Positions 1 through 64,000 of a stretch of DNA of 64,000 nt are shown in pieces; within the stretch, counting starts at the first letter, position 1, and each line of letters begins with the position of its first letter. Location: positions 205,056 to 269,055 of the forward strand of contig CAZCNN010000001.1 of NCBI GenBank assembly GCA_964500505.1. The letters are read 5' to 3'. Source of the stretch: an uncultured Bdellovibrionales bacterium. Lineage in GTDB: Bacteria > Patescibacteriota > Minisyncoccia > Moranbacterales > UBA1568. The position numbers and the translations under genes were made by a program. The notes under the pieces were generated by a model that searched no databases, was not told the DNA's origin, and saw only the letters and a list, made by a program, of their open reading frames with translations.

Positions 1-414
1 ATCCACCTCGGATGATTCATCCACTACATCCATTACTTCTTCCTCTGCTGGTACCATGAAATCCTCCGGATGAGTACAACTTTCTCCTTCAGGAACGCTC
101 TCATCCGAACAAAATTCTTCAGAGCACGACGCTATAGCTCCACAGTCTATTTCCGGGCATTCACCCAGATGGGGGTCACACAGTAAGACGTCACTCGCCT
201 GCACTGTCTGAATCTTATAGTACTCCGGTTCAGCATCAGGCTCACATTCTTCCAGACATGGTCGTTCGAAACAGACTTCTGACTGGGGATCACACTCCAC
301 TTCTGCTTTAAGCGTGTAATCTCGAAGTATATAAAATTTCGAAAAAAGAGCAATGGTAACAAAAGCCACAGAAATGAAGAAAATCCAAAATATCAGTTTT
401 GATTTTCTGTCCAT
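1..414 (-). CDS. Partial CDS (5' part inside the window, continues past the window start): membrane-anchored, acidic, cysteine-rich hypothetical protein
   Basis: Manual translation of the minus strand from the ATG at ~414 runs open to position 1: MDRKSKLIFWIFFISVAFVTIALFSKFYILRDY..ECDPQSEVCFERPCLEECEPD..CDPHLGECPEIDCG... It has an N-terminal hydrophobic anchor followed by a Cys/Glu/Asp-rich region. It is absent from the ORF track because it runs off the window edge. Confidence 0.45.
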   Translation of the reverse strand, partial: MDRKSKLIFWIFFISVAFVTIALFSKFYILRDYTLKAEVECDPQSEVCFERPCLEECEPDAEPEYYKIQTVQASDVLLCDPHLGECPEIDCGAIASCSEEFCSDESVPEGESCTHPEDFMVPAEEEVMDVVDESSEVD

Positions 415-539
415 ACAAACAAAAGATGGCGAATTAATTTCGTCTTTGCACCAAAATTGTACCACAAAATCGCCCCCAAACCAAGAAAAAAGGCGTTTCA
501 TGTGGTTACCACAGAAACGCCAGGGAGGCGGTACTTCGA

Positions 540-1967
540 TTACGACTTCGAGTAGCGCTGATAGACGGCGCAGACCTCGCCGGGACTCGGGTCACCAGTC
601 GACGGAACGGGTGCTCCGCCATCTACCCGTAAGCAGGCCCTGAAGCTGTGCCACTGCTTCTTCCATGCGGAGTTAGTCGGGATTCGCCAGCAGCCGTCGC
701 AGTCCATCTGATCCTCATCCGTGCTGCCAGGTGGCAACTCACGTGGTTCGATGGTGCCGTAGCCGATTACCTGATAGAGGCCACCCGTAGCGACAGGACT
801 ACTCACCTGATACACCACGCTGACATTTGCTCCGGGGGCAGCGGTGCCGTCATTCCGAATCCAGATGCGAGGCTTGGGGGCCGCGCCAGTATTCGTCGTA
901 CAGCAACCGACCTTGTCCTCGAAGCGTGTGATGACCAGCACAGGAGCCGGTCTTGGCGCTAGTGTCACCGTCAGACTCGTCGTATTGTTCGTCTCGTCTG
1001 TTTCGGTTTGAGCACCCTGATAGTCCACCGTGAACGTGAGAGTACAGGTACCAACCACGTTCGGCATGAGGACGGGCGTCTGGATTTCTTCCCAGGCACT
1101 AGCACCGGCAATCAGCGTTTCAGCGGTTGTACCATCGTCAGTCAGCATCGTCGTTGACCCCCCATTGCAGGAGACCGTGTACGAGCTACGGATGTCGGTC
1201 GTGGCATTGACCGTACCCGAGTTCGTGATCCAGGCACCGAGGCGGATATAGTCACCAGCATAAACGGGTGCTTGGAGCACCGTGAAGCCAGAAACCGTGA
1301 AGTCGACGTTCGGAACGTTCTCAACCTGGTTCGCCGTCACCTCGAACACCGCTTCAGTCGAGCAGTTATTGCTCTCGTGCTTCTCGCGATGATCGCCGCC
1401 GTTGTTGTGATCGTCTTGGGGATGGTCGATGCAGTAGACGATGTTGTAGATGCCTGGCGTGGTGATCCAGTCACTAATCTTGGTGTTCTTCGTCTCCGTG
1501 TTGGTATCCCCTGGCTTGAGGTTGTCACACTGAGTCGTCGTCGAATCGATGCGACGCCACGCATCACTGCCACTGTGGGCATCCTCCTTGTATCCCTTGG
1601 AGAGGTAGAAGTGGCCAGTGATGTCGCTGATCTCACCGCTCTTACAGGGCCCGTCACCGATATTGGCCGCCTGGGCCTTGGTGTCAAAGTTCTCGCCGAG
1701 GCCGAACTTGTACACCTCCGTCCCCCAGGGGGTTTGGAGCCAGACACGCTTGGTGACGAAATCGGGAGGATCAGGCAGGTCGTCAGTAGCCTCGGTTTCG
1801 GTACCGGGACCAACGCCGATAGTGATATCTTCGTCACAGTCTTCGGTAGACTGGACAGTCTTTCTCCCTTCTGTGGCAACCACCGTAGATTCGTCTTGTC
1901 CTCCCCCACAACTAAGGAGGAGGATACTGAGGAGGATGGTTGTAGCCATCCGGAACAGTTTCTTCAC
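540..1967 (-). CDS. Secreted lipoprotein with a Thr/Gly/Asn-rich, probably beta-rich, surface domain; function unknown
   Basis: N-terminus MKKLFRMATTILLSILLLSCGGGQ has a signal peptide and lipobox LLSC. The rest is Thr/Gly/Asp-rich. It sits in a cluster of exported proteins. Confidence 0.65.
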   Translation of the reverse strand: MKKLFRMATTILLSILLLSCGGGQDESTVVATEGRKTVQSTEDCDEDITIGVGPGTETEATDDLPDPPDFVTKRVWLQTPWGTEVYKFGLGENFDTKAQAANIGDGPCKSGEISDITGHFYLSKGYKEDAHSGSDAWRRIDSTTTQCDNLKPGDTNTETKNTKISDWITTPGIYNIVYCIDHPQDDHNNGGDHREKHESNNCSTEAVFEVTANQVENVPNVDFTVSGFTVLQAPVYAGDYIRLGAWITNSGTVNATTDIRSSYTVSCNGGSTTMLTDDGTTAETLIAGASAWEEIQTPVLMPNVVGTCTLTFTVDYQGAQTETDETNNTTSLTVTLAPRPAPVLVITRFEDKVGCCTTNTGAAPKPRIWIRNDGTAAPGANVSVVYQVSSPVATGGLYQVIGYGTIEPRELPPGSTDEDQMDCDGCWRIPTNSAWKKQWHSFRACLRVDGGAPVPSTGDPSPGEVCAVYQRYSKS

Positions 1968-1987
1968 GATGAGACTCCTTCATCCGG

Positions 1988-2704
1988 TTAGTTGGCAAAG
2001 CAGGCTTGAGGGCAGGCGGACTTGGTTGTGTATCCAGAAAATGCCTTTTGGCCATTTTCCGAACCAAGAATAAACCACTGAGTGGCATCTTGACACAGAT
2101 TCGTCCGTGGATACCAGCCCATGTAGATACTCTTGGGACTCTTGATCTTGCACGGTTTTTCAAGTGCCGTTTCGCAGGTAGGGCGGAGCCAGCCAGTCAC
2201 GGGATAATTCGTACCAAATGCACCTAACGAATACTGACCAGCGGCATTCCTAGAAAGCGAGATACAGAAATTGACATCGTTATTGTTTCCATCCTTACTG
2301 TTATAGAAGTTTTGCTGGGCTACGCAGACTTGACTATCACTCACAGAACGAATAACAGCGACGTGTCCGTGTGTACCCCCGTCAGAAACGAGCACATCCC
2401 CAGCTTGGGGTTGAACTGTAGATTGACCACCCGGATAGTATGCAAGGCCGAGTTTCTTTGCGTTAGTGGCGTAATTCTTCGCATCACCCACTGCTGGCAG
2501 TGCAATTCCGAAGAACTCCTGGTAGTAACGTTTTACAAACTCAACACACTGGTAAATCCCGTCTTCGAGCCTTCCAGAGTTTGAGTAAATTGTAACGCCG
2601 TTATAGTCACCCAGTACAGAACCATATGGCTCTTCAGTAGCGAATATGTTTCCGGCAAACATACAGCCAACTGCGAAAACAACAATAGACGTCTTGCGGG
2701 ACAT
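1988..2704 (-). CDS. Secreted CHAP-domain peptidoglycan amidase/endopeptidase
   Basis: It has a signal peptide (MSRKTSIVVFAVGCMFAGNIFA). QCVEFVKRYY carries the candidate nucleophile Cys, and GHVAVI later in the protein carries the His, matching the CHAP Cys...His arrangement. Confidence 0.65.
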   Translation of the reverse strand: MSRKTSIVVFAVGCMFAGNIFATEEPYGSVLGDYNGVTIYSNSGRLEDGIYQCVEFVKRYYQEFFGIALPAVGDAKNYATNAKKLGLAYYPGGQSTVQPQAGDVLVSDGGTHGHVAVIRSVSDSQVCVAQQNFYNSKDGNNNDVNFCISLSRNAAGQYSLGAFGTNYPVTGWLRPTCETALEKPCKIKSPKSIYMGWYPRTNLCQDATQWFILGSENGQKAFSGYTTKSACPQACFAN

Positions 2705-2807
2705 GTGAAAACTCCTAAATTGTCAAAGGGCAGAACGGGCTAGTGCCCACCTACGAACCCCAAAAAAATTTAGAATCCGTATAGTAAGCAAAAGCCAGAA
2801 AAAAAGA

Positions 2808-3473
2808 TTAGCGAACTAGTCCAAATGACTCTATCATTTTCTCATAAGTGCTCAAAGTATCACTTTGAATCTGGGTACCATTCGGATCGTACGTATATGC
2901 TAAAAGAAACATTTCGTTCCCTTTCTTCAAAAGAATAGTAACGACTTTTACACCAACTGGGTGATCTGTATTAGTTCTCTCAATCTTATATGCCATTTCA
3001 CCATTAATTTCAGGAAAACTTCTCTTTTCGTCTCCCTCAACATGACCGTATTTAAACTGATCATAAGAAATATTCGGATCAATCCTAAAAACTACTAAGC
3101 TTAGTTGTTTAATATCAAGAGGTCTATTGCCTAAATTAAAATTGTAAGCATCAGAATAGTTCGAAAATAGGGTATCGCCCCCCATAAGCTCTGCGTCTTC
3201 TTTCGGCCCACGCTGGGAAAAATCTTGATTTGCAAAACGGTCATCAACATACCACCCTTTTGGATACCGCATTGAATATCCGTACTTCTCATTCCGGTAC
3301 GTCTTCCAATCAGACGTATCGACATTATTCGTATCTGTATTTTCAGCGGTTTTCACTTCTTCTTTCAAACTATTCTTAGGCACTTCTTGATTCATTTTCT
3401 TGTTCCACACAAAAACTCCCCCAGCAACAATAATGAGTACAATGAGCACTAAGAGAACAAATTTTTTCTGCAT
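2808..3473 (-). CDS. Membrane-anchored hypothetical protein
   Basis: It has an N-terminal TM helix (FVLLVLIVLIIVAGGVFVW) followed by a soluble Tyr/Asp/Asn-rich domain. No motif recognised. Confidence 0.55.
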   Translation of the reverse strand: MQKKFVLLVLIVLIIVAGGVFVWNKKMNQEVPKNSLKEEVKTAENTDTNNVDTSDWKTYRNEKYGYSMRYPKGWYVDDRFANQDFSQRGPKEDAELMGGDTLFSNYSDAYNFNLGNRPLDIKQLSLVVFRIDPNISYDQFKYGHVEGDEKRSFPEINGEMAYKIERTNTDHPVGVKVVTILLKKGNEMFLLAYTYDPNGTQIQSDTLSTYEKMIESFGLVR

Positions 3474-3533
3474 AAGTAAATAAAAAGTTGATTGCTCTGA
3501 CTATATGATGAACGCTGGCGACTGTCAATGGCA

Positions 3534-3560
3534 AAAAAGGGCCCGGAGGCCCTCTTTTCT
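3534..3560 (-). terminator. Intrinsic terminator downstream of the DsbA-like gene
   Basis: On the minus strand the hairpin GGGCC-UCCG-GGCCC is followed by a U6 run. It lies about 20 nt past the stop codon of the 3582..4223 gene. Confidence 0.5.
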
Positions 3561-3581
3561 ATTGCTCTGCTTCCGTGAAAT

Positions 3582-4223
3582 CTATTCGACTTGGTCCTGG
3601 ACTGATTTCTTGAGCGCCTCAAAGCTCTTTGGGTTTTCCATCTTCTGGCCATTCAAGAAAAACGTCGGGGTGCCGGTAATTTTCAGTTCATTGCCAGTGT
3701 CACGATCGCGATTGATCTTGTCATCGAGCGATGCATCCGCCATATCTTGATTGAACCGCTCCATATCGAGACCGATACGACCAGCATAGGCAGGAAAAAT
3801 ACTCTTCATCGGGTCAGCAGCATTTGACCATTCTTTTTGGTTGGCAAAAAGGAGGTCATACATCTCCCAGAATTTGCCCTGTCGTCCAGCGGCCTCAGCG
3901 ACCCGAGCAGCGGGGAGGGCATTGTCATGGATCTGAATGAGTGGATAGTGACGGATGACCACGCGGAGATTGTCGCCCATTTCCTTGCTCAGCTGTTCGA
4001 TAATCGGATAGTAAGCACCGCAAGCCGGGCACTGAAAGTCAGTGTACTCAACGAGCGTCACCGGAGCATCACTCTTGCCTTTGACCCAGTCCGAGTCAGT
4101 GACATCGATAGCAGAGCCGCTGGTCCCGCCCGTTTCTGCTGGAGTACCAAAGCCGACCTTCCATATGCCCCACACGACGAGTACCAGTACCGCGACTGCG
4201 CCCAATTTCATGAGTCCACCCAT
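3582..4223 (-). CDS. DsbA-like thiol:disulfide oxidoreductase (thioredoxin fold), membrane-anchored or exported
   Basis: It has a CPAC active-site motif in DFQCPACGAYYP and an N-terminal hydrophobic segment. It follows the DsbA-family layout. Confidence 0.8.
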   Translation of the reverse strand: MGGLMKLGAVAVLVLVVWGIWKVGFGTPAETGGTSGSAIDVTDSDWVKGKSDAPVTLVEYTDFQCPACGAYYPIIEQLSKEMGDNLRVVIRHYPLIQIHDNALPAARVAEAAGRQGKFWEMYDLLFANQKEWSNAADPMKSIFPAYAGRIGLDMERFNQDMADASLDDKINRDRDTGNELKITGTPTFFLNGQKMENPKSFEALKKSVQDQVE

Positions 4224-4255
4224 AGTGACAGAATAAAGTGAGGATTACTCCCCTA

Positions 4256-5437
4256 TCATACCGTTTTTGACTTTCCTTTGGCAAGCATGGCCCAGAGCTC
4301 ACGCGTCCGGTCGGCCGTCTCCCGCCAAGTAAACCGCCCTGCCTGGATCCTCCCCTCTCGGGCGAGCGAGGCGAGGAGTCCCGAGTGACCGAGTGTCTCA
4401 CGGAGCGCACGGTAAAGCTCGTCAGGCTGGTAGGGATCGATCATGATACCCGCTTTCCCGACGACGGCTGGGAGCGAGGAGGTGTGTGAAACAATCACCG
4501 GTACCCCCGAGGCCATGGCCTCAAGTGGCGGGAACCCAAATCCTTCGTAGAGTGACGGATAGACAAATACCGTCGCCAGATTGTAGAGCGCCACTTTGTC
4601 CTCATCAGCGATAAAGCCTGGGAGGTGAATCCGATCCCGGACAGGCGACTCCGCGAGCGCCGTCATGATATCATCACACTTCCACCCCGGAGTCCCGGCA
4701 AGCACGAGATCATACTTGGCGCTGTCTGGACCACCAGACGCGATGAGTGCCTCATACGCCTCGATGAGCGAGCGGATATTTTTGCGTGGTTCAAACGTCC
4801 CCAAGAACAAGATAAAGCGATATGGGAGATGATACGTCTCTTTGACCCGGATGAGGTCAGCGTGGTTCCGATCCATCGGGTGGAATCGGGCGTCGACTCC
4901 ACTCGGAATGACGACGATACGCTCAGGCGGTATACCGTACTCGGTGACGAGGTCGGCCTGCGTGGAGTGAGAGACGGCGATCACCCGGTCCGCCTCGCGA
5001 GCCAAACGACGGAAGTCAATGAGGTAGTGCCAGAGGCGTTGCTTCCACGAAAAAGTCTCGGGGAAAAGTTCAAACGAGAGGTCGTGCGCCGTTACCACGA
5101 GCCGGCACTCTTTCGACACCGAAGCAAAATTGAGGTTGGGAAGGAAAAAGACATCCACACCCCCGATGAGTCGGTCGAGCTTGGGATAGCGGAGGTACCA
5201 CAGAGCCAGATTGAGGAGCTTGTTCGGAAAATGAAAGACCCGGAGCGTCACCCGTGGATACGCCGAGAGCCACGAAAAATCTGGAGTGGTTTTGCGCCAG
5301 GCGTTGAAAAACAAGATGTATTCGTTATCGTCATCATGGAGAAAGAGCTCCTTGAGAAGCCCTAGAGTATACTCCTCTACTCCTGTCCGCTTCCCTTCGG
5401 CCAGACAGCGGATATCGATTCCTATGCGCATACGCAA
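4256..5437 (-). CDS. Glycosyltransferase family 4 (GT-B fold)
   Basis: It has the C-terminal GT4 signature [25 protein letters not shown], with E-x7-E-like spacing. Confidence 0.85.
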
Positions 5438-5487
5438 ACTATCAGTAAATCAGTCTTTCTTTCGTTCATTCATTCTTCCAGCTGGTG

Positions 5488-6105
5488 TTACTTCGCCAAG
5501 TAGTGTCTGATGAGCACGATCCAAAATCCAAAGAAAAGACCAAGGGCGAGACCGACCCCGAGCGCTAGCTCGAGACTGACTTGGGCTTCTCTCACCACAG
5601 GATCACTCCCAATGACCACGAACCAGCTCTTCTCTCGCTCTTCGGTATTGAGCGTATCCGTATAACGATTGAGGACCGTAACCGCAGCAACGGAGAGTTG
5701 CTCCAGTGTCTTTTTATTGTCCCCGCCATACTTGACCGTGATCATTTGAGAGGACAGGCGTCCAGCCGAGAAGACTGACCCAAGGGCCTTGGCATCGAGA
5801 CTCTCAGGATTGAGACGGGCCTCACGATAGATATCCTCGACCACACGGGGTGAGGCGAGCCAGCGGACGACTGTATCTGCGAACCGCTCGTCAGCCTGGA
5901 GTCGATAAAAGCTATCGTAGGTATAATCAGTCGTCTCACTCACGCCGGCCCGACCGATATTGAGGAGGAGGGTCGCCTGGTAGTTCACACTCTGCTCCTT
6001 CTGCCACAGCCAAGCGGTAAACACAAAAAATAACGTGATTCCAATATATAGCGTCCTCTCCTTCTTAAAAATTTGAATAATCTCTTTCAGTTCCATAATT
6101 TTCAA
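5488..6105 (-). CDS. Wzz/CapA-like polysaccharide chain-length-determinant-type membrane protein (short form); the track start is TTG and an in-frame ATG lies 3 codons in
   Basis: It has an N-terminal TM, a soluble domain and a C-terminal TM (LALGVGLALGLFFGFWIVLI). It lies between two GT4 genes. Confidence 0.5.
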   Translation of the reverse strand: MKIMELKEIIQIFKKERTLYIGITLFFVFTAWLWQKEQSVNYQATLLLNIGRAGVSETTDYTYDSFYRLQADERFADTVVRWLASPRVVEDIYREARLNPESLDAKALGSVFSAGRLSSQMITVKYGGDNKKTLEQLSVAAVTVLNRYTDTLNTEEREKSWFVVIGSDPVVREAQVSLELALGVGLALGLFFGFWIVLIRHYLAK

Positions 6106-6189
6106 TAGTCAATTTTCAATTTCTAAACAATTTTCAATGCATCAATTTATGAAATTTCAAAATTGAAGAATTAGGTTATTGTTTGAAAA
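6106..6189. repeat. AT-rich intergenic region built from TTTTCAAT/AGAAATT repeats in an imperfect palindrome; it shares a 16-mer with 60397-60412
   Basis: The sequence aattttcaatttctaa occurs at ~6111-6126 and again at ~60397-60412. TTTTCAAT occurs three times here. The inverted copy gaaaattagaaattagaaatt lies at the 3' side and overlaps the end of the next CDS. Confidence 0.4.
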
Positions 6190-7311
6190 TTAGAAATTAG
6201 AAATTTTTCTCTTGAGGTGCTCCTTGAGCGCATTCTCTACATAGTCCTGTATTGTAGCCTTAAACCGCTCCTTGTCAAAACGGAGAGCTTTGGACCGGAT
6301 ATACTCAGGGTCAAATTGAGCTTCATCAAAGCTCTCTACGGCCGTCACAATGGCCTCGGCAGTCTGAGTGTTAAAGTAGACCCCCATCTTGCCCTCCTCC
6401 ATATGCTCGACGATGTCGCCACCTCGATAGGCAATGAGCGGTCGCCCCGAAGCCATAGCCTCGATCGCCACGATACCGAAATCCTCTTCCTGAGGAAACA
6501 CAAAGCCTCGACACTCGGCGTAGTAGTGCGGGAGGTCTTCTTCTGGTACCCGACCGAGGAACTCGATAGTCGGGCCAGCGAGCTTCTGGAGGCGCTTCAT
6601 CTCGGGCCCACGACCGATAATCTTGAGCGGGAGCTTGAGTCGATTGAACGCCTCGATGGCAATATCGTGCCGCTTGTAGGCAATGAGTCGTCCCACCATG
6701 AGGAAATAACCCTTCCTATCCCCCGGTTTGGCGACGTAGAAATTCTCCACATTGACGGGCGGATGGATGACGAGGGCGTCCTTGCGATAGTATTTGGCGA
6801 TGCGCTTCTTTACGAACTGCGAGTTCGCAAGGTAACGATCAACCCGGTCAGCACTGGCCTTGTCCCAGAGTCGAATTGGGCTCATGAAAAATGGCACCAG
6901 TTTTTTGATAATATTGGGAAAGCCAAAGTCCTGCGTATACTTCTGACAGTCATCCCAGGCATAGCGCATCGGGGTGTGCATATAGCAGATATGGAGGGTC
7001 TCCGGCCGAGTGATGATGCCCTTGGCATAGCTCGATGAATCAGAGAGGACGATATCGTACTGACTAAAGTCGAACTCCTCAATGGCGAGTGGCATGAGGG
7101 GTGGGAAAAAACGATGACGTTTGCGGGAAAACGGCAAATCCTGAAGAAACGAGGTATAGATGCGCTTATCAGCAAACTGCCCGCGCATGGCCTCCTTATC
7201 ATGAATGAGGGTGTATATCGGTGCATAGGGAAACAGCTCAGTAAAAGCCTGGAGCACCCGCTCCGCTCCCCCGTACTGCACCAAATAATCATGGACCAAT
7301 GCGATTTTCAT
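6190..7311 (-). CDS. Glycosyltransferase family 4
   Basis: The N-terminus MKIALVHDYLVQYGGAERV is typical of GT4. The GT4 C-terminal acceptor-binding region is present (FVFPQEEDFGIVAIEAMASGRPLIA). Confidence 0.85.
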   Translation of the reverse strand: MKIALVHDYLVQYGGAERVLQAFTELFPYAPIYTLIHDKEAMRGQFADKRIYTSFLQDLPFSRKRHRFFPPLMPLAIEEFDFSQYDIVLSDSSSYAKGIITRPETLHICYMHTPMRYAWDDCQKYTQDFGFPNIIKKLVPFFMSPIRLWDKASADRVDRYLANSQFVKKRIAKYYRKDALVIHPPVNVENFYVAKPGDRKGYFLMVGRLIAYKRHDIAIEAFNRLKLPLKIIGRGPEMKRLQKLAGPTIEFLGRVPEEDLPHYYAECRGFVFPQEEDFGIVAIEAMASGRPLIAYRGGDIVEHMEEGKMGVYFNTQTAEAIVTAVESFDEAQFDPEYIRSKALRFDKERFKATIQDYVENALKEHLKRKISNF

Positions 7312-7327
7312 ATATCCTTACTGTACC

Positions 7328-8296
7328 TTAGGCACGTTCTTTCTCCAACACCCGACCTTTCAGAATACCCAACCGTTCCCAGATGATGTCCCAGACGGAT
7401 TTGGTGCACTGGGCGAGGAGCATCGCCTGATCCTCAGAGCTCAAGACGAGTGGGTCAAGGGGTTGATCCTCCATCAGGTGATACATGACCGAGGTCGGCA
7501 TGGTCCCATGTCCGAGGCCGAGCGCGTGACCAAACTCGTGAGTCAAAACCGCGCGTAAATGTGACAAGTCGTCATACTGATAGATATTGATCTCGGTCCC
7601 TACATAGTCACCCTGATCAAATTCCCCCGGCTCTCCGTAGCGGTCGGTATACTCTTCAACCTGACTATTATACTCTTCAACCACTGCTACCTGCTTCTTG
7701 GAAAAGGCATTGACCTCACTTGCGAGGCGATTTACCTCTAGACGCTTAGCCTCGAGCGCCTTTTGCTCTTTTTCCAAAGCTTTGGCCACCTTCTGTAAGT
7801 CCTCATACTCCTCCGGTGGGGCTCCCCCTACCTTGTTCCACTTAATCACGTCAGCATTGTAAGCATCGAGTTGCTTCTTGAAAGAGGCGAGCATGCGCTC
7901 ATACTCACGTCCGGCCTGCTCATACAGTGCCAGTGTCTTACTTTGTTTCTGCTCCAACGTCTCCTGAATGCCCTGTGTCTTCTCAAGTGTCGCCTCAAGC
8001 TTCTGCCCTTCGATCGTCTGCTCCTGACGCGTATCAAAAATGAGGTTCACCTTGAATTGAGCACCAGGCACATACCGAAACAATTCCCGACCGAGCGTCT
8101 GTTCCCAGAGTCCTTCTGCCACAGTTGCTTCCGCCAAGAACTCCGCCTGACTGATACCAAAGCGCTCATCAAAAACACCAAGTGAATACTCGATTGGCCG
8201 CTCACACGGTAGTGGCACCGATCGCCACACCAAAGCTGTTCCGCCAACCAAAGCAGCTAAAAAAGCAAACTGTAAGAAATATTTTGATAAATGCAT
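7328..8296 (-). CDS. Secreted zinc metalloprotease, metzincin/matrixin-like, with a central coiled-coil region
   Basis: It has a signal peptide. HEFGHALGLGHGTMPTSVMY matches HExxHxxGxxH followed by a Met-turn. It has a long Glu/Lys/Gln-rich coiled-coil segment. Confidence 0.75.
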   Translation of the reverse strand: MHLSKYFLQFAFLAALVGGTALVWRSVPLPCERPIEYSLGVFDERFGISQAEFLAEATVAEGLWEQTLGRELFRYVPGAQFKVNLIFDTRQEQTIEGQKLEATLEKTQGIQETLEQKQSKTLALYEQAGREYERMLASFKKQLDAYNADVIKWNKVGGAPPEEYEDLQKVAKALEKEQKALEAKRLEVNRLASEVNAFSKKQVAVVEEYNSQVEEYTDRYGEPGEFDQGDYVGTEINIYQYDDLSHLRAVLTHEFGHALGLGHGTMPTSVMYHLMEDQPLDPLVLSSEDQAMLLAQCTKSVWDIIWERLGILKGRVLEKERA

Positions 8297-8314
8297 AACG
8301 ATCCGCTACCTGTA

Positions 8315-11300
8315 CTAGTACTTTCCTAGGGTGACTTCAACCATTTGAGCGAGAGAAATCCGCAGATCTCTCCCCTTTTGCAAATCAGCCAGCTGTTGTC
8401 CAACTATTTCCCTTATGTCACGCACCAGAACTTCAGACGTTACCAAGCCTTCGGTAATGTACTCTTGTGCTTCCTCACTTCTCACCACAGCTTCTGGTAC
8501 GTCATCCCACAATGCTCGAAATTTTTCCGCCCAGTCCTTATCATACCCCACTACCATGTAGTGCAGGTTAGCCTTCATGAGAGCGTTGACCGAATCACGC
8601 ATGCTCCCAATATACCCCCGTACTACCGCTGGCTTTTCATCGCTCTCAACTTCTTTCAGCAAATCTTTCAACTCTCGCCGCAATTCTTTTCTTTTCATCA
8701 CCCGTTCTGCCGCCTCTTGTGCCTTGGTCTTTATCTTAGTGACCGGCTCCGCCAAAATCGGGGTCGCCGCAGCAAACACGCTCTCCAATACTGTCTCAAG
8801 GTAACCCACTTCCCCATGGAGCTCTGCTCGAATCTCTGGTGTCATTTCCATCTCTACCACTTGTGGCTTGATTTCTTTTTTCTTGATTGATACTGGCGAT
8901 TGCTTCGTCTCTGGCGCATTGGCAGGCTTGTTCTTCTCCACCTTCAGCATCTCAAAGGCTGCCGCCAATGACCCCTTGGTAACTACCCCGTTAACACGGA
9001 CAGTTTCACGAACTTCTTCCAGAATCTTGAGAGCAAGCTCCGGATCTACGGGTCTACTCAAAAAATGGCGTGAACGGCCCACTAGATGTTCTCGCCCAAT
9101 CCTGAGTTTCGACTCTATATCCAAGTAAAAAGCAGATAATTTCCCTCCGCGCACACCCGAAGCGGCAGCCAAGAGTCCCGGTTCTTCTTTATCATACAGC
9201 GCTTGCACTTCCTGAACCCTCTCTTCTTTTTCTCGGGCCTGTTGTTGCTGACGAGCTTCTTCTGCCCGAACGTAGGCTAATTGTTTTTCTTTCAGAAGGC
9301 GCTGAATACCTTGCGTGGTTTCGGAGATCATTCGCATGATTTCACTGCCCTGCTCATCACTGTGAACTTCGAGCTGCAGCTGTTCCTGGCACCATTTCAC
9401 TTGTCCTATGACCATTTCGAATTCTTCCGATGTGAAGCCAAGTTTCTCGCTCTGGTACCGGCGTGACTCCATATCAGATAACATGGACATCAGTTTCTTC
9501 CCGGTACTCCGATATTCGTTCTGCATTTGGAAAGAAAGAACAGGATTTCCGAGAATGGCTCTCAATTTCTCCAGTGATGTACTCGTATGCCACTCTGATT
9601 CCAGATACATTTTTAAGAGGAGTGGTTTTCGAGCTCCCTCTGGACCAACTTCAAAACGTGTCTCGATAGGAATCGCAGAGAAGTCCACTGGAAACAGTTG
9701 TATGGATGCTCCGAATCGCTCTGGGATGCCGCGATCGCTATCTCCGGCATGCGCTTCATACCGCACTTCTCTTTGCCTACCATTCACTTCGATCGATTCC
9801 GGATAATCACGCTCAATGCGTGCCATCATTTCATCAGGGCAAAAGTCCTGAATATCCATTCGTAAAAAATCACCGAGTCTCTGTACTTCACTCAGGGTCT
9901 GCGCATTGCCCAATCGACTGACATACCACTCCACCATATCAGGCATAGGCACAAGACCCTGAGACCTCACTCGTAACTCTTTCAACGTAGCTATGACTTT
10001 GTCATTTTCCCATGGAAATTGTAGTCGGACACCAGCGTTAAGGATAGTGCCGGGATTATAAGCAAGAGCCTCTGCCAACTTCCTAGTCGCTTGTTCGCCC
10101 TCAAGGGGTACTCCCGCCACCCCTAAATACTCCTCGCGATACTCTCCTCTTGGCAGAGAGTAATCTACCATCTGTACGGCCCGACCCAGGGAAAAGTCGA
10201 ATTCTATTTCTGATCTTGGCACTGCCTTGAGCTTATCTCCCATCAGCCGCACCACATCTTCTATCGAGGCCGGGTGAATCAGCGAGGCATAGTTCCGCTT
10301 GATCTTGCCACCAAACGCCTTCCCTTGGCCTTCAGTGATACTCCCAGCAATACAAAAGGCTGGCGGATGAGTAAAGGCGCTCGATTCAGGTGAAAAATTT
10401 ACTTCTTGATACCCATCTTTTTGCAATCGCCTGTACGAAGGAAGTCGCGATTCCGGATCACGGATCAATAACCGTTCTTGGTAACCAGCTAGGATAGAAG
10501 CATTGAGAGCACCCGGGTCAGTGTGGCGCAATCTATCCTCGAGCTCAAAACGGTCGAAATTGATACCAGCTTCCCGACTGAAATCATACATCCGATAAGC
10601 GACATGTCTGATCGCTTCCGCGTTGAGGTGGTACATCCGGCACCAATCCTTGAAGTCACGCATCGCTCGCTTCACTTCCGGCCGACGATCGTCTCCCAAG
10701 CACTCGAACACCCCGGCATCCATGGCCTGGATAAAAATATTGAGACGTTTGGCCCAGTCGGAGCCATCTTGTTCAAACCCTACCTGTTCTCGCGCTATCG
10801 CCTCCCGAGCATTGATTTTCTGTTCTTCTTTGGTATAGCCCGCTGCCCTATTCAGTTCTTCAGCCGTAGGATACATGAACAACTTCTGCTCCCGCGCAAA
10901 CAAAGCCAGGACAAGAGCGGCATCTGGGCAGCCTCTTTCTTCTGCTTCCACCAGCATCCGGGCATCTTCCGGCTTGAAAGGAATTTCAAGCATTCGTTCC
11001 CCTATCTCTGTGACGTTCCCATCGGCGTCCAAGGCACCGAGAATCCTCAATTGCTCGACACCGGCGTGCAGCGCTTCTTTATTGGGTTGTACAAAAAAAG
11101 GAAAGGTCTCCGGGTCACGACCGTGGCCACGCAAGCGCAGAATAAGATGGGCAAGGTTCGTGCGTTCGATCTCGGTCACCGCATGTTTCGGCAATTTGTC
11201 GAATTCTTCTTGGGTCAAGATTCGAAAGCAGGTACCAGCTTCTACACGTCCAGCTCGACCGGCTCGCTGTTCTGCTTCTTCTTGAGAAATGAGCTCTGTC

Positions 11301-12412
11301 ACTTTACGAGAAATTCCCGCCACAGGATCGTAGCGCATCGCATACTTACGGCAAGAGTCAACAACTACCGTGACGTTCGGCACCGTCACCGAGGTTTCCG
11401 CTACGTTCGTTGATACGATAACCCGTCTTTTCGCCTGGGCACTCTTTTCACCAGAAAGAGCCAGGTTACGTTGATCGAAAGAAAGCCCGCCGTGAAGCGG
11501 CAATACTTCTATGTCCTCGATATCAGACAGGCGCTCGATACAATCATCAATTTCTCTGGCTCCCGGCAAAAAAACCAGAATATCCCCTTCTTGCTCTCTC
11601 TGGATAGCCTCCTTGACCCGATTGGCTGTCTGTTCCAAATAGGCCGTCCTCTCGGCTTGTGGCCGATAGAGATCGTCGCGTGATGCCTCGGCAAGATAGT
11701 GTTTGTCTACTGGAAATGTCCGACCCTCTACCCTCATGAAGTCCTTGTCATCAAAATCAAAGAACTTCTGGAACTTCTCCGGATCGACGGTAGCACTGGT
11801 GAGAAAAATAAAGGGTGCTTTGCCTTCGGTTCGTAATTCTTTGAGCAACCCAAAGACATAGTGATAGTCAATCGACCCTTCGTGGACTTCGTCCAAAATT
11901 ATGGCCCCAGTATTTGAATTATCTACGGTGCCATTAAAGAGATAACGTGGGAGAATCCCGGATGTCACTACACGTACCGGCGTGTCACGATCCACCATTT
12001 TCGTTTCCGAAGTCGAATATCCGACGTCTCTCCCGAGTGCTCCTTCCGTCACTGCGCAGTGTGCTTCTGCCACGCCTTTGGCCGCATCCTTCCGAGGTTG
12101 CAAAATAATAATCTTGTCTGGCAATCCCAATTTTTTCAGTACATTCCGGACTGCAACTGGCGAATATATAGACTTCCCAGATCCGGTCTCTCCTAACAAA
12201 AGAAACATGCCACTCCGAGCCATAGCCTCCTCTACTCGTGTCTCCACCTCTTCCAGACGGGAACGAATAGGGAGATCATGAGACTCTATTTTTTTCTTGA
12301 GTAACCGAAGACGCGTTTCTGGAATGTCTTCCGAAACGACCTTATCTTCTTCATCAGACAAAGCCTGCTGCTCAGCCACTTGAATTTTATGCCAGTATTC
12401 TTCGTTTTGCAT
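8315..12412 (-). CDS. hrpA: ATP-dependent RNA helicase HrpA (DEAH-box) with a long C-terminal extension
   Basis: It has GETGSGKS (Walker A), DEVHE (DEAH motif II) and TNVAETSVTVP (motif V/VI region). A 1365-aa length matches HrpA. Confidence 0.85.
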   Translation of the reverse strand: MQNEEYWHKIQVAEQQALSDEEDKVVSEDIPETRLRLLKKKIESHDLPIRSRLEEVETRVEEAMARSGMFLLLGETGSGKSIYSPVAVRNVLKKLGLPDKIIILQPRKDAAKGVAEAHCAVTEGALGRDVGYSTSETKMVDRDTPVRVVTSGILPRYLFNGTVDNSNTGAIILDEVHEGSIDYHYVFGLLKELRTEGKAPFIFLTSATVDPEKFQKFFDFDDKDFMRVEGRTFPVDKHYLAEASRDDLYRPQAERTAYLEQTANRVKEAIQREQEGDILVFLPGAREIDDCIERLSDIEDIEVLPLHGGLSFDQRNLALSGEKSAQAKRRVIVSTNVAETSVTVPNVTVVVDSCRKYAMRYDPVAGISRKVTELISQEEAEQRAGRAGRVEAGTCFRILTQEEFDKLPKHAVTEIERTNLAHLILRLRGHGRDPETFPFFVQPNKEALHAGVEQLRILGALDADGNVTEIGERMLEIPFKPEDARMLVEAEERGCPDAALVLALFAREQKLFMYPTAEELNRAAGYTKEEQKINAREAIAREQVGFEQDGSDWAKRLNIFIQAMDAGVFECLGDDRRPEVKRAMRDFKDWCRMYHLNAEAIRHVAYRMYDFSREAGINFDRFELEDRLRHTDPGALNASILAGYQERLLIRDPESRLPSYRRLQKDGYQEVNFSPESSAFTHPPAFCIAGSITEGQGKAFGGKIKRNYASLIHPASIEDVVRLMGDKLKAVPRSEIEFDFSLGRAVQMVDYSLPRGEYREEYLGVAGVPLEGEQATRKLAEALAYNPGTILNAGVRLQFPWENDKVIATLKELRVRSQGLVPMPDMVEWYVSRLGNAQTLSEVQRLGDFLRMDIQDFCPDEMMARIERDYPESIEVNGRQREVRYEAHAGDSDRGIPERFGASIQLFPVDFSAIPIETRFEVGPEGARKPLLLKMYLESEWHTSTSLEKLRAILGNPVLSFQMQNEYRSTGKKLMSMLSDMESRRYQSEKLGFTSEEFEMVIGQVKWCQEQLQLEVHSDEQGSEIMRMISETTQGIQRLLKEKQLAYVRAEEARQQQQAREKEERVQEVQALYDKEEPGLLAAASGVRGGKLSAFYLDIESKLRIGREHLVGRSRHFLSRPVDPELALKILEEVRETVRVNGVVTKGSLAAAFEMLKVEKNKPANAPETKQSPVSIKKKEIKPQVVEMEMTPEIRAELHGEVGYLETVLESVFAAATPILAEPVTKIKTKAQEAAERVMKRKELRRELKDLLKEVESDEKPAVVRGYIGSMRDSVNALMKANLHYMVVGYDKDWAEKFRALWDDVPEAVVRSEEAQEYITEGLVTSEVLVRDIREIVGQQLADLQKGRDLRISLAQMVEVTLGKY

Positions 12413-12418
12413 AGATCG

Positions 12419-13012
12419 TTATCGCAAGACCATACCATTCCACGTGACCGTCTTGCGCAAGGCAACTAAATAATTCACCGTAAGCAACGCTGGCAAAAGA
12501 GGAATGACTCCCTCTAAAGAAACTTCTTGCTTATCTTCCGTCAGAATATCAAACAACTCTATAAGGGCACGCTCGCTCGCCTTGGGACAGCGTTGCTTGA
12601 CGTTCTCCCACACCGAAACGATATCAATGACTCCCTCATTGAAAGAAACTTCTTTTGCAAGCCCCTCCACTTGTTCTATTTCTTCTTGGGATAACTCGAG
12701 AATTTCCTTGACCCACACTGGTCTTAATTTTTCATCCCACGCATAGATAGAGAAAACCACTACCCCGACAGTCTCTAGTTCTGGACGATAACAGATTTCT
12801 GGTACGGTTCGGCGCAACCAAAGAAAAAAGAAGAGGGCGGAAAAGAAATCAGCTGTCTCTCGGAGCTCTACTGCATCATGGACTTGACCGCCCGTAAAAG
12901 ACGAAAAAATCTCCGAGCATTGCTCCGTTTGAGTAGGTAACAATAGCGGCAACGAAGATAGTGCAATCACTCTGTACGAAAGCAATTCTTCGCCTGTATC
13001 AGGCGTTCCCAT
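12419..13012 (-). CDS. Hypothetical protein
   Basis: It is a 197-aa ORF packed in-strand between hrpA and pheT. No motif recognised. Confidence 0.45.
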   Translation of the reverse strand: MGTPDTGEELLSYRVIALSSLPLLLPTQTEQCSEIFSSFTGGQVHDAVELRETADFFSALFFFLWLRRTVPEICYRPELETVGVVVFSIYAWDEKLRPVWVKEILELSQEEIEQVEGLAKEVSFNEGVIDIVSVWENVKQRCPKASERALIELFDILTEDKQEVSLEGVIPLLPALLTVNYLVALRKTVTWNGMVLR

Positions 13013-13059
13013 GCCCTCATTCTACCACAATTCTCTGGGTTTTTTCTCTATCGAAAAAA

Positions 13060-15453
13060 TCACGCTGTGCGGAGGCGACCGCCGTGTTCGCCCGCGAGGG
13101 CGACGATGCGGTCAAAAGCCTCGTCCATCTCAGCACCTGAGAGTGTCCGGTCCGAGGCACCAAACGAGAGGTGAAAAGCAAAACTCTTTTCGTCACCCTG
13201 CTCATAGATATCAAAGAGGTCTGTATTTTGGAGGAGTGGCGCGCCTGCTTCGGACAACAGCCGTTCGACTTCGCTCACGGTCATACTCCGAGGAAAGGTA
13301 AGTGAAATATCACGGAGGGCGTATGGGAATTTCTGAAGTGGCACAAAAGTGGTTTCAAGCGTTTGAAGTGCTTGGAGTTCGGATGTGACAAAGCCCGCGA
13401 CCGACACACGACCATCGAGGCCGAATGATTTCTCTACTGCTGGATGGATTTCCCCAATCATGCCGATGACTCGGCCATCGACGACATAACAGGCACTGCG
13501 TGATGGATGAAGGAGTGCCAACACAGGCACTTCGAGATGGCCTGCTCCTGCTTCGAGCGTTACCCGACCCACATCGATATGGAGTGCCTCAAGCATCGCC
13601 TCGACTTTGCCCTTGAGAGCGTAGAATCCACTCCCTTTATCATGGCGTTTAGCAGACACTGACAAGAGTGAGAGGGCTGATATTTCTACTGGTCGCTTGG
13701 TCTTTGCTTCTTTGGCATAAACCTTACCCCATTCAAAACAGTCAAAGCTCTCAAAATGACGTCGATTCTCCACGGCTTTACGAAGATGGAGTGGCACCAG
13801 TGACAGACGGAGATACTTTTGGTCAGGATTCAAGGGATTCTCGAGCTCAAGATGTGCATCAAGTGGGAGGCGAGTCGCCATGATGTCCTTGTCGCCATAG
13901 AAAGAATAGGTCATGAGCTCATCAAAGCCCGCTGACACCAGATACTCTTTGGTCGATCGTTCGAGGCGCTTCTCAGGATTCGCAGGACTGGCGGTGAGTG
14001 GGAGACGTGGAGCAGTCGCCTCGATACCATCGTACCCGTGCATCCGACCGATTTCTTCAATGAGATCCCACTCATCACGGAGGTCTGGCCGACGCGTCGG
14101 GACCGTCACCATCAGGATATCAGCACTCGCTACCTTTTTGACCTTGAGTCCGAGGAGCGCCAAGTGCTGGACCACCTGAAAGACAGGGAGCTTCACTCCC
14201 AAGACATTACTCACCCGATTAAGCGACAGAGTGATTTTGGTAGGGAGCGCCTCTTTTGGGTAGACATCACGCATCCCGATAATCTTGCCACCAGAAAGAG
14301 TCGGGAGGAGAGCAGCCGCTTCGCGGAGTGCTTCACCCACGAGATTCGGATCGAGATTACGTTCAAAACGATAGCTCGCATCGGTCGGGAGATTGTGGCG
14401 ATTCTTGGTCCGACGGACAGATGAGCCACTAAAGTTGGCCACTTCCAAAAAGATATTCTTGGTTTCGGCCGTCACGGCGGAAAATTGCCCTCCCATGACC
14501 CCGGCGAGCGCGAGCGCATGTTTGGTATCGGCAATCACGAGATCATCGTCCGAGAGCTTCTTGGTCTCACCGTTCAGAATCGTCAGCTTCTCATTTTTCT
14601 TGGCGCGTCGTACCGTGATGGCGCCAGCAATTTTGTCTGCATCAAAAGCATGCATCGGCTGGCCCGTGAGGAGCATCAGGTAGTTGGTCACATCCACGAT
14701 GTTGTTGATGGGACGGAGTCCCGACACAATGAGACGCACCTTGAGCCAAAGTGGAGACTCGCCGACCGTCACTCCGCGGACGAGGAGCCCGGCATAGCGC
14801 GGACAACTTATTTTATCAGCAATGATTACTTTCGGCGCGCGATTGGAGGCAGGTACTTTGACTGGTTTGAGTGATTTCTCACCAAAGCTCGGCGCATAGC
14901 CATCAAGGGCCGCGATCTCCCGGGCCAAGCCCTGATAGGCGAGTGCATCTGATCCCCGATCTGGGAGTATCTTGACTTCGATGATACTATCATCCAACCC
15001 AACATATTTCACAAACGAAGCGCCCACTGGAGCATCTTCATCCAAAACGAGGATACTCTTGTGCTCCGTGGCGAGTCCGAGTTCATCCGCACCACAAATC
15101 ATGCCCTGAGACTTGACCCCCCGCAACGTCGCTTCTTTGATCTGTATACCTCCCGGAAGCGTAGCGCCCGGTAAAACGACGGCTACTTTCTGGCCCTTAG
15201 CGATATTGGGGGCACCACAGACAATTGTTCGGATATCTTTCTTGCCGACCTCTACTTCTGCAACACGCAATTTATCTGCGTCGGGATGCTGTGCGAGTGT
15301 GACCACTCGCCCAATAATAACGTCATCGAGTCCATGAGCGAATTTTTCGATGCCCTCCACTTCAAAGGCATGGATCATAAGGAGGCGTGCCAATTGTTCG
15401 GCACTCTTCTTGGTTCCAGATAGTTCTTTGAGGAAGCGATAACTATATTTCAT
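13060..15453 (-). CDS. pheT: Phenylalanine--tRNA ligase beta subunit
   Basis: The N-terminus MKYSYRFLKEL... is PheT-like, and the 797-aa product covers the tRNA-binding, B3/4 and B5 regions. It lies immediately downstream of pheS. Confidence 0.9.
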   Translation of the reverse strand: MKYSYRFLKELSGTKKSAEQLARLLMIHAFEVEGIEKFAHGLDDVIIGRVVTLAQHPDADKLRVAEVEVGKKDIRTIVCGAPNIAKGQKVAVVLPGATLPGGIQIKEATLRGVKSQGMICGADELGLATEHKSILVLDEDAPVGASFVKYVGLDDSIIEVKILPDRGSDALAYQGLAREIAALDGYAPSFGEKSLKPVKVPASNRAPKVIIADKISCPRYAGLLVRGVTVGESPLWLKVRLIVSGLRPINNIVDVTNYLMLLTGQPMHAFDADKIAGAITVRRAKKNEKLTILNGETKKLSDDDLVIADTKHALALAGVMGGQFSAVTAETKNIFLEVANFSGSSVRRTKNRHNLPTDASYRFERNLDPNLVGEALREAAALLPTLSGGKIIGMRDVYPKEALPTKITLSLNRVSNVLGVKLPVFQVVQHLALLGLKVKKVASADILMVTVPTRRPDLRDEWDLIEEIGRMHGYDGIEATAPRLPLTASPANPEKRLERSTKEYLVSAGFDELMTYSFYGDKDIMATRLPLDAHLELENPLNPDQKYLRLSLVPLHLRKAVENRRHFESFDCFEWGKVYAKEAKTKRPVEISALSLLSVSAKRHDKGSGFYALKGKVEAMLEALHIDVGRVTLEAGAGHLEVPVLALLHPSRSACYVVDGRVIGMIGEIHPAVEKSFGLDGRVSVAGFVTSELQALQTLETTFVPLQKFPYALRDISLTFPRSMTVSEVERLLSEAGAPLLQNTDLFDIYEQGDEKSFAFHLSFGASDRTLSGAEMDEAFDRIVALAGEHGGRLRTA

Positions 15454-15456
15454 AGA

Positions 15457-16494
15457 CTAGAATTGGCGAATGAAACGGAGGTCACCAGAGAGAAAAAGGC
15501 GGTTGTCATTGATACCATACTTCATCATAGCCATGCGACCGACACCAAAACCCCACGCGAAGCCCTGGTACACTCCCCGCTTGTAACCAGCTGCCTCAAG
15601 CACGTGCTGGTTGACCATACCGGCTCCGCCGAGCTCGATCCAACCACCTTGCTTGCACGTAGCGCATCCGGCTCCATCACACAGGATACAGCTGATATCG
15701 AATTCAAACGACGGTTCGGTAAACGGGAAAAAGCTCGGACGCAAACGAATACGGACTTTCTCACCAAAAAATTTGCTAAAAAATTCTTCCGCCACATGCT
15801 TAAACGTAGCCACCGTCACCTCGCCCTCGACATCCACCATGAGACATTCAAACTGATAGAATGTGTGCTCATGCGTCGCATCAGTCGCTTCGTTACGAAA
15901 GACTCGACCCGGAACAATGACCCGGAGCGGTGGTTTGTGCGTCTCCATGTACCGCACCTGGACACCAGACGTATGCGTACGTGGTAGGTAGCGATCTGTG
16001 GATTTCTTGTCACTCTTCACCCAAAACGTATCCTGCATGTCGCGCGAGGGATGATCCTTGGGGAAGTTGAGCGCGTCAAAGTTGTAGTGCTCCGTCTCTA
16101 CCTCTGGACCAGAAGCAATATCAAATCCCATCGAAGTAAAGATGTCTTCGATTTCGTGCTCGACTCGTGTGAGCGGATTGAGGTGCCCGACGCGGGTCAC
16201 TCGGCCCGGGGCCGTGATGTCGATACCCTCGGCCTGCCAGTCCACACTCTTTTCGAGCAGTTCCTTTTTCTTGGCATCGAACAAGGCGATAAGCTTTTGC
16301 TTGGTACTGTTCCCGAGCGGTCCGACGACTTTCTTGTCTTCTGGTGACAGATCACGGAGTCCCTTAAGCAAGGTATTGAGCTCGCTTTTTCGACCCAAAT
16401 ACTCAATTTCCCAAGCCTCTAGCTCCGGTAGCGTCGCAAGGGTAGCGAGCGCCGCCTCCCCTGCCTGACCAATTTTTTCAATCTGTTCTTTCAT
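15457..16494 (-). CDS. pheS: Phenylalanine--tRNA ligase alpha subunit
   Basis: The class II core FRNEATDATHEHTFYQFE and GWIELGGAGMV are typical of PheS. Confidence 0.92.
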   Translation of the reverse strand: MKEQIEKIGQAGEAALATLATLPELEAWEIEYLGRKSELNTLLKGLRDLSPEDKKVVGPLGNSTKQKLIALFDAKKKELLEKSVDWQAEGIDITAPGRVTRVGHLNPLTRVEHEIEDIFTSMGFDIASGPEVETEHYNFDALNFPKDHPSRDMQDTFWVKSDKKSTDRYLPRTHTSGVQVRYMETHKPPLRVIVPGRVFRNEATDATHEHTFYQFECLMVDVEGEVTVATFKHVAEEFFSKFFGEKVRIRLRPSFFPFTEPSFEFDISCILCDGAGCATCKQGGWIELGGAGMVNQHVLEAAGYKRGVYQGFAWGFGVGRMAMMKYGINDNRLFLSGDLRFIRQF

Positions 16495-16532
16495 GTTCGT
16501 ATTCTACCCAATTTTTCCCGTTTTGACTAAAA

Positions 16533-17981
16533 TTAGTCATTAAACACAATTCTCACCATGTAATTTTTTCCAACGCTCATCACTTTTCCATTATCATTTG
16601 TACCCACTTCATACTGCCAATCAAGAATTCTTTCCCCATCAATTTCAACCCCACCCTGTTCAATCTTGCGACGGGCATCGGACTTGCTTGTTGCAAAGCC
16701 CTGGTTAAATATGAATTCAGAAAGTTGAGCGGGTGGCCCTTGTGAAGGACTCACATTTTCTGGAATCTCTCCAGCAGACTTGGCCTCATAGAATTTCTTT
16801 GCATCTTCTGACGCAGAAGCACTATGATACATCGTTACAATCTCCTGAGCCAAACGCATCTTGATGGCTCGAACATTACCACCTGTTACTATGTCCTCGG
16901 CAATTTTAGCTATTTCTTCCATCGATAAATCAGTGCAGAGCTCGAAGTAATTCATTACTGATGTATCCGGCAAAGACATCACCTTTAAGAACATCGAATT
17001 CGGTTCATCAGTGATACCAATGTAATTATCCAGACTCTTACTCATTTTTTCCTTACCATCTGTCCCTTCCAATAATTTAAATGCCAGGACCGATTGTTCA
17101 GCCATTTTAGGCGTTTCCTTAGACATCAAGTCTCTACCGACGAGCATATTGAAAGTTTGATCTGTTCCCCCGACTTCCAAATCACAGCTACCATAAATCT
17201 TCGCTAGAGCAATAGAATCCACCCCCTGAAGAACTGGATATAACATCTCATGCATGTACAGCGGTTCACTCTTGTCAATTCTATCCTGAAACATATCACG
17301 TTCTATTAATCTAGAGTGCGTGATATGTCTCAGATTGAACATCAAGTTTATTAAAGTAATAAACTGAGTTTCTGGCTTCTTCAAAAACACATTCTGCATG
17401 CGAGTATTTTGCAGTAGGATAGCCTTCGAAACCAATGAGTTAGGATTATCTTCAATCTGAACTCCACCCTTCTCAATCACCGATTTTACATTTGCAAGAT
17501 TTTCTTTACCAATTTGTCTTGCGACATCGACATCAGCAGGCGAAGCATACCAGTCCATATTTCTAATCCAGCTGAAACTATGGCCATGCAAAATATTGCC
17601 AGCGTTATCTTTTTCGACAGTTAGAATCTTATCTATTTGCTTTAAATACGTAATCACGTTTTTTTCTACTTCCTGCTGGTCAAGCTCTGGTCTAACTTTA
17701 CTTTTCCCAGTCGGATCACCAATCATTGCAGTAAAATCACCTACCAAAAAAATCACCTTACACCCTAAGTTCTGAAATTCGCGCAATTTCCGAAAACATA
17801 CCGCATGTCCAAGATGAATATCGGGACGAGTGGGATCGACGCCGTACTTGATAACAATATCCTTGTCGTATTTCCCGTTATTCTTATCTATGAGTTTTTG
17901 GCGAAACGAACCATCTGGGTCGATGAATTCACCTACCCCGCGACTCAATACTTCGTCAATCTTTTTCTCTATATCTTGCAT
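16533..17981 (-). CDS. tyrS: Tyrosine--tRNA ligase with a C-terminal S4 domain
   Basis: It has a class I HIGH-type motif (PTRPDIHLGH) and KMSKS. The C-terminal S4-like segment is SDARRKIEQGGVEIDGERI. It is longer than typical TyrS because of internal insertions. Confidence 0.82.
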   Translation of the reverse strand: MQDIEKKIDEVLSRGVGEFIDPDGSFRQKLIDKNNGKYDKDIVIKYGVDPTRPDIHLGHAVCFRKLREFQNLGCKVIFLVGDFTAMIGDPTGKSKVRPELDQQEVEKNVITYLKQIDKILTVEKDNAGNILHGHSFSWIRNMDWYASPADVDVARQIGKENLANVKSVIEKGGVQIEDNPNSLVSKAILLQNTRMQNVFLKKPETQFITLINLMFNLRHITHSRLIERDMFQDRIDKSEPLYMHEMLYPVLQGVDSIALAKIYGSCDLEVGGTDQTFNMLVGRDLMSKETPKMAEQSVLAFKLLEGTDGKEKMSKSLDNYIGITDEPNSMFLKVMSLPDTSVMNYFELCTDLSMEEIAKIAEDIVTGGNVRAIKMRLAQEIVTMYHSASASEDAKKFYEAKSAGEIPENVSPSQGPPAQLSEFIFNQGFATSKSDARRKIEQGGVEIDGERILDWQYEVGTNDNGKVMSVGKNYMVRIVFND

Positions 17982-17991
17982 AGATATTTTC

Positions 17992-18282
17992 TTATTTCAA
18001 ACCAAATCGGGCCTTGGCCAGGCGGTACTGGTCATCAGACATTTGGCCCGCTTTGCGCATGGCTTCGAGCGAAGCAAGGATTTCACCCTTGTGCTTTTCG
18101 ATATTCTTGGGGGTCATGGCCTTGCGGAGGGTCTTCTCGCGTTCGGCAGGACTCATGTTCATGAGGCGCTTCATCGCAAAACGCTGGAGCATGTTCATGT
18201 CCTTGGTATCCGGCATACCGGGGATATTCGCCATGTCTTCTTTCTTTTCTTCTTCGTCTTTTTTACTAAAGGGATTCCACAT
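17992..18282 (-). CDS. Small Lys/Glu/Met-rich hypothetical protein
   Basis: It is 96 aa with no TM and is packed between secF and tyrS. It carries Met-rich repeats (MPDTKDMNMLQRFAMKRLMNM). Confidence 0.45.
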   Translation of the reverse strand: MWNPFSKKDEEEKKEDMANIPGMPDTKDMNMLQRFAMKRLMNMSPAEREKTLRKAMTPKNIEKHKGEILASLEAMRKAGQMSDDQYRLAKARFGLK

Positions 18283-18352
18283 AATTTTGAAGTATTAAGG
18301 AGTATGTAGTAAGTAGTATGAGTTGCTCAATCTTTTACTTGTTCCTCGCTGC

Positions 18353-19264
18353 TTACTGTTTTCTACTCAGACTGGTCTTCATAGTATACCGTGTGACCAA
18401 AAGCGCCGAGGCGATATAGACCGATGAGTACGTCCCAAAGACGACACCGGAGAGGAGCGCCACTCCGAAGTATCGGACGCTCTCACCACCGAAAATGACG
18501 ATGGCGACGAGAGTGATGATGACCGTCATCGAAGTGTTGATCGAGCGTCCCAGTGTTTCGTTGAGCGAACGATTGACGATGTTTTCGAAATCGCCCTTCT
18601 TGCTCGAACGCATGAGGTTCTCACGGACACGATCATATACCACAATGGTGTCATTGACCGAGTACCCGAGGATAGTGAGGAGGGCCGCGATAAACGGTAC
18701 TCCAACCTCTACCCCATAAAAGTGCCCGAGGACAGCAAAGAGACCGACCACGATGGTGATGTCATGAGCAAGCGCGATAATCGCTCCGAGACCGTATTCC
18801 CACGACGTAACTACGCCGGACACGCGCCTGAAAGCCCATGCGATATAGAGAGCAATACCGATAACAGAGAGAAGAATACCCGTAAAGGCATTACGCTTGA
18901 TCTGATCTGAAACAGAGCCACCGATAAAGTCCGTCCGGAGCTGCTTCACCTCTGGGTCTAGTCCACGCAATTTGGCGAGGACCTGGTCATTGGCCGCATC
19001 ATCTGAAGCCAGATACCGGAGGAGGAGCCCCTGATTCTCCGTCGGTTGCACTGTGAGACTCTTAAGAGATAGTTCGGAGAGACTTTCTTCGACTACCCGT
19101 GTCTCTGGCGTCGGGTCCACCGTAAAGCGGACTTCCATCAAGGTCCCACCCTTAAAGTCAATCCCGAGATTGAGTCCCCAGAGGATAGTCACGATGATGC
19201 TCGCCCCGGTCAAGATACCAGAGAGGAGATAGGCGTAGGCTCGTTTTTGAATGATTTGGAGCAT
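18353..19264 (-). CDS. secF: Protein translocase subunit SecF
   Basis: It has the SecF N-terminal TM and the GIDFKGGT periplasmic-domain motif, plus C-terminal TM helices. It follows secD. Confidence 0.9.
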   Translation of the reverse strand: MLQIIQKRAYAYLLSGILTGASIIVTILWGLNLGIDFKGGTLMEVRFTVDPTPETRVVEESLSELSLKSLTVQPTENQGLLLRYLASDDAANDQVLAKLRGLDPEVKQLRTDFIGGSVSDQIKRNAFTGILLSVIGIALYIAWAFRRVSGVVTSWEYGLGAIIALAHDITIVVGLFAVLGHFYGVEVGVPFIAALLTILGYSVNDTIVVYDRVRENLMRSSKKGDFENIVNRSLNETLGRSINTSMTVIITLVAIVIFGGESVRYFGVALLSGVVFGTYSSVYIASALLVTRYTMKTSLSRKQ

Positions 19265-19276
19265 GAGGGTAGATCG

Positions 19277-21010
19277 TTAGTCGTCGAGACGTTTCTTGGG
19301 TGATACGAGGAGCCACGGATGACGCTCCATCCAGTCTCCAGCGATGAACTCGGTCGTAATCCGCACCAACACCACCGCCGTAAAGAGGGAAAGGAGAACA
19401 CCGAGTGCGAGGATGATGGCAAAGCCCTTAACGAAGCCGGTCCCGAGACCGATGAGTACGACCGTGGTGATGAGGGTCGAGACGTGACCATCGCGAATAC
19501 TCGGCCAGGCGCGTCGAAATCCTTCGATGAGAGAACGTACTACACCTTTACCATACGAGAGTTCTTCGCGGGTACGCTCAAAGATAAGGACGTTGGCATC
19601 GACCGCGATACCGATCGAGAGGACGAATCCAGCGATACCAGAGAGGGTCACGGTGATACCAAAAGGGGTAAAGGCTGAGAGTTTGAAAATCGTGAGGAGC
19701 ATCGCCGTGTAAAGGAGGAGGGCAAAGACCGCCACAATACCGAGGAGACGATAGTAGAACACCATGTAGACGGCGACCGCAGCGAGACCGACTACTCCGG
19801 CAAAGAGACTCTTTTCGAGGGCTGCCTCACCAAGCGATGCATCGACACTCTGCTGGCCAACCAGGGTAATCGGTACTGGGAGAGCGCCTTCGTTCAAGCG
19901 TTTCACCAAGTCATTGGCTTCTTGCATGGTAAAGTCACCGGTGATGACGGCTTGGCCGGCGACAATCTCATTTTGGACCGTCGGCTGACTGATCATTTCG
20001 TCATCAAGAAAGATAGCGACTGGTTTGCCGATATTGCGCTTGGTGATAGCGGCAAACAAATCCGTCCCCTCGCTATCAAACTGGAGTGCAATCTGAGGTG
20101 ATCCGATACCTTGAGTTTGGTAGTCGACATAAGCATTCTTTAGGTTCTTGCCGGAGAGTCCCGTCACCTTAAAGGCAAGCTTGGGGAAATCATCGGCACT
20201 GTACTTGCGGAGGAGAATATGAGCACCATGAACTTCGCGCTCGTTCCCCTGTCCTCGTTCCTCGATTTTCTTGATAATGTGATAGCCAAACTGACTCTCG
20301 ACTACCTGTGGGTAAATAGCGCCGTCCGCCAGTCCTCCATCAAAAAGGACCTTGTCAAACTCTGGGACAAATGTCCCTGCCTTCACAAAATCGAGATCAC
20401 CGCCCTTGTCTTTGGAGCCGGGGTCCTGACTCAGTTCAGTAGCGAGTGCCGCAAAGTCCTCGCCGTTTTGAACGCGCTTAAGCACGCTTTCCGCCTGACT
20501 GCGACTCATCTGATTCATCTGGTCGAGCTGCGCCTGATCCTCAGGACTGACCACGCCGTCCGATGACTCACGGAACTCAAGAAACGGTGTTTCCTTGATC
20601 ATCTTTTTGGCCTGCTCGATGTCTTTGATACCTGGGAGCTCGACAATAATGCGCTCTTCGGTACCGGAGCGTGAGCGCTGGACGAGTGGCTCACCCACAC
20701 CGAAGGCGTTGACACGTCGTTCGATAACAGCTTCGGCCGCGACGAGGGCGTCACTCACTTTGGTTGATTCGATTTGGGAGACATCAGCTTTGTACTCAAG
20801 GTGGATACCACCTTGGATATCGAGGCCTTTGTTGACCTGCATTTTTTCAAGTGCGCTATAGAGAGGTGGGACCCACGAGACCGCCTGTGGATAAGAGATG
20901 ACACCACAAACCAGGCCAAGGAGGAGTACTCCCAGGAACTTGTAACGAATTTTGTACTGTTGTTTCATGCTCTCGAGTATACCCGAAAGTCGAAATCCAG
21001 GCAACTTCAA
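19277..21010 (-). CDS. secD: Protein translocase subunit SecD carrying an inserted parvulin-like (PpiC-type) PPIase domain
   Basis: The SecD P1 head has GGIHLEY. The C-terminal TM bundle is GIAVDANVLIFER. Residues ~150-270 (about 20200-20565) contain DFAALATELSQDPGSKDKGGDLDFV....FGYHIIK followed by HGAHILL, which are parvulin hallmarks. Confidence 0.85.
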   Translation of the reverse strand: MKLPGFRLSGILESMKQQYKIRYKFLGVLLLGLVCGVISYPQAVSWVPPLYSALEKMQVNKGLDIQGGIHLEYKADVSQIESTKVSDALVAAEAVIERRVNAFGVGEPLVQRSRSGTEERIIVELPGIKDIEQAKKMIKETPFLEFRESSDGVVSPEDQAQLDQMNQMSRSQAESVLKRVQNGEDFAALATELSQDPGSKDKGGDLDFVKAGTFVPEFDKVLFDGGLADGAIYPQVVESQFGYHIIKKIEERGQGNEREVHGAHILLRKYSADDFPKLAFKVTGLSGKNLKNAYVDYQTQGIGSPQIALQFDSEGTDLFAAITKRNIGKPVAIFLDDEMISQPTVQNEIVAGQAVITGDFTMQEANDLVKRLNEGALPVPITLVGQQSVDASLGEAALEKSLFAGVVGLAAVAVYMVFYYRLLGIVAVFALLLYTAMLLTIFKLSAFTPFGITVTLSGIAGFVLSIGIAVDANVLIFERTREELSYGKGVVRSLIEGFRRAWPSIRDGHVSTLITTVVLIGLGTGFVKGFAIILALGVLLSLFTAVVLVRITTEFIAGDWMERHPWLLVSPKKRLDD

Positions 21011-21022
21011 GCCATTTTTGGG

Positions 21023-22768
21023 CTACTTACCCAGCTTTTCTTCCAGACGCTTGAGGACTCGCTTCACCTGAGGCAAAGCCGAGGCTTCGTAGGCAGCATA
21101 GTCGGTGACCGGTGTGAGGAGTCCGCCGTCGAGAAGATACTTCTCTGAGAGAGCGACCCGCTCGAGGAACAAGCGATCATGGGTGACGAGGAGGATCGTA
21201 CCAGGATAGACCGCCAGGGCTTCTTCGAGGGCCTCAATCGCTTCGAGATCGAGGTGATTGGTCGGCTCATCGAGGATGAGGACATTGGCTCGGAGCATGG
21301 TGAGAAGTGCGAGGATGAGACGGACGCGCTCACCCGGACTGAGACTCGCAATCTTGCTATCGAGGGTATCTGGTGGGAACTGAAATTCGGAGAGAACGAG
21401 TGATGTCTCAAACACATCGAAATCCACGACGCGTTTTTTGAAGAGCTCTCGTGGCGTCAGCGCTTGAGAAATATTCTCATGTTCCTGCATGAGATAACCA
21501 AATATCACCTCTTTGCCACATGCCACCTTGCCACTCACCGGAGCGAGGTCACCGGTAATGGTCCGAAGGAGCGTCGACTTGCCTGCCCCGTTATTGCCAA
21601 GGATAGCAATGCGACTCCCTAGTGGCAGCTTGAGGCTGATGGGCCCCCCACGAAAGACTTTGTCCCCGTTCTCCTTTTCGGGATAGCCAAAAACGAGTTT
21701 CTTGAGGACAATACTACTTTCATCTTTCTTTTCCGTTTCCAAAATGATATTGAGTGGCGGGCGCTCCATCGGCTTTTCGATGTCTCGCATGCGCTTCTCT
21801 CGTCCCTCGAGCGCCTTAGCCGACGCATCAAACTTGCGCGTCGCCCGTTCTTTTTTGTAGTTCGAGGTAAACTTGTCATTGTCTGGAGTCACTTTTTCCT
21901 GCACCCGGATGACCCACTCTTTTTTCTCAGCCATCGAATCACGGAGACGGGAGCGCTCTTCTTCTTGCATCCGATACTGTTCCTTGTGTTTACGGAACGC
22001 GTGAGCCTTCATCTCGGCAAATTCACTCCAGCCACCGGTATACATGACGGCACTGCGGGTAAACCAGTCGATCTCGACCACTTTCTTTACCACGTGATCG
22101 AGGAACCGTCGGTCGTGCGACGCGATAAGGCAGGTCGCCTTGGAGCGCTTGAGATAATTCTCGAGCCACAGGAGCGCCGGCAGGTCGAGGTTGTTGGTCG
22201 GTTCATCGAGGAGGAGGATATCGACACCCCGAAGGAGCACACCGGCAAGCGTTGCTTTGCGCTTCTCGCCACCAGAGAGTTCCTGGATAGGACGACGCAG
22301 TCCGACATGGGAGAGAAAGAGTCCTTCGAGCACGCCCTTGGCCCGTCGTTCGAAATCATAGCCACCCAGCCGGGAATAATCACTTTGGACCAGTTCAAAC
22401 TGCGCAAGGATGGCCTCTTCATCGAGGTGTTTCTCGAGACGTTTCATCTCCTGCTCGAGTTCCTCAAGTCCGGCCATGCGTCGGAGATACGAGAGGAGCG
22501 TCTCATCCGGAAGTGTCCCCACTTCTTGTGGGAGATAGCCGAGAAGTGCCCGATTCGGGACGATACGATCCCCTCGTTCAAAGGTTTCGAGCCCAGCGGC
22601 AATCTTGAGGATGGTCGACTTGCCTACGCCGTTTTGACCGACGAGCGCTACTTTCTGGCCCTCACCCAGACTAAACGAGACCTTTTCGAGGACGCGGTGA
22701 ATGCCGTATATTTTCCGGATGTTTTTGAGGGTGAGCATAAGAAATAGAGTATAACCCGATTCGCTCAA
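21023..22768 (-). CDS. ABC-F family ATPase (tandem ABC domains, no TMD); translation/ribosome-associated type
   Basis: It has two Walker A motifs (GQNGVGKST, GNNGAGKST), two LSGGE signatures and a charged linker between the ABC domains. Confidence 0.85.
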   Translation of the reverse strand: MSESGYTLFLMLTLKNIRKIYGIHRVLEKVSFSLGEGQKVALVGQNGVGKSTILKIAAGLETFERGDRIVPNRALLGYLPQEVGTLPDETLLSYLRRMAGLEELEQEMKRLEKHLDEEAILAQFELVQSDYSRLGGYDFERRAKGVLEGLFLSHVGLRRPIQELSGGEKRKATLAGVLLRGVDILLLDEPTNNLDLPALLWLENYLKRSKATCLIASHDRRFLDHVVKKVVEIDWFTRSAVMYTGGWSEFAEMKAHAFRKHKEQYRMQEEERSRLRDSMAEKKEWVIRVQEKVTPDNDKFTSNYKKERATRKFDASAKALEGREKRMRDIEKPMERPPLNIILETEKKDESSIVLKKLVFGYPEKENGDKVFRGGPISLKLPLGSRIAILGNNGAGKSTLLRTITGDLAPVSGKVACGKEVIFGYLMQEHENISQALTPRELFKKRVVDFDVFETSLVLSEFQFPPDTLDSKIASLSPGERVRLILALLTMLRANVLILDEPTNHLDLEAIEALEEALAVYPGTILLVTHDRLFLERVALSEKYLLDGGLLTPVTDYAAYEASALPQVKRVLKRLEEKLGK

Positions 22769-22796
22769 AAAATCAACCCTCTAGGTTGATTTTCTT
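22766..22796 (-). terminator. Putative intrinsic terminator after the NUDIX gene
   Basis: On the minus strand the hairpin AAUCAACC-UAGAG-GGUUGAUU is followed by UUUU. Confidence 0.4.
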
Positions 22797-22802
22797 CACT
22801 TC

Positions 22803-23396
22803 TTATTGTCCTCGTAAGTATTCCTCTGTCTCACGGAGGACGCGTTTGGCGTTGTCAAAGGTGACACGTTTCATAGCCACGTCATACTTTTCCCAGGCAT
22901 AGCCCTGGTGTTCATGCGAGATGACAACTTCGGCAGTTTTGGTCTCGGCGGGATAGAAGTGTACTTCCTTGAAAATCCATACTCCCTCGGCTTTACGCAG
23001 GCGCTTCTCCCGCTCTGTCCCCTTGGCTGCATAAAAATAACGAATACTCACTCGGTGCGGAAAGACCTGGAGATCCCGGATCCCCGACTCTTCCTCGGTT
23101 TCCCGGCGAAGCGTCATTTCCTCGGTCTCGCCCTTTTCGATGTGTCCTTTGGCGAAGTCATAGTGACCACTCGGGTAATGGAGGAGGAGATACTGACGCT
23201 CACCATCAACCATCCGGAACACGACTGCCCCGACCGACGTCTCCCAGACAGCCGGAAAGCTAAAAAAACGCAGAAAATAATAGAGCGCCCGATGGACAGG
23301 AAGTTTCATATTTTTATTGACAGATGGGTCTAATACTTCTACTGTATCATACAGTCTTGGTGGCTGTCTAAGGAGTATATATCCACCCCATGTCAC
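22803..23396 (-). CDS. NUDIX hydrolase; the true start is probably an internal Met near 23309
   Basis: The Nudix box GHIEKGETEEMTLRRETEEESGI matches Gx5Ex7REUxEExGU. The track start would overlap the divergent PBP gene. Starting at MKLPVH removes that overlap. Confidence 0.8.
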   Translation of the reverse strand: MTWGGYILLRQPPRLYDTVEVLDPSVNKNMKLPVHRALYYFLRFFSFPAVWETSVGAVVFRMVDGERQYLLLHYPSGHYDFAKGHIEKGETEEMTLRRETEEESGIRDLQVFPHRVSIRYFYAAKGTEREKRLRKAEGVWIFKEVHFYPAETKTAEVVISHEHQGYAWEKYDVAMKRVTFDNAKRVLRETEEYLRGQ

Positions 23397-25510
23397 GATT
23401 TTTGGTCTTCAAACTCAAGAACCCCATTCTTACGATTCTCTCTGAAATCGTCTTTTTCACCTGCCTGGTTATTCTCGGGATCATCATCGGCCTGTTTCTC
23501 GTCTATCGCTACGCCACCCCCAATATCGACCAGATTCTCGCCTATCGCTTCAACCTCCCCTCCATCATCTATGACCAGAGTGGCACGGTCGAACTCTATC
23601 GTCTCTATGATGAAGAAAACCGCATCGTGGTCGGACACGACGCCATCCCCGAGTCTATCCGCCTCGCCACCATCGCCTCCGAAGACGCCAATTTCTATAC
23701 GCACCGAGGTATCGACCCCCTCTCCATCCTCCGCGCTCTCAGGGCCAATATCATAAGTGGCCACATCGAACAGGGCGGCTCGACCATCACCCAGCAGCTC
23801 GCGCGCGCCCTTTTCCTCTCAAATGAGCGGACCATCGAACGCAAATTCCGCGAAGCGCTCCTCGCCATCAAAATCGACCAGAAACTCGCAAAGGACGATA
23901 TCCTCGACCTCTACCTAAACACTGTCCCCTACGGCGCCAATGCCTACGGCATCGAGACAGCAAGTGAACTCTACTTTGGTAAGCGGGCGATTGACCTCAC
24001 CATTGCCGAAAGTGCTCTCCTCGCTGCCCTCCCCAATGCGCCGAGTTTCTTCTCACCGTTTGGAAACAATACCGATGAACTCCGGACTCGCCTGGATGGC
24101 ATACTCCTACGTATGTACACTCTCGGCTTTATCAACCGGAGCGAATACACTGAGGCGACCTCTAGCGACCCGCTCGCCGAAATAGAGCCCAGGAGCGACC
24201 AAATTATCGCCCCTCACTTTGTTTTTGCGGTGCTCGATGAGCTCAAGGCCAGGTATCCTGATCTGGACCTCCGCACAGCCGGCCTCCGAATCAGGACGAC
24301 GCTTGATCTCGAACTCCAAAAGTCTGCCGAACAAGTAGTCCGCGAGGGTGTAGAGAAGAACCTCGCGCGCGGAGCCGAGAACGCTGCTCTCGTCGCTCTC
24401 GATGCCACCAATGGTCATATCCTCGCCATGGTCGGCTCGCGTGACTACTGGGACACTGCTATCGACGGCAACGTCAACGTCACCCTCGAAAAGCGCCAGC
24501 CCGGTTCAGCCTTCAAGCCATTTGCCTATGCCACCGCCTTTACCAAGGGATTTCAGCCCGAGACACCCATCTATGATCGTCCCGTGAACTTTGGCCCCGA
24601 TGGTTCTGGCCGTGACTACATTCCTCAGAATTACGATGGCAAGTTTCATGGTCGTCTCACCATGCGCCAAGCACTCGCTATGTCACTCAATGTCCCTGCC
24701 GTCCAGACGCTCGCCCTCGCGGGACTGAGTGACACCATCGATCTCGCAACGCGTCTTGGTATCACCACCCTCACCGAGCCCCGTCGCTATGGACTGTCAC
24801 TCGTCCTCGGTGGTGCCGAAGTTCGCCCACTTGATATGGCCAACGCCTTTTCGGCCTTTGGTCAGGAAGGACGCGCCCATGATACTACTGGTATCGCCCA
24901 CATCGAGGACACCCATGGCAAAGTACTTCTTTGGCAGGACACTCAGAGTGAACAGGTGCTCGACCCAGAAGTAGCTCGGAAGATTAACTCCATTCTCTCA
25001 GATAATAGCGCCCGCACCCCTATCTTTGGTCCGAGGAGTCCACTTGCTTTCCCATCGGGCGTGACCGTCGCTGGGAAAACCGGAACGACGCAAAATTTCC
25101 GTGATGCCTGGACTGTCGGTTATACTCCCTCGATCGCCGTCGCCGTCTGGGCCGGTAACAATGATAACCGCCCTATGAATGCCGGAGCTGATGGTATCTA
25201 TGTCGCGGCGCCCATCTGGCGCGCCTTTATGGATGTGGCCCTAGAGCGCTTCCCTGTCACAGGCTTTACGGCCTACCAGTCAGAGCCTGATCAACGCCTC
25301 GCCACACCGCTAGAGAACGCTGGTGGCCGAACGATTTATATCGACAAAAAAACCGGGCGTGAAATCCCAGAAAGCAAAGCCAAGAAAATGAAAAAAGGTC
25401 GCGTCGAAAAATATTCCGTCGGTGATGATGGCAATCTCCCTCCTGAGGCCCTCGCACCCGACGCCATGATGTCGCTCTCCGACATCGAAAAAATGTATCA
25501 GAAACCTTAG
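23390..25510 (+). CDS. Class A penicillin-binding protein (PBP1A-type bifunctional transglycosylase/transpeptidase)
   Basis: The GT51 motifs are EDANFYTHRGID and GGSTITQQLAR. The transpeptidase motifs are SAFKPF (SxxK) and KTGTT. It has an N-terminal TM anchor. It is the only plus-strand gene in the window. Confidence 0.9.
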   Translation: MSRFLVFKLKNPILTILSEIVFFTCLVILGIIIGLFLVYRYATPNIDQILAYRFNLPSIIYDQSGTVELYRLYDEENRIVVGHDAIPESIRLATIASEDANFYTHRGIDPLSILRALRANIISGHIEQGGSTITQQLARALFLSNERTIERKFREALLAIKIDQKLAKDDILDLYLNTVPYGANAYGIETASELYFGKRAIDLTIAESALLAALPNAPSFFSPFGNNTDELRTRLDGILLRMYTLGFINRSEYTEATSSDPLAEIEPRSDQIIAPHFVFAVLDELKARYPDLDLRTAGLRIRTTLDLELQKSAEQVVREGVEKNLARGAENAALVALDATNGHILAMVGSRDYWDTAIDGNVNVTLEKRQPGSAFKPFAYATAFTKGFQPETPIYDRPVNFGPDGSGRDYIPQNYDGKFHGRLTMRQALAMSLNVPAVQTLALAGLSDTIDLATRLGITTLTEPRRYGLSLVLGGAEVRPLDMANAFSAFGQEGRAHDTTGIAHIEDTHGKVLLWQDTQSEQVLDPEVARKINSILSDNSARTPIFGPRSPLAFPSGVTVAGKTGTTQNFRDAWTVGYTPSIAVAVWAGNNDNRPMNAGADGIYVAAPIWRAFMDVALERFPVTGFTAYQSEPDQRLATPLENAGGRTIYIDKKTGREIPESKAKKMKKGRVEKYSVGDDGNLPPEALAPDAMMSLSDIEKMYQKP

Positions 25511-25514
25511 TGCT

Positions 25515-26771
25515 TTAGTCTTTGCGTAGGGCTTCCATCGGCGTGAGGGAAGCAGCGCGGTAGGCGGGCGCGAGACCAAAGATGAGGCCCACCGCGGTGG
25601 AGAATCCTACTCCAAGGAGAAATGATTGCCCAGAAAACGAAAGTGGCAGCGCAAATCCAAATGAAGCAAAGACTGCGCCGAGGGCGAGCGTGAGGAGCAT
25701 CCCAAGTATGATACCAATGAGGCCTCCGGAGAGGGTGATGATAAGGGCCTCTATCAAAAACTGGATAAGGATACTCTGAGACGTCGCCCCTACCGCTTTG
25801 CGGAGACCAATTTCCGACGTGCGCTCGTTGACCGAGACATACATAACATTCATGATCCCCACTCCCCCGACGACGAGCGAGATCGAGGTGAGCGCGAGGA
25901 GGAGGATAGAGAGTGAACCGAGGACGTCACTAAACGTCTTTTGCGCTTCCTTGGTCGAAGTTACAGAAAAGTCATCCTTGTCTGGATCATCGATATCATG
26001 CCGGTTACGGAGGAGGGCGACGATGTCAGCCACTGTCTCTCGCTCCCGACTCGGGTCGATCATCTTGACCGAGATAAACTGGACATAGTCGACACCCAGG
26101 AGCTTCTTTTGGAGGGTTTGGACTGGGATATACGTAAAACTGTCAAAGTTGAGAAACGCGACCGCGCCACGTTCTTTGAGGACACCAATGACGCGATACT
26201 TGTCGCCTTTGAGGGTAATCGACTGGCCCACAGCCTCACCCGTCCCAAAGAACGTGTCCTTGGTCTCGCTCCCGAGCACCGCCACCTGAGCCAGTGATGA
26301 AGCCTCTTCATCGGTAAAGAACCGACCACTTTCGAGGACGAGGTTACTGTCGACTTCCGCGACCGCGGCACCGGTCCCAAAGAGTTGGATGCGCTTGCCT
26401 ATCGAGCCATAGGTCGCTCGCTCCTGGCCGATTGTCCCAGCATACACTGCCGACACATTGGGCAGTTTCTCTATCGCTTCGCCGTCTTTGACGGTGAGCG
26501 TCGTGATTTGCGTCCCCTGAGCTCGACCGGTAGAGTTCTCACTCGACATGGCGGTCGTACTTGGGATCTTGATCTCCACCTGGATGAGGTCGCTCCCAAA
26601 GCTCTCCACCTGCCCGAGCACAAAACCCTTGACCCCATCACCGAGACTGGTCACCACGACCACCGCAAACACCCCGATCACCACACCAAGGAGTGCGAGA
26701 GCAGTCCTCGCTCGGTGTGTTGTGATGGTCTTCCAGGCAAAGAAAAATGGGATGAAATGTTTCTTATTCAT
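25515..26771 (-). CDS. ABC transporter permease, MacB/FtsX-like (second of two tandem permeases)
   Basis: It has an N-terminal TM, a large periplasmic MacB_PCD-like domain and a C-terminal FtsX-type 3-TM bundle. Confidence 0.85.
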   Translation of the reverse strand: MNKKHFIPFFFAWKTITTHRARTALALLGVVIGVFAVVVVTSLGDGVKGFVLGQVESFGSDLIQVEIKIPSTTAMSSENSTGRAQGTQITTLTVKDGEAIEKLPNVSAVYAGTIGQERATYGSIGKRIQLFGTGAAVAEVDSNLVLESGRFFTDEEASSLAQVAVLGSETKDTFFGTGEAVGQSITLKGDKYRVIGVLKERGAVAFLNFDSFTYIPVQTLQKKLLGVDYVQFISVKMIDPSRERETVADIVALLRNRHDIDDPDKDDFSVTSTKEAQKTFSDVLGSLSILLLALTSISLVVGGVGIMNVMYVSVNERTSEIGLRKAVGATSQSILIQFLIEALIITLSGGLIGIILGMLLTLALGAVFASFGFALPLSFSGQSFLLGVGFSTAVGLIFGLAPAYRAASLTPMEALRKD

Positions 26772-26775
26772 ATAC

Positions 26776-28017
26776 TTATTCGTAGCGTAACGCCTCCATT
26801 GGGCTCACTCGAGACGCTTTGAATGCCGGATAGAGACCAAAGATGATACCGATGAGAAGTGAGACCGTAAAACCGATAACAACCGATGACAGTGGCACCA
26901 AGAACTGCCACTCATACCCAAACTGCGGGATAATGAGAGCAGCCACGTAGGCGAGGCCCGCCCCAAAGAGGATGCCGATACAGCCACCAATGAGCGTGAC
27001 GAGCGATGACTCGATCAAAAACTGGGTTATGATATGAACTGGTCTCGCTCCGACCGCTTTGCGGAGACCAATCTCTCGGATGCGCTGTGAGACCGAGATG
27101 AGCATCGAGTTCATGATCCCGATACCACCAACGAGAAGTGAGAGAGATGCAATAGCAATGAGGAAGTACTTGAGCACATCCGTGATGTTCGTGAGGATCC
27201 CGAGGGCTGCCTTGGTACTCCGCACCGAAAAGTCGGACTCTTCACCCTCGTCGAGATCATGTCGCTTGCGGAGGAGCGACTCCATATCCATGAGCGTGCG
27301 CTCAATATTGTCAGGCGTATCGACTTTCCCTCGAGCAAAATTGAGATAATCAATACCAAGAAGAATCTTCTGGGCCGTAGCGAGCGGGACAAAGATGAGC
27401 ACATCCGGATTGGAGAACGCCGCCGAGCCACGCTCTTCGAGTACGCCCACCACTTTAAATGGATTCTTGTCGATGGTGATCACTTCACCAATAGGATCAC
27501 GGTTGGGAAAGAGGTCGGCCGCTCGAGTAGCCCCAAGTACCGCGACACGCGACAAATCAGACTCTTCCTCAGGAAAAAAGAAACGTCCATTCGATACCGT
27601 TATGTTCTCCACTTCGATGAGCTCGGGCGAGACTCCCTGATAACTCACCTCGTACGATTCCGTCACGGACTCCACCGTCGCTGAACCACTGACATACCCA
27701 GAGATAGCAACGAGATGCGGAATATTGCGACGTTCTCGGAGCGCTCGGAGGTCGTCATTTTTGAGGCTGGTCGTCACGATGCCAAGGGCCGATGCCGGTG
27801 GACCATCTTCTTCCGAAGCACCAGGAAGGATAGCAACCAAATTGGATCCGACACTCTCTACCTGAGAGAGCACGAGTTTCTGAGCACTGGCTCCGATGGC
27901 CATAACCATAATCACCGCCGCCACCCCAATCACGACTCCGAGGACCGTCAGAAGGAACCGCAGTTTTGAGGCAGTGAGCGACCGATAAGTAATTTTGATC
28001 GGGTCGGAAATTTTCAT
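26776..28017 (-). CDS. ABC transporter permease, MacB/FtsX-like (first of two)
   Basis: It has the same architecture as the downstream paralogue. The FtsX-domain motif is GIGIMNSMLISVSQRIREIGLRKAVGA. Confidence 0.85.
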   Translation of the reverse strand: MKISDPIKITYRSLTASKLRFLLTVLGVVIGVAAVIMVMAIGASAQKLVLSQVESVGSNLVAILPGASEEDGPPASALGIVTTSLKNDDLRALRERRNIPHLVAISGYVSGSATVESVTESYEVSYQGVSPELIEVENITVSNGRFFFPEEESDLSRVAVLGATRAADLFPNRDPIGEVITIDKNPFKVVGVLEERGSAAFSNPDVLIFVPLATAQKILLGIDYLNFARGKVDTPDNIERTLMDMESLLRKRHDLDEGEESDFSVRSTKAALGILTNITDVLKYFLIAIASLSLLVGGIGIMNSMLISVSQRIREIGLRKAVGARPVHIITQFLIESSLVTLIGGCIGILFGAGLAYVAALIIPQFGYEWQFLVPLSSVVIGFTVSLLIGIIFGLYPAFKASRVSPMEALRYE

Positions 28018-28019
28018 AG

Positions 28020-28742
28020 CTACTTCAAGAGCTCTGTTTCCGCAGAAGCTATGCGGCGCTTCGTGACCACTTCGTCAGCTACAATTTGTCCATCCACCAT
28101 ACGGAGAATGCGTTTAGCGTGCTCCGCGGTCGACGTTTCGTGAGTGACGAGGATGATAGTCTTGCCGTCGTCATTGAGCTTTTGGAGGATGGCCATCACC
28201 TGGAGACCGGATTTGGAGTCGAGGTTTCCTGTCGGCTCATCGGCAAAGATAATTTCCGGATTATTCACAAGGGCCCGAGCGATGGCGACCCGCTGTTTCT
28301 CTCCGCCAGAGAGCTGACTCGAGAGATACTGGGCTCGGTGAGACATCCCGACCGCGGCCAGCGCGTCTTTGACCCGGATAGTATTCGATGCATCATTCCG
28401 GTCATCGTAGAGGAGCGGAAGCTCAACGTTTTCCGCGACACTGGTTTTCGGCAAAAGATTGAAGGCCTGAAAGATAAAACCGATTTCTTTGTTGCGGAGT
28501 CGGGCGAGCTCATCATCGGTGAACCCCGTCACATCCTTACCACGAAGCGCATAGCTCCCTCCTGTCGCACGATCAAGGAGTCCCAAGACCTGCATGAGTG
28601 TCGACTTGCCCGATCCAGAAGGACCCATGATTGCGATGAATTCTCCCGGCTCAACAGAAAAGCACGCCCCAAAAAGCGCGCGAGTTTCCACCCCCTCGTT
28701 TGAGTACACCTTTTCAAGATTTCTGACAGCGATCAAACTCAT
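28020..28742 (-). CDS. ABC transporter ATP-binding protein (MacB/LolD-type ATPase)
   Basis: It has Walker [10 protein letters not shown], the signature LSGGEKQR and Walker B IIFADEPT. It overlaps the upstream adaptor gene by 4 nt. Confidence 0.9.
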
Positions 28743-29740
28743 TTCTTTTGGGTAGCCCCAATAGTCACCTCATCTCCTTCTTTGAGTCCTGATTTCACTT
28801 CGATAGTTCCTTCGTCACCCTCAAGTCCCGTAGTGACTACCACTTTCTCAAAAGTTGCTGGTCCACGCTTGACCTCAGCATAGGACTGTCCGTTCACCTT
28901 GGAGAGCGCCCGATACGGCACCCAGAGGACGCCCTCGCGCTTAGCCGTTTCGACATCGATGTTGCCCGTCATCCCCTCTCGGAGACGCTTATCGTACTTG
29001 GCCAAACGAAACTTGACCTTATACGACACCACATCCTGCACCACCGTCGAGGCGGGATCGATGCTCACTACTTCGCCTGAAAAAACCTCGTCGTTGGTGA
29101 GAGCATCAAACGTGATACGAGCCTTCATACCGAGGCTCACTTTGGCGATATCCGACTCCGGTACCCGTGATTCGAGGAAGTAGCTCCCTGGCTTGATAAC
29201 ACGAGCAATGACCTTGCCCAATGTCACGACTTCACCGACCCGCGTATCAAACTTGGAAATCTGTCCAGTCATCGGTGATGTCAAAACATTTTCTTTCATC
29301 TGGGCCTCGAGGGTACGGACACTTTCACGTGCTTGCTCAGACAGTAATTTCTTGGCCATCAATTCCTCAGGGGCATAGTTGGTCCGCCCACGACGAAGGA
29401 GTTGCTCTGCCTGCTCCGCTACCCTGGCAGCCACACGGGCCTCTTTCAACTGAGAAAAGAGTACTTCACGATCAAGTGAGACAATCTGGTCACCCTCGGT
29501 CACACTATCACCGACTGCGACCATAACCGCATCAACCGTCCCAGCACTGGCAAATGACAGATCGGCATATTCCTCGGGTACGAGTTCTCCCGTCACACTC
29601 ACTGTTTCTGACACATCTCCCCGCTTGACGGTCTCAGTCTCTACCGCTACGGTTGTGTCTCGCTCGCTAAAATAATAATACCCACCACTAAGTGCGATAA
29701 TGATGAGAATGGCGATGATGACTCTTTTTTTGGTAAACAT
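28739..29740 (-). CDS. Periplasmic adaptor / membrane fusion protein (HlyD/MacA family)
   Basis: It has an N-terminal TM, a coiled-coil hairpin region and barrel domains. It is first in the operon, upstream of the ATPase and the two permeases. Confidence 0.78.
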   Translation of the reverse strand: MFTKKRVIIAILIIIALSGGYYYFSERDTTVAVETETVKRGDVSETVSVTGELVPEEYADLSFASAGTVDAVMVAVGDSVTEGDQIVSLDREVLFSQLKEARVAARVAEQAEQLLRRGRTNYAPEELMAKKLLSEQARESVRTLEAQMKENVLTSPMTGQISKFDTRVGEVVTLGKVIARVIKPGSYFLESRVPESDIAKVSLGMKARITFDALTNDEVFSGEVVSIDPASTVVQDVVSYKVKFRLAKYDKRLREGMTGNIDVETAKREGVLWVPYRALSKVNGQSYAEVKRGPATFEKVVVTTGLEGDEGTIEVKSGLKEGDEVTIGATQKK

Positions 29741-29748
29741 AGTTGTAT

Positions 29749-30177
29749 CTAGAGGAGCGACTTTTGTTTGGTGGCGAGATCCATAGCCTTGTTCGCTTCA
29801 GCATCGGCTCGGGTATTGTATTCACGTCTCACATGGACAAACCGTACTTCGGCAAAATCGAGCATGAGATTCCAGACCTGAAAGAAAAGCGGTTGGAGTT
29901 TTTCGTTTTCAATCTTGTAGATATGATTGAGCTGTTTGCATGCAAGCTCAGAGTCCATCCGACACTCGATATGTGCCTTTTTGGCTTTTTCCTTGCCGAT
30001 GAGGGCCTTGATCTTTTTGAGTCCGGCCACGATAGCACTGTATTCGGCCTCATTATTGGTTTTGGTCCCGAGAAATTCACCAAACGCCACATCAAGCGTC
30101 TCGATAAAGACGCCTGTTGCCGCCGGTCCCGGATTGCCCCGCGACCCCCCATCACTGTACATGACTATTTTCTCCAT
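29749..30177 (-). CDS. rnhA: Ribonuclease HI (start taken at the internal Met MEKIVMYSDGG)
   Basis: It has the RNase H motifs YSDGGSRGNPGPAA, NNEAEYSAI and NTRADAEANKA. The track ORF has a 27-aa N-terminal extension that is unlikely to be real. Confidence 0.78.
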   Translation of the reverse strand: MEKIVMYSDGGSRGNPGPAATGVFIETLDVAFGEFLGTKTNNEAEYSAIVAGLKKIKALIGKEKAKKAHIECRMDSELACKQLNHIYKIENEKLQPLFFQVWNLMLDFAEVRFVHVRREYNTRADAEANKAMDLATKQKSLL

Positions 30178-30356
30178 ACCCGGTAGTAGAACTTCGAACG
30201 CGAAGAAAAAATAATTTGGCTCTATAAATATCCCCGGAGAAAATATTCGAAGTTTCACTACCGGGCATAGACCCAGTATAGCAGAAAAATCCCTTATAAA
30301 AAAGAAAAAGCCCAGGAGCGTTGCTCGCTGGGAAAAGTGTCGACTGTTGCTCCTGA

Positions 30357-31154
30357 TTACTCGGAAGCTGGCACTTCCGCAGGCGCCGAGGCAGAATCCG
30401 CGCGCCAGGCATCGTAATGCGTCTGAAGTACCGCAAACGCCTGAGCACTTGCATCATGCCCGGCCTGAGCCGCGGCAAGAGTCTCTACTGCATGCTCGAG
30501 AGCTTGTCTTGCCCGTCTCAATCTCGCCATACAATCGGCTTGCTGTGAGGCATGAGCCTGAAAAGCCAGTGTCACCCAATGTGTAGCACCCGGCCAATGT
30601 GTGTCCAGTTCACGAGGCGATACCCGTAACTCGATGATGGCTCGCATCAATCGATCCAGGGGTGGCCCCGAGACTATCAGCTGTCCATCGACAGATTGCA
30701 AGGCCATCAGAATATCTTGTGTCCCAAAGCACAAGACGATACGCTCACTCCATGTAGCACGAAATAGGGTGCAAAGAACCTGAGATAGCGTCGACCCAGG
30801 TGACACGGCGGGCTTCTCACCGCTCTCGATGAGCGAATGAAACTGAGCCACCACAGGCTCACCTGTCCAGTCATCAGCCAGGCGAGCCAACCCACAATAC
30901 CGAGCCCGTAAAGGACGGAACGGGGCCATGACGTACTTCTCTTCCATCCCGCCAAAACCACTTCCGCACACATCATCACCGTGTCGGAACGGAAAGCTTA
31001 TGATGGCAACGAGCTGTCCAAAATAGTCGGGAAAAATCGGCAACATGTCGCCCTGACCACTCCCCAAGGTTATTGGATTCACCGAAGAATCGTGAGGATT
31101 CAATACAGCTTCCGCCGTGATATGCGAAACCGTCACGTTAAACCGCATGTTCAT
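30357..31154 (-). CDS. Hypothetical protein, compositionally atypical (GC- and Ala/Arg-rich)
   Basis: It is a 265-aa ORF. Local GC is visibly higher than the flanks and the C-terminus is Ala-rich (AVETLAAAQAGHDASAQAF). No motif recognised. Confidence 0.5.
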   Translation of the reverse strand: MNMRFNVTVSHITAEAVLNPHDSSVNPITLGSGQGDMLPIFPDYFGQLVAIISFPFRHGDDVCGSGFGGMEEKYVMAPFRPLRARYCGLARLADDWTGEPVVAQFHSLIESGEKPAVSPGSTLSQVLCTLFRATWSERIVLCFGTQDILMALQSVDGQLIVSGPPLDRLMRAIIELRVSPRELDTHWPGATHWVTLAFQAHASQQADCMARLRRARQALEHAVETLAAAQAGHDASAQAFAVLQTHYDAWRADSASAPAEVPASE

Positions 31155-31232
31155 CTCCTGCTAAGTGAGGGCCATGGCCCGGGAAGGTACTGTGCGTCTA
31201 CCCTAGCGAAAAAGGTAGGGTCTGTCAAAAAC

Positions 31233-32945
31233 CTAGTGACGCTTGATGTCGACCAACTTGAGCTGGAGAGAGGTGGAGCCATTCCAGGTATTTTCATCGA
31301 TGGTAAAGGCGATGTCGAGCACATCGTTTTCCTTGAGGTCAGGGAAGTTAGTGCCGAGCGAAAATCCGATAGCATCAAGACACTTAATCCCGCCCTGGGG
31401 GACGAGAGAGAGCTTCCAGTGCTTACTCCCATTCCCGACGAGACGCGCCTCGCGTACCACCATGTTCCGGAGCGCAAAGACTGGCTCGGGATTACCCTCA
31501 CCAAAGGGGGCAAAGGCCGAGATATCACGATAGAGCTTGGGGGTGATGTGTTCCGGCTCAAGGACGAGGTCAATCCACTGCTCCGGCTCGGTCACTACAT
31601 CGGCCAATTTTTTCTCGACTATCGAATTGAATTTGTCATAAAACGCGTCCATCCGGTCATTTTGGATGGTCATCCCGGCCGCCTGGGCATGTCCACCGAA
31701 TTTCTCGAGCATATCGCCACATTCCTCGAGGGCCTCGATGATATTGAGCTCGGGGATACTCCGAAATGATCCCGTACTCGTAGTCTCTCCTTTGGTCATG
31801 ACACAGGTCGGCTTGTGGAGTTCGTTGGCGATGCGTCCAGCAATGAGACCTACCACGCCGTAGGGAAAATGCTCATCGGCGGCAAAGATAAATTTCTTGT
31901 CGGCAAACTTCTCGAGGGCAATCTTGCGAACCCGATCGGTCACTTCGGTACTCACTTTCTGACGACGGACATTGCAGTCATCGAGCTCAAGGGCGAGTAC
32001 CCGAGCTTCGGCCTGATCGCGCTCCATGAGGAGTCGATGGGCGAGCATCGCATGAGCCATGCGCGAGGCAGCGTTGATCCGTGGCGCAATCTGAAAGCCA
32101 ATCATCCGAGCATTGGGGAGGTGCTCAGCATCAATCGGTATCCGCCCCACGGCAAACATCTCTTGAAAGCCGACACGTTTCGTTTTGGACAGCACGATAA
32201 GGCCGTACTTCACAATACAGCGGTTCTCACCGATAAGCGGCATGACGTCAGCGACTGTCCCCGTCGCCACTACATCGAGGAGCCACTTCAATTGGTCAAT
32301 TTCCTTGGGGAGGTACCGCATATAGAGGGCTTGGGCCACCTTGAAACTGGTCCCCGCACCACACAGTTCCCGAAAAGGATATTTCTCAGTCGGAACTTTT
32401 GGATTGACGATGGCATAGGCCTCGGGCATCACCTCGGGCACATGGTGATGGTCGATGACAATCGTGGCGATACCCCGACGCTTGGCCTCGAGGATCACAT
32501 CGTGATTCATGATGCCACAGTCGAGGGTAAGGACGAGCTTGATACCCTTACTCTCAAAGAAATCCACTGCAAGTAGATTGAACCCATGCCCTTCGTTGAC
32601 TTTTTCGGGGATATAGACCTCGACCGGTACTCCGATCGCTTGGAGCGCCTCCCGCATGATGACGGACGAAGTCACGCCGTCAGCATCAAAGTCGCCAAAG
32701 ACTCCGACGGTCTCGAGGTTGGCCCGAGCCTCGCCGAGACGGGTCACTATTTTCTCCATCTCAAGAAAGAGGAACGGATCATGGATATCACGGTCAAAGT
32801 TCGGCGACAAGAAAATGTCCCGGGCCTCCTTGGTCGTGTAGCCCCGTTCGCTGAGAAGCGCGTCCGTCACCGGATGCCACTCTTCCTGCCCCGTACTCTT
32901 GGGCAAACTCGCAATTTTATATTTCCACTGTGGCATACCCATCAA
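31233..32945 (-). CDS. recJ: Single-stranded-DNA-specific exonuclease RecJ
   Basis: The DHH-family motifs are VFGDFDADGVTS and IVIDHHH. A 570-aa length and the presence of a DHHA1 region match RecJ. Confidence 0.9.
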   Translation of the reverse strand: MMGMPQWKYKIASLPKSTGQEEWHPVTDALLSERGYTTKEARDIFLSPNFDRDIHDPFLFLEMEKIVTRLGEARANLETVGVFGDFDADGVTSSVIMREALQAIGVPVEVYIPEKVNEGHGFNLLAVDFFESKGIKLVLTLDCGIMNHDVILEAKRRGIATIVIDHHHVPEVMPEAYAIVNPKVPTEKYPFRELCGAGTSFKVAQALYMRYLPKEIDQLKWLLDVVATGTVADVMPLIGENRCIVKYGLIVLSKTKRVGFQEMFAVGRIPIDAEHLPNARMIGFQIAPRINAASRMAHAMLAHRLLMERDQAEARVLALELDDCNVRRQKVSTEVTDRVRKIALEKFADKKFIFAADEHFPYGVVGLIAGRIANELHKPTCVMTKGETTSTGSFRSIPELNIIEALEECGDMLEKFGGHAQAAGMTIQNDRMDAFYDKFNSIVEKKLADVVTEPEQWIDLVLEPEHITPKLYRDISAFAPFGEGNPEPVFALRNMVVREARLVGNGSKHWKLSLVPQGGIKCLDAIGFSLGTNFPDLKENDVLDIAFTIDENTWNGSTSLQLKLVDIKRH

Positions 32946-32974
32946 ATAATCATAACTTTCTCAGTCTAACACAA

Positions 32975-33008
32975 AAGAAAAACCCGCGCTCTGATGACAG
33001 CACGGGCT
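32975..33008 (-). terminator. Putative intrinsic terminator after dnaJ
   Basis: On the minus strand a GC-rich imperfect hairpin (CCCGUGC...GCGCGGG) is followed by UUUUUCUUUUG. Confidence 0.4.
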
Positions 33009-33018
33009 CAAACTCTAC

Positions 33019-34104
33019 CTATTTTACCCCCTTCAAAGATTCAATAGCGTGTTTGGCTTCGGAAGAGAGTTTCTTGGGGACGGAGAGCGTTACTGAGACC
33101 AGGTGATCGCCACGGCCGTAGCGCTGGAGATGAGGTACGCCTTTACCCTTGATACGGAAGACCTCCCCTGGCTGAGTCCCAGCCGGGATTTTCATAATCA
33201 CTTCACCCTCGATTGTCTCAATCGAGACCTTGGCCCCGAGCGCCGCTTCAGCAAAGCTCATGGCGTACTCTGTAACAATATCGTCTCCCTTGCGAACCAA
33301 AGTCTCATGCGGTCGCACATGGACATTGACATAGAGATCCCCTGGCCGGCTCCCGGCTTCTCCAGCGGCACCGTGCCCCGAGAGGGAAAGTGTCTGGCCA
33401 TCGCTGATACCAGCGGGGATATCGATACTGACACTTTCTTCACGCTGTGTCCGACCAGCTCCATGACACGTACTACACTGATCCGCATAGGTCTTGCCCC
33501 GACCCTGACACCGATCACAGGTCACAACCTGCTCCATCATGCCAAAGATACTCTGGACAGCCCGACGCACCCGACCAGCACCCAGACACTGCGCACAGGT
33601 GTTTTCTTGGCTCCCGGGTTTGCCGCCCGTCCCGTAACAGGTCTCACACTCGGACAGTTTACGCAAGTGCACTTCACGCTTGACCCCTCGGACCATTTCT
33701 TCGAACGATATCTCCACATCTACCTGGATATCAGCGCCGGCACGAGCCCGTCCACGTCCACCCATCCGTCCACCAAACAAATCAGAAAAAACATCCTCAA
33801 AGCCGGAGCCGTTGAAGTTAAATTCTTGCCCGTTGAAATCAAAACCTCCAAATCCACCAAAGCCTCCCTGGCCCGCGCCACCACCCTGACCCTGGGAGTG
33901 ATAATCCTGACCGGTCTGGTCGTAGCGGGCGCGCTTTTCTTTATTCCCGAGCACCTGGTAGGCCTCGTTAATTTCCTTGAACTTCTTTTCGTCGCCCGTC
34001 CCCTTGTCCGGATGGTACTGGTGGGCCAGCTTGCGAAAAGCCTTTTTGATCTCGTCCTCGGAGGCGCCCCGCGAAACACCGAGCGTACTGTAGTAGTCAG
34101 CCAT
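33019..34104 (-). CDS. dnaJ: Chaperone DnaJ
   Basis: The J-domain carries HPD (YHPDKG). It has a Gly/Phe-rich linker and four CxxCxGxG zinc-finger repeats. Confidence 0.92.
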
Positions 34105-34183
34105 AGGAAAACTGAAAGCATTTAGACAGCTTCTATTCTAGCGTAAAAAGCCAAAATTAGCAATCCCTATACATGAGTGCTAA

Positions 34184-35260
34184 TCACGGGAGGAGGACCT
34201 CCTGGGAACGTGGGGCCCGGGTGAGCGTAAGCCAGCCAAAGAAGATACCGATTCGGAAAACCACAAAACCAAAAGAAACCCAGAGAATCCCGAGAGCCGA
34301 ACCAAGGGGAAGAAGCGTCAAAAATAAAAGTACCGCCAGGACAAATGGCACGATAGCCGGTGAAAGGTGACGCGATGCCTGCTCGCCATTTAGGACCGTA
34401 ATAATACGGTTTTGGATGGCCACTGAAAACACATCAGCAATCTTCTCATCCCCTCGAATCTCTTTCCCCGTGAGACGGGCGACTTCGGCACGACCACGTG
34501 CAAGATAGAGCGCCTGAGTAAGTGCGGGGATATCGGAACTTTCACCCTGAGCGATGTTCTCTTTGACATATACCATGAGCTCAGGTGAAACACCGCTCAT
34601 CTCCTGATTTGCCCCCTCAGACGTCTGGTCTTTCTCCAAACTCAAAAGAAAGTCATCGACCGTCATGCCATCATTGGCGAGCGCCTGCCACTCAGGATTG
34701 AATGAGGCCACGGCTTTGAAGATAATACTTGCGGTCCCCTCCCCGAGGCTGAAGCGCGGTACGAGCTCTTCCCATGATTCGGTCTCGATGGTCGAAAAAT
34801 AGGCACTCGAGAGGGCGAGTGACAAGGCAAACACAAAGGTAAACACCCCAGCCCGAACATTACGAAAAAAGAGAAACCGAACTCGATCATCCATCTCGTC
34901 TTGAACCAGACGAATAGCCAGATACGCAAAGAGCGACGCAATCAAGACAAAGACCAAGTGATACCAAGTCTGTACAAAGAGGAGGCTCGGGACAAACAAA
35001 ACGAGTGGCGCAGCCACCTGTGACAATCGCTCACGCCACACCAGCGTCCCGAGGACATAGGCCGTACCGAGAAACGCGAACCAAGCGAGTGCTGTGAGCG
35101 TGGTGTTCAAATCTGGCAGGAGGACAGTCTCCAGGAATACTTGCCACGAACCAATCGATAGGAGTCCGACCGAAAGGACCACGAAAATCCCAAAAATATC
35201 ACGACTACTAAAGCGCTTGGGAGATACCGCCACAGTTGTCACCTGAGGTTTAGAGTCCAT
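34184..35260 (-). CDS. Polytopic membrane protein, hypothetical
   Basis: It has multiple hydrophobic helices and overlaps mltG by 11 nt. Confidence 0.55.
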   Translation of the reverse strand: MDSKPQVTTVAVSPKRFSSRDIFGIFVVLSVGLLSIGSWQVFLETVLLPDLNTTLTALAWFAFLGTAYVLGTLVWRERLSQVAAPLVLFVPSLLFVQTWYHLVFVLIASLFAYLAIRLVQDEMDDRVRFLFFRNVRAGVFTFVFALSLALSSAYFSTIETESWEELVPRFSLGEGTASIIFKAVASFNPEWQALANDGMTVDDFLLSLEKDQTSEGANQEMSGVSPELMVYVKENIAQGESSDIPALTQALYLARGRAEVARLTGKEIRGDEKIADVFSVAIQNRIITVLNGEQASRHLSPAIVPFVLAVLLFLTLLPLGSALGILWVSFGFVVFRIGIFFGWLTLTRAPRSQEVLLP

Positions 35261-36260
35261 GAAGCGTACGGTTACGCACGTGTTCCTCGAATGTCGTCGC
35301 GTAGACGGTCTCGCCTGTTTTGAGGCTCACCAGGAAATAGTAGTATGGGTTGGACCGAGGGGTGACGGCGGCCTCGAGTGAAACGAGACTGGGGTTTGTA
35401 ATTGGTCCCGGAGGCAAACCGGCGTATTTGTAGGTATTGTATGGCGAATCTGCATCGATGTCTTTGAACGTCGGCTGGAGCCGAGTCGTACCATGGACAT
35501 AGTTGACCGTGGCATCACTCTGGAGTGCCTGTCCGATGGCAATCCGCTTCCAAAATACATCACTGATCATGACGCGTTCATCCTTGGTCCGACCCTCTTC
35601 TTCGATGATGCTCGCCATGGTGACAAGTGAGAAAAAGCTTTTGCCAGTCTGTTTCGCACGAGGTGCGAGCCCCTCATATTTCTTGGCAAAGGTATCGAGG
35701 AGCGTCGTCACGATGGTTGTCGCGGTCGCTTCGGGAAGAAAGCGATAGGTATCCGGAAAGAGAAATCCCTCAAGCGTCGCCCCTACTGGAGCATCAGCCA
35801 AGAAAGCATACTTGGTCCGCCACTCTGGGAGCGGCTTCTCAGCCAAGGCCAAAAACTCCTCACCCGGGAGACCTACCTTGGTCAACCGCTCTGCCATCTG
35901 GGTCATAGTGAAGCCCTCTGGAAAGGTCACTTTGATATCGCGCGACACGGTCTTACCAGAAGTCACGATGGTACCGACCTCTGGAATAGTCGTACTACCC
36001 GAAAGCAAGTATTCGCCCGCAACGATGTCGTGTGTTTTTTGCTCTCGAGAGAGGTACCAGAGAAAGGCGTACTGTGAAAACACAATGCCGGATTCCTTGA
36101 GCCGTCCGCCGAGCTCGAGGGCATTCTCGCCTGATGCCACAACAAACCGCTGTTCTCCTGGTATTGAGCCAGTGAAATGATCGATGGCATACGAACCAGC
36201 CAAAAAGAACGCTCCGCTCACAAGCGTACCGATGATGGCAATGACAAAAAAGAGACGCAC
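35250..36260 (-). CDS. mltG: Endolytic murein transglycosylase MltG (YceG family)
   Basis: It has an N-terminal TM followed by a YceG-like domain (GEYLLSGSTTIPEV...PGPITNPS...PYYYF). Confidence 0.85.
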   Translation of the reverse strand: MRLFFVIAIIGTLVSGAFFLAGSYAIDHFTGSIPGEQRFVVASGENALELGGRLKESGIVFSQYAFLWYLSREQKTHDIVAGEYLLSGSTTIPEVGTIVTSGKTVSRDIKVTFPEGFTMTQMAERLTKVGLPGEEFLALAEKPLPEWRTKYAFLADAPVGATLEGFLFPDTYRFLPEATATTIVTTLLDTFAKKYEGLAPRAKQTGKSFFSLVTMASIIEEEGRTKDERVMISDVFWKRIAIGQALQSDATVNYVHGTTRLQPTFKDIDADSPYNTYKYAGLPPGPITNPSLVSLEAAVTPRSNPYYYFLVSLKTGETVYATTFEEHVRNRTLHGL

Positions 36261-36271
36261 AGGAAAGAAGT

Positions 36272-36715
36272 TTAGAGTCCAGTTACCTGCACGACGACAT
36301 CGCGCTTGCGCGAACCGTCAAATTCTACTGCAAAGATACTCTGTCGCTCGGTGAGGAGGAGCTTGCCCTTTTCCACGGGTACTACCTCGCTATTGCCAAG
36401 GAGGATAGCTTTACAGTGCGAATGACCATTGCTCCGGCCATCAGCAGTCCCAGATGTGCGACGGAGTTCAAACAAATCATGAGAATACTGAGCGTCCACC
36501 GGCACAATCTTGTAGAGCACCCGCATAAAGTCTTGCAGGAGCATGGGCTCATTGTGATTGATAGCTATGCCCATGGTCGTATGCGGGACATAGATGAGCG
36601 CCTGGCCCTCACGTACCCCTGAACGATCCACTACTTCTTGGATCTTATCCGTCATGTCCATGAATTCGATCTGAGATTTGCTCTCAAGATCGATTCGCTC
36701 CTTATGTATTTTCAT
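36272..36715 (-). CDS. YjbQ/UPF0047-family protein (secondary thiamine-phosphate synthase-like)
   Basis: PHTTMGIAINHNE and SHCKAILLG are typical of YjbQ. Confidence 0.85.
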   Translation of the reverse strand: MKIHKERIDLESKSQIEFMDMTDKIQEVVDRSGVREGQALIYVPHTTMGIAINHNEPMLLQDFMRVLYKIVPVDAQYSHDLFELRRTSGTADGRSNGHSHCKAILLGNSEVVPVEKGKLLLTERQSIFAVEFDGSRKRDVVVQVTGL

Positions 36716-36745
36716 AGTTTTTATTTTTCTCCTCTCGATCAGGAC

Positions 36746-37057
36746 CTAGAGCGCGGCGAGCTCGGCCTTGAGGGTATCTTTCGGTTGGACACCGATATAT
36801 TCTTTGACAACTGCCCCGGCCTTGAAGACTTTCATGGTTGGAATCGACATGATACCGAACTGCTGAGCTATTTCCGGATGTTCATCAACATTCAGCTTGC
36901 CAATTTTGACCGTCGTCACTTCGGTTGCCAGTTCCTCAATCACTGGACCCATCATCTGGCAGGGACCACACCATGGTGCCCAAAAATCGACGAGAACTGG
37001 TTTATCGCTTTTGATTACTTCGGCCTCAAAATTATCTTTCGTAAATTCAACCGCCAT
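36746..37057 (-). CDS. trxA: Thioredoxin
   Basis: It has the WAPWCGPCQM active site and is 103 aa. Confidence 0.92.
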   Translation of the reverse strand: MAVEFTKDNFEAEVIKSDKPVLVDFWAPWCGPCQMMGPVIEELATEVTTVKIGKLNVDEHPEIAQQFGIMSIPTMKVFKAGAVVKEYIGVQPKDTLKAELAAL

Positions 37058-37126
37058 ATTTGTGGAGAAAAAAGTATATTACCCTCCTAGTATACCGAAA
37101 CTCGAGAGAATTGGCAAAACAACTCA

Positions 37127-38956
37127 TTAGGACTTCTTGAGCACAGCGAGGAATGCTGAGGATGGGATAGAGACTCGACCAGCACCCATTTCTTTGGCTT
37201 TTTTCTTGCCTCTCTTTTGCTTCTCGAGGAGTTTTTTCTTACGTGAAAAGTCACCACCGTACATATAGCCTGTCACATCCTTGCGGTACGCTGCGATAGT
37301 CTCACGGGCGATAACCTTGCCACCGATGGCGGCCTGGAGGGCCACGGCAAAGTTTTGCCTCGGCAAGACCTCCTTTAGCTTTTCTACCACGCGCTTGCCC
37401 TCACTGTGGGCATCACGGCGGGGTACCATCCGAGCAAAGGCATCCACCGCTTCATTGGCGACCAAGATATCGAGCTTGATGACGTCACTCTCCCGATACC
37501 CGATCAGTTCATAGTTCATCGAGGCATAGCCAGAAGAGACACTCTTCAGATCATCGTGAAAATTGACGATCACATCCATGAGAGGCGCTTCGAAGGAGAG
37601 GAGCACCCGCTCTTCATCGAGATACTCAGTGTTCTTGTAGTCTGCACGTATCGACTGCGCCAGTTGCATGACCCCGCCGAGGTACTCACTCGGGGTGACG
37701 ATGGAGAGAGAGACATACGGCTCGTACATCATCTCTATGCCCGCGGGATCCGGCAGATCGACTGGCGAATAAAGCGGGACATGGGCCGTCTCACCCCGGA
37801 GCTTCATCTCATAAACGACCGATGGCGTAGTAATAGTCGGCACCAGATCAAACTCACGCTCGAGACGCGCCTGGATAATTTCGAGATGGAGGAGCCCCAA
37901 GAAACCACAGCGGAATCCCCGCCCGAGGGCCTGATTACTCTCTGGTTCAAAGGTGAAAGCAGCATCATTGAGCTTCAGCTTGTCGAGGGCATCACGCATG
38001 AGGGTATAGTCATCACCGTCGACCGGATACATACTGGCATAAACTGCGGGACGGATTTCTTTGTAGCCAGGCAGTCGCTCAACGACCGTCTGGTCGCGCT
38101 CTTTTTTCTTCCAAGTCACCGTGTCACCGACGCGACAGTCCGCCACTGCCTTGAGCCCAGTCGCGATATAGCCGATATCACCGGCCCGGAGGACGTCAGT
38201 CGCGACGAGGTTGGGATGAAAGAGTCCTACTTCGACAGTCACGCCCTCCTTTTCAGTCCCGAGCATATGGAGGACATCATCACGTTTGACGGTGCCATCA
38301 ACGACCTTCACGTAGGCCACTACGCCTTTGTAGGTGTTGTAGATCGAATCAAAGATAAGCGCGCGGAGGGGCGCCGTCTCATCACCTCCAGGGGCTGGGG
38401 TACGTTCAATCACGCGCTCAAGTACAGCTTCGACGCCGAGACCCGTCTTGCCAGAGGCAAGGAGGATATCGTTTTCATCACAGCCGAGAATATGGACAAT
38501 TTCTTTGCGTGTCTTGTCGACCTGAGCGTTCGGGAGATCAATCTTGTTGATGACCGGGACAATCTCGAGGCCCTGCTCAATAGCGAGGTAGAGATTGGCG
38601 AGTGTCTGCGCCTGCACCCCCTTGGTCGCATCGACGAGAAGGATAGCTCCCTCCACCGCTGCGAGCGACCGGGAGACTTCATAGTGAAAGTCGACGTGAC
38701 CAGGGGTATCGATCAAGTTCAGCTCATAGTCCACGTCCTTGTACCGGTGAAACATCTTGACCGGCTGGAGCTTGATGGTGATGCCACGCTCCCGCTCCAG
38801 ATCCATCTGATCAAGCAGTTGTTCCTTCATCTTGCGCTTTTCCACCGTGTGAGTGAGGTCGATAAGTCTATCGGCCAGGGTGGATTTCCCATGGTCAATA
38901 TGCGCAATAATGCAGAAATTTCGGATATGCTCTTGTCTCATAAGTTTTCTTGCCAC
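37127..38956 (-). CDS. lepA: Elongation factor 4 (LepA); GTG start
   Basis: It has the GTPase motifs AHIDHGKST and DTPGHVDF plus the LepA-specific C-terminal domain. The N-terminus is IRNFCIIAHIDHGKSTLADRL. Confidence 0.93.
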   Translation of the reverse strand: MARKLMRQEHIRNFCIIAHIDHGKSTLADRLIDLTHTVEKRKMKEQLLDQMDLERERGITIKLQPVKMFHRYKDVDYELNLIDTPGHVDFHYEVSRSLAAVEGAILLVDATKGVQAQTLANLYLAIEQGLEIVPVINKIDLPNAQVDKTRKEIVHILGCDENDILLASGKTGLGVEAVLERVIERTPAPGGDETAPLRALIFDSIYNTYKGVVAYVKVVDGTVKRDDVLHMLGTEKEGVTVEVGLFHPNLVATDVLRAGDIGYIATGLKAVADCRVGDTVTWKKKERDQTVVERLPGYKEIRPAVYASMYPVDGDDYTLMRDALDKLKLNDAAFTFEPESNQALGRGFRCGFLGLLHLEIIQARLEREFDLVPTITTPSVVYEMKLRGETAHVPLYSPVDLPDPAGIEMMYEPYVSLSIVTPSEYLGGVMQLAQSIRADYKNTEYLDEERVLLSFEAPLMDVIVNFHDDLKSVSSGYASMNYELIGYRESDVIKLDILVANEAVDAFARMVPRRDAHSEGKRVVEKLKEVLPRQNFAVALQAAIGGKVIARETIAAYRKDVTGYMYGGDFSRKKKLLEKQKRGKKKAKEMGAGRVSIPSSAFLAVLKKS

Positions 38957-39001
38957 GAGATTCCCTCAGGAATTTTTCGTGGTCCATTCCTAGACGTTCA
39001 C

Positions 39002-39059
39002 CCCTGTGAAATACGATATTATCGTGACCACAAGCTTTAGCTTATGGTATTTCACAGGG
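39002..39059 (-). promoter_or_regulatory. Structured 5'-leader element upstream of lepA: a 13-bp perfect inverted repeat closing a ~33-nt loop that contains two sub-hairpins
   Basis: ccctgtgaaatac...gtatttcacaggg is a perfect inverted repeat. It lies 45-100 nt upstream of the lepA GTG. The loop contains AAGCU-AA-AGCUU and ACGAUA-AU-AUCGU mini-hairpins. Confidence 0.4.
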
Positions 39060-39393
39060 TAAACGAAAAATGGCTTTAAAGCAAGATTTCCATGGTAATT
39101 TAGGCACCAACCACAATCTCGTATTGTCGCTAAGAAAGAAAAAAGACGTCCTTGAGATTTCAAGAACGCCTCAAATGTTTGGGCGAGATTCCGCCACTCA
39201 ATCAATCGACCAGAGACATGGCCAGTGTCTCGGTGACATGGCTCTATCTTCTTCACTCGGCTCTGCGGGCTGGACTTCCTCTACCGCTGCCTCATCCTGC
39301 ACCGGAGGCGAAGCATCGAGAGCAAGCAACCGCAGTTCCCGAGCGTTAGCGATTTCAAACATGACCCTACTCCAGTTGGTAAGTTGCGACAAC

Positions 39394-39430
39394 AAAAAAG
39401 CCGGTCTTGCTCTGGGGCGAGACCGGCTTC
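39394..39430 (-). terminator. Intrinsic terminator inside the long lepA-upstream non-coding region
   Basis: On the minus strand the hairpin AGCCGGUCU-CGCCCCAGAGCA-AGACCGGCU is followed by UUUUUU. It lies ~210 nt downstream of the stop of the 39650..40303 gene. Confidence 0.5.
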
Positions 39431-39649
39431 TGTCTACTGTTTCACTTCTTCATCATCCGCGTGTAACAGCAAAAAGAAATCGACCTCGCTTCTCCCAGAA
39501 GAAGAAGCCAGTCATAAACATGAAACACATGGAAATGGTAGTCGAAATTTGTTGCATAAATGTATTCTCAAATTATCAAGACAAGGAGAAAGTGTCAACT
39601 CCATACATGAAACAATCCTCCACCAAAGTCGAGACTCGGCCTACGACCT

Positions 39650-40303
39650 CTAACGCAAAAATTCAATGGACTTCAGAAGTGGTTCAGCATTATGCGTAAG
39701 TTCAAACACAAAGCCTGCATTCTCTAGAAACCAACGGTCTGAACAAATACTCGGCATCTCACCAACGACTGACTCATCTTCCGGACACCGTAACGCGTAC
39801 GCTTGCTTCCCATATATATCAACCGGACCTTCCAACACAAAATCAGTAGTAGGGGCAATTTCCTTTTGTTTGGCAGTCACGAAATCTAATAAACTCCCTT
39901 CCCAAGGGGTAATGACAATACCAGAAACCGTATTAAAACTAAAAGTACCAGACTGCATATCCGAGGATTGCGGACAATTCATGGAAATATCTATATATGC
40001 AATTTGAGTGAGGGTATCAATATATGGTTTATAAAAGCATACTCCTTCTCCTTGATGCTTTTCTGGATATGTAAATTTGAATCCAAACTCACTACTGGTG
40101 TAAGATAGCAAACCCACCTCTTCTGTTGCTGGATTGACGTCTTTCTTCTGCGAATCTTGTATTATTTTTTCTGTACTAGCAACCTGATAGTACATCGGTT
40201 CTTGACTATTATCTTTTTCAATAATCCAAACGAAATAGCCAGCAGTAAAAGCCATGACAAGTAATACTGCGGTCCCGAGGCCTGTTGAGACTTTTTGATT
40301 CAT
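39650..40303 (-). CDS. Membrane-anchored hypothetical protein
   Basis: It has an N-terminal TM (LGTAVLLVMAFTAGYFVWII) and a soluble domain. No motif recognised. Confidence 0.55.
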   Translation of the reverse strand: MNQKVSTGLGTAVLLVMAFTAGYFVWIIEKDNSQEPMYYQVASTEKIIQDSQKKDVNPATEEVGLLSYTSSEFGFKFTYPEKHQGEGVCFYKPYIDTLTQIAYIDISMNCPQSSDMQSGTFSFNTVSGIVITPWEGSLLDFVTAKQKEIAPTTDFVLEGPVDIYGKQAYALRCPEDESVVGEMPSICSDRWFLENAGFVFELTHNAEPLLKSIEFLR

Positions 40304-40344
40304 AATATTTTATCTCTATTTTATATACTATACCATAAAAAATT

Positions 40345-41994
40345 CTACCAATCCCCGCGTTCGGGGTGGTCTTCGGTGAGCGTGGCGGCTTCGGGCTGGC
40401 GGAGGACGCGACAGAGAACAAAGCGCTTGATGCGACCGAGTTCTTCCACTTTGAGGAGATAGGCGAAGAGGACGTAAGCACCACCACCGATGGTAAAGCC
40501 AAGCGCCAGCTGGAGGAATACCTCGATAAACGTATCGAGTTCATTGGTGGTGAGAGCAAAGACAGACTTGGATATCTGAGCGACTGCCCCAGCGAGGAGC
40601 GAGGCGAGAAGGATCTTGGCTACCGGCACCACGATGAGCTTGTCCTCCCAAAATGAGAGCTGCCGACGGAGAAAAAAATACAGAAGACCGAAGTTGAGGA
40701 TGGTGCTCACAGAAAAAGCGATGGCTAGTCCCTCAACCTGGTAGAGAGGGAGGAGGAATGGAATAAGCGCGATATGGACTGCTTCACTCACAAGCGCGAT
40801 GTACAGTGGAGTCTTGGTGTTCTGAAGGGCAAAGAAAGCTCGGGCAAAGAGTGGGATGAGACTCTGAGCAAAGAGGGAGAGGGCGAGGAACTTGAGGATC
40901 TCAAAAGTCGTGATGGTATCCTGCCAGTCGAAGTTGCCGGACCCGAGAATAACACGGACACACTGGGCGCGAAAGATAATGATAAAGATCGAAAGTGGGA
41001 CGACAAAGAAAAGTATTTTACGAGCCGTCTCGGCAAACATCCGGAAAAAATCTCGATCACTTTTCTTGGCAGCAAAAAGAGCGAGCGCCGGAAAGACTGC
41101 GAGCGAAAACGCGATGCCAAAGAGTCCAAGGGGCACACTCTGGATGTTATTGGCGAGGGTAAATGAGGCCAAGCTCCCCGACACCAGGGTCGAGGCGAAA
41201 ACGGTCATCACGAGAAGTCCTACCTGATTGACGGCCATACCGAGTGAACGAGGAATCATGAGCGTGAGCACTCGTCTCACGTTTGTATCATGCCAGGCAG
41301 AGAACATCCGAAAGCGAAATCCGGCTCGCCGTATCGCCGGATACTGCACCACGAGATGGAACGCTGACCCGAGTACGACTCCCCAGGCCAAGCCCATCGG
41401 TCCAAAATACTGCGACAAAACTACTGCCCCAATAATGATACCGATATTGTAGAAAACTGGCGCGAAGGAATAGGCAGCAAATTGCTTGAAGGACACGAGT
41501 ACTCCCCCAAATACCGCGCTCGCAGCCAAGAAAAGTGGCGAGAGAAGCATGATACGGGTGAGGTCAGTCACCAGAGCCTGCTTCTCGGGAGCAAAGCCTG
41601 GCGCCAGAACATCAGTGATAAAGGGAGCAAAAAGAATACCAAGAAGTGAGAATGCTCCGATAGAAAAGAGTGTGGTGTGAAGTACACCTGAAGTGAGCTT
41701 CCAGGCTTCTGCCTCTTTGTCCTTGGCTATGAGCTCAGTAAAAATAGGGACAAAGGCAGCTGAGAGTGCCCCAAGCACGAGAAATCCATACACCAAGTCT
41801 GGGAGTCGAAAGGCAGCATAGTAGGCATCCAAAATATCCCCGGCTCCAAACGTAGAAGCGAGGACACGGTCCCTGATAAACCCTAAGAATCGACTCGCAA
41901 TCCCCGCAAACGCAATGAGGAGCGCTGCCGTACCGACGGTGGCGCTTGGAGTGCTCCCGAGTGAAGCAAAGTAATGATAGAGTCGCTTGATCAT
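40345..41994 (-). CDS. murJ: Lipid II flippase MurJ (MviN)
   Basis: The N-terminal GFIRDRVLASTFGAGDILDAYYAAFRLPD is typical of MurJ. It is about 14 TM and 549 aa. Confidence 0.85.
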   Translation of the reverse strand: MIKRLYHYFASLGSTPSATVGTAALLIAFAGIASRFLGFIRDRVLASTFGAGDILDAYYAAFRLPDLVYGFLVLGALSAAFVPIFTELIAKDKEAEAWKLTSGVLHTTLFSIGAFSLLGILFAPFITDVLAPGFAPEKQALVTDLTRIMLLSPLFLAASAVFGGVLVSFKQFAAYSFAPVFYNIGIIIGAVVLSQYFGPMGLAWGVVLGSAFHLVVQYPAIRRAGFRFRMFSAWHDTNVRRVLTLMIPRSLGMAVNQVGLLVMTVFASTLVSGSLASFTLANNIQSVPLGLFGIAFSLAVFPALALFAAKKSDRDFFRMFAETARKILFFVVPLSIFIIIFRAQCVRVILGSGNFDWQDTITTFEILKFLALSLFAQSLIPLFARAFFALQNTKTPLYIALVSEAVHIALIPFLLPLYQVEGLAIAFSVSTILNFGLLYFFLRRQLSFWEDKLIVVPVAKILLASLLAGAVAQISKSVFALTTNELDTFIEVFLQLALGFTIGGGAYVLFAYLLKVEELGRIKRFVLCRVLRQPEAATLTEDHPERGDW

Positions 41995-42006
41995 GAGAAA
42001 AAAATG

Positions 42007-44142
42007 CTAACGTTTGCCAAAAACAAGCCCCTGATACTCATCGGTCACGAGCGTTGTTTCGCGACGCCATTCCCGTCCATACGGTACCAGATTCGGCTCC
42101 GTCTGCCAAATAACCGAAAATTCCTCTGGCACCGAGAGGGTCGAAACAAGCACACTCCCTGGTGAGCCAGACTGCTTCTGATAGAGTACGGAGTACGATT
42201 GTGGATCACTAGCCCCCAGGGCCGAGACATCAATAGTAAACGGGAGCCGGTAGCGATACTCCACTGTCACTGACTCCTTGGGACTGACATAGACCCAAGC
42301 TCCAAAGACGGTCTTCCCGGCATCTTCCGAAATACGCACACCACTCTCATCGTCGATCGTCTGTCCCGCTTCTTCACGCACCACATCGGCATCACGCCGA
42401 AATCCGAGTCGCTCATAATCGAGAGGCTCCGGTGGAAACTCCCGAGTCGTTCCACTAGTCGACAAAAGTTCTGATCCTTTTGGTACATAGACTCGCAGGT
42501 AGTCCGCATTGACTCGATTCCACCAGTCGTACGGCGTATCACCTCCACGGTGGGTCCGAGTAATAGTGACCGTATCAGTAATCGAGCCATCACTCGCTAT
42601 CTCCGCTCGGTGTTTGATCGTTTCATCGATCACGCCATCAGTCTTGTAGCCATTGATGTTGCTATGGATAACCGAGAGATAGTCTTTGCTCGTGGCGAGT
42701 ACTCTCCCCGACCATCCGATCTCATCGATAAGCCTCTCCGTCGGCTCGTGGCGTGCGTACATGAGGATATGCTTCTCATTGAGACCAGCCATGAGCGCCT
42801 CGGCAATGCGGCGAGAGGTCGCCCTGTCCTGGAGTGCAAAGACTCGTGAGATGAGCTCTCGTGAGAGATCGACGAGTATCTTCTTCGGCTCATTCAACTC
42901 TTTGTCGTACTTGACCTCAACCTGTTCCTGAATAACGGGGATAAAATTGTCTGCATCCACCGTCACCCCATACTGGGGCAGATCGATTGGCCCGATAACC
43001 GCGAGGAGTTTTTGCATCACGGTCGGCGTGAGTGTGATGACACCGTCCACGGTGGGTCCACCTGTTTTCTCGTAAAAGAAGATGGCTTTTTCGGCAGCGG
43101 TCGGAAAGTCCGGTGACCAATTGCTGTCATGGAGACTCCAGCCGGCACTAATCTTTTGAATGGGTTTCGGTGGAACGATATTTACTTTGAGCTGACCATC
43201 GGGATTGAATATACCATCGACAAAAAAACGTCGAATGACTCCCAGGTTCACATCGACCAGGGCATAACTCCCAATAAATCCACCTGTCGCTCGAAGCTCG
43301 TGATTGTTCTGGAGGAGAAAAAGATAGGTCCGTGGACCGTTGCCCCCAAGGAGCTCTTCGATCAAGGCATCATTTTTTTCAAACCCCCGAAGGAGATCGG
43401 TGAGTATCGGCAGACTCTCTCGAACCGTCAGAAATTTACTTCGTTTGTCTTCGGGGATGTCGGAGAGATTGACCCCTTCAAGCTTGGCACTCGCTGCCTC
43501 AAGCGACTGGCGTGTCAGAGCGAGCGGCTCACGTGCCTGTTCAAAGAGACTAATGAGCGACACCTTTTCACCTGCCGCGTAAATGTCTTTGGAGACCATG
43601 AGCTGCTCCACCAGGATTGCCATCGGTACGCCCGCCTGAGCAAAATGGGCTCCCGCTTCAATCACCAACTTTCCCGAGGCTATCGGCGTAAGGCCAGGAA
43701 TGAAACGCAGGTATTCGATGAGTCCCGATCCAGGAAATGACAGGTACTGATCGGCAGCTGCAAAGTACTGTGAAGCACTCTCGAGCTCGAGGATGGCAGT
43801 ATCATAGTCTCTCTGCCGGAGCGCTCTTTCAGCGTGCATGAGCGACTCATAGCCAGCTTCCCCCTGGCTCATGATATCGGATTTGACCCGAAGAATCTCT
43901 TTACCCCCCATGAAACACCCTACGCAAAGAAGGGCGAATGCTAGGACAACGAACACTCGCGGTGTCCGAGACGCCCGCTTGGGCCGTGGCGACACGGGAG
44001 GCATCGTGACCGCCAAATGGTTCGGAGAAACAGGGACACGAGGCGGTCGCGGAGCCACCAGGAGGACTGGCGCAGGTGCAAGAGTCGGACGTGACATGTC
44101 CGACAAAGTAGCCCGGGGTTTAAGAGAGTATGGTTGAGGCAT
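42007..44142 (-). CDS. Large exported or membrane-anchored hypothetical protein with a Pro-rich N-terminus; the true start is likely an internal Met
   Basis: It has a Pro/Arg-rich N-terminal tail (APAPVLLVAPRPPRVPVSP), a TM helix (VFVVLAFALLCVGCF) and a ~600-aa extracytoplasmic domain. The track start overlaps the upstream GT4 gene by 23 nt. Confidence 0.55.
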   Translation of the reverse strand: MPQPYSLKPRATLSDMSRPTLAPAPVLLVAPRPPRVPVSPNHLAVTMPPVSPRPKRASRTPRVFVVLAFALLCVGCFMGGKEILRVKSDIMSQGEAGYESLMHAERALRQRDYDTAILELESASQYFAAADQYLSFPGSGLIEYLRFIPGLTPIASGKLVIEAGAHFAQAGVPMAILVEQLMVSKDIYAAGEKVSLISLFEQAREPLALTRQSLEAASAKLEGVNLSDIPEDKRSKFLTVRESLPILTDLLRGFEKNDALIEELLGGNGPRTYLFLLQNNHELRATGGFIGSYALVDVNLGVIRRFFVDGIFNPDGQLKVNIVPPKPIQKISAGWSLHDSNWSPDFPTAAEKAIFFYEKTGGPTVDGVITLTPTVMQKLLAVIGPIDLPQYGVTVDADNFIPVIQEQVEVKYDKELNEPKKILVDLSRELISRVFALQDRATSRRIAEALMAGLNEKHILMYARHEPTERLIDEIGWSGRVLATSKDYLSVIHSNINGYKTDGVIDETIKHRAEIASDGSITDTVTITRTHRGGDTPYDWWNRVNADYLRVYVPKGSELLSTSGTTREFPPEPLDYERLGFRRDADVVREEAGQTIDDESGVRISEDAGKTVFGAWVYVSPKESVTVEYRYRLPFTIDVSALGASDPQSYSVLYQKQSGSPGSVLVSTLSVPEEFSVIWQTEPNLVPYGREWRRETTLVTDEYQGLVFGKR

Positions 44143-45313
44143 GAGAATCTGTAGGATTGATTATTGTATTGGCGTGGGCCTGGTAGAGCGCAAGGGTCAG
44201 AGTCGCCATCGTTCTAAAACTATAGCGAGCGACCTGGCGATAGCCACGCTCTCGAAGAATCTCCACGTATGATCGATCCGTCGTGATGCGATGTAGCGCC
44301 GAAATCAGTGCCTCTCCGTTCTTTGATTCATAATAGGAGGCTGCTTCACCGAGGATCTCAGGGAGCGAGCCAGCTTCTGAAGCGACCACGACCGCTCCGC
44401 GACTCATCGCCTCAAGTGGTGGCAAGCCAAAACCTTCGTAGAGCGATGGAAAGACGTAGGCACGAGAAAATCGATAGAGTGGGGAGAGCTCGCGGTCCGT
44501 CAAAAAACCGGTAAAAATAACATTCGTGAGCCCGAGCTCCTCTGTCTTCTCACGAAGTCGTTGATAAAAGAAATCCGCTTTGCCGACCAGTACGAGACGA
44601 TACGTCGGAAACGCTCTCGCCACTGCAAACAGAATCTCGAGATTCTTGTGTGGATACGCATTGCCGACATAGAGAAAATATGGGACGACTGCCTCCAGTA
44701 TATCATGAGACGTTCCAGAAATGAGTGAGAGTCGCTCAAAGAGCCTCCGGGTTTCTTCTGCCCCGCTCCACTCACAAGACAGCTCCGCTCCTTCATAGGT
44801 CACCGTAATTTTCCCCGCGCTCAAGGGATACGTGGCGAGGAGATCGGCTTCGGTAAAGTGAGAGACTGTGATAATCGATCGGGCCCGAGCGATAGCCGAA
44901 GCAATAACAAGACGGTAGACGAGAAACTTAGCCCAGTAAAGTGGCGCCCATCGGGTAGTGTTCCGGAGCGTCGGATAGTGCACCAAGATAAGATCATGGA
45001 TCGTTACGACAAACGGTCGTCGATAGAGGAGCGGTACATTGAAATGTGGGAAATGCACCAGATCAAACCGAAATCGATACAAGAGCATGACAAAGAGCGT
45101 CTGCTCAGAGAGACCATACCAGGCATACTGAGCCACTACCTTCCGAAACCGCGGTGAACGAGGTATATATTCGTCGAAGTTTTCTCGACGCAGAAATACA
45201 ACATACTCATTGTCAGTGTCGATCGCTTCGAGATGTAGAATAAGCTTCTCGGTATACCGTCCCAAGCCCTTGCCGAGTGATCCATAAAAGCGTGCGTCAA
45301 TACCGATGCGCAT
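44120..45313 (-). CDS. Glycosyltransferase family 4 (start taken at the internal MRIGIDARF, GTG/ATG ambiguity)
   Basis: It has the GT4 signature [24 protein letters not shown]. The upstream gene's stop (~45324) lies just before this internal Met, which supports the shorter start. Confidence 0.8.
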   Translation of the reverse strand: MRIGIDARFYGSLGKGLGRYTEKLILHLEAIDTDNEYVVFLRRENFDEYIPRSPRFRKVVAQYAWYGLSEQTLFVMLLYRFRFDLVHFPHFNVPLLYRRPFVVTIHDLILVHYPTLRNTTRWAPLYWAKFLVYRLVIASAIARARSIITVSHFTEADLLATYPLSAGKITVTYEGAELSCEWSGAEETRRLFERLSLISGTSHDILEAVVPYFLYVGNAYPHKNLEILFAVARAFPTYRLVLVGKADFFYQRLREKTEELGLTNVIFTGFLTDRELSPLYRFSRAYVFPSLYEGFGLPPLEAMSRGAVVVASEAGSLPEILGEAASYYESKNGEALISALHRITTDRSYVEILRERGYRQVARYSFRTMATLTLALYQAHANTIINPTDSHASTILS

Positions 45314-45323
45314 ATGACTATAA

Positions 45324-46013
45324 CTATGAACGAAGCGTCTTCCCCTTCCCTTCAAACATGTAGAGGAGGAGCGCCTGTGAAACGAGAATCTTGAACACGT
45401 CACTATCCTCAATACGGTTGACTGTTTTCCCAAAAACCAAAAATGCAGAGACACCTCTCGCCTGGCGCGGAGATCGGACTACCGCGCGATCATTGGTCTG
45501 CCAAAAATACTTGCCTTCTGCCAAGAGCTCGGCCGCGGTGAGCGACTGCGCAAAAAAGTTGGCGCCATTTTTTTCATACACGCACTCCATAGTTTTGTTG
45601 CGAGTGTGCACAAAGCAGAGCGCCACCTGATCCGTTTTGCCCAGGAGACTCACCGTTTCAAGGAGTGAGGTATAGATATTGCTCTCATCCTTCAGTGCCA
45701 CTGCCGTGACCTTGGGCAAATCAAAAATAAAGTCCTGCACGATATCAAGCTTGCGATTCATCTCACCGATATACGAGTAGGAATCAGAGAGATCGCGCGT
45801 GATGAGCGAGGTTTGCTTTTCCAAGTGAAGCTTCTCCCGAATGAGCTTGAGGAGCGTTTTTTCTTTGGCCAAGTAGATCATGAACCCGAAGGCTCCAAAA
45901 CAAAAAATGAGGAGCGCCTCGATATCTTCTTCACGAAGAAGTCCGACCTCCCGCGCGATAAACTGTGGCGTCAAGATAGCCAAAACAAACAGCGTGAGGT
46001 AGATCCAGTACAT
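45324..46013 (-). CDS. Membrane-anchored hypothetical protein
   Basis: It has two N-terminal hydrophobic helices and a soluble domain. No motif recognised. Confidence 0.5.
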   Translation of the reverse strand: MYWIYLTLFVLAILTPQFIAREVGLLREEDIEALLIFCFGAFGFMIYLAKEKTLLKLIREKLHLEKQTSLITRDLSDSYSYIGEMNRKLDIVQDFIFDLPKVTAVALKDESNIYTSLLETVSLLGKTDQVALCFVHTRNKTMECVYEKNGANFFAQSLTAAELLAEGKYFWQTNDRAVVRSPRQARGVSAFLVFGKTVNRIEDSDVFKILVSQALLLYMFEGKGKTLRS

Positions 46014-46039
46014 AGATTGAGATGAATGGCCCTAATGGG

Positions 46040-46924
46040 TTACCCCTTGCTCACGATGTCTCTCATGTAGTCTTTGACCTGGTCCCCAATATCTTTGCGT
46101 TCCACGGCATAAGCGAGGATGGTCATCATATAGTTCAAGGGATCGCCGGTCGTCATCCACTGACCTCCCTCCACTGTCTTGGCATAAAAGGTCCCGCCCT
46201 TCTCGATGTAGTTGTGGATAGCATCCACCAGCCAGAGTTCGTTACCCTTCCCCAACGCAGTTGTTTTGAGAATGTCCAGTATTTCTTGATTGAGGATATA
46301 ACGACCGAATCCAGCGAGTCGCGACGGCGCTTCTTCTTGTGACGGCTTTTCGATGATATTTCTCACCTGCATCGTCTCAGGATCGACGTCGACGATACCA
46401 TATTTGGACACCTCGCTCTGTGGTACTTCTTGTACACCGAGCATCGGCTGACCATGCTTGTTGTACTCATCAACCATCTGCTTGGTAAATGAAACATCGG
46501 ACTTGACCAAGTCATCACCAAAGCAGTAGATGAACGGTTCATCGTCAACCAGGCTCGCAGCCGAAAGTGCCGGTGTCCCATTGCCATAGGGGCCCTTCTG
46601 ACGAATATGGACGAAATTGGCGAGCTCCGCGATACGATGAACCTGCTCGTACCGTTCCTCCTTACCATTCTTCCGGAGGTCATCCTCGAGGGCGGTAGAA
46701 TAGTCAAAGTGATCCTCGAGCGGTTTCTTGTCCCAACGCGTCACAAAGATGATATCCTCGATACCTGCTTCGACGAGCTCCTCGACGACGAGCTGGATGA
46801 TTGGCTTGTCGACAATAGGGAGCATCTCCTTGGGCATCGATTTAGTCGCAGGCAGGAGTCGGGTACCACTCCCGGCGACGGCGATGATAGCTTTCTTAAT
46901 TTTCTGGATTGGCGCTTGGGACAT
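46040..46924 (-). CDS. galU: UTP--glucose-1-phosphate uridylyltransferase
   Basis: It has the N-terminal nucleotidyltransferase motif AVAGSGTRLLPATKSMPKEMLPIVDKP. A 294-aa length matches GalU. Confidence 0.85.
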   Translation of the reverse strand: MSQAPIQKIKKAIIAVAGSGTRLLPATKSMPKEMLPIVDKPIIQLVVEELVEAGIEDIIFVTRWDKKPLEDHFDYSTALEDDLRKNGKEERYEQVHRIAELANFVHIRQKGPYGNGTPALSAASLVDDEPFIYCFGDDLVKSDVSFTKQMVDEYNKHGQPMLGVQEVPQSEVSKYGIVDVDPETMQVRNIIEKPSQEEAPSRLAGFGRYILNQEILDILKTTALGKGNELWLVDAIHNYIEKGGTFYAKTVEGGQWMTTGDPLNYMMTILAYAVERKDIGDQVKDYMRDIVSKG

Positions 46925-46934
46925 AGTCGCGTTC

Positions 46935-47729
46935 TTACTTCTTAATTGACACTATCTTCTTATACTCGGCGGTAAACTCAGCAATAGCCTCGTTGATCAT
47001 GGGGTGCATCCGGCGACCGAGTTCTTTCTCCCGAGCAAATGTCCCGGCCTCATAGAGCGACTCGTGTGTCCCGGTATCAAACCAGGCGCCCTCTATGACG
47101 CGGACATCGAGCGCGCCCTCTCCAAGGTAGTGACGCTGGAGATCAGTGATCTCGAGTTCACCCCGCTCTGAGGGTTTGAGAGTCTTGGCGACCTCGATAG
47201 CCCGCCCATCAAAGATATAGACACCCGGGATAGCATAGCGACTCTTGGGGGCGACTGGCTTTTCTTCGATCGATATGACCGTTTGGTCCGGAGCAAACTC
47301 AACGACACCAAACCGCTCCGGATCACTCACTTCTTTGGCAAAGATGCGCCCGCCCTTTTCAAAGGTCTGGATTGCTTCAGTAAAGTCATCTTCAAAAATA
47401 TTGTCCCCCAGGACGAGGGTCGATGGCTCACCATCGAGAAAGTCCTCAGCCAACACATAGGCCTCGGCCAATCCACGAGGCGCCTTTTGTACCACAAATG
47501 ACAGGTTCACACCAAACTTGCGGAAAAGTGAACCCAAGAGGTTGAGGTAGCTCCCGGAGTGCTCGGGTGACACGATGATGAGGATATCTCTGATACCGGC
47601 TTTGATGAGGGTATCGAGCGGATAGAAAATCATCGGGCGGTCATAGACCGGGAGGAGCTGCTTTGAGGTGATAGCCGTGAGCGGGAGGAGTCGCGTCCCA
47701 GTCCCACCGGCGAGAATGATGCCTTTCAT
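46935..47729 (-). CDS. rfbA: Glucose-1-phosphate thymidylyltransferase (RmlA-type sugar nucleotidyltransferase)
   Basis: MKGIILAGGTGTRLLPLT...KQLLPVYDRPMIFYPLDTLIKAGIRDILII closely follows the RmlA consensus. Confidence 0.8.
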   Translation of the reverse strand: MKGIILAGGTGTRLLPLTAITSKQLLPVYDRPMIFYPLDTLIKAGIRDILIIVSPEHSGSYLNLLGSLFRKFGVNLSFVVQKAPRGLAEAYVLAEDFLDGEPSTLVLGDNIFEDDFTEAIQTFEKGGRIFAKEVSDPERFGVVEFAPDQTVISIEEKPVAPKSRYAIPGVYIFDGRAIEVAKTLKPSERGELEITDLQRHYLGEGALDVRVIEGAWFDTGTHESLYEAGTFAREKELGRRMHPMINEAIAEFTAEYKKIVSIKK

Positions 47730-47739
47730 AGTGTTGTAT

Positions 47740-48990
47740 TTAATAAACCGGAAACTGCTTACAGAGCTTCATAACAGACTTCCGGATATCCTGCAAGACT
47801 TTCGTATTGCCGCCCGAGCGGAGCGCCTCGTCGATACAACCAGCGATAACCTTGATTTCTGCCTCCTTCATCCCTCGAGTCGTGACCGCTGGGACGCCGA
47901 TCCGGACACCGCTTGGGTCCATCGGACCACGTGGGTCATCCGGAATCACGTTTTTATTGACCGTGATGCCGATCTGATCAAGCATCTTTTCGGCCTCTTT
48001 GCCGGTCACACCATAGCTCTTCACCACATCAATCACAATCATATGATTCTCGGTACCACCAAAGAGGATAGAGGCACCGCGCTTCACTATTTCTTTCTCA
48101 AGTATCTTGCCATTCTTGAGTACCTGCTTCGCGTACTTGCGAAATTCTGGTTTGAGCGCCTCGCCAAAGGCGACAGCCTTCGCCGCGATGGTATTCATGA
48201 GTGGTCCACCCTGGAGTCCGGGGAAGACTGCCCGATCAACGGCTTTCGCCAAATCAGCTCGACAGAGGATCACGCCACCGCGCGGACCGCGGAGCGTCTT
48301 GTGGGTAGTTGTGGTCACAATATCGAAAAATGGCACCGGATTGGGTATCGCCCGGCCAGCCACGAGACCAGCGATATGAGCCATATCCATCATCGAGTAG
48401 GCACCGACTTTCTTGGCAATCGCCGATATCTTCTCATAATCAAGCTGGCGAGTATACGAGGAGAACCCAGCGAGGACGAGCTTGGGCTTCACCTGCTTGG
48501 CAAGCTTCTCCAATTTCACATAATCAATGGTCCCATCAGCCTCGGTCTTGTAGCCGACAAACTGATAAATCTGTGCTGGGAGCGTAAGTGGATGACCATG
48601 CGTGAGGTGCCCACCGTGTGAGAGGTCCATCCCGAGGATGGTATCACCGGGCTTGAGGATAGCTGAATAGGCAGCCAGGTTGGCTGGCGCGCCGGCATGT
48701 GGCTGGACGTTCGCATGCTCCGCCCCAAAGAGTTTCTTCACCCGATTGATAGCAAGCGTCTCCACCACATCAGTAAATTCCTGACCACCGTAGTAACGTC
48801 GGCCTGGGTACCCCTCAGAGTATTTGTTGGTAAGGACCGTCCCGAGTGTTTCCAGCACTGCCTGCGAGACATAGTTCTCGGACGCAATCATCTCGAGCCC
48901 CTCTGCCTGGCGTTTCTCTTCACCAAGCACAGCCTCATATACATCTTTGTCAGCTTTTTTGAGTAGTGGATGCTTCAACATACAGTTCAT
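47740..48990 (-). CDS. glyA: Serine hydroxymethyltransferase
   Basis: It has ASENYVSQAVLE, the PLP-Lys region TTTHKTLRGPRGG and GIQGGPL-like motifs. Confidence 0.93.
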   Translation of the reverse strand: MNCMLKHPLLKKADKDVYEAVLGEEKRQAEGLEMIASENYVSQAVLETLGTVLTNKYSEGYPGRRYYGGQEFTDVVETLAINRVKKLFGAEHANVQPHAGAPANLAAYSAILKPGDTILGMDLSHGGHLTHGHPLTLPAQIYQFVGYKTEADGTIDYVKLEKLAKQVKPKLVLAGFSSYTRQLDYEKISAIAKKVGAYSMMDMAHIAGLVAGRAIPNPVPFFDIVTTTTHKTLRGPRGGVILCRADLAKAVDRAVFPGLQGGPLMNTIAAKAVAFGEALKPEFRKYAKQVLKNGKILEKEIVKRGASILFGGTENHMIVIDVVKSYGVTGKEAEKMLDQIGITVNKNVIPDDPRGPMDPSGVRIGVPAVTTRGMKEAEIKVIAGCIDEALRSGGNTKVLQDIRKSVMKLCKQFPVY

Positions 48991-49032
48991 TTACAGCAAA
49001 TAAAAATCTTGAACATATTTCAAAATTTTAGA

Positions 49033-49968
49033 TCATAGTCCTTCGTGTACAAATTCTTCGAGCGCCTCTGTGTAGTGACGGAGCTTCGGTCGTTTGGTAT
49101 TGAGGAGCACGGAACAACTTGGTCGACGTGCTGGACGCGGAAACGTCTCGCTTGTCACTGGCTGTACCACTATGTCCTTTTCCGCAAACGCGTAAAGCTC
49201 TTGCACGGCTTCATACCACGTCGCTCCACCCTCATTGACCAAATGGTACGTACCCCAATCACTCTCAGATTCGATCAGCTCTTTGGTAGCCTCTGCGAGG
49301 TCTGGTGCATAGGTAAAGCAACTTTTCTCATCATCTACGGCCTGCACCTCCGTTTTGGTTTGTGCCTGCTCAAGCATAACCGCAAAGAAACTGCGCTTGG
49401 CTTCTGGACTCTTCCCTGGTCGCCCAAAAAGCTTGGAAAGACGGATGAGATAGTAGTCGCTCGCCGCTTCTCGCACAGCACGCTCCCCAGCGTACTTGCT
49501 CTCGCCATAACGAGAGAGCGGGTTTGGGAGAGCCTCTTCATTATACCCTACTTGGTTCGTTGAACCAGCCCCACAGCACCCTCCGCCACAACAGCCCGTT
49601 TCCGCCTTGTTGGCCTCGAGTGCCCCATCAAACACGTAATCGGTCGAATAGTGTACGAGTATATATCCCAGTTTCTTGCTCAGTTGAGCCAAGAACTTCG
49701 GTACTTCACGGTTGAGGAGGAGCGCCTTTTTATATTCCTCGTCATCTGTTTCGCACTTGTCGACCGCGTTGTAAGCGACAGCATTTACGACGATAGCAGG
49801 TCTCAGGGCTGTAATTTTGGTCTCAGCCAAGGGGAAATCCGTGATATCGATATCTTCCCGGTCCCAGGCCGTCACTTCATACTTGTCCCCATCAGAAAAA
49901 GCCCGGACCAGCTCCTGGCCGAGCATCCCGAAACTCCCGAGTATCAACACCTTCTTTTTCTCTATCAT
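49033..49968 (-). CDS. rfbD: dTDP-4-dehydrorhamnose reductase (RmlD) with a Gly/Cys-rich insertion
   Basis: It has the Rossmann N-terminus ILGSFGMLGQEL and the catalytic YSTDYVFDG...SRYGESKYAGE. An extra segment ETGCCGGGCCGAGSTNQ lies between the conserved blocks. Confidence 0.8.
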   Translation of the reverse strand: MIEKKKVLILGSFGMLGQELVRAFSDGDKYEVTAWDREDIDITDFPLAETKITALRPAIVVNAVAYNAVDKCETDDEEYKKALLLNREVPKFLAQLSKKLGYILVHYSTDYVFDGALEANKAETGCCGGGCCGAGSTNQVGYNEEALPNPLSRYGESKYAGERAVREAASDYYLIRLSKLFGRPGKSPEAKRSFFAVMLEQAQTKTEVQAVDDEKSCFTYAPDLAEATKELIESESDWGTYHLVNEGGATWYEAVQELYAFAEKDIVVQPVTSETFPRPARRPSCSVLLNTKRPKLRHYTEALEEFVHEGL

Positions 49969-50023
49969 TTGGCTATTTTAGCAGAAAAACTCATTCCTTG
50001 AAATTCGTCGAGACGCTCCTGCA

Positions 50024-50386
50024 TTATTGAAACTGCCCGTTTTGTTTTTCACGAATCTTTGGAATTTTGTGATCGAGGGCCTGCATAATATCGACGTTTA
50101 GTGCCTTGGCCAACATGAAAGTACAGATAACGACATCAGCAAACTCATCCTGCAAATCAGTCGGTGCATGATCCTTCATCTTGTCCTTACGCTGTCCGCC
50201 TATTGATGCCAAGACTTCATCACACAGTTCGCCATACTCTTCTCCTAGTTTAATGATCCGCGCAAACATGTGCTCCCGCTCACTGAAATCATCCTCCCGA
50301 AGCGCTCGAAACATCGCATCCTGCTCGTCGATAAATTTTTGGAGTTCTTCTATGGTCATACGCCCAACAGTTACTCTTTTGCTCAT
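50024..50386 (-). CDS. MazG-like nucleoside triphosphate pyrophosphohydrolase (small single-domain form)
   Basis: It has the EExGE-type motif region (LGEEYGELCDEV) and DEFADVVICTFMLA, typical of MazG-like all-alpha NTP-PPases. Confidence 0.7.
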   Translation of the reverse strand: MSKRVTVGRMTIEELQKFIDEQDAMFRALREDDFSEREHMFARIIKLGEEYGELCDEVLASIGGQRKDKMKDHAPTDLQDEFADVVICTFMLAKALNVDIMQALDHKIPKIREKQNGQFQ

Positions 50387-50413
50387 TATACCACCCCTCT
50401 TTCTTCTCTCACG

Positions 50414-50453
50414 AATAACTCATCTATCCACGACCGTTAAGAGATGAGTTACT
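50414..50453. repeat. Copy 1 of a ~40-bp palindromic repeat (AATAACTCATCTAT-N-AGATGAGTTACT) in the mazG 5' leader
   Basis: aataactcatctatccacgaccgttaagagatgagttact contains a 9-bp inverted repeat aactcatct/agatgagtt with a 16-nt spacer. It is ~90% identical to copy 2. Confidence 0.6.
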
Positions 50454-50474
50454 ACAAAAAACAGAAAATCTTAT

Positions 50475-51065
50475 CTACTCCAACTGAAATGTCTTCCGTA
50501 ACCGCATATCATTCTCGATATCGCTTGCAACGATATACACCAACTCTTTACCTGCTTTATACCGAGTTTTCAAAAGCGAGATGACCTCCTCACATTCGTA
50601 CGGATATACCCAAACACTATCTTGGAGTTTCTCAAAACCAAACACCTTCATATCTATTCTGATACGATCACGTGCAGATCGCCTCTTTTCAGCAATATCA
50701 AAAATAACAATTCTCCACTTCTTATCCCATCGTCCACTCTTGATTCGCTTCTCCCGTAATTGGTACTTCAGTAATTCTTGTTGACCCTTATCCGTAAGAT
50801 ACGCCCGTGTCTCACCATTTTTGACAACAATTCGTACCATCCCACGTCGCTCCAAACTCTTCATTGTTCTCCGTATATATGACGGGATTTGATATCGAGG
50901 CGCCACCAAACGTTCGTATCCACGAAATATCCTTACTACTTGAAAAACTCCTGGCGCCATCATGCCGACCCCTATTACTCCTGCCACTCCAAGAGCACCA
51001 AGAATTATTCTCGCTACCAATCCATATGAATCAGTTTCTCTTGTTTGTTTTTCTACCCGTTTCAT
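50475..51065 (-). CDS. PaaX-like transcriptional regulator (winged helix plus PaaX-C-like domain) with an N-terminal transmembrane segment
   Basis: The wHTH is YIRRTMKSLERRGMVRIVVKNGETRAYLTDKGQQEL. The C-terminal block KWRIVIFDIAEKRRSARDRIRIDMKVFGFEKLQDSVWVYP resembles the PaaX C-terminal domain. The N-terminal hydrophobic helix is LVARIILGALGVAGVIGVGMMAPGVF. Confidence 0.55.
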   Translation of the reverse strand: MKRVEKQTRETDSYGLVARIILGALGVAGVIGVGMMAPGVFQVVRIFRGYERLVAPRYQIPSYIRRTMKSLERRGMVRIVVKNGETRAYLTDKGQQELLKYQLREKRIKSGRWDKKWRIVIFDIAEKRRSARDRIRIDMKVFGFEKLQDSVWVYPYECEEVISLLKTRYKAGKELVYIVASDIENDMRLRKTFQLE

Positions 51066-51074
51066 AACTTTTCT

Positions 51075-51114
51075 AATAACTCATCTATACACGACCGTGA
51101 AGAAATGAGTTATT
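51075..51114. repeat. Copy 2 of the ~40-bp palindromic repeat, 10 nt upstream of the PaaX-like gene start
   Basis: aataactcatctatacacgaccgtgaagaaatgagttatt is the same palindrome and spacer length as copy 1. Confidence 0.6.
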
Positions 51115-51153
51115 CGCATATGAAGAGAAAGCGTGTTACTTGATATCAGTAGC

Positions 51154-51804
51154 TCAATACTGGGAAAAGTCTTGAGTTGAGCCTTCGGTCATGTCGACAT
51201 ATTTGATGCCAAGTGGCTCGAGGATCATGGTCGGGATGCGGCGGGTGGGTCCGAGTTCTATCCCCTGGCGAAGCATTCCGTCGTGAACCGGGAACACCAC
51301 TTTTGGCTTGATGAGTTTGGCGTACTCAATCGCCTCTGAAAGCTTCATCCATGGCCCCGCCACTGGCAGAGCGAGGATGGTCACTGCCTTCTCTGGATTG
51401 TGAAATGAGTCACCCGGATAAAAGAGTGTTCTATCGATAAAAAATCCGGTATTCTGCACTACTGGTAAATCATGATGGATACAGGCGTGCTCACTCCCAC
51501 TACTCTCGACACTCACACCCCGTACCTCTACCGTCTCTCCGTCCGCGATGGACGTATAGGTGATACCTGCTCCATCCAATATTTTCCCTACTCCGATATG
51601 TGTAATAACCTGCGCCTCCGGATTCTTGGCAAGAATAATTTGGAGTGCCTCGACATGGAGGTGATCCGGATGCTCATGTGTTATGAGTATCGCATCAATC
51701 CCCTCTACCATCGGGGTCTCATTATAGTTCCCTGGGTCAGTGAGTATCCACACTCCCTTTACTTCGATGAGCAGACAACAATGGCCAAATTTGGTGATGA
51801 TCAT
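51154..51804 (-). CDS. MBL-fold metallo-hydrolase
   Basis: It has the HxHxDH motif (ILITHEHPDHL) plus downstream His/Asp ligands (HDG, SGSEHA). Confidence 0.8.
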   Translation of the reverse strand: MIITKFGHCCLLIEVKGVWILTDPGNYNETPMVEGIDAILITHEHPDHLHVEALQIILAKNPEAQVITHIGVGKILDGAGITYTSIADGETVEVRGVSVESSGSEHACIHHDLPVVQNTGFFIDRTLFYPGDSFHNPEKAVTILALPVAGPWMKLSEAIEYAKLIKPKVVFPVHDGMLRQGIELGPTRRIPTMILEPLGIKYVDMTEGSTQDFSQY

Positions 51805-51811
51805 ACTAGCC

Positions 51812-52546
51812 TTAATTAGTCCTTCTTATTTTTTCAAGAACCATCCCTAAAATAATAAAAAACAATCCCCCTATAAGCCATTTAATTTTGGAAAGAACCC
51901 AGATGTACCTTGCATAAGAACGCGTCTCCTTTTCTGTAATAACAAAAACAATTTTTGGGAAAAAGTAATCAAATATTTCATTTATCCAAGTAAGCGCGAT
52001 AACAAATACAAGTATATATAAGAAGTCTATTAAAAATGTTTCAGAAATACTACTAAGATAATACCAGTACCCCAGGTAAGCAGCTAAACAGATTTTCAGG
52101 AACAACAAAAAAGAAGATTTTACTTGAGATGGGACAATATCATCATCAAAAATAAAGGCATACCAGAAACGATCTCCCATCAAGGCCTTTTCAAAACGAT
52201 TTATAAAACCATCATCCACATCATCGTGGCAATCACGATATGAATAATTTACATTCCAAAATAGATGTTTTTCAAATCTTAAGTACAGATCCTCCGTGAA
52301 TAAATCTGTTTGATTGTTTTTGTAAGCGTAGACTGTTATATTCTTGATTTTCTCATCCCCTATTTTATCAAAAAGTTCAAACAACTCATCATATGTCATC
52401 TTATAAGCAGACCTACTATTGGTCTCTATGCTATAAAGAAGCCTAGAAAAATTTCCTCGTAAAAAATCGTCAATTTTTTGAAGATATTTCGTATCAATCA
52501 TTCTAGACCTTACAAGAAATTGATTGTAGGTAGTCGTGGTACTCAT
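51812..52546 (-). CDS. Hypothetical membrane protein, strongly AT-rich relative to its neighbours
   Basis: It has a 140-aa N-terminal soluble Tyr/Asp/Phe/Asn-rich domain and 3-4 C-terminal TM helices. Local GC is visibly about 33% against about 55% in the flanks. It is packed 7-8 nt from both neighbours. Confidence 0.5.
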   Translation of the reverse strand: MSTTTTYNQFLVRSRMIDTKYLQKIDDFLRGNFSRLLYSIETNSRSAYKMTYDELFELFDKIGDEKIKNITVYAYKNNQTDLFTEDLYLRFEKHLFWNVNYSYRDCHDDVDDGFINRFEKALMGDRFWYAFIFDDDIVPSQVKSSFLLFLKICLAAYLGYWYYLSSISETFLIDFLYILVFVIALTWINEIFDYFFPKIVFVITEKETRSYARYIWVLSKIKWLIGGLFFIILGMVLEKIRRTN

Positions 52547-52552
52547 ATATAC

Positions 52553-53554
52553 TTACCGTTTTTCGTACTGTTCAGTATAGTACTTTTGATACTCGCCACT
52601 CTTCACGTTTTTCCACCAGGTCTCGTTCTCTTTGAACCAAGCGACGGTTTGGGCGAGACCCTCTTCGAGGGTCACCGTCGGTTCCCAACCAAGCTCGGTT
52701 TTAATCTTGGTGAAGTTGATCGCGTAGCGTCGGTCGTGACCAGCGCGGTCCTTTACGTATTCGATAGACGACTCATCCTTGCCCAAAAGTTCAAGGAGCT
52801 TCTTCACAATGACAATATTCTCGGTCTCGGCATTACCGCCAATACAATAGGTCTCGCCAATTTTCCCCCGGTGAATGATCATGTCGATAGCACGACAATG
52901 GTCCTCGACGTAGAGCCAGTCACGCACCTGGAGACCATCACCATAGACCGGCACGGACTTGCCCTCAAGAAGATTGGTGATAGCGAGTGGGATGAGCTTC
53001 TCCGGAAAGTGATACGGACCGTAGTTATTGGAGCAGTTGGAGATAGTCACCGGAAGGCCATAGGTATGGTAGTACGCGCGGACCAGGTGGTCAGAGGCAG
53101 CCTTGGAGGCGCTATAGGGACTACGGGGATCATACGGGGTCGACTCATCAAAGGGGGCGTCGTCCATGCCCAATGATCCAAACACCTCATCGGTTGAGAC
53201 ATGATGAAAGCGTTTGCCATGTTTCTTGGCGGCTTCGAGGAGGACATAGGTCCCATGGACATTGGTCACGACGAAAGCCCCGGGATCCATGATCGAGCGG
53301 TCAACATGTGACTCAGCGGCAAAGTGGACGACGATGTCACACTCGGCTACGAGCCCATCGACGAGTGTGGCGTCCGTGATACTCCCTTTCACAAAGCGGT
53401 GCTGTGGATTCTCCTCGGCACTCTTCAAATTCTCCAGGTTCCCAGCATAGGTCAGGTCATCGAGCGTCACCACCTCGTACTCAGGATACTTTCCGAGGAT
53501 AAAGTGAACAAAATTACTGCCAATAAATCCAGCTCCTCCTGTGACCAATAGCTT
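52553..53554 (-). CDS. rfbB: dTDP-glucose 4,6-dehydratase (RmlB); start taken at the internal MKLLVTGG
   Basis: It has the Rossmann motif TGGAGFIGSNFV, the catalytic YSASKAASDHLV and the extended SDR fold. The track ORF carries a 26-aa 5' extension. Confidence 0.88.
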   Translation of the reverse strand, partial: KLLVTGGAGFIGSNFVHFILGKYPEYEVVTLDDLTYAGNLENLKSAEENPQHRFVKGSITDATLVDGLVAECDIVVHFAAESHVDRSIMDPGAFVVTNVHGTYVLLEAAKKHGKRFHHVSTDEVFGSLGMDDAPFDESTPYDPRSPYSASKAASDHLVRAYYHTYGLPVTISNCSNNYGPYHFPEKLIPLAITNLLEGKSVPVYGDGLQVRDWLYVEDHCRAIDMIIHRGKIGETYCIGGNAETENIVIVKKLLELLGKDESSIEYVKDRAGHDRRYAINFTKIKTELGWEPTVTLEEGLAQTVAWFKENETWWKNVKSGEYQKYYTEQYEKR

Positions 53555-53561
53555 CATAGTT

Positions 53562-54125
53562 CTAGCTGTTAAAAACAAATTCTTTTGGAATATCTGCAAA
53601 CAATGGATGCTGCTCATCTTTCTCAGAAACAATGGGTGTCACCTCTCCCCACTCGATTCCAAGCGCTGGGTCATTCCAGACGATACCTCGTTCATGCTCT
53701 CGCGAATACGTGTTGGTACACTTGTAGGTAAAGATGGTGTCGTCTTCAAGTGCAATGAATCCATGCGCAAAGCCTCGTGGTATCCACAACTGACGATGAT
53801 TCTCCACTGAGAGCTCAACGGCCACGTGCTGTCCATACGTAGGCGACCCCGCACGGATATCGACAGCCACATCGAGCACCCGACCCCGAGTGACCATGAC
53901 GAGCTTGCCCTGGGCCATGGGTGGCGCCTGATAGTGGAGCCCCCGGACTACCCCCTTCTTGGAAACAGAGAGGTTGTCCTGGACAAAGTGCTCATCGGGC
54001 GCAAGCCCGAGCATCTCCCGGTAGCGCGCTTCTGAAAATGTCTCCATAAACATCCCCCGTTCATCCGTGTAGACATCCGGCGTCACAATCATCACCCCTT
54101 CCAAATTGGTCTTTTCGATGTTCAT
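53562..54125 (-). CDS. rfbC: dTDP-4-dehydrorhamnose 3,5-epimerase (RmlC)
   Basis: It has the cupin-fold RmlC motifs DERGMFMETF and RGLHYQ. It is 187 aa and lies 7 nt upstream of rmlB. Confidence 0.88.
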   Translation of the reverse strand: MNIEKTNLEGVMIVTPDVYTDERGMFMETFSEARYREMLGLAPDEHFVQDNLSVSKKGVVRGLHYQAPPMAQGKLVMVTRGRVLDVAVDIRAGSPTYGQHVAVELSVENHRQLWIPRGFAHGFIALEDDTIFTYKCTNTYSREHERGIVWNDPALGIEWGEVTPIVSEKDEQHPLFADIPKEFVFNS

Positions 54126-54235
54126 ACTACGAATAGTTATTTCAGATGCCAGGTGAATTTTTTTCGATGTCTATACTTTACTCCATTATGTAACCATTCA
54201 GGTGAGACTTTTTATCATTGTTTCGGACTCATCAA

Positions 54236-54302
54236 CTCTCTCGGTTACCGAAAAAATAGCCTCAATCTACAGCGGGTCATAGCTCTTTTTTCGAACCGAG
54301 AG
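54236..54302. promoter_or_regulatory. Long imperfect inverted repeat in the khpA-rmlC intergenic region
   Basis: ctctcggttaccgaaaaaa...(27 nt)...ttttttcgaaccgagag has ~17-bp arms with one bulge. It lies ~110-175 nt upstream of the rmlC start. Confidence 0.35.
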
Positions 54303-54398
54303 GCTTCTTCAAACAACAAAACAATGAAAAAAATCTACCTGAAGATTACTTCGAGCCACTCTCGTGTACCTGTATTCTAAAATATCCCCAGAATAATA

Positions 54399-54426
54399 GC
54401 AAAAACCGCCCTTGCGGGCGGTTTGG
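54399..54426 (-). terminator. Intrinsic terminator of the KH-domain gene
   Basis: On the minus strand CCGCCC-GCAA-GGGCGG is followed by UUUUUGC. It begins ~7 nt after the stop codon. Confidence 0.55.
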
Positions 54427-54431
54427 AGCGA

Positions 54432-54815
54432 CTAGAGGCGGATGTCATTCATCACGTCATCGAGGGTCTTCTTTTCTTCTACCGGCTTCGGTGCATCAGC
54501 GACCGGAGCAGCAAAAGATTCGCGAGACTCTCTCGGCTCACGTGGCGGACGGAGCGATCCTTCTGGTTCGTTGATCTTGAGATTGACCCGAGCGTTATTT
54601 CTCGCACCGATAACACGGAGGAGGGTTCGGAGCGCCTTGGCGGTCATCCCCTCACGGCCAATCACCATCCCCATATCCTGCGGGTTCACATCAAGCGTGA
54701 TGAGTACTCCCATTTCGTCTATCTTTCGTTCTACCTTCACATCGTCTGGATTATCAACGAGCATCTTGACGACGTACTCGATAAAATCCCGATCCTTCAT
54801 TGCATTGTCAGTCAT
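54432..54815 (-). CDS. KH-domain RNA-binding protein (KhpA/UPF0109-like) with a Pro/Glu/Arg-rich C-terminal tail
   Basis: FIEYVVKMLVDNPDDVKVERKIDEMGVLITLDVNPQDMGMVIGREGMTAKALRTLL matches the KhpA KH fold, including the GxxG-like loop. Confidence 0.72.
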   Translation of the reverse strand: MTDNAMKDRDFIEYVVKMLVDNPDDVKVERKIDEMGVLITLDVNPQDMGMVIGREGMTAKALRTLLRVIGARNNARVNLKINEPEGSLRPPREPRESRESFAAPVADAPKPVEEKKTLDDVMNDIRL

Positions 54816-54883
54816 AAGACTATAGCCACACGGATTAATTATGTTTTAAGAGAGACCAAAGAGAGGTCCTCTTCATGTCTATA

Positions 54884-55825
54884 CTACTCTTTTTTACCTG
54901 TTTCCGCAACCACGGCTCGGAGTATTTCCCGCCGTGATCGCTGAAAGAAATAGCCGATGATAGCAAACGTCAGGGCGGGCGCCAGCCACTCCGGCACATG
55001 GACTCCAAACCCCTCGGCAATCATCACCAGTCCGAGACAGAGGACCGAGTACATGGCGCCATTCTTGAGGTAGATATACTTCTTGACCCGCTCGACGTTG
55101 GCGATGGTGAGCTCCCGGACGATGATGGCTCCGATACCACTCCCGATCAAGATAAGAGGCACCGAGAGGGTAAAGGCGAAGGCACCGAGTACCCCATCAA
55201 TCGAAAAGGTTGTATCGATGACTTCAAGATAGAGAATCTTGCTTACGTCCGACATACCACTCCCCATGAGCTTGCGCTCGGTCTCTTCGGCATGCTGTCG
55301 AAATCCGTGGGTGATAAAAAACGCGGTCGATCCCACCACTGCCCCAAAAGCGAGCATCGGACTCTCCTTGAGGGCATACCACACAATGGTGGCGAGGAGA
55401 ATCGAGACCAAGGCAAAGAACCAGACCCCCTGTTCCATAAAGAAACATTCGGCTCGCAAACCATAGTGCTTGGCCTCAAGAAACAACCAGTGAAGAAAAA
55501 GAAAGAGGAGGAACACCCCGCCACCCATAAGGAGCACCGGCGCCGATGACTGGAGTGCACTGGCAACCGCTGGATCATTGGAGAATGTCGCTGTGAGTGA
55601 CCCCCAGAGCCCAAGACTCGGAATCGTCACAAAGACGATGAGCCATGGCAGTATCCCACGCACCACAAACACCGCGAGGAACATCCCCCACGTCATAAAA
55701 AATCGGCGCGCCTTCTGGCCCATGGTCGAGAGCACCTCGGCATTGATGACCGCATTGTCGATGCTCGAGACGGTCTCAAAAAGCACCAGTCCGAGGACTA
55801 TGAGTACAGCAGAAAAAAATTCCAT
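54884..55825 (-). CDS. Polytopic integral membrane protein, TerC/DUF475-like (tentative)
   Basis: It has about 8 TM helices. The SIDNAVINA motif resembles the TerC-family SxDNxxVIA signature. Confidence 0.45.
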   Translation of the reverse strand: MEFFSAVLIVLGLVLFETVSSIDNAVINAEVLSTMGQKARRFFMTWGMFLAVFVVRGILPWLIVFVTIPSLGLWGSLTATFSNDPAVASALQSSAPVLLMGGGVFLLFLFLHWLFLEAKHYGLRAECFFMEQGVWFFALVSILLATIVWYALKESPMLAFGAVVGSTAFFITHGFRQHAEETERKLMGSGMSDVSKILYLEVIDTTFSIDGVLGAFAFTLSVPLILIGSGIGAIIVRELTIANVERVKKYIYLKNGAMYSVLCLGLVMIAEGFGVHVPEWLAPALTFAIIGYFFQRSRREILRAVVAETGKKE

Positions 55826-55843
55826 GAATCAGGTAACAGCAAG

Positions 55844-57157
55844 TTATACGGTCCATTCAGCCGGCGCCACAAAAGGTTTCTTGCGCCAGGCGTCGGACTG
55901 ACGACAGAGGTACGTGCTAGCCGTGCGCGGATCGACGAGGAGCTGTTCGGTGACAAGCTCCATGCGTAATCCCTGTGAACCCTTGATGAGAACCAGATCC
56001 TCCGAGCGCACCGTGTTCATCGCAGCCTCTACAGCCGACATCGGATCAGGCATCCAGAGTACCTGCTTCCGCGAAAAGCCATCGGCGAGCAACTGCTCAT
56101 GGAGGGCGCGCATGTGTTCGCCGACGGTGATAACCATATGGACGCCTGATTCACGGAGTGGTTGAGAGAGTGCTGCGTGCTCCGCATCGGATTCTGGCCC
56201 GAGCTCGAGCATGTCACCAAGAATGGCCACCTTCCGGGGTGCCATGAGCTCTGTCATCACTTGGAGTGCGGCTCGGGTCGAAGTGGGTGATGCATTGTAG
56301 GTATCATCGAGGAGATAGGTATTGTCTCTTCCTGGGAGCAGACGGAGTCGACCAGGGAGCGGTTCAAACTGCTCGAGCGCTTCGATCAAATCAAACGGGT
56401 TCATCTTGAGAGCGACACCGACAGCGAGAGCCGCGAGGGCAGCTGGGATATGGTGCTTGGCGACCACTTTGGGTAGACGAATCGGAACGGTCTTACCATC
56501 AAAGTTGACCTTGAATGACAACCCTTCGGCTCGCTTGGCTTCGCGATGAAAGACAAAGTTGTCGGCATGGATATCTGCCCCTTCCTCGAACCCGTAGGTG
56601 ATAACCTTGGCTTTGGTTTTGTCGCGCATCTTGAGAGTCCTCGGATCATCAGCATTCAAGACCGCAATGCCATCCTCGGGCAAACTGGCAATGATCCGTC
56701 CCTTCTCACGCGCAATGTTCTGGAGTGTCCCAAAGTAAGCGATGTGACTCGACGACACTTGGGTCACGACGCCAATTTTGACCGGAATAAATTCAAGAAG
56801 AAAGGCCATATCCCCTGGTCGATCAATGCCCATCTCGAGCACCAATACCTCCGGGTACTTCGCCGGGAATACCATAAGGAGGAGCCACTTCCAAAACACC
56901 CCAAACCAACGGAAAAGCGAGCTCCCACCGCTCTCCACCCCAATGACCGTGAGCGGGATACCAATTTCATTGTTATAGTTCCCTTCGGCCTTGCGCACAC
57001 GATACGACACGCCCAAGACGAGGGCAATCGCTTCTTTGGTCGAGCTTTTGCCCACTGATCCGGTGATGCCAACCACGAGTGGTTGGTACTTTCGGAGGAC
57101 CGCTCGCGTCATAGACCGCAAGAGCTTTTCGAGAATTTTTCTTTTGTTGGGCATCAT
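55844..57157 (-). CDS. murF: UDP-N-acetylmuramoyl-tripeptide--D-alanyl-D-alanine ligase
   Basis: It has the Mur-ligase P-loop VGITGSVGKSSTKE, a central domain and a C-terminal domain. It is in the dcw cluster downstream of ftsI. Confidence 0.85.
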   Translation of the reverse strand: MMPNKRKILEKLLRSMTRAVLRKYQPLVVGITGSVGKSSTKEAIALVLGVSYRVRKAEGNYNNEIGIPLTVIGVESGGSSLFRWFGVFWKWLLLMVFPAKYPEVLVLEMGIDRPGDMAFLLEFIPVKIGVVTQVSSSHIAYFGTLQNIAREKGRIIASLPEDGIAVLNADDPRTLKMRDKTKAKVITYGFEEGADIHADNFVFHREAKRAEGLSFKVNFDGKTVPIRLPKVVAKHHIPAALAALAVGVALKMNPFDLIEALEQFEPLPGRLRLLPGRDNTYLLDDTYNASPTSTRAALQVMTELMAPRKVAILGDMLELGPESDAEHAALSQPLRESGVHMVITVGEHMRALHEQLLADGFSRKQVLWMPDPMSAVEAAMNTVRSEDLVLIKGSQGLRMELVTEQLLVDPRTASTYLCRQSDAWRKKPFVAPAEWTV

Positions 57158-57169
57158 ATACTCATTTTA

Positions 57170-58945
57170 TCATTTTTTGGTCGTTTCTTCTGTCGGCTTA
57201 ATCTTGGCGTACTCTAGCAGAAATTTCATGATTTCACCAAACGTCGGAGCAGCACTCGATTCGGCCCATTCGACGTTCTTGGGATTATCGAGTTTCACGA
57301 GGACGACGAACTGCGGATCATTGAGTGGTGCATAGCCAACAAACGATCCGATACTCATACTCTCCTCGTAGCCCTTTTCTCCCGTTTTGGCGACTTGGGC
57401 CGTACCCGTCTTGCCACCGACCAGGTACCCCGGGACATCGGCGCGCTTGCCATGACCATTCACGACGACGCTCCGGAGCATCTGCCCCATGAGTCGACTC
57501 GTTTCTTCACTCACTACTCGACGGACTTCCTTCGGTTCGGTGACGGTTTCTGTCCCGTCAGCGTGGATGACCTTGTCGACGATAACTGGTTCTAGGAGTC
57601 GCCCGCCATTGGCCAGTGCCGCATAGGCGGTCGCCATCTGAATGGGAGTCGCCGTAATCCCCTGGCCAAATGAGGCCGTGAAGAAATTGATGGTGGCTCG
57701 TTCGTTCCGGAGGTTCTTCAAATTGCCTGGCAACTCTGCTGGGAGCGCTATATTCGTCCGTTCACCAAATCCGAACCGATGGAGGTATTCACCAAAGAGA
57801 CGATTGCCGACCAGTTTCTCGACGTAGATGACACCGGTATTGATAGACTCATCGAGCACCTTGTACATATTGCTCCGGCCGTACACTTTGTCTTCAGCGT
57901 TGCGGATGGTGTACCCAGCCTCCACTACAGCTCCCGGATCGACATATTCTGTCGTCGGTGACACCTGGCCTTCCTCGATGCCGATAGCCATGGTGAGAGG
58001 TTTCATAATAGAGCCCGGCTCATACGCCGTACTCACCGCCTGATTAAGAAAGAGCGAGTAGTCTTCGACCTTTGAATAGTTGTTGGGATCGAACTGAGGC
58101 ACCGATGCCATGGAGAGAATCTTGCCCGTTTTCGGATCCATCACGATAGCCGTCGCCCGATCAGCAGCATACTTGTCGAGCGAATCTTTGAGGAGCTTCT
58201 CCGTCTCGTACTGAATGACTCGGTCAAGGGTAAGGACAAAGCTATCCCCATTCTCGGCATGCATAATATCGCGGTCCGAGAGCGGGATCCAGCGACCACT
58301 CGCATCCTTTTCTTGGTTGAGTGTCCCCGTCTCTCCTCGGAGATCCTTGTCAAATGACGCCTCCACCCCGTAGCCACCCGCACCACCCTTTTCTCCCAAA
58401 CTGGCAAAGCCTACCACTTGAGCGGCGAGTTCGCCAGCAGGATAGTAGCGATACTTTTCTGGGAGGAGCGCTACGCCTTTGTGCTTCAATTCACGGACAC
58501 GGGTAGCCTCTTCATCGGTCAAACGCTTCTTCACTACTTCGTAGGGATCATTGGGTCGGTCCAGCTTATCGCGAATCTCACCCGCATCCATGCCGAGGAT
58601 CCGCGAGAGCTCGACTGCGACGGTGTCTTTTTCCTCGACATCCTTGGGGACGACATAGACGGTTTCATACTCTCGATTGACGGCGAGGGGGTAGCGATCA
58701 GCATCACCATCATGCATATAGATCTCCCCGCGATCGGCTGAGAGCTCGAGTGACGCATTGTGCTGACCCTCAGCGAGCGCCACCCACTTGTCATGTGAGA
58801 GTACCTGGAGAAAGAACAGTCGAGCCACAACCGTGAAGCCTACCCCCACGATGACCAGCATGAGAAAGTGTACCCGGGCCACACCAGAAAATCCACCCTC
58901 AGAGAGTGGTTTCTTTTTGACCTGAAATTTGGGGCTGTTTCGCAT
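57170..58945 (-). CDS. ftsI: Class B penicillin-binding protein (FtsI/PBP2-type transpeptidase)
   Basis: It has an N-terminal TM anchor, a dimerisation domain, SIMKP (SxxK), an SxN region and KTGTAQ. Confidence 0.85.
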   Translation of the reverse strand: MRNSPKFQVKKKPLSEGGFSGVARVHFLMLVIVGVGFTVVARLFFLQVLSHDKWVALAEGQHNASLELSADRGEIYMHDGDADRYPLAVNREYETVYVVPKDVEEKDTVAVELSRILGMDAGEIRDKLDRPNDPYEVVKKRLTDEEATRVRELKHKGVALLPEKYRYYPAGELAAQVVGFASLGEKGGAGGYGVEASFDKDLRGETGTLNQEKDASGRWIPLSDRDIMHAENGDSFVLTLDRVIQYETEKLLKDSLDKYAADRATAIVMDPKTGKILSMASVPQFDPNNYSKVEDYSLFLNQAVSTAYEPGSIMKPLTMAIGIEEGQVSPTTEYVDPGAVVEAGYTIRNAEDKVYGRSNMYKVLDESINTGVIYVEKLVGNRLFGEYLHRFGFGERTNIALPAELPGNLKNLRNERATINFFTASFGQGITATPIQMATAYAALANGGRLLEPVIVDKVIHADGTETVTEPKEVRRVVSEETSRLMGQMLRSVVVNGHGKRADVPGYLVGGKTGTAQVAKTGEKGYEESMSIGSFVGYAPLNDPQFVVLVKLDNPKNVEWAESSAAPTFGEIMKFLLEYAKIKPTEETTKK

Positions 58946-58987
58946 ATCGTATTTTATTCAGAGCGATTCCTCCCCACTCACGTTTCG

Positions 58988-59335
58988 CTATTTGAGGGCC
59001 ACCTGTCCGCGCTCCTCGAGATACTTCACCGCGTCCAGTTTCTCAAGTTTCAATTCATCTTTGGAAGCCTCAATCCGATGGAGAGAGCGGAGGTCCGCCT
59101 CGGTGATGCGGAGTTCAGCATTTTCTTGTTTCAACTGATCGATTTCTCGCTCCAGCGTCCGCATATGATAGCCCTGGACGGCGCTTTGGTTGACCGAATA
59201 CAGGTAGCATCCCCCAGACACAAACAGTGCCGACAAGACACCGAGGAGAAAGAGGTGCGCCGAACCAGAGAGCTCGCGTTTGCTCTCTTTGGGCGCCCAT
59301 GAAGTCATGAAATTTTTTCTTCGAACCACTGCCAT
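58988..59335 (-). CDS. ftsL: FtsL-like cell-division protein
   Basis: It is a small bitopic protein with a TM (LFLLGVLSALFVSGG) and a coiled coil (LEREIDQLKQENAELR). It sits between rsmH and ftsI, the canonical ftsL position. Confidence 0.6.
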   Translation of the reverse strand: MAVVRRKNFMTSWAPKESKRELSGSAHLFLLGVLSALFVSGGCYLYSVNQSAVQGYHMRTLEREIDQLKQENAELRITEADLRSLHRIEASKDELKLEKLDAVKYLEERGQVALK

Positions 59336-59372
59336 ATTTATTTGTATTTTTATTTTGCCCCCTTCTCTTCTC

Positions 59373-60335
59373 CTAGCGCTTCTCGAGTATTCTCAGTTTG
59401 GCACTGCGCGCTCGGGGATTCTCTGCGACTTCTTTCTCTCCGGCTACAATCGGTTTTTTGGTAATGATGCGTGCTTTAGGCACCTGCCCACACTGACAGA
59501 CTGGGAAATTGGGTGGACAGATACACTCGCCTTCGGCCTCTCGGTATGCCTGCTTCACTCGGATATCTTCACCCGAATGAAACGCAATGACGGCCAACCG
59601 TCCTCCTGGCGCGAGACACTCTATGGCGTCAGCGAGAAACGTCTCCAGATGAGCGAACTCACTATTCACTGCGATGCGGAGCGCCTGAAAGGTCTGCGTG
59701 GCCGGATGAATCTTCATCGTGGCCCGCTTCTTCTTGGGATAGGCCTCTGTGACGAGGGTAGCCAGTGCATGTGTGGTCTCGATCGGTTTCACGGCCCGCT
59801 CTCTCACGATAGCCTGTGCGATGCGTCGTGCCTCACTCTCACCGCCATACTCACGGAGGATGGCAGCGATATCGTCTTCCTCGTAGGTATTGACAACCGT
59901 TCGTGCGGTGAGCGGAGTATCCTGACTCAGTCGCATATCGAGTGGTCCATCTTCCCGGAAACTGAGTCCCCGATCTGGTGTCTCAATCTGATCTGATGAG
60001 TATCCGAGATCGGCGAGGATGGCATCAACCGTGGTGATACCAAGTTCTTGGCACACCGCCTTGAGCTCCGAGTAATTCCGTTTCACGACGATCAGTCTCC
60101 CCTCACGAGTTGCCTGCTCGAGGACCGGATCAGTCGCCACGCGCTCGCCAAAACGAGCAATCGCCTCGCTGTCCGTCTCAATCGCAATGACGCGTCCCGG
60201 CGCGACCGCCGAGAGGAGCATCGCGGTATGGCCGCCACCGCCTAAGGTTGCGTCCACTACCGTCATTCCCTTTTCAAGGTGCAACATCTCTCTCGTCTCT
60301 TCGAGCAATACGGGGATATGTGTCGTCTGTTTCAT
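59373..60335 (-). CDS. rsmH: 16S rRNA (cytosine1402-N4)-methyltransferase RsmH (MraW)
   Basis: IPVLLEE...VDATLGGGGHT is the RsmH N-terminus with its SAM-binding motif. Confidence 0.92.
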   Translation of the reverse strand: MKQTTHIPVLLEETREMLHLEKGMTVVDATLGGGGHTAMLLSAVAPGRVIAIETDSEAIARFGERVATDPVLEQATREGRLIVVKRNYSELKAVCQELGITTVDAILADLGYSSDQIETPDRGLSFREDGPLDMRLSQDTPLTARTVVNTYEEDDIAAILREYGGESEARRIAQAIVRERAVKPIETTHALATLVTEAYPKKKRATMKIHPATQTFQALRIAVNSEFAHLETFLADAIECLAPGGRLAVIAFHSGEDIRVKQAYREAEGECICPPNFPVCQCGQVPKARIITKKPIVAGEKEVAENPRARSAKLRILEKR

Positions 60336-60461
60336 GTCATTTCAACCATCAAGTATAAAAACTGCCTATACCTTTCAACTTTTATATTTGGTGTTTGAAT
60401 TTTCAATTTCTAATTTTCAATTCTCAATCAATGATTCAATAATTTATTCAATAGCGAACAA
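60336..60461. repeat. AT-rich mraZ-rsmH intergenic region with TTCAAT iterons; it shares the 16-mer aattttcaatttctaa with 6111-6126
   Basis: It contains gaattttcaatttctaattttcaattctcaatcaatgattcaataatttattcaatag. TTCAAT occurs five or more times here. Confidence 0.4.
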
Positions 60462-60896
60462 CTAATAGATGCCGAGTTTGCCGAGATCTTCCGCAATCTT
60501 GCCAGTATTCTTTTCAGCCTGACTCTTATATTTATTCCATTTGGCTGTATCCCAGATTTCGAGACGGTTGAAGAGTCCCACAATCGTGACCTCTTTCTTC
60601 AGACCTCCATCGGCTTTCAAATATTCTGGGAGGAGCACTCGTCCCTGACTATCAAGCTCCACATCGGTAGCTCCAGCCAGCATCACTCGGATAAAACTCC
60701 GCGTCCCTGCCTCACCGACCGGAAGAGTCCCGAGCTTGGTCGCCAGTTCTTCCCAGACTTTCATTGGATAGACAAAGAGACAGTTATCGAGACCACGTGT
60801 GAGCACGACTTTGTTCCCGAGTTCGCCACGGAACTTCGAAGGAAGCGCCAGGCGCTTTTTGGGATCAATCGTGTGTGCGTACTCGCCGATGAACAT
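60462..60896 (-). CDS. mraZ: Transcriptional regulator MraZ (start taken at the internal MFIGEY)
   Basis: MFIGEYAHTIDPKKRLALPSKFR...LDSQGRVLLP shows two MraZ repeats. The track ORF carries a 24-aa 5' extension. Confidence 0.85.
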   Translation of the reverse strand: MFIGEYAHTIDPKKRLALPSKFRGELGNKVVLTRGLDNCLFVYPMKVWEELATKLGTLPVGEAGTRSFIRVMLAGATDVELDSQGRVLLPEYLKADGGLKKEVTIVGLFNRLEIWDTAKWNKYKSQAEKNTGKIAEDLGKLGIY

Positions 60897-61213
60897 ACGA
60901 CTATAAAAATTCAAAGCCCAAATTACAAACACCCAACAAAATCCAAAACTCCAATGACCAAAAACCAAATTCCAGAAACTTTAGGAATTCCCCACTTTCA
61001 CCCACTTTTCTTATCTACCTCCACATTTTATACCACCGAGAGACACAGCGTCAACCCCGCACCTTTTTGGCTTAAAAGAGACCTATTGTCGAAAAGAGTA
61101 TGAGTTATACACCTCACCACGAACAAAAAGGTGTCGGGTCAACACAAAAGTTATTCACCCAGTGAAATTGCTCATACTTGAGCGCTGGCAAAGCCAGTAT
61201 TTCACCGGGTAAA

Positions 61214-61243
61214 CCAAAAAAACGGCCTTTTCAGGCCGTTCTT
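61214..61243 (-). terminator. Intrinsic terminator at the downstream end of the low-GC island
   Basis: On the minus strand AACGGCC-UGAAAA-GGCCGUU is followed by UUUUUUU. It lies ~25 nt after the stop of the 61264..61650 gene. Confidence 0.55.
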
Positions 61244-61263
61244 AACCTATATCCACACTTCTA

Positions 61264-61650
61264 TCATCTCTGACCCTCAAGAATCTTTACCCTCAGACTA
61301 AGCTCATCTATTCTTTTTGTATATTTTTCATACTGCCTAGCACTATCCCTGTAATAGTCAAAAAAGAATGGAATAGCAGCAAAGAAAAATCCAATTATGA
61401 TGACTGTTGCGACAGTCATCATAAAATTCATTGCCTTATTCTGACTTTTTTCAGATAGAATTAGTGATTTCCGAATATCCCTAGCTTTATCTTCAAGATT
61501 CTTTGTTTTTTCTTCAAGAACGTAAATTCTATCTGCTGTTTTTGCAGAACCACCACTCGCTAATGAAAAATTTGACTTGCTAGCATCTGAAGTCCCAATC
61601 CCAGTCGAAGCTTCTGTTATAAGTCCATCAAACATTTTCATGATACTCAA
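61264..61650 (-). CDS. Small hypothetical protein with a coiled coil, one TM helix and a second coiled coil (island gene 4)
   Basis: It is 128 aa with a TM at MMTVATVIIIGFFFAAIPFFF, flanked by charged helical segments. It lies in the low-GC region. Confidence 0.5.
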   Translation of the reverse strand: MSIMKMFDGLITEASTGIGTSDASKSNFSLASGGSAKTADRIYVLEEKTKNLEDKARDIRKSLILSEKSQNKAMNFMMTVATVIIIGFFFAAIPFFFDYYRDSARQYEKYTKRIDELSLRVKILEGQR

Positions 61651-62077
61651 TTACAATAGATGTACCCTCATCAATAATTTCATCGTCTAAAAATACCTTC
61701 ACGACGTACTTTCCGGCAATTACGAATGGAACCCCTACAAGATTTGCAATGAAATTAGCTCCTCCTTCAGTGTTTTTAACTTCAACCATACCCCCGACCG
61801 AAACCACTAGTTTGTTGTCGGGTGATACTATTTCAACTTTTACCTTGTGCGTGCCGACTTCACTGGTCACATTTAACGAAATAGCGAACCCTGGCTGTAC
61901 AACAGGCAGTCTTGTGGTAATGATCTTGTCAAATATACCTATAACACTCAGTTTTCCTTCTTGCGAAAAAAAAGCATTCTCACTCACATGTACAAAATTT
62001 GTTTTTTTCATATTCTCATATTCAAAAAATGACGGTTGCGGTACTACCGTGAGAATTAAGCGCGTATGCAACAACAT
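61628..62077 (-). CDS. Hypothetical beta-rich protein (island gene 3); the likely start is the internal MKKTNF near 62011
   Basis: It has alternating hydrophobic and polar beta-strand-like segments (KVKVEIVSPDNKLVVSVGGMVEVKNTEGG). No motif recognised. Low GC. Confidence 0.5.
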   Translation of the reverse strand: MLLHTRLILTVVPQPSFFEYENMKKTNFVHVSENAFFSQEGKLSVIGIFDKIITTRLPVVQPGFAISLNVTSEVGTHKVKVEIVSPDNKLVVSVGGMVEVKNTEGGANFIANLVGVPFVIAGKYVVKVFLDDEIIDEGTSIVIEYHENV

Positions 62078-62429
62078 CGCTCATTGCTTTCTCATCCTTA
62101 ACAGGATATGGGAGATCAACAACATATGTACATGGAGAAATACCTTGGATTTGAAAAAGAATTCCACTTCGAAGTAACTCAGCCTCGACACCTGAACCTG
62201 CGTATGTAGAGTAACTTCCTTCTCCTACATAGGATGTTACGGTAACCGTATAAAGAGCATCAGTGTCAGCACTAAACGACAATTCACCAGAGAGCAACAC
62301 TACTCCACCCGCTTGACTTACAGCCGACGTAACTTTTCCCTGTGACTCCCAATTTACGATGTAGAAATTATGCATACGGTTTTGTGTTATCAGTCTATTC
62401 ATTGTTGCGCGTCCAGTCCGAGCGGTCAA
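62022..62429 (-). CDS. Hypothetical Ser/Thr/Gly-rich beta-rich protein (island gene 2)
   Basis: It is 135 aa. No motif recognised. It overlaps the downstream gene's track start. Confidence 0.45.
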   Translation of the reverse strand: MTARTGRATMNRLITQNRMHNFYIVNWESQGKVTSAVSQAGGVVLLSGELSFSADTDALYTVTVTSYVGEGSYSTYAGSGVEAELLRSGILFQIQGISPCTYVVDLPYPVKDEKAMSDVVAYALNSHGSTATVIF

Positions 62430-62454
62430 CTATCAGCCTTTCAAGCCTAAAAGA

Positions 62455-63477
62455 CTACTTCCATCCCTGATTGATGTTTCGCCAAATGATCTGTTCGTGC
62501 TGAACATTTATCATACCCTGCGGGGTCTGCTGAGGCACCATTTGCTTGTGTCTCTTGAGTTCCAGGGTAATCCCAAAGTAGTTGCTATTCTCTGTGGATT
62601 CCACAAAAGCGATTTGGTACTCTTTACGACTTTCCATCTTGCCTTCTATCTCAGTATCCGCATTCCAAGCCTCTGTTACTTTCATCTCACTACTATACGC
62701 CTCGTATACCTCAGTCATCAGGCCCGAGAGCTCGACATCAGCCTCGACCACAGACTTGATACCCAGATCCTCTTTGGCCTCCTTACGACCGATGTAGTAT
62801 TGGTGTGAATAGAGCTTCTCGGTCAAAAACTCGATTACTTTCTCGATCTCATCCTCTTTCATGGGTTGCTTGTGACTCTTAAGAAGTCGCTTGGCCAAAA
62901 TCTTGATGAGGTTATGGGTCCGATTGACATTGCCCAATGCAAGCGGGTGTATAGAGGGATTGCTCTCTACGAATTTGTTGAAAATCTTTGTCAATTCCTC
63001 ATCACTCTTGATACCAAACTTGTTTTTGGCCAAGTCAAAATAGCTCATCACCTCTTCCACTGAGATAGGGATGCGATTCTGGGGATTCTGGGGATCAACG
63101 GGATTGAAAAAGTTTGAAGTCGAAGGGTCAATGGGCGAGAGTTCACTCATGTCACTCATCACGATTTCATCTGCCCCCAGAGCAATCATGGTCGCAGCGC
63201 TATGGGCTTTGTATGGTATGACCACTGAAAAATGTGTGCAGTACTCTCGAATCATGGATACCAGTCGCCATGGCACCATTGTATCGCCCCCAGAGCTATA
63301 GAGTACCAGGTCTATTTTTTCTGTCTTTCCAATCTTCCGAAGCTGCGCACTGATAATAGGAATGATATCTACGGCCACACGCGCATTCACCGGACCCTGC
63401 CGATCACTCGTCACATAAGTCACCACTCGGGAACCGCGGAGTGCTTCCATTTTCTTGATCAGGTCGTTCCGTTCCAT
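62455..63477 (-). CDS. SDH/S49-type ClpP-fold serine peptidase with a ~170-aa uncharacterised C-terminal domain (island gene 1)
   Basis: IDLVLYSSGGDTMVPWRLVSMIREYCTHFSVVIPYKAHSAATMIALGADEIVMSDMSELSPIDP matches the serine-dehydrogenase-proteinase/S49 core. It has no TM helix. Low GC. Confidence 0.6.
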   Translation of the reverse strand: MERNDLIKKMEALRGSRVVTYVTSDRQGPVNARVAVDIIPIISAQLRKIGKTEKIDLVLYSSGGDTMVPWRLVSMIREYCTHFSVVIPYKAHSAATMIALGADEIVMSDMSELSPIDPSTSNFFNPVDPQNPQNRIPISVEEVMSYFDLAKNKFGIKSDEELTKIFNKFVESNPSIHPLALGNVNRTHNLIKILAKRLLKSHKQPMKEDEIEKVIEFLTEKLYSHQYYIGRKEAKEDLGIKSVVEADVELSGLMTEVYEAYSSEMKVTEAWNADTEIEGKMESRKEYQIAFVESTENSNYFGITLELKRHKQMVPQQTPQGMINVQHEQIIWRNINQGWK

Positions 63478-63512
63478 ACTGCAAATGAGTTATATATCGC
63501 TAAACACCATCA

Positions 63513-63540
63513 TTGTAGCACCAGCTGATACTTTCGTAAA
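63513..63540 (-). promoter_or_regulatory. Candidate sigma70-like promoter for the island operon
   Basis: On the minus strand TTTACG is followed by a 16-17 nt spacer and TACAAT. The -10 lies ~35 nt upstream of the ATG at 63477. The half-site ATAACTCAT lies between the promoter and the ATG. Confidence 0.3.
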
Positions 63541-63565
63541 GGGTTTTTTGTTTGGGGTGTGCTAT

Positions 63566-64000
63566 CTACAACTTTTCCAGCACTTTCACGAGGAGGCGGA
63601 CAGGGGCGCCGGCGGAGCCTTTGGCCAGGAATTCATCAGGGAGCGTGGTCATGCGTGGGGCGATATCGAGGTGGACCCAAGGATAGGCCTGGTCGACAAA
63701 CTGCTTGAGAAATACCGCTGCCGTGATCGCACCGCCATAGCGCGTACGACCGAGGTTGGCCACGTCACCAAAAGTGCCCTTGATTTCTGCATCATACTCA
63801 TCCCACAGTGGCAGTGGCCAGACATGGTCACCACTTTCTTCACCGAGATGACGGAGCTTCATTTCGAGTTTCTCATCGGCCGTAAAAAGCGCCGACGCCC
63901 GTTCTCCGAGCGCCCCCATGGCAGCGCCAGTGAGAGTCGCGACATCGATGACGAGCGACGGACGGTAGCGCTTGGCATAGTGGAGCGCATCAGCGAGGAT
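63566..64000 (-). CDS. pepA: Leucyl aminopeptidase (M17 family), C-terminal part; the gene continues beyond the window end
   Basis: Manual translation to the window edge gives ...YAKRYRPSLVIDVATLTGAAMGALGE.., which includes the DxATLTGA M17 motif. The track ORF from the internal Met covers only the last 117 aa. Confidence 0.85.
   Translation of the reverse strand: MLADALHYAKRYRPSLVIDVATLTGAAMGALGERASALFTADEKLEMKLRHLGEESGDHVWPLPLWDEYDAEIKGTFGDVANLGRTRYGGAITAAVFLKQFVDQAYPWVHLDIAPRMTTLPDEFLAKGSAGAPVRLLVKVLEKL

What the first reader, a model, noticed from the sequence alone, without database searches (positions are those of the whole stretch)
20200..20565. SecD carrying an inserted parvulin-type PPIase-like domain, possibly circularly permuted
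Within the periplasmic P1 region of SecD there is a ~120-aa segment with parvulin hallmarks (DFAALA..S.D..S...GGDL.F, FGYHIIK). The His-containing HIL strand (HGAHILL) lies after FGYHII rather than before it, which suggests a permuted or rearranged domain. Fusion of a foldase module to the SecDF motor would be mechanistically interesting, coupling translocation pulling with prolyl isomerisation or chaperoning. I do not recall it as a described SecD architecture.
Basis: partly seen in the sequence, partly recalled or inferred. Interest (0 to 1): 0.65.

Follow-up and report, generated by a model that had tools for sequence, protein, structure and literature searches.

The report
SecD with built-in permuted parvulin foldase
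The protein-export motor subunit SecD of this small uncultured (Patescibacteria) bacterium has a protein-folding enzyme domain (parvulin prolyl isomerase) spliced into its outer arm with its first strand moved to the end, an arrangement shared by many related species but not found described in the papers I could search.

Summary
SecD (19277..21010, minus strand; the true start is probably the ATG at 20968) carries a 129-residue insert (residues 149-277, window 20180-20566). The insert lies between the last P1-base strand (PFLEFRE) and the first P1-head strand (FKVTGLSG).

- **Parvulin identity:** Pfam Rotamase_3 gives E 1.5e-22 but covers only profile positions 31-115 of 116, so the N-terminal beta1 strand is missing.
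- **Permutation:** a beta1-like strand (EVHGAHILLR, 259-268) follows beta4 instead. AlphaFold2 folds the isolated insert as one compact domain (pLDDT 93.8, pTM 0.86) with beta4 and this strand in sequence as a hairpin. The core matches PrsA at 1.2 A over 86 columns.
- **Catalytic residues:** D196, S/T239, H244 and H264 are conserved in 70 of 70 evaluable species-level genomes. The His in beta4 and the His in the final strand are kept or lost together (Fisher p = 4e-4).
- **Spread:** the architecture occurs across Patescibacteria (at least 80 species; 91 of the 150 best 50%-identity cluster representatives), apparently with one to four parvulin-type modules. In multi-module forms a complete canonical parvulin appears to be nested inside the permuted one.

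The most likely function is a PrsA/SurA/PpiD-like foldase tethered to the SecDF arm. I found no published description. I rate it a new variant of a known kind.

The parts
19277..21010 (-). secD ORF. It is 577 aa from the TTG at 21010; the probable real start is the ATG at 20968, giving 563 aa.
   Evidence: TIGR01129 scores 366 bits against a cutoff of 244. Pfam architecture. Homologues are 558-563 aa and start MKQ... Start-region sequence. The full-length AF2 model matches SecDF 5xan, 5yhf and 3aqp.
20567..20836 (-). N-terminal part of the P1 base (residues 59-148), with the GG motif and SecD_1st, ending in the strand PFLEFRE.
   Evidence: Pfam Sec_GG at 59-76 and SecD_1st at 92-149. Aligns to T. 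thermophilus SecDF residues 27-122. Translation checked.
20180..20566 (-). The whole inserted parvulin module (residues 149-277).
   Evidence: Absent from minimal SecDs, which bridge this point in 7-10 aa. Rotamase_3 E 1.5e-22. The AF2 model of residues 150-282 has pLDDT 93.8 and pTM 0.86.
20255..20545 (-). Parvulin core in the order alpha1-alpha2-alpha3-beta2-alpha4-beta3-beta4 (residues 156-252).
   Evidence: Rotamase_3 profile positions 31-115 of 116. DSSP elements of the model. Foldseek hits PrsA 6vj4 (86 columns, rmsd 1.2 A) and CsPin 2rqs (81 columns, rmsd 1.9 A).
20207..20236 (-). Relocated beta1 strand EVHGAHILLR (residues 259-268), which follows beta4 after a 6-residue turn.
   Evidence: Strand E110-119 of the model at pLDDT 96-98, and the same strand in the full-length model. 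Aligns to beta1 of SurA P2. H-I-L is invariant in diverse single-module SecDs. Permutation score test.
20423..20425 (-). D196, in the position of Pin1 C113 / Par14 D74 (catalytic Asp/Cys).
   Evidence: 100% conserved in 120 homologues and D in 70 of 70 evaluable loci. The residue mapping comes from alignment to SurA/PrsA plus established parvulin literature.
20279..20281 (-). H244 in beta4 (FGYHIIK), equivalent to Pin1 H157.
   Evidence: 100% conserved.
20219..20221 (-). H264 in the relocated beta1, equivalent to Pin1 H59.
   Evidence: 99% conserved in close homologues and invariant in diverse single-module forms. Kept or lost together with H244 (18 H/H, 2 H/non-H, 5 non-H/non-H, 0 non-H/H; p = 4e-4).
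20294..20296 (-). S239, equivalent to Pin1 T152 / Par14 T118 (the end of the catalytic H-bond chain).
   Evidence: S or T in 70 of 70 loci. S in 75% of close homologues.
19862..20179 (-). P1 head subdomain (residues 278-383), starting with the strand FKVTGLSGKNL.
   Evidence: Pfam SecDF_P1_head at 281-379, E 5e-29. Aligns to T. thermophilus SecDF residues 174-270.
19343..19855 (-). SecD transmembrane helices 2-6, with the conserved AVDAN Asp (equivalent to T. thermophilus D340).
   Evidence: SecD_SecF_C at 386-546. Alignment to 3aqp residues 174-441. The Asp is invariant in homologues (D457 in 563-aa numbering).
18353..19264 (-). secF, the partner subunit, 12 nt downstream of secD.
   Evidence: SecD_SecF_C E 1.5e-57. 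Aligns to the SecF half of 3aqp at E 1e-45, including the GYSVND...DRVRE and LGRS motifs.

Best explanation
**What it is.** SecD of this Moranbacteria-type Patescibacterium is an intact SecDF-type subunit. Its periplasmic P1 arm carries a covalently inserted, circularly permuted parvulin-type peptidyl-prolyl isomerase at the junction between the P1 base and the P1 head. The parvulin runs alpha1-alpha2-alpha3-beta2-alpha4-beta3-beta4-beta1. The strand that normally opens the domain, and that carries the first catalytic His, now closes it as a hairpin partner of beta4. The chain therefore enters and leaves the domain at the beta1/alpha1 corner.

**How it most likely works (inferred).** The full catalytic hydrogen-bond chain is retained (D196-H264-H244-S239), and the hydrophobic proline-pocket residues appear to be retained as well (L206, F214, F218). 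The domain is therefore most likely an active, non-phospho-specific foldase or holdase. It would sit on the mobile, proton-motive-force-driven P1 arm next to the SecYEG exit. There it would bind emerging unfolded chains, catalyse prolyl isomerisation and early folding, and so help prevent back-sliding and aggregation. This is the job done non-covalently by PrsA in Firmicutes, by PpiD/YfgM and SurA in E. coli, and by the PrsA-like dome proteins of Mycoplasma.

**Wider family and origin.** Related Patescibacteria SecDs carry what appear to be one to four modules. In those forms a complete canonical parvulin (or several) seems to be nested between beta4 and the relocated beta1 of a degenerate first module. 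That pattern suggests an origin from a SurA-like tandem parvulin array cut out of register.

**Shown versus inferred.**
- Shown computationally: the insertion, the fold, the strand order, residue conservation and the taxonomic spread.
- Inferred: enzymatic activity, action on Sec substrates, mechanical coupling to P1 motion, and the nested topology.
For: **Insertion and SecDF integrity.**
- Pfam and NCBIfam architecture.
- Alignment to T. thermophilus SecDF on both sides of the insert.
- Minimal SecDs lack the segment.
- SecF is intact and adjacent.
- The full-length model matches SecDF structures.

**Parvulin fold.** The AF2 model of the insert has pLDDT 93.8 and pTM 0.86. Foldseek matches PrsA 6vj4 at 1.2 A over 86 columns with probability 1.0.

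**Permutation.**
- The profile match starts at position 31 of 116.
- The trailing strand aligns to SurA P2 beta1.
- It is a confident beta strand right after beta4.
- The permuted order gains 3 bits and extends Pfam coverage to positions 15-115.
- It gains 5.5 bits against a canonical-parvulin HMM in 121 of 121 sequences, versus native order, a shuffled strand or deletion of the strand.
- The two His positions are kept or lost together, p = 4e-4.

**Catalytic residues.** D196, H244 and H264 are 99-100% conserved, invariant in diverse single-module forms, and D-S/T-H-H in 70 of 70 species loci.

**Spread.** 91 of the 150 best 50%-identity representatives carry at least one module. The 80 best species-level genomes span Moraniibacteriota, Parcubacteria, Buchanan-, Kuenen-, Komeili- and Nomurabacteria. 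Double-module forms occur in Falkowbacteria and Parcubacteria.

**Nesting.**
- The last module of multi-module forms matches Rotamase_3 positions 2-116 in full.
- Its two His are each 120 of 120 conserved.
- The final-strand His is 52 of 120, and the first-module beta4 is never His.

**Functional precedent.** SurA binds the SecDF P1 head (PMC9987972). PrsA-like PPIases form a complex with Sec and SecDF in Mycoplasma (10.1101/2025.04.25.650208; 10.1101/2024.09.05.611430).
Against: - No coordinates were available, so the beta1'-beta2 pairing and the H244-H264 contact were inferred from DSSP, pLDDT and topology rather than measured.
- The AF2 alignment was shallow (58 sequences, at least 49% identical to the query over the insert), and AF2 knows the parvulin fold well.
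- The profile score gains from permuting are modest (3-5.5 bits).
- The 121 test sequences are related, not independent.
- PPIase activity is untested. It is known to be dispensable for the in vivo function of PrsA and SurA (established literature), so catalysis may not be the selected function.
- Some single-module relatives have lost the His pair or the Asp (P0126, P0130, P0131, P0144, P0164, P0197, P0221), which shows the scaffold is kept without catalysis.
- A survey paper reports PrsA annotations in CPR classes (PMC9166423), so the insert need not replace a stand-alone PrsA.
- The full-length model has pTM 0.52, so the position of the parvulin relative to the head, the base and SecYEG is unknown.
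Confidence: 0.72

Rival explanations
1. The insert is a non-catalytic substrate-binding or chaperone module, like the SurA P1 domain or the PpiD parvulin domain. It would simply enlarge the polypeptide-binding surface of the P1 head, and prolyl isomerisation would be irrelevant.
For: Several relatives keep the module but have lost the His pair and/or the Asp. The first module of multi-module SecDs is always degenerate. PPIase activity of PrsA and SurA is dispensable in vivo (established literature). The E. coli PpiD parvulin domain is inactive (PMC9643414 context).
Against: In the window protein and its clade the whole catalytic chain D-S/T-H-H is kept: 99-100% in 120 homologues and 70 of 70 species loci. 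The two His are lost together rather than drifting independently. That pattern indicates selection on the active site where it is present.
Confidence: 0.2
2. The domain is not truly permuted. The trailing HILL strand would be a vestige of a lost second parvulin, or part of the SecD head, and the parvulin core would function without a beta1 or borrow the SecD base strand FLEFRE.
For: The sequence looks like a SurA P1 core plus the first strand of P2, so it could be a remnant. No coordinates were inspected.
Against: Beta1 is the central strand and carries a catalytic His. The isolated insert without FLEFRE folds confidently (pTM 0.86), with the trailing strand at pLDDT 96-98. The strand is absent from minimal SecDs. 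H-I-L is invariant across single-module forms at 35-61% identity. Its His is kept or lost together with the beta4 His. A vestige would not be conserved in this way.
Confidence: 0.06
3. Assembly or annotation artefact: a chimeric contig or a frame error fusing a parvulin gene into secD.
For: The window comes from a metagenome-type genome, and such chimeras do occur.
Against: The ORF is continuous with SecD sequence on both sides. More than 200 independent sequences from NCBI, JGI, ENA and Logan assemblies share the same junctions.
Confidence: 0.01

Closest known systems
Canonical SecD/SecDF (T. thermophilus 3AQP/5YHF, D. radiodurans 5XAN, E. coli 5MG3)
   Same: TM1, P1 base, P1 head and TM2-6, the conserved TM4 Asp and a partner SecF. 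Sequence matches at E 2e-67 and the fold matches too. The base-to-head connection is a known variable region (7-104 aa in insert-free SecDs).
   Different: A 129-aa enzymatic domain occupies the base-to-head connection. No solved SecDF has a catalytic domain there.
PrsA (Firmicutes lipoprotein foldase; 4WO7, 6VJ4)
   Same: A membrane-tethered extracytoplasmic parvulin of a monoderm-type cell that acts after Sec. It is the best structural match of the core (1.2 A over 86 columns, 36% identity). It shares the Asp-type active site and lacks a phospho-binding loop.
   Different: PrsA is a separate dimeric lipoprotein whose canonical (beta1-first) parvulin is inserted in an NC chaperone domain. Here there is no NC domain and no lipobox, the order is permuted and the host is SecD. 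NCBIfam PrsA models match only the parvulin part, far below cutoff (47 bits against 361).
SurA (E. coli; 1M5Y), tandem parvulins P1 (inactive) and P2 (active)
   Same: It is the best sequence match (E 4e-16). The insert aligns colinearly to the P1 core, the linker and beta1 of P2. Multi-module SecDs repeat the pattern of an inactive first module and an active second one. SurA parvulin domains are predicted, and seen by EM, to dock on the SecDF P1 head (PMC9987972).
   Different: SurA is soluble, has N- and C-terminal chaperone segments, and associates with SecDF only transiently.
PpiD/YfgM at SecYEG (E. coli) and the Mycoplasma pneumoniae Sec 'dome' (Mdp/Mpn444, Mpn436, Mpn489)
   Same: Parvulin or PrsA-like proteins held at the outer face of the Sec translocon, cross-linked to or in complex with SecDF. 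They are proposed to couple translocation with folding (PMC9643414; 10.1101/2025.04.25.650208; 10.1101/2024.09.05.611430).
   Different: Those are separate polypeptides assembled non-covalently. Here the foldase is part of the SecD chain itself and is permuted.

Membership tests
SecD (TIGR01129; SecDF-type RND accessory of the Sec translocon) | Whole-protein match to the SecD equivalog-domain model above its curated cutoff | tested here: met
   TIGR01129 scores 366.4 bits against a cutoff of 244.4, covering residues 62-551.
SecD (TIGR01129; SecDF-type RND accessory of the Sec translocon) | P1 base and P1 head periplasmic subdomains followed by a 5-helix C-terminal membrane domain with the conserved TM4 Asp | tested here: met
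   Pfam SecD_1st, SecDF_P1_head and SecD_SecF_C. AVDAN aligns to T. thermophilus AVDGN. The fold matches 5xan, 5yhf and 3aqp.
SecD (TIGR01129; SecDF-type RND accessory of the Sec translocon) | Adjacent or fused SecF partner | tested here: met
   secF at 18353..19264, E 1.5e-57 to SecD_SecF_C and E 1e-45 to the SecF half of 3aqp.
SecD (TIGR01129; SecDF-type RND accessory of the Sec translocon) | PMF-dependent stimulation of protein export | not testable with these tools
   Needs genetics or biochemistry.
Parvulin PPIase (Pfam PF00639/PF13616) | Profile match above the gathering threshold | tested here: met
   Rotamase_3 scores 80.7 bits (cutoff 22.5) and Rotamase 68.8 bits (cutoff 21.7).
Parvulin PPIase (Pfam PF00639/PF13616) | Parvulin fold: a four-stranded antiparallel sheet wrapped by four helices | tested here: met
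   AF2 pLDDT 93.8. Foldseek matches PrsA 6vj4 at rmsd 1.2 A over 86 columns and CsPin 2rqs at 1.9 A over 81 columns.
Parvulin PPIase (Pfam PF00639/PF13616) | Catalytic H-bond chain Cys/Asp - His(beta1) - His(beta4) - Thr/Ser (Pin1 C113-H59-H157-T152) | tested here: met
   D196, H264, H244 and S239 by alignment (residue mapping from established literature). Conserved.
Parvulin PPIase (Pfam PF00639/PF13616) | Canonical sequential order beta1-alpha1-alpha2-alpha3-beta2-alpha4-beta3-beta4 | tested here: not met
   The profile is matched only from position 31. Beta1 follows beta4. It is a circular permutant of the family fold.
Parvulin PPIase (Pfam PF00639/PF13616) | Measurable prolyl cis/trans isomerase activity | not testable with these tools
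   Needs an enzyme assay.
PrsA foldase lipoprotein | Lipoprotein signal peptide and an N/C-terminal chaperone (NC) domain flanking the parvulin; whole-protein model match | tested here: not met
   NCBIfam PrsA models (NF002846 and others) match only residues 172-253, at 47-52 bits against cutoffs of 343-361. The flanks are SecD base and head.
SurA | N-terminal chaperone domain, two parvulins and a C-terminal tail; whole-protein model match | tested here: not met
   NF008038 scores 39 bits against a cutoff of 394, on the parvulin segment only.

The most novel reading that the evidence does not exclude
Patescibacteria have turned SecD into a combined translocation and folding machine. A circularly permuted parvulin is built into the hinge region of the PMF-driven P1 arm. 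In sister lineages it acts as a host into which one to three further complete parvulins are nested between its beta4 and its relocated beta1 (a domain-in-domain-in-domain arrangement). Each power stroke of SecDF would then move a SurA/PrsA-like foldase array over the SecYEG exit, mechanically coupling pulling of the chain to prolyl isomerisation and holdase action. This would be the first natural circular permutant of the parvulin fold and the first covalent motor-foldase fusion in the Sec system.
Probability: 0.35. Interest if true: 0.75.

Novelty: new variant of a known kind. Interest (0 to 1): 0.6.

Why it matters
How bacteria couple Sec translocation to folding on the far side of the membrane is an active question. 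Current examples are PpiD/YfgM at SecYEG, SurA docking on the SecDF P1 head, and the Mycoplasma Sec 'dome' of PrsA-like proteins.

A natural, lineage-wide covalent fusion of a catalytically intact parvulin to the mobile arm of SecDF is independent evolutionary evidence that a foldase belongs at exactly that position. It also offers a single-chain system in which to test whether P1 motion and foldase action are coupled.

The permutation would be, as far as I could find, the first natural circular permutant of the parvulin fold. The series of one to four modules gives a readable record of how it arose from a tandem array.

It also matters for annotation. These proteins are named only 'SecD', so 'PrsA' calls in CPR genomes may partly reflect this insert.

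Tried and rejected
2. **No coordinates.** Structure prediction returns none, so the His-His contact and the sheet order could not be measured. I used DSSP, pLDDT, covariation and profile tests instead.
3. **Pfam scan of a hand-permuted sequence.** It gained only 3 bits and extended coverage from positions 31-115 to 15-115. That is consistent with permutation but weak on its own. I replaced it with a test against an HMM of canonical nested parvulins.
4. **Taxonomy of representatives.** The listing of cluster members on 10 representatives returned no taxon names. Taxonomy came from genome contigs titles and from source names.
5. **hmmalign of the final strand.** It failed where the beta4-beta1 loop is long or the strand is degenerate. 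Those cases were read by eye. P0153 (a frameshifted sequence) and P0213 (a fragment of a multi-module form) were excluded.
6. **FLEFRE as beta1.** I considered that this strand might supply beta1. I rejected the idea because the strand belongs to SecD_1st, is present in insert-free SecDs, and is not needed for a confident model.
7. **All modules permuted in tandem.** I considered that every module in multi-module forms might be permuted. I rejected it because the last module matches the full canonical profile and its His pair (middle strand plus beta4) is 120 of 120 conserved, while the final strand is variable.
8. **Literature searches.** Searches for SecD with parvulin or rotamase, SecDF with PPIase domain, circular permutation with parvulin, and CPR or Patescibacteria with SecD/PrsA/peptidyl-prolyl found no description.
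9. **Stand-alone PrsA.** Absence could be tested only within the window.
Full report
**1. Observation**

The finding lies inside a 577-codon ORF on the minus strand (19277..21010). NCBIfam identifies it as SecD: TIGR01129 scores 366 bits against a cutoff of 244. Pfam gives the architecture Sec_GG, SecD_1st (92-149), Rotamase_3/Rotamase (164-251; E 1.5e-22 and 8e-19), SecDF_P1_head (281-379) and SecD_SecF_C (386-546).

secF follows 12 nt downstream (18353..19264). It aligns to the SecF half of T. thermophilus SecDF at E 1e-45, including the GYSxND...DRxRE motif.

Homologues are 558-563 aa and begin MKQ.., so the real start is probably the ATG at 20968, 14 codons inside the listed ORF. I use the 577-aa numbering throughout.

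**2. It is an insertion**

T. thermophilus and D. radiodurans SecDF align to residues 53-155 and again from about residue 301. The middle is left unmatched.

I searched 1.84 billion cluster representatives with the P1 region. Among the best 150 hits, SecDs without a parvulin connect the base strand (..LEFKE) to the first head strand (..TGLTGK..) in as few as 7-10 residues, for example LEFKELKGKDFVATNLTGRYL. The whole segment 149-277, including the trailing HILL strand, is therefore foreign to SecD.

The length of this connection falls into classes:

| Connection length (aa) | Parvulin modules |
|---|---|
| 7-104 | none |
| 124-184 | one |
| 227-267 | two |
| 342-399 | about three |
| 473 | about four |

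The module counts for the longer classes are inferred from length steps of roughly 115 aa. My HMM misses many degenerate modules, and some connections of 142-228 aa had no parvulin hit at all.

**3. It is a parvulin, and it is permuted**

*Missing first strand.* The Pfam match covers only profile positions 31-115 of 116. The first strand and the start of helix 1 are missing upstream.

*SurA alignment.* phmmer against PDB sequences aligns the insert colinearly with the SurA P1 core, the P1-P2 linker and the first strand of P2. EVHARHILLK in SurA corresponds to EVHGAHILLR here.

*Predicted structure.* AlphaFold2 was run on residues 150-282 alone with 57 homologues. It gives one compact domain, with mean pLDDT 93.8 and pTM 0.86. 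The elements in order are a long alpha1, alpha2, alpha3, beta2 (GDLDF), alpha4 (PEFDKVL), a short beta3, beta4 (FGYHIIKKIEE), a 6-residue turn, and a 10-residue strand EVHGAHILLR at pLDDT 96-98. The same secondary structure appears in the full-length model.

*Fold match.* Foldseek matches the core to B. anthracis PrsA (6vj4; 86 columns, rmsd 1.2 A, probability 1.0) and to an archaeal Pin (2rqs; 81 columns, rmsd 1.9 A).

*Where the strand must sit.* In canonical parvulins beta1 lies next to beta4 and antiparallel to it; this is established knowledge of the Pin1 and Par10 structures. A strand that follows beta4 after a tight turn and is assigned E by DSSP is therefore most simply read as filling exactly that slot.

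*Sequence tests.*
- Moving the strand in front of the core extends Pfam coverage to positions 15-115 and adds 3 bits. A shuffled strand does not.
- I built an HMM from the canonical, beta1-first parvulins of multi-module SecDs. Against it, the permuted order scores 5.5 +/- 2.0 bits above native order in 121 of 121 sequences. It scores 4.6 bits above a shuffled-strand control. These sequences are related, so this shows a consistent sign, not 121 independent trials.

*Covariation.* Among single-module representatives the beta4 position and the final-strand position are H/H in 18, H/non-H in 2 (both have also lost the catalytic Asp), non-H/non-H in 5 and non-H/H in 0. Fisher's exact test gives p = 4e-4.

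*Limit.* I could not inspect coordinates. The His-His contact is therefore inferred, not measured.

**4. Catalytic competence**

I mapped residues through the SurA/PrsA alignments onto the established parvulin hydrogen-bond chain (Pin1 C113-H59-H157-T152; Par14 D74-H42-H123-T118). The equivalents here are D196, H264, H244 and S239.

- In 120 close homologues D196 and H244 are 100% conserved and H264 is 99% conserved. H261 is not conserved.
- In 13 single-module sequences down to 34% identity, H244 and H264-I-L are invariant.
- In 70 of 70 evaluable species-level loci the four positions read D-S/T-H-H.
- The residues I take to form the hydrophobic pocket, by analogy with Pin1 L122/M130/F134, are also conserved: L206, F214 and F218.

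**5. Distribution**

All 120 nearest cluster representatives carry the rotamase domains and are labelled, where named, Candidatus Moranbacteria/Moraniibacteriota or Patescibacteria.

In the 50%-identity library, 91 of the best 150 representatives carry at least one module: 67 with one detected and 24 with two. Some of them are SecDF fusions of about 1000-1100 aa.

A scan of one genome per GTDB species returned 80 loci that all cover base, parvulin, final strand and head. Their titles name Moraniibacteriota, the Parcubacteria group, Buchananbacteria, Kuenenbacteria, Komeilibacteria, Nomurabacteria and others. Several MAGs titled 'uncultured Bdellovibrionales' or 'Gammaproteobacteria' look like automatic mislabels. 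Two-module forms are named Falkowbacteria, Parcubacteria or Patescibacteria.

**6. Multi-module relatives and the nested model**

In two-module SecDs the order is: base, core 1 (with no upstream beta1 and never a beta4 His), a xxASHILI strand, core 2 (FGYHxI), a final strand, then the head.

Pfam matches the second module over profile positions 2-116, so it is a complete canonical parvulin that owns the middle strand.

In 120 Falkowbacteria-type sequences the conservation is as follows:

| Position | Conservation |
|---|---|
| Middle-strand His | 120/120 |
| Core-2 beta4 His | 120/120 |
| Final-strand His | 52/120 (otherwise R, V, Y) |
| Core-1 beta4 | E, D, S or L; never His among the commonest residues tallied |

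Across the broader multi-module representatives the final strand has His in about 3 of 47, although the preceding core has it in 43 of 47.

The simplest reading is that the final strand completes the first, degenerate core. The canonical module or modules would then be nested between beta4 and beta1 of a permuted host. The window protein is the version with nothing nested, in which the permuted module itself is catalytically intact.

The colinearity with SurA (P1 core plus P2 beta1) suggests an origin by out-of-register capture from a tandem parvulin array. This is inference.

**7. Mechanism and comparison**

SecDF uses the proton-motive force to swing the P1 head between its F and I forms and so pull substrates (established knowledge; structures 3AQP, 5XAN and 5YHF are recovered).

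Foldases are known to gather at this spot without covalent linkage:
- SurA parvulin domains dock on the SecDF P1 head by EM and AlphaFold (PMC9987972).
- PpiD/YfgM binds SecYEG (PMC9643414).
- In M. pneumoniae, PrsA-like PPIase lipoproteins form a dome over SecYEG-SecDF and cross-link to SecD (10.1101/2025.04.25.650208; 10.1101/2024.09.05.611430).

The window protein achieves the same juxtaposition covalently. I therefore propose a tethered PPIase/holdase acting on chains as they emerge. Mechanical coupling to P1 motion is possible but unproven.

It is not a PrsA or a SurA. Their whole-protein models hit only the parvulin segment and fall far below cutoff, and their chaperone domains are absent.

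**8. Novelty**

Seven full-text searches found no description of a SecD-parvulin fusion or of a permuted parvulin. The library does not cover all journals.

The Pfam domain co-occurrence is already precomputed in public resources. The fusion is therefore visible in databases but, as far as I can tell, has not been analysed.

My verdict is a new variant of known kinds: an intact SecD and an intact parvulin in an undescribed, permuted, covalent arrangement that is conserved across a major bacterial radiation.

**9. Limits**

- There are no coordinates and no activity data.
- The stand-alone PrsA question is answered only for these 64 kb, where no other parvulin was found.
- The position of the parvulin relative to the channel is unknown (full-length pTM 0.52).

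Noticed in passing
window 20968-21010 (-): The mechanical secD ORF starts at the TTG at 21010, only 12 nt after the stop of the upstream ABC-F gene. Homologues are 558-563 aa and begin at the MKQ.. that corresponds to the ATG at 20968, so the real protein is probably 563 aa.
   Followed up: partly
P0128, P0133, P0145, P0154, P0200, P0252 and others: Related Patescibacteria SecDs carry two, apparently three, or four parvulin-type modules at the same junction, with connection lengths of about 245, 345-400 and 473 aa. Some are SecD-SecF fusions of about 1000-1100 aa. The first module is degenerate and the last is a complete canonical parvulin.
   Followed up: partly
L001, L002, L013 and others: Public MAG records titled 'uncultured Bdellovibrionales' or 'uncultured Gammaproteobacteria' encode Moranbacteria-type SecD up to 88% identical to the window. 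These taxon labels look like automatic misassignments of Patescibacteria bins.
   Followed up: no
window 16533-17981 (-): The tyrosyl-tRNA synthetase catalytic domain spans 358 residues (40-397) for 283 Pfam profile positions (4-286 of 292), which implies an insertion of about 70 aa in the Rossmann-fold core.
   Followed up: no
window 17992-18282 (-): A 96-aa Lys/Met/Glu-rich ORF lies between tyrS and secF. It has no family match except a sub-threshold RPAP1_N hit. It could be a small unannotated gene in the position where yajC-like genes sometimes sit, or it could be non-coding.
   Followed up: no
window 8315-12412 (-): A 1365-aa DEAD/Helicase_C/HA2 helicase in which only the first ~480 residues match Pfam families. 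About 880 C-terminal residues have no match.
   Followed up: no
window 12419-13012 (-): A 197-aa ORF between the helicase and pheT with no Pfam match at E <= 0.001.
   Followed up: no
window 1-64000: There are no tRNA genes and no Rfam family at gathering threshold in the whole 64 kb. Nearly all long ORFs are on the minus strand, and cumulative GC skew falls monotonically, consistent with a single replichore.
   Followed up: no
window 2001-4000, 16001-18000, 50001-52000, 60001-62000: Four 2-kb blocks have about 43-44% G+C against about 52% for the rest of the window. One of them covers tyrS and the small ORF just downstream of secF.
   Followed up: no
PDB 8hm3/8hm4: A 427-aa PPIase (entries titled 'Complex of PPIase-BfUbb' and 'Crystal structure of PPIase') is the only solved structure whose sequence and Foldseek alignments run past beta4 into the query's trailing strand (113-124 columns, rmsd 3.6-4.0 A). 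It may have a tandem or strand-sharing arrangement that is worth comparing with coordinates.
   Followed up: no

Follow-up and report, generated by a model that had tools for sequence, protein, structure and literature searches.

PaaX, the repressor of phenylacetate catabolism in Escherichia coli W (PDB 8a39), consists of a winged helix followed by a PF20803 domain. In its operator, TGATTC-N27-GAATCA, short inverted repeats stand far apart, and the promoter of its own gene is repressed by PaaX (PMC9493321). Winged helices tethered by one hydrophobic segment are found in ToxR and CadC, in which a cytoplasmic DNA-binding domain is followed by a transmembrane helix and a periplasmic sensor. Genes located between clade-specific palindromes, with solo and extra copies, are known from the RAYTs (REP-associated tyrosine transposases), HUH-Y1 enzymes with tens to hundreds of scattered REPs. 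In the 64-kb window, i.e., the whole stretch of DNA analyzed here, two palindromes of 36–40 bp were found on either side of a minus-strand gene of 196 aa. Its product also contains PF20803, here behind a probable winged helix, PaaX being its best match in both profile and fold. We propose, with a probability of roughly 0.55, that the palindromes are operators of the PaaX-like protein encoded between them. They share the wide-spaced half-site design of the PaaX operator, with arms here predicted from sequence (7–9 bp, about 27 bp apart), but in the family the site also has a conserved core at its center and recurs downstream of the gene.

A repeat search aligned the copies at 50414–50451 and 51075–51112 with 92% identity over 38 nt, each copy being an inverted repeat with arms of 17–19 nt and a 2-nt center. 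This is in line with the initial annotation, which had described two ~90% identical palindromic elements of 40 bp (50414–50453 and 51075–51114). The upstream palindrome (copy 2, unstranded) extends from 51077 to 51112 with its core ACGACCGT at 51091–51098, and the downstream one (copy 1, unstranded) from 50416 to 50451 with the same core at 50430–50437, the arms being TAACTCAT / ATGAGTTA in both. The pattern AACTCATCT-N16-AGATGAGTT was matched with 0 mismatches at 50417–50450 and with 1 mismatch at 51078–51111, for 0 matches in shuffled sequence (n = 100 shuffles), and a scan of the whole window for palindromes of 34–36 nt returned only the bracketing pair for this type. The two elements had been placed just upstream of the starts of mazG and of the winged-helix gene. 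Indeed, read along the coding (minus) strand, copy 2 ends 10 nt ahead of the start codon of the 196-aa gene (ATG at 51065), and copy 1 lies 23 nt past the stop codon of this gene (50475–50477) and 28 nt ahead of the annotated ATG (50386) of a MazG-like gene. All the genes around the pair are on the minus strand. Over the whole window, Rfam 15 gave 0 matches at the gathering threshold, CRISPR-DR being likewise absent, and a tRNA scan found none.

The product of the bracketed gene (50475–51065, minus strand) was characterized by means of Pfam (PF20803), alignment, AF2, Foldseek, PDB profile, and hydropathy. It is best read as a shortened member of the PaaX superfamily, with a winged helix and a Cas2-like dimerization domain behind an N-terminal hydrophobic anchor, presumably inserted in the membrane. 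A charged N-tail precedes about 25–32 uncharged hydrophobic residues (13–44), followed by the recognition helix (61–73), a beta-wing (77–90), and a Cas2-like ferredoxin-fold domain (113–196) with an invariant D123. Pfam assigned residues 112–183 to PaaX_M (PF20803, the central Cas2-like domain) with 69.4 bits for a cut-off of 24 (E 2.8e-19) and did not match PaaX_C, the protein stopping at residue 196. The label “PaaX-C-like” given by the initial annotation thus named the wrong domain. The Pfam PaaX N-terminal domain was not matched either, and HTH_12 gave a weak match (E 7e-4), under its cut-off. The PDB profile search retrieved 8a39 (E 0.0012), with helix 3, the wing, and WDxKW aligned, while the best Foldseek matches were E. 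coli PaaX 8a39, Rv0674 (3kfw), and then Cas2 proteins. In the AF2 model, pLDDT exceeded 90 over most of residues 71–196 and was below 50 over residues 1–60; within the winged helix, helix 3 and the wing were confident, helices 1–2 being without confidence. On the homology check suggested initially, profile and fold searches support a relationship to PaaX, but the protein is not an ortholog of PaaX, with 31.3 bits against the TIGR02277 equivalog cut-off of 264.55. Family proteins also differ from PaaX by the lack of the ligand-binding domain PaaX_C, involved in phenylacetyl-CoA sensing, by the additional N-terminal hydrophobic anchor, by the absence of paa genes nearby, and by their occurrence in Patescibacteria, often as several paralogs per genome.

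The unusual transmembrane start attributed to the protein was confirmed as a hydrophobic N-terminal segment, with a Kyte-Doolittle 19-residue maximum of 2.14 and an uncharged stretch (median 25 residues) kept in 37 of 38 homologs. This segment is single, with positive charge on both flanks. As in ToxR and CadC, it would tether a winged helix, but here the anchor is N-terminal, with a short charged tail and no sensor. If the protein were inserted N-in/C-out, its DNA-binding domain would lie outside the cell. With Cas2 and VapD, the family protein shares a ferredoxin-like fold and, where beta-1 ends, an acidic residue (D123); its members are usually annotated in public databases as hypothetical, Cas2, VapD, or PaaX. 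The Cas2 models nevertheless scored below their cut-offs (PF09827, 17.3 vs. 23.8 bits; TIGR01573, 19.7 vs. 24.5 bits), neither cas1 nor a CRISPR array was present in the related-locus gene lists or in 41 downstream neighbors, and, in contrast to Cas2, the Cas2-like domain belongs here to a fusion protein that also comprises a winged helix and the membrane anchor. Recognizing the family would correct a widespread CRISPR Cas2 misannotation.

Comparison of 80 homologous loci from Patescibacteria genomes indicated that palindromes bracketing a membrane-anchored PaaX-like gene are, as judged from sequence, a rule across these CPR bacteria. A palindrome was found upstream in 63 of these loci, downstream in 46, and on both sides in 40. 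Family-type palindromes numbered 101 within 260 nt of the gene ends, vs. 3 in the 382 kb of remaining flanks, i.e., a density about 285 times higher beside the gene. With 823 clusters at 50% identity (E ≤ 1e-30) and no fewer than 589 loci in GTDB species representatives, the family is large, and several paralogs often coexist in one genome, carrying different arms. Members occur, for instance, in CP011215.1 (Campbellbacteria) and, as two paralogs, on the 652-kb contig CAVURJ010000001.1, while CP064975.1 contains a solo palindrome. A metagenome scan with TAACTCAT-N20-ATGAGTTA (16 specified bases) yielded mostly chance matches; among the matches listed (120 loci), the family core was present in 3, in L177 and L118, both sequences of L177 being identical to the window pair. 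Full-text searches of the openly accessible literature returned no account of the family or of its palindromes.

All family palindromes contain a conserved symmetric core, C[G/T]NN[C/A]G, mostly CGACCG and ACG-AC-CGT in the window, flanked on each side by a loosely symmetric 6-bp zone and then by symmetric, locus-variable outer arms of 7–8 bp, with centers about 27 bp apart. Over 105 sites, core positions 1–3 and outer positions 10–16 were nearly always symmetric (0–8 mismatches per position), whereas positions 4–9 were often asymmetric (19–37 mismatches per position). No site departed from C at −2 or from G at +2. Arms paired in 89.8% of cells vs. 49.4% in shuffles, and their covariation score was 0.938 vs. 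0.13–0.18 for slid controls. They also tracked the protein clade across differing core types, TTGTTTA occurring with PRQRLxETASRL, TTACCTA with KLKYSINxSF, and ACGTTAT with RQKEYVSSSASK. A homolog without the transmembrane segment, 33% identical, shares the helix “RT” residues and identical AACTCATCT arms. Once the Cas2-like domain was controlled for, the partial correlation between arm similarity and recognition-helix identity was low (rho about 0.1), the helix being no stronger than the rest of the protein.

From the observed architecture, family-wide conservation, arms following the protein clade, and DNA-like symmetry, we infer binding and repression, together with a dimer geometry, a membrane topology, and a sensed signal. 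A two-fold symmetric dimer would read the core and the two locus-specific outer arms, the 6-bp zones in between being probably not contacted. The upstream site would lie over or beside the core promoter or start codon, and this position suggests that the protein represses its own synthesis. The ATG is situated exactly 17–18 nt from the palindrome center in ~21 of the 63 loci, and many loci display a −10-like hexamer 6–8 nt ahead of the ATG, which implies leaderless or short-leader mRNAs and an operator over the core promoter. When −10-like hexamers were profiled around the palindromes of all loci, no single sharp peak emerged, as the spacing divides the loci into at least two classes. The downstream site would serve as an auxiliary operator, by looping or roadblock. 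The proposal, made in the initial annotation, that both palindromes are bound by the neighboring PaaX-like protein and that the upstream copy mediates autoregulation is supported, the comparison of loci strengthening it well beyond what one locus alone could do.

Copy 1 cannot be regarded simply as an operator of mazG. The MazG-like nucleotide pyrophosphohydrolase gene (50024–50386, minus strand) is located downstream of copy 1, and the best sigma-70-like site of the region (50385–50412, minus strand), a consensus match only (10/12 matches), comprises GTGAGA, a 16-nt spacer, and TATAAT after TG. The downstream palindrome lies directly against its −35, while its −10 runs into the annotated MazG-like ATG. 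Homologs being 108–110 aa long, translation probably begins in fact at Met10 (50359). With the downstream site at this −35, the MazG-like gene may be coupled to the regulator. No canonical −10 was found in the window for the regulator gene itself. On the other hand, family loci have a downstream palindrome both where the following gene is co-directional (23 of 38 loci) and where it is convergent (15 of 38), and the 41 downstream neighbors are heterogeneous, unrelated housekeeping genes. A plain role as regulator of the neighbor fails for these two reasons, and a conserved functional partner was dropped in view of the same heterogeneity. Around the 196-aa gene, the neighbors comprise rml genes, an MBL hydrolase, and MazG/NUDIX genes, with no paa genes.

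A protein whose visible sites lie only at its own gene has no obvious output. Combined with the conserved acidic residue of Cas2 type, the mirrored changes in the arms, the solo palindromes, and recurrent loss of the gene, this near-exclusive self-association leads to another, unlikely, reading, in which the unit would be a new kind of autonomous DNA module of Patescibacteria. The protein would then act only on its own flanking palindromes, either by cleaving or recombining them, as a non-HUH counterpart of RAYT/REP, or by clamping the locus to the membrane, and would not regulate other genes.

The enzymatic form of this idea, which we regard as quite unlikely, is a self-contained cassette on whose flanking palindromes the Cas2-like domain would act by nicking, cleavage, or recombination, the palindromes perhaps being extruded as a hairpin or cruciform. 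The unit could then be excised, inverted, copied, or kept as a selfish element. It would account for the varied genomic contexts and orientations of the loci, for the several paralogs per genome, and for an array of four upstream palindromes with no ORFs in between in one locus (L006) and three identical copies in another (L062). The arrangement has a parallel in RAYT genes lying between their cognate REP palindromes. Between the upstream and downstream copies, 14 outer-arm positions differ with internal symmetry kept, for 21 one-arm changes; such mirrored differences are more than predicted for one homodimer reading both sites and suggest intrastrand pairing or arm homogenization. In addition, D123, E126, R132, and R136 are invariant in the family alignment, the acidic residue of the Cas2 catalytic position is retained, and similarity to the Cas2 consensus is seen in the FDI and LQxSVWV motifs. 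The plain repressor E. coli PaaX, however, likewise has an acidic residue where D123 aligns. Recombinases and transposases are absent, and the family alignment shows no conserved HUH motif. Contrary to REPs, the palindromes are nearly confined to the gene flanks, with 2 copies in the 64 kb of the window and 3 strays in the 382 kb of family flanks.

The distribution among relatives bears on the same point. In related genomes, the 196-aa gene is absent from the syntenic site, a patchy presence among close relatives that a cassette would explain, and two of them (L210 and L215) keep a solo degenerate palindrome. The synteny MBL, 196-aa gene, NTPase gene, rmlD is nevertheless kept down to 66% protein identity, with a divergence of the 196-aa protein proportional to that of the neighboring MBL gene. 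Deletion between direct repeats explains the solo palindromes equally well, and at the gene-less sites it would fit better than a mobile element. Of the possibility, raised initially, that the repeats are ends of a mobile element missing from relatives, the absence of the gene was thus observed, but such a deletion appears the better explanation. No relatives turned up among the 2.9 million viral contigs of IMG/VR, which also tells against a cassette. A phage origin was rejected on this basis, there being also no PHROG match and only sub-threshold Cas2 matches in PADLOC. An integron cassette with attC sites was rejected as well, the bracketed gene always belonging to one family and the neighbor lists containing no integrase.

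An architectural role seems to us highly improbable. A membrane-anchored dimer would clamp both palindromes and tether or insulate the segment at the membrane, as a roadblock or loop shielding the gene from transcription of its neighbors, each paralog marking its own locus. The hydrophobic anchor in 37 of 38 sequences, the sites on both sides of the gene whatever the orientation of the neighbor, the differing arms of paralogs within one genome, and sites essentially private to the gene would all suit it, and ToxR provides a precedent for DNA tethered to the membrane (PMC10629549). However, what the cell would gain is not apparent, loss of the gene is frequent and without visible compensation, and the sequence predictions of such a role all coincide with those of the operator model.

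The initial annotation had also considered a structured RNA leader. That the palindromes act as mRNA hairpins, i.e., as a 5′ leader together with a 3′ element for stability or processing, or else as a terminator, is the least probable reading, and barely credible, despite predicted sense-strand energies of −14.7 and −14.3 kcal/mol (z-scores −3.4 and −2.8), the co-variation of the arms, and a −10-like element just 5′ of the left arm in L085 and L088, from which most of the palindrome could be transcribed. Indeed, G.U-compatible mispairs are not in excess on the sense strand (56 G.T-type vs. 53 A.C-type), A.A and T.T being also numerous, and the loop would be GACC or GGUC, at random relative to the gene (central dinucleotide of upstream sites, AC 16 and GT 16). 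A 3-bp “paired” tip above often unpaired positions 4–9 makes no sense for a hairpin, and ~21 upstream copies end at the ATG with −10-like hexamers within the arm, so that only half would be transcribed. Besides the lack of an Rfam match, T-tracts are missing, with at least 6 T in the next 9 nt at only 4% of downstream copies (mean 2.8 T). Mismatches without strand bias, random orientation of a core that is itself a palindrome, and the many upstream copies abutting the start codon point to double-stranded DNA sites. An intrinsic (rho-independent) terminator was rejected, the palindromes having 35–37% GC and no T-tract, and the terminator scan having made no call there.

Regulation in Patescibacteria is largely uncharted, and these bacteria encode few recognizable regulators. 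Nearly every member of the family adjoins its presumptive binding site, which offers hundreds of natural protein-site pairs. Their fixed architecture and diverging arms make them suitable material for deriving a winged-helix recognition code, and they would open an easy way to the first experimentally tractable regulator/operator pairs from uncultured CPR bacteria. If the protein does act on its palindromes as an enzyme, or tethers DNA to the membrane, a new type of element would be at hand.

The wider regulon suggested initially from the 9-mer ATAACTCAT, and extending to mraZ and to a peptidase gene of an “island,” was not upheld. The 9-mer does exceed chance (5 occurrences vs. 0.35 expected), as had been claimed, but 3 of these are simply arms of the palindromes, and the other two (61100–61108 and 63485–63493) are single half-sites. 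Neither is shared with the relative L088 (arms TACTCATCT): no matching half-site was found upstream of its mraZ, and the island carrying the peptidase-gene site is absent from it. Stray half-sites thus differ between the two genomes, the extra sites being unconserved, and the regulon was rejected, in line with the near confinement of palindromes to gene flanks in the 80 loci. L088 displays a stray half-site of its own before rsmH, which is missing from the window, and the 9-mer near mraZ lies in additional DNA specific to the window, in which a GGTG(T/A)ATAACT motif is repeated.

The two near-identical palindromic repeats described in the initial annotation were indeed present. A repeat search placed them at 50414-50451 (copy 1) and 51075-51112 (copy 2), with 92% identity across 38 nt, both being inverted repeats with arms of 17-19 nt around a centre of 2 nt. 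The pattern AACTCATCT-N16-AGATGAGTT was matched at 50417-50450 with no mismatch and at 51078-51111 with one, and was absent from 100 shuffles. The whole 64-kb window contained no other palindrome of this kind, and had no Rfam match and no tRNA. The region is encoded entirely on the minus strand, with rmlD (49033-49968), a MazG-like gene (annotated at 50024-50386), the 196-aa gene bracketed by both palindromes (50475-51065) and a gene for an MBL-fold hydrolase (51154-51804). In coding-strand terms, copy 2 precedes the 196-aa gene by 10 nt, and copy 1 follows that gene at 23 nt and precedes the annotated MazG-like start by 28 nt. An autoregulatory pair of putative operators is the best-supported reading, with a probability of about 0.55. 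A weak half-palindrome-like match in the gap that separates the MazG-like stop codon from rmlD (49984-50011, …GAATGAGTTTTTC on the coding strand), 71-76% complementary to the palindrome arms, may be due to chance, given that AACTCAT occurs 15 times in the window.

Comparative evidence was decisive regarding the palindromes. The family, patescibacterial judged by record titles, gave 154 matches in a word-indexed search, at least 589 loci in GTDB species representatives (with two or more paralogs in several genomes) and 823 clusters at 50% identity (E <= 1e-30) in an exhaustive search. Of 80 loci, 63 had a palindrome of the same design directly upstream, 46 had one directly downstream and 40 had one in both places, while a looser arm-based search found exactly two copies in 51 of 66 loci and three identical ones in L062. 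Family-type palindromes numbered 101 in the 45 kb adjoining gene ends versus 3 in the remaining 382 kb of flank, a density approximately 285-fold higher. The downstream copy was present with both co-directional (23) and convergent (15) next genes, and the neighbours were unrelated housekeeping genes (aminoacyl-tRNA synthetases, DnaE, methyltransferases, NUDIX). It thus belongs to the regulator gene and not to the neighbour, and copy 1 is not simply a mazG operator. In another homologous locus (L006, 2296-2804), the family gene is preceded by 740 nt of non-coding DNA with four copies of ATCCACA…TGTGGAT, which are spaced by 135-185 nt without intervening ORFs and have alternating AC and GT centres; a fifth copy lies downstream of the gene.

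The anatomy of the site was derived from 105 sites. The core has an invariant C at -2 and an invariant G at +2 and mostly reads RCG-AC/GT-CGY, with a subset containing GCTATAGC, CGGCCG or CGATCG. Positions 1-3 are almost always symmetric, symmetry is often broken at positions 4-9 (19-37 mismatches per position), and the outer arms (positions 10-16, arm centres about 27 bp apart) are symmetric (4-8 mismatches) and vary freely in sequence between loci. In the ungapped alignment, 89.8% of arm cells were complementary versus 49.4% in shuffles, a percentage partly built in by the choice of palindromic sites, which does not apply to the diversity of arm sequences. Arm sequence goes with protein clade, even where the core types differ. 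Helices of the PRQRLxETASRL type accompany TTGTTTA arms with any of the cores CGACCG, GCTATAGC and CGGCCG, KLKYSINxSF accompanies TTACCTA, RQKEYVSSSASK accompanies ACGTTAT, and PSYIRRTMKSL of the window protein and its relatives accompanies (A/T)ACTCAT; paralogs of one genome differ in their arms. A sister-subfamily protein (L118, 2761-3485) of 183 aa, 33% identical to the window protein and devoid of a strongly hydrophobic N-terminus, shares with it Arg-Thr at the start of the helix; its locus carries three CACGATCGTG-core palindromes with the AACTCATCT arms of the window, two upstream and one over the stop codon. We infer a possible link between recognition helix and arms; with the Cas2-like domain controlled for, arm similarity correlated weakly with helix identity (rho about 0.1), and no more strongly than with the remainder of the protein.

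The protein itself is a distant, shortened relative of PaaX, and not an ortholog. Pfam matched the central Cas2-like domain of PaaX (PF20803, 69.4 bits versus a cut-off of 24) and, weakly, a winged helix; PaaX_C was not matched, so that the label "PaaX-C-like" should be replaced by PF20803. The NCBIfam PaaX equivalog model reached 31 bits versus a cut-off of 264.55, and the NCBIfam Cas2 model was sub-threshold. Homology to PaaX was further indicated by a 38-homolog profile, whose best match among PDB sequences was E. coli PaaX (8a39), aligned over the WDxKW motif as well as over the wing and the recognition helix, and by Foldseek, which ranked 8a39 first, followed by Rv0674 (3kfw) and a series of Cas2 structures. 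The AlphaFold2 model used was confident over residues 61-196 (helix 61-73, beta-wing 77-90, then a beta-alpha-beta-beta-alpha-beta domain) and poor over residues 1-60. The proposed N-terminal membrane anchor is well supported by sequence features: an uncharged hydrophobic stretch (median 25 residues, Kyte-Doolittle 19-residue maximum of about 2.1) is kept in 37 of 38 sequences, with net positive charge on both sides, compatible with either topology. Residues D123, E126, R132 and R136 are invariant. D123 lies at the end of beta-1, where the catalytic Asp of Cas2 sits, but its invariance is no proof of catalysis because an acidic residue is aligned with it in E. coli PaaX, too.

From a mechanistic point of view, PaaX is the closest characterised system: this dimeric protein is a repressor of its own promoter and of others, and its recognition sequence is TGATTC-N27-GAATCA, i.e., short inverted repeats far apart (PMC9493321). 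The proposed likeness concerns this repressor-with-operator way of working, whereas the module differs from PaaX in C-terminal domain, score and genomic context, from Cas2 in score and in having no cas1 or CRISPR, and resembles RAYT/REP in layout only. The protein may be a minimal PaaX-like repressor, whose Cas2-like domains would dimerise over the conserved core and whose winged helices would read the locus-specific arms. The upstream palindrome would then mediate autorepression, and the downstream one is plausible as an auxiliary operator acting via looping or roadblock. The best promoter-like site of the region (GTGAGA, 16-nt spacer, TATAAT preceded by TG) directly follows copy 1, and its -10 overlaps the annotated start codon (ATG) of the MazG-like gene. 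Since homologs are 108-110 aa long, the true MazG-like start is probably Met10 (50359), which would place copy 1 directly upstream of the -35 of a candidate mazG promoter. Several features fit less well, among them the downstream copy with its varied neighbours and the additional copies in L006 and L062. Nor is any output evident for a DNA-binding protein whose recognisable sites lie almost exclusively beside its own gene. Where both copies are present, moreover, 14 outer-arm positions differ between upstream and downstream copies with each copy internally symmetric (21 one-arm changes), a difference conserved in three genomes (L013, L016, L018), which hints at arm homogenisation by intrastrand pairing, distinct affinities or a second reader. 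An autonomous module, whose protein would act as an enzyme or as an architectural factor on the palindromes that flank its gene, would be more unusual than a repressor and appears rather unlikely. No description of the family with its bracketing palindromes was found in the full-text literature outside subscription journals.

Gene loss must be weighed against gain. The order rmlB ... MBL, regulator gene, MazG/NUDIX/unknown gene, rmlD is conserved in relatives down to 66% regulator identity, while five other relatives (MBL 69-82% identical) have no regulator gene at the syntenic site. Two of these five (L210, complete genome CP064975.1, 4706-4741; L215, 3707-3742) each retain one degenerate family-type palindrome, with a CGACCG core, immediately behind the MBL gene. 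Carriers and non-carriers of the regulator gene intermingle in a neighbour-joining tree of the MBL protein, a short protein and a tree without support values. Most simply, the gene would have been present in the ancestor and deleted repeatedly between its flanking repeats, leaving an orphan site that decayed; such decay suggests that the site is kept only while the protein is present. Site-specific gain of the gene as a cassette retains some likelihood: absence in relatives agrees with the mobile element initially considered, but neither a recombinase nor a conserved HUH motif is present, palindrome copies are not dispersed, and 2.9 million viral contigs contained no relative. The rmlB-rmlD interval of Moranbacteria is a variable mini-hotspot (L081, L083/L088, L085, L210, L212-L215), in which house-cleaning NTP pyrophosphatases (MazG, NUDIX, Ham1), MBL hydrolase, Peptidase_S51, cyclodipeptide synthase and DUF5680 genes change in order and number.

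An RNA leader, the other initial alternative, is not favoured, even if the predicted hairpins would be moderately stable once transcribed (-14.7 and -14.3 kcal/mol). The arms do co-vary (score of 0.938 versus 0.13-0.18 with the partner slid by 1-3 columns), but mispairs show no strand bias: would-be G.U mispairs number 56 in sense and 53 in antisense, and A.A and T.T mispairs are plentiful. The central dinucleotide is randomly oriented relative to the gene at upstream sites (AC 16, GT 16), and the would-be hairpin tip is palindromic and kept symmetric beside an often-unpaired zone, which suits a protein contact patch and not a loop. The distance from palindrome centre to ATG is exactly 17-18 nt in approximately 21 of the 63 loci, the arm ending at the start codon, and a -10-like hexamer precedes the ATG by 6-8 nt in many loci; this points to mRNAs that have a very short leader or none, in which case the site would cover the core promoter and only half of the palindrome would be transcribed. 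Downstream copies are AT-rich, without T-tracts. The favoured reading is therefore a double-stranded DNA site contacted by a protein with two-fold symmetry.

The wider regulon suggested from the 9-mer (5 occurrences versus 0.35 expected) comes down to two extra half-sites and is unsupported, because these are not conserved in the related locus L088 (regulator 70% identical, arms TACTCATCT) and full sites are almost confined to gene flanks. The half-site at 61100 lies in a window-specific segment of about 100 nt upstream of mraZ (region 60969-61263), where L088 has no matching half-site; this segment holds a second copy of GGTG(T/A)ATAACT, a motif which L088 also has, without CAT. Two TTGAC-type promoter-like sites apparently lie in tandem in the same region. 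L088 has a stray half-site ahead of rsmH, where the window has none. The stretch bearing the "peptidase" half-site (61264-63477) is missing from L088, where pepA is directly followed by mraZ, and is thus a small inserted island. Between pepA (Peptidase_M17) and mraZ, it comprises four minus-strand ORFs, encoding proteins of 128 aa, 149 aa (DUF6941), 135 aa and 340 aa (SDH-type ClpP-like serine protease). The island also contains a near-perfect 34-nt palindrome (61393-61426, AATTATGATGACTGTTGCGACAGTCATCATAAAA), outside the CG-NN-CG family. A GC-rich, terminator-like hairpin at 39396-39431 (AAAAGCCGGTCTTGCTCTGGGGCGAGACCGGCTTCT) bears no relation to the palindromes.

Follow-up and report, generated by a model that had tools for sequence, protein, structure and literature searches.

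Defence-island hotspots between conserved genes have been described in the E. coli pan-genome (PMC10121019) and as P2/P4 hotspots (PMC9122126), where fixed conserved boundaries enclose strain-variable content, and the loci that we describe here share this arrangement and likewise contain restriction-modification (R-M) systems and small genes of unknown function. A second likeness is to Rhs/CdiA orphan-module and integron arrays, in which new modules arrive beside a conserved gene, older ones are pushed downstream and cassettes lack obvious promoters of their own; our loci likewise hold cassettes without obvious promoters, and at six of them older modules have been displaced in the same way, with a piece of the conserved 3' end in front of each, as in Rhs/CdiA. 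The conserved gene at these loci, gene A, falls among the SDH proteinases (PF01972; 'SDH family Clp fold serine proteinase' in NCBIfam), with which its product has Pfam score, fold and Ser-Asp-His order in common, and we refer to the loci that carry it as SDH loci.

The window, meaning the whole stretch of 64,000 nucleotides analysed, holds four close-set minus-strand ORFs (A, B, C and D) between the 3' end of pepA on one side and mraZ, rsmH, ftsL and a PBP gene on the other. The features of the locus are as follows.

63512 to 63540, minus strand: promoter-like site upstream of gene A, with -35 TTTACG, a 17-nt spacer and a TG-extended -10 TACAAT
62455 to 63477, minus strand: gene A, predicted SDH-type ClpP-fold serine protease of 340 aa, the conserved anchor gene
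61038 to 62454, minus strand: variable cassette, without DNA similarity to the equivalent locus in relatives (blastn against L091 and L262)
62022 to 62402, minus strand: gene B, orphan protein of 126 aa from ATG, in the slot between the protease and C
61628 to 62011, minus strand: gene C, DUF6941 protein of 127 aa, predicted Ig-like beta-sandwich
61264 to 61641, minus strand: gene D, predicted bitopic membrane protein of 125 aa with helical flanks, overlapping the end of C by 14 nt
61218 to 61243, minus strand: intrinsic terminator at the cassette end, with an 11-bp stem, a 4-nt loop and a T run
61103 to 61159, minus strand: partial extra copies of the right-junction motif GGTG(A/T)ATAACT(TTTGTGTTGAC), at 61159-61138 and 61113-61103
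61025 to 61054, minus strand: mraZ promoter region, TTGACG-18-TAAAAT with 10/12 matches, the right conserved boundary of the variable segment

The intergenic gaps measure 52 nt between A and B and 10 nt between B and C, and because the gap between C and D is -14 nt these two genes overlap and are probably translationally coupled. Gene B has an alternative TTG start at 62429, and the start of C at 62011 is backed by homolog alignment. The site upstream of A, a predicted promoter from a consensus scan, matches the consensus at 9 of 12 positions plus the TG, and both of its hexamers are kept in the two relatives L091 and L262 while adjacent intergenic bases diverge. The terminator hairpin folds at -16.3 kcal/mol (centroid) to -18.6 kcal/mol (minimum free energy) with a z-score of -2.77, and none of 200 shuffled sequences folded equally well. 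The earlier note, made from the letters of this DNA, had thus correctly described four packed same-strand genes between two housekeeping loci, a sigma70-like promoter at ~63513-63540 and a clean intrinsic terminator at ~61214-61243. Its AT-rich island against a background of ~55% GC needs adjusting, for the dip is real but the background is only ~51-53% and the dip is graded, modest in A (0.469) and strong in B (0.420), C (0.380) and D (0.349), with the whole window at 0.509.

Gene A was expected to encode an SDH-type serine peptidase, and its product matches Pfam SDH_protease at 59.1 bits against a gathering threshold of 31.3 (best stretch, residues 2-123) and adopts a ClpP/crotonase-type fold in fold comparison. 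The nearest solved folds include NfeD and SppA, and the PDB contained no sequence relative, profile search included. S93 and H225 are invariant and D117 is at least 90% conserved in alignments of 77 and 47 sequences that include phage homologs, with Ser, Asp and His in the SDH_protease chain order and the His in the C-terminal half; the product is predicted to be a catalytically intact SDH-type serine protease. What had been taken for an extra ~170-aa domain is no add-on, since that region carries the family-invariant His225. Against the NCBIfam equivalog model NF047768 the protein scores 69.1 bits, below the cutoff of 250, which makes it a member of the SDH family by Pfam and not an equivalog of the NCBI model. 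Compared with other SDH proteinases, such as the E. coli prophage homolog that is 38% identical and annotated as an SDH family Clp fold serine proteinase, the candidate-phyla-radiation (CPR) clade of A stands out as a close-knit and exceptionally conserved subgroup that has a three-strand sheet at its C-terminus.

Comparison with relatives revealed where conservation ends. L091 and L262 keep the order pepA-SDH-[cassette]-mraZ at 96% and 79% DNA identity, respectively, and in blastn against both the similarity stops at 62455/62454, the SDH stop codon, and returns at 61037; L091 is 96.1% identical up to the stop codon, shows no similarity from there to 61037 and is 100% identical where similarity resumes. 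The exchanged stretch spans 1.4 kb (B, C, D and the terminator) at a GC of 0.398. Its counterpart in L091 encodes three proteins, namely a tail-anchored one of 95 aa, a member of DUF6941 with 36% identity to C, and a membrane/coiled-coil protein that is unrelated, and that in L262, with synteny and both breakpoints as in the window, consists of C'' and D'' only; each of these cassettes has its own, different hairpin and T run at the equivalent place. On the right, the mraZ promoter region is 92-100% identical to L091 and L262 over ~50 nt, against 71% identity to L262 in the coding DNA of mraZ/rsmH. In these relatives the B-C-D segment is replaced by non-homologous but analogous genes, and a conserved gene on the left and the mraZ promoter on the right bound a cassette that is exchangeable and not the same even in closely related strains. 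Because A is fixed in the relatives and only the 1.4-kb B-C-D segment is exchanged, the locus is better understood as a conserved anchor with a variable cassette than as one four-gene system. The horizontally acquired four-gene island proposed earlier therefore stands for B-C-D, which are exchanged, but not for A, whose GC follows the host and whose synonymous sites are near saturation; conservation of the four genes at this site in relatives, which the earlier note had set against its own proposal, was found for A, whereas B-C-D are replaced in both. Searches with blastn-short and nhmmer found no SDH 3'-end remnant inside the window cassette. The right-junction motif is single-copy in L091 and L262, where the alignment places it directly between the terminator and the mraZ -35, and its extra copies in the window may be scars of earlier exchanges.

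The protein encoded by A is 66-86% identical across many Parcubacteria lineages, with the best 120 of 2325 matches being 70-99% identical and mostly from Moranbacteria. We found 196 loci of A in species genomes from many Parcubacteria groups, a distribution that by our own estimate appears patchy. The clade forms a single 50%-identity cluster, the score falling from 655 to 330 bits at the next relative, and the C-terminus is conserved in all aligned homologs. Between genome pairs A was more conserved than DnaK in 22/28, than GrpE, DnaJ and FKBP in all and than RadC in 43/45, figures that are somewhat inflated because the analysis drew on the 80 loci with the highest similarity to the query. 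At four-fold synonymous sites A has a median identity of 0.34 between lineages, near saturation, and for the same genome pairs synonymous identity was 0.41 in A versus 0.34 in DnaK. With these sites near saturation, recent horizontal spread is not supported as the source of the similarity, a modest contribution from it being possible. The GC of A follows that of its host genome with a mean difference of +0.007 across 81 loci. A is a resident of this locus and not a recent import, and is under very strong purifying selection.

Looking across the 80 SDH loci, we found the genes downstream of A to be hypervariable and low in GC, and often to encode small membrane proteins or R-M systems. The 197 downstream proteins fall into 90 clusters, and the 1.2 kb downstream of A lies below host GC in 67 of 73 loci. 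SDH proteins that are 97-99% identical occur with different cassette families, and the syntenic pairs L063/L067 and L029/L030 carry unrelated cassettes. At six loci the last 47-103 nt of A recur as a direct repeat that ends at or within a few nucleotides of the stop codon, with an older cassette gene following the repeat at normal spacing; these loci keep duplicated SDH 3'-end remnants, which shows that cassettes insert and stack behind A. Directly behind the cassettes, type III Mod occurs in 14/80 loci and Res in 9 (raw counts), and single loci have an EcoRI-type methylase, a C5 methylase, DpnI, HinP1I or EcoRII behind A, while the neighbours at L001 include SLFN/AlbA_2, HNH, HpaII, Vsr and Fic genes. 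A Pfam scan of 93 downstream proteins from other loci returned R-M, Bro-N, RadC, DUF2726 and housekeeping families. Together these contents suggest a hotspot, not described before, that collects accessory and probably conflict-related genes.

The SDH loci nevertheless depart from the described systems. Unlike in defence-island hotspots, the left anchor is one specific accessory gene whose place on the chromosome varies from lineage to lineage, and the hotspot therefore moves along with it. The break falls on the stop codon itself, stacked insertions are marked by leftovers of the anchor 3' end, and no integrase or mobile-element backbone was seen. The window cassette itself holds no known defence gene, and the defence-hotspot literature that we consulted makes no mention of the present locus. 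In contrast to the Rhs/CdiA polymorphic toxins the variable part is unfused, with the C-terminus of A invariant and similarity breaking after the stop codon, and in contrast to integrons there is no recombinase-like ORF between 58 and 64 kb of the window and the cassettes of three genomes end in ordinary hairpin-plus-T-run terminators.

The three cassette genes differ in how far they can be traced. For B there was no Pfam, PHROG, PADLOC or NCBIfam match and no homolog in 2.36 Mb of related loci; its 90% cluster contains only this strain, and elsewhere its slot holds unrelated genes or is empty. The product of C is a DUF6941 protein (E 5.7e-20) predicted to form a nine-strand beta-sandwich (pLDDT 96), in keeping with the small beta-rich protein anticipated for it, and D, read earlier as a coiled-coil/TM protein, is a coiled-coil membrane protein with one predicted membrane helix at residues 69-97 and a weak, sub-threshold synaptobrevin-like match. 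A D-family gene follows the C-family gene in most GTDB loci with DUF6941, often with overlaps of 4-14 nt, and the same pairing is seen in metagenome loci. Behind the broader non-CPR SDH family no DUF6941 was found in 80 viral loci.

The reading that we tentatively favour, at somewhat short of an even chance, is a two-layer locus that combines a resident protease with exchangeable, independently acting and probably conflict-class cassettes. Its first layer would be A, an SDH-type protease with its own conserved promoter, and its second the stretch that separates the stop codon of A from the mraZ promoter, which would act as a recombination hotspot where short, low-GC, promoter-poor cassettes are swapped and stacked between lineages. 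Transcription of the cassettes would start at the protease promoter and end at a terminator of their own, and exchange would proceed by homology-anchored recombination in which the conserved gene and the mraZ promoter serve as arms, perhaps following DNA uptake. Most likely the cassette genes are passengers that act independently of A, and probably they are of a conflict or defence class, with C as a putative Ig-like binding protein whose ligand might be, for example, a phage or foreign protein, and D perhaps acting at the membrane. None of the four proteins matched a PADLOC-DB 2.0 model at E <= 1; among the 25 of 160 matched PADLOC families listed for the 93 downstream proteins there were R-M components only, and the literature on PF01972, DUF6941, SDH proteinases and ClpP-like anti-phage proteins yielded nothing relevant, which agrees with the earlier remark that the four-gene combination is undescribed. 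As no cassette family matches a catalogued defence protein, the argument for a conflict role comes entirely from the neighbourhood.

The conservation of A is unusual for a hotspot bystander, and A could be a common partner of all cassettes. It is possible, if doubtful, that A is a dedicated landing pad for a cassette pool shared across CPR bacteria, integron-like without an integrase, in which case recombination would take place at its near-invariant 3' end and new cassettes would enter on the promoter-proximal side; in a stronger version A would also be the common executor that all cassettes plug into.

We regard as unlikely that the locus is one protease-centred conflict system of abortive-infection type, in which A is the constant executor, for instance cleaving a conserved host or phage target, and the genes behind it supply sensors, adaptors or membrane effectors, interchangeable with one another, that are processed by A or control it. 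A co-oriented small gene follows A after 2-70 nt in most loci, a membrane protein is among the first three downstream genes in 45/70, and a layout of one soluble and one coiled-coil membrane protein is common to cassette types (C with D; cluster 4 with cluster 5), all of which would suit such a system, as would the R-M-rich context, the match of a constant enzyme with fast-changing partners to an arms race, and the one or two unknown genes that trail the A homologs of a Gordonia phage and a Shewanella Mu-like phage. However, A proteins that are 97-99% identical stand beside unrelated cassettes, which means that specific recognition would have to rely on some short motif common to them, and by eye the unrelated cassette proteins share no terminal motif. 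The parts also occur separately: A is alone, without any cassette, at L037 and in an E. coli lambdoid prophage, where its homolog lies between Q and the holin gene (47/5426 genomes), and a DUF6941 gene with a small downstream partner (D-family membership unassigned) occurs without A at L180 and at L181, the latter adjoining a type III R-M system. Autonomous R-M and Bro-N genes in the cassette slot and the empty PADLOC search count against this system as well.

Rather unlikely, in our judgement, is a stress-proteolysis (quality control) module in which A would serve as an ATP-independent protease, C, related to a DnaK-operon protein, as the adaptor that binds substrates, and D as the tether to the membrane, by analogy with the layout of the NfeD (STOPP) protease-stomatin pair. 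GrpE is found upstream of A in 11/80 loci, while DnaK is present in 10 loci and an HrcA-like gene in 9. In several of the 11 grpE-upstream loci, from several lineages, A sits inside hrcA-grpE-[A...]-dnaK-dnaJ, between grpE and dnaK, with a CIRCE operator upstream of it. In ~45/76 independently sampled loci a second DUF6941 subfamily comes immediately behind dnaK, with a gap of 0-3 nt in 18, and its divergence follows that of DnaK (r 0.86); in that clade DUF6941 appears translationally coupled to dnaK. Since A and DUF6941 are each genomically tied to the heat-shock operon, these data favour a proteostasis reading, and the conservation of A at the level of core proteostasis enzymes and its fold kinship with NfeD and SppA, which act on membrane substrates, lend further support. 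Yet between strains of 96% DNA identity the partners give way to proteins that are unrelated or 30-36% identical, which is unexpected for quality control, and A appears to be patchy by our estimate. The dnaK-linked subfamily has no D-type partner, the L181 genome, with DUF6941 and no A nearby, also encodes canonical ClpP, and dnaK may simply be another highly conserved recombination anchor. Nor does the NfeD comparison hold in detail, with A reaching 12.9 bits against a cutoff of 40 for the NfeD1b_N model and lacking a membrane segment, D lacking an SPFH/stomatin domain, and the partners being hypervariable. No CIRCE lies upstream of A in the window; heat-shock control of A was rejected here, the sole CIRCE of the window being upstream of dnaJ at ~34.1 kb.

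A prophage remnant, proposed earlier as a ClpP-fold prohead protease left with scaffold/decoration proteins after prophage decay, is very improbable even though ClpP-fold proteases serve some tailed phages and the N-terminus of A gives weak matches (PHROG 1684, E 1.3e-10; NCBIfam NF045542, 37.3 bits), because the head-protease matches cover ~70 residues of the shared ClpP core (42-112 for the PHROG), the NF045542 score is far short of the 120 bits that this model requires, the match spanning the whole protein is with an uncharacterised PHROG (E 3e-41), capsid, portal, terminase and integrase genes are absent beside housekeeping flanks that are syntenic in relatives, the clade of A has no relatives among 2.9 million viral contigs, and in fold comparison the top viral matches were to SDH proteinases of giant viruses and not to prohead proteases. 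Distant phage homologs of A lie outside head modules, as accessory genes of temperate phages placed after tail genes, beside HicAB or between Q and the holin gene.

CPR bacteria have tiny genomes with few recognised defence systems, and the acquisition and turnover of their accessory genes are poorly understood. Under the two-layer reading, A would serve as a simple marker for fast-evolving, probably conflict-related genes in thousands of uncultured genomes, and the SDH loci may be a case in which cassette exchange is anchored by homology and needs no dedicated recombinase. Some ten new small-protein families, the DUF6941/membrane-protein pair among them, become available for testing, and the apparent coupling of DUF6941 to dnaK and the E. 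coli prophage homolog of A, which resides in a tractable host, offer experimental routes into this family.

On the minus strand, the interval between pepA and mraZ holds an SDH-type ClpP-fold serine protease gene (A) followed by three small genes (B, C and D, of which C is a DUF6941 protein), arranged as follows:

63919 to 63566, minus strand: 3' end of pepA, flank of the four-ORF unit
63540 to 63512, minus strand: promoter-like site upstream of A
63477 to 62455, minus strand: A, ORF of 340 aa
62402 to 62022, minus strand: B, ORF of 126 aa
62011 to 61628, minus strand: C, ORF of 127 aa
61641 to 61264, minus strand: D, ORF of 125 aa
61243 to 61218, minus strand: strong hairpin and T run (terminator)
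61038 to 62454, minus strand: exchanged unit (cassette), no DNA similarity to L091 or L262 (loci from two other genomes) between breakpoints
60896 to 60462, minus strand: mraZ, the other flank of the four-ORF unit

Our ORF, GC and signal scans bore out the four packed same-strand ORFs, promoter, terminator and GC dip that an earlier note had described here. The AT-rich dip held, whereas the assumed background of ~55% GC did not (about 51-53%) and the dip over A was only modest, with GC dropping stepwise from 0.509 for the window to 0.469 in A, 0.420 in B, 0.380 in C and 0.349 in D. The same sequence was also found on two Logan contigs, and the DNA is chromosomal and derives from a candidate-phyla-radiation (CPR) bacterium. 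Further low-GC stretches lie at 2001-4000, 17001-18000, 39001-41000 and 50001-53000 (GC 0.39-0.47 versus ~0.52), the last of them downstream of the dcw cluster, in a region of sugar-nucleotide and cell-envelope genes. D also contains a perfect inverted repeat of 13 bp with a 4-nt loop (61395-61424, minus strand; TTATGATGACTGTCGCAACAGTCATCATAA); it falls within the membrane-helix codons, precedes a T-rich stretch, was called terminator-like by the scan, and could be either fortuitous or an internal attenuator.

The architecture of the locus was observed directly by comparison with relatives. L091 shares 96.1% DNA identity with the window over pepA and A and none right after the A stop codon, with similarity returning at 61037, in the mraZ promoter, at 100% identity. 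Between these breakpoints L091 encodes a 95-aa tail-anchored protein of another family, a DUF6941 protein that shares just 36% identity with C, and a membrane/coiled-coil protein for which no similarity to D could be detected. The more distant L262 (79% identity in pepA and A, 71% in mraZ/rsmH) has identical synteny and both breakpoints, and its cassette has just two genes, one for a DUF6941 protein with 30% identity to C and one for a membrane protein of 161 aa. In all three, the promoter hexamers of A are kept and every cassette is closed, immediately ahead of the mraZ promoter, by a terminator of its own. By these sequence comparisons, A is resident at the pepA-mraZ site and the genes behind it are not. 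A right-junction motif is single in both relatives, between cassette terminator and mraZ -35 box; the window carries two partial extra copies (61159-61138 and 61113-61103), possibly left behind by previous rounds of cassette exchange.

The same pattern was seen in a survey of 80 loci of A in species-representative genomes, where the 197 proteins encoded behind A fell into 90 clusters, singletons and numerous unrelated families among them. Over the first 1.2 kb behind A, GC was below the host value at 67 of 73 loci (on average 0.06 lower), and GC of A itself tracked the host genome (mean difference +0.007, 75 loci). For the syntenic pairs L063/L067 and L029/L030, A is better conserved than its flanks, and similarity stops at the stop codon, after which come unrelated cassettes of different lengths. 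In six loci (L013, L020, L030, L049, L061 and L079), the final 47-103 nt of A recur in direct orientation ~150-1600 bp downstream; the repeat, at 88-93% identity, runs to the stop codon or to within a few nt of it, and another cassette gene follows at the usual spacing. Such repeats are the expected footprint if a new cassette were to arrive with its own copy of the A 3' end, which would displace the older junction downstream; we infer this exchange mechanism, as we do all biochemical roles at the locus. No remnant of the A 3' end was detected in this window. A Bro-N domain protein of 272-277 aa comes first after the protease in L013, L019, L020 and L092-L094; in L013 and L020 it stands between protease and 3'-end remnant and is thus the most recent insertion there.

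Turning to the protease, A scores above the Pfam threshold for SDH_protease, below the NCBI equivalog cutoff of the same family, and far below the NCBI head-maturation protease model. Its AlphaFold model (pLDDT 94, pTM 0.90, built on 77 sequences) predicts that a ClpP-like alpha/beta half is joined through a helical middle part to a long C-terminal three-strand sheet. Alignments extending to phage homologs and to relatives at 33-48% identity show no variation at G63, G64, S93 and H225 and almost none at D117. Because this His sits in the C-terminal half of the protein, the extra ~170-aa domain, previously taken for an add-on, is an integral part of the enzyme. Foldseek against viral models ranked giant-virus 'serine dehydrogenase proteinases' above phage ClpP or S49 proteases; SDH-type proteinases, the closest viral folds to A, are multi-copy in giant viruses (Hyperionvirus, Klosneuvirus, Edafosvirus and others; BFVD matches).

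The best homologs of A come almost entirely from metagenome-assembled genomes (MAGs) of Candidatus Moranbacteria and other Parcubacteria (identity 70-99% for the best 120 of 2325 matches), and the whole CPR clade forms one cluster in a 50%-identity library, beyond which the score drops from 655 to 330 bits. Parcubacteria-type proteases with typical neighbours also sit on contigs labelled Bdellovibrionales, Saccharibacteria, Gammaproteobacteria, Omnitrophota or Smithella (L006, L007, L013, L014, L047, L053, L078 and others), which are probably mislabelled or contaminated bins. Two MAGs, JAUSHZ01 (L061, L070) and JBAYIQ01 (L055, L076), hold two protease copies on different contigs with different downstream genes. 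Among the 80 loci, which are those most similar to the query and so somewhat favourable to A, mean identity was 78.7% for A versus 69.7% for DnaK in genome pairs with both genes (A more conserved in 22 of 28), and A exceeded GrpE, DnaJ, FKBP, Mod and Res in all pairs and RadC in 43 of 45. Median identity at four-fold degenerate sites of A was 0.34 (3160 pairs), and in the pairs shared with DnaK these sites gave 0.41 for A versus 0.34; with such sites near saturation, the divergence of A is old and its similarity reflects selection more than recent spread.

Behind A, DUF6941 genes were found in 17 of 81 loci plus L091, always after the protease and usually followed by a D-type gene, often with a 4-14-nt overlap. 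The other recurrent cassette families are either small proteins with membrane helices at the N- or C-terminus or two-protein sets that combine a soluble with a coiled-coil multi-pass membrane protein; a membrane protein lies within the first three genes in 45 of 70 loci. The small cassette families had no match in Pfam or PADLOC. Restriction-modification genes stand directly behind them (type III Mod in 14 and Res in 9 of the 80 loci), EcoRI-type and C5 methylases, DpnI, HinP1I and EcoRII occur behind cassettes at single loci each, and Bro-N, RadC, Fic and RhuM genes are likewise found there. In this window, B is an orphan that belongs to no family, lacks homologs across the 2.36 Mb of related loci searched, and sits in a 90% cluster holding only this strain; C is modelled as a nine-strand Ig-like sandwich (pLDDT 96), and D has a central predicted membrane helix between helical segments. 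Most economically, the locus can be read as a conserved anchor gene with a hotspot of exchangeable accessory cassettes, here an orphan plus an Ig-like/membrane two-gene module of probable conflict function, a reading that we favour tentatively, at not quite an even chance. That A-B-C-D instead acts as a single protease-centred defence system seems to us rather doubtful.

A proteostasis module is likewise unlikely, despite several links to heat-shock genes. Of the 11 loci in which grpE is upstream of A, several have A between grpE and dnaK, downstream of a CIRCE operator preceding hrcA, and one DUF6941 subfamily is itself linked to dnaK. When sampled independently of A, DUF6941 appeared in three contexts: after A and paired with a D-type gene; with no A but accompanied by a small partner gene and a type III restriction-modification system (L181); and directly after dnaK with no D-type partner (about 45 of 76 metagenome loci). 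In 18 of 31 complete cases this last kind of DUF6941 gene follows dnaK at a distance of 0-3 nt, and divergence of these proteins correlates with that of DnaK (r 0.86); the subfamily looks vertically stable and suggests an undescribed DnaK-operon protein in one CPR clade. Its members are ~140 aa, in the order hrcA-grpE-dnaK-DUF6941 (L196-L261, e.g. L211:5001-5414 and L180:4001-4432). However, C and D are replaced at strain level, unrelated families occupy the same slot behind A, restriction-modification genes are neighbours, the L181 genome, whose DUF6941 has no A nearby, carries a canonical ClpP, and A in this window lacks an upstream CIRCE; dnaK is perhaps just another very conserved recombination anchor. 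A near-perfect CIRCE inverted repeat (HrcA operator, one mismatch) does occur at 34131-34157, just upstream of a dnaJ-like gene (33019-34104, minus strand), and dnaK and grpE are absent from the window.

Outside CPR, the broader family of A, with 523 clusters at E < 1e-30, turns up frequently on viral contigs of prophage origin, in many cases close to contig ends, and the viral collection held no close relatives of the CPR clade. Temperate-phage homologs occupy accessory positions: after tail genes in Gordonia phage BeeGee, adjoining HicAB in Porphyromonas phages, between the C and lysis genes of a Shewanella Mu-like phage, and, alone on the opposite strand, between the Q antiterminator and holin genes of an E. 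coli lambdoid prophage. These positions are classic for conflict-related cargo, not head genes, and a prophage remnant, one origin the earlier note had offered, is highly improbable.

Returning to the anchor-plus-hotspot reading, hotspots between conserved genes are already known (PMC10121019, PMC9122126), and the A locus likewise lies between conserved genes but differs in having a specific ultraconserved accessory gene as its anchor. Our literature search found no description of a hotspot tied to such a gene and marked by stop-codon breakpoints and stacked 3'-end remnants, and the A locus thus represents a new variation on known hotspots. For the protease family, a tractable model is offered by the homolog in the E. 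coli prophage (L096:2229-3224, plasmid-like prophage NZ_CP081704.1): this protein of 331 aa is annotated 'SDH family Clp fold serine proteinase', shares 38% identity with A, and is present in 47 of 5426 complete genomes in copies always at least 99% identical.
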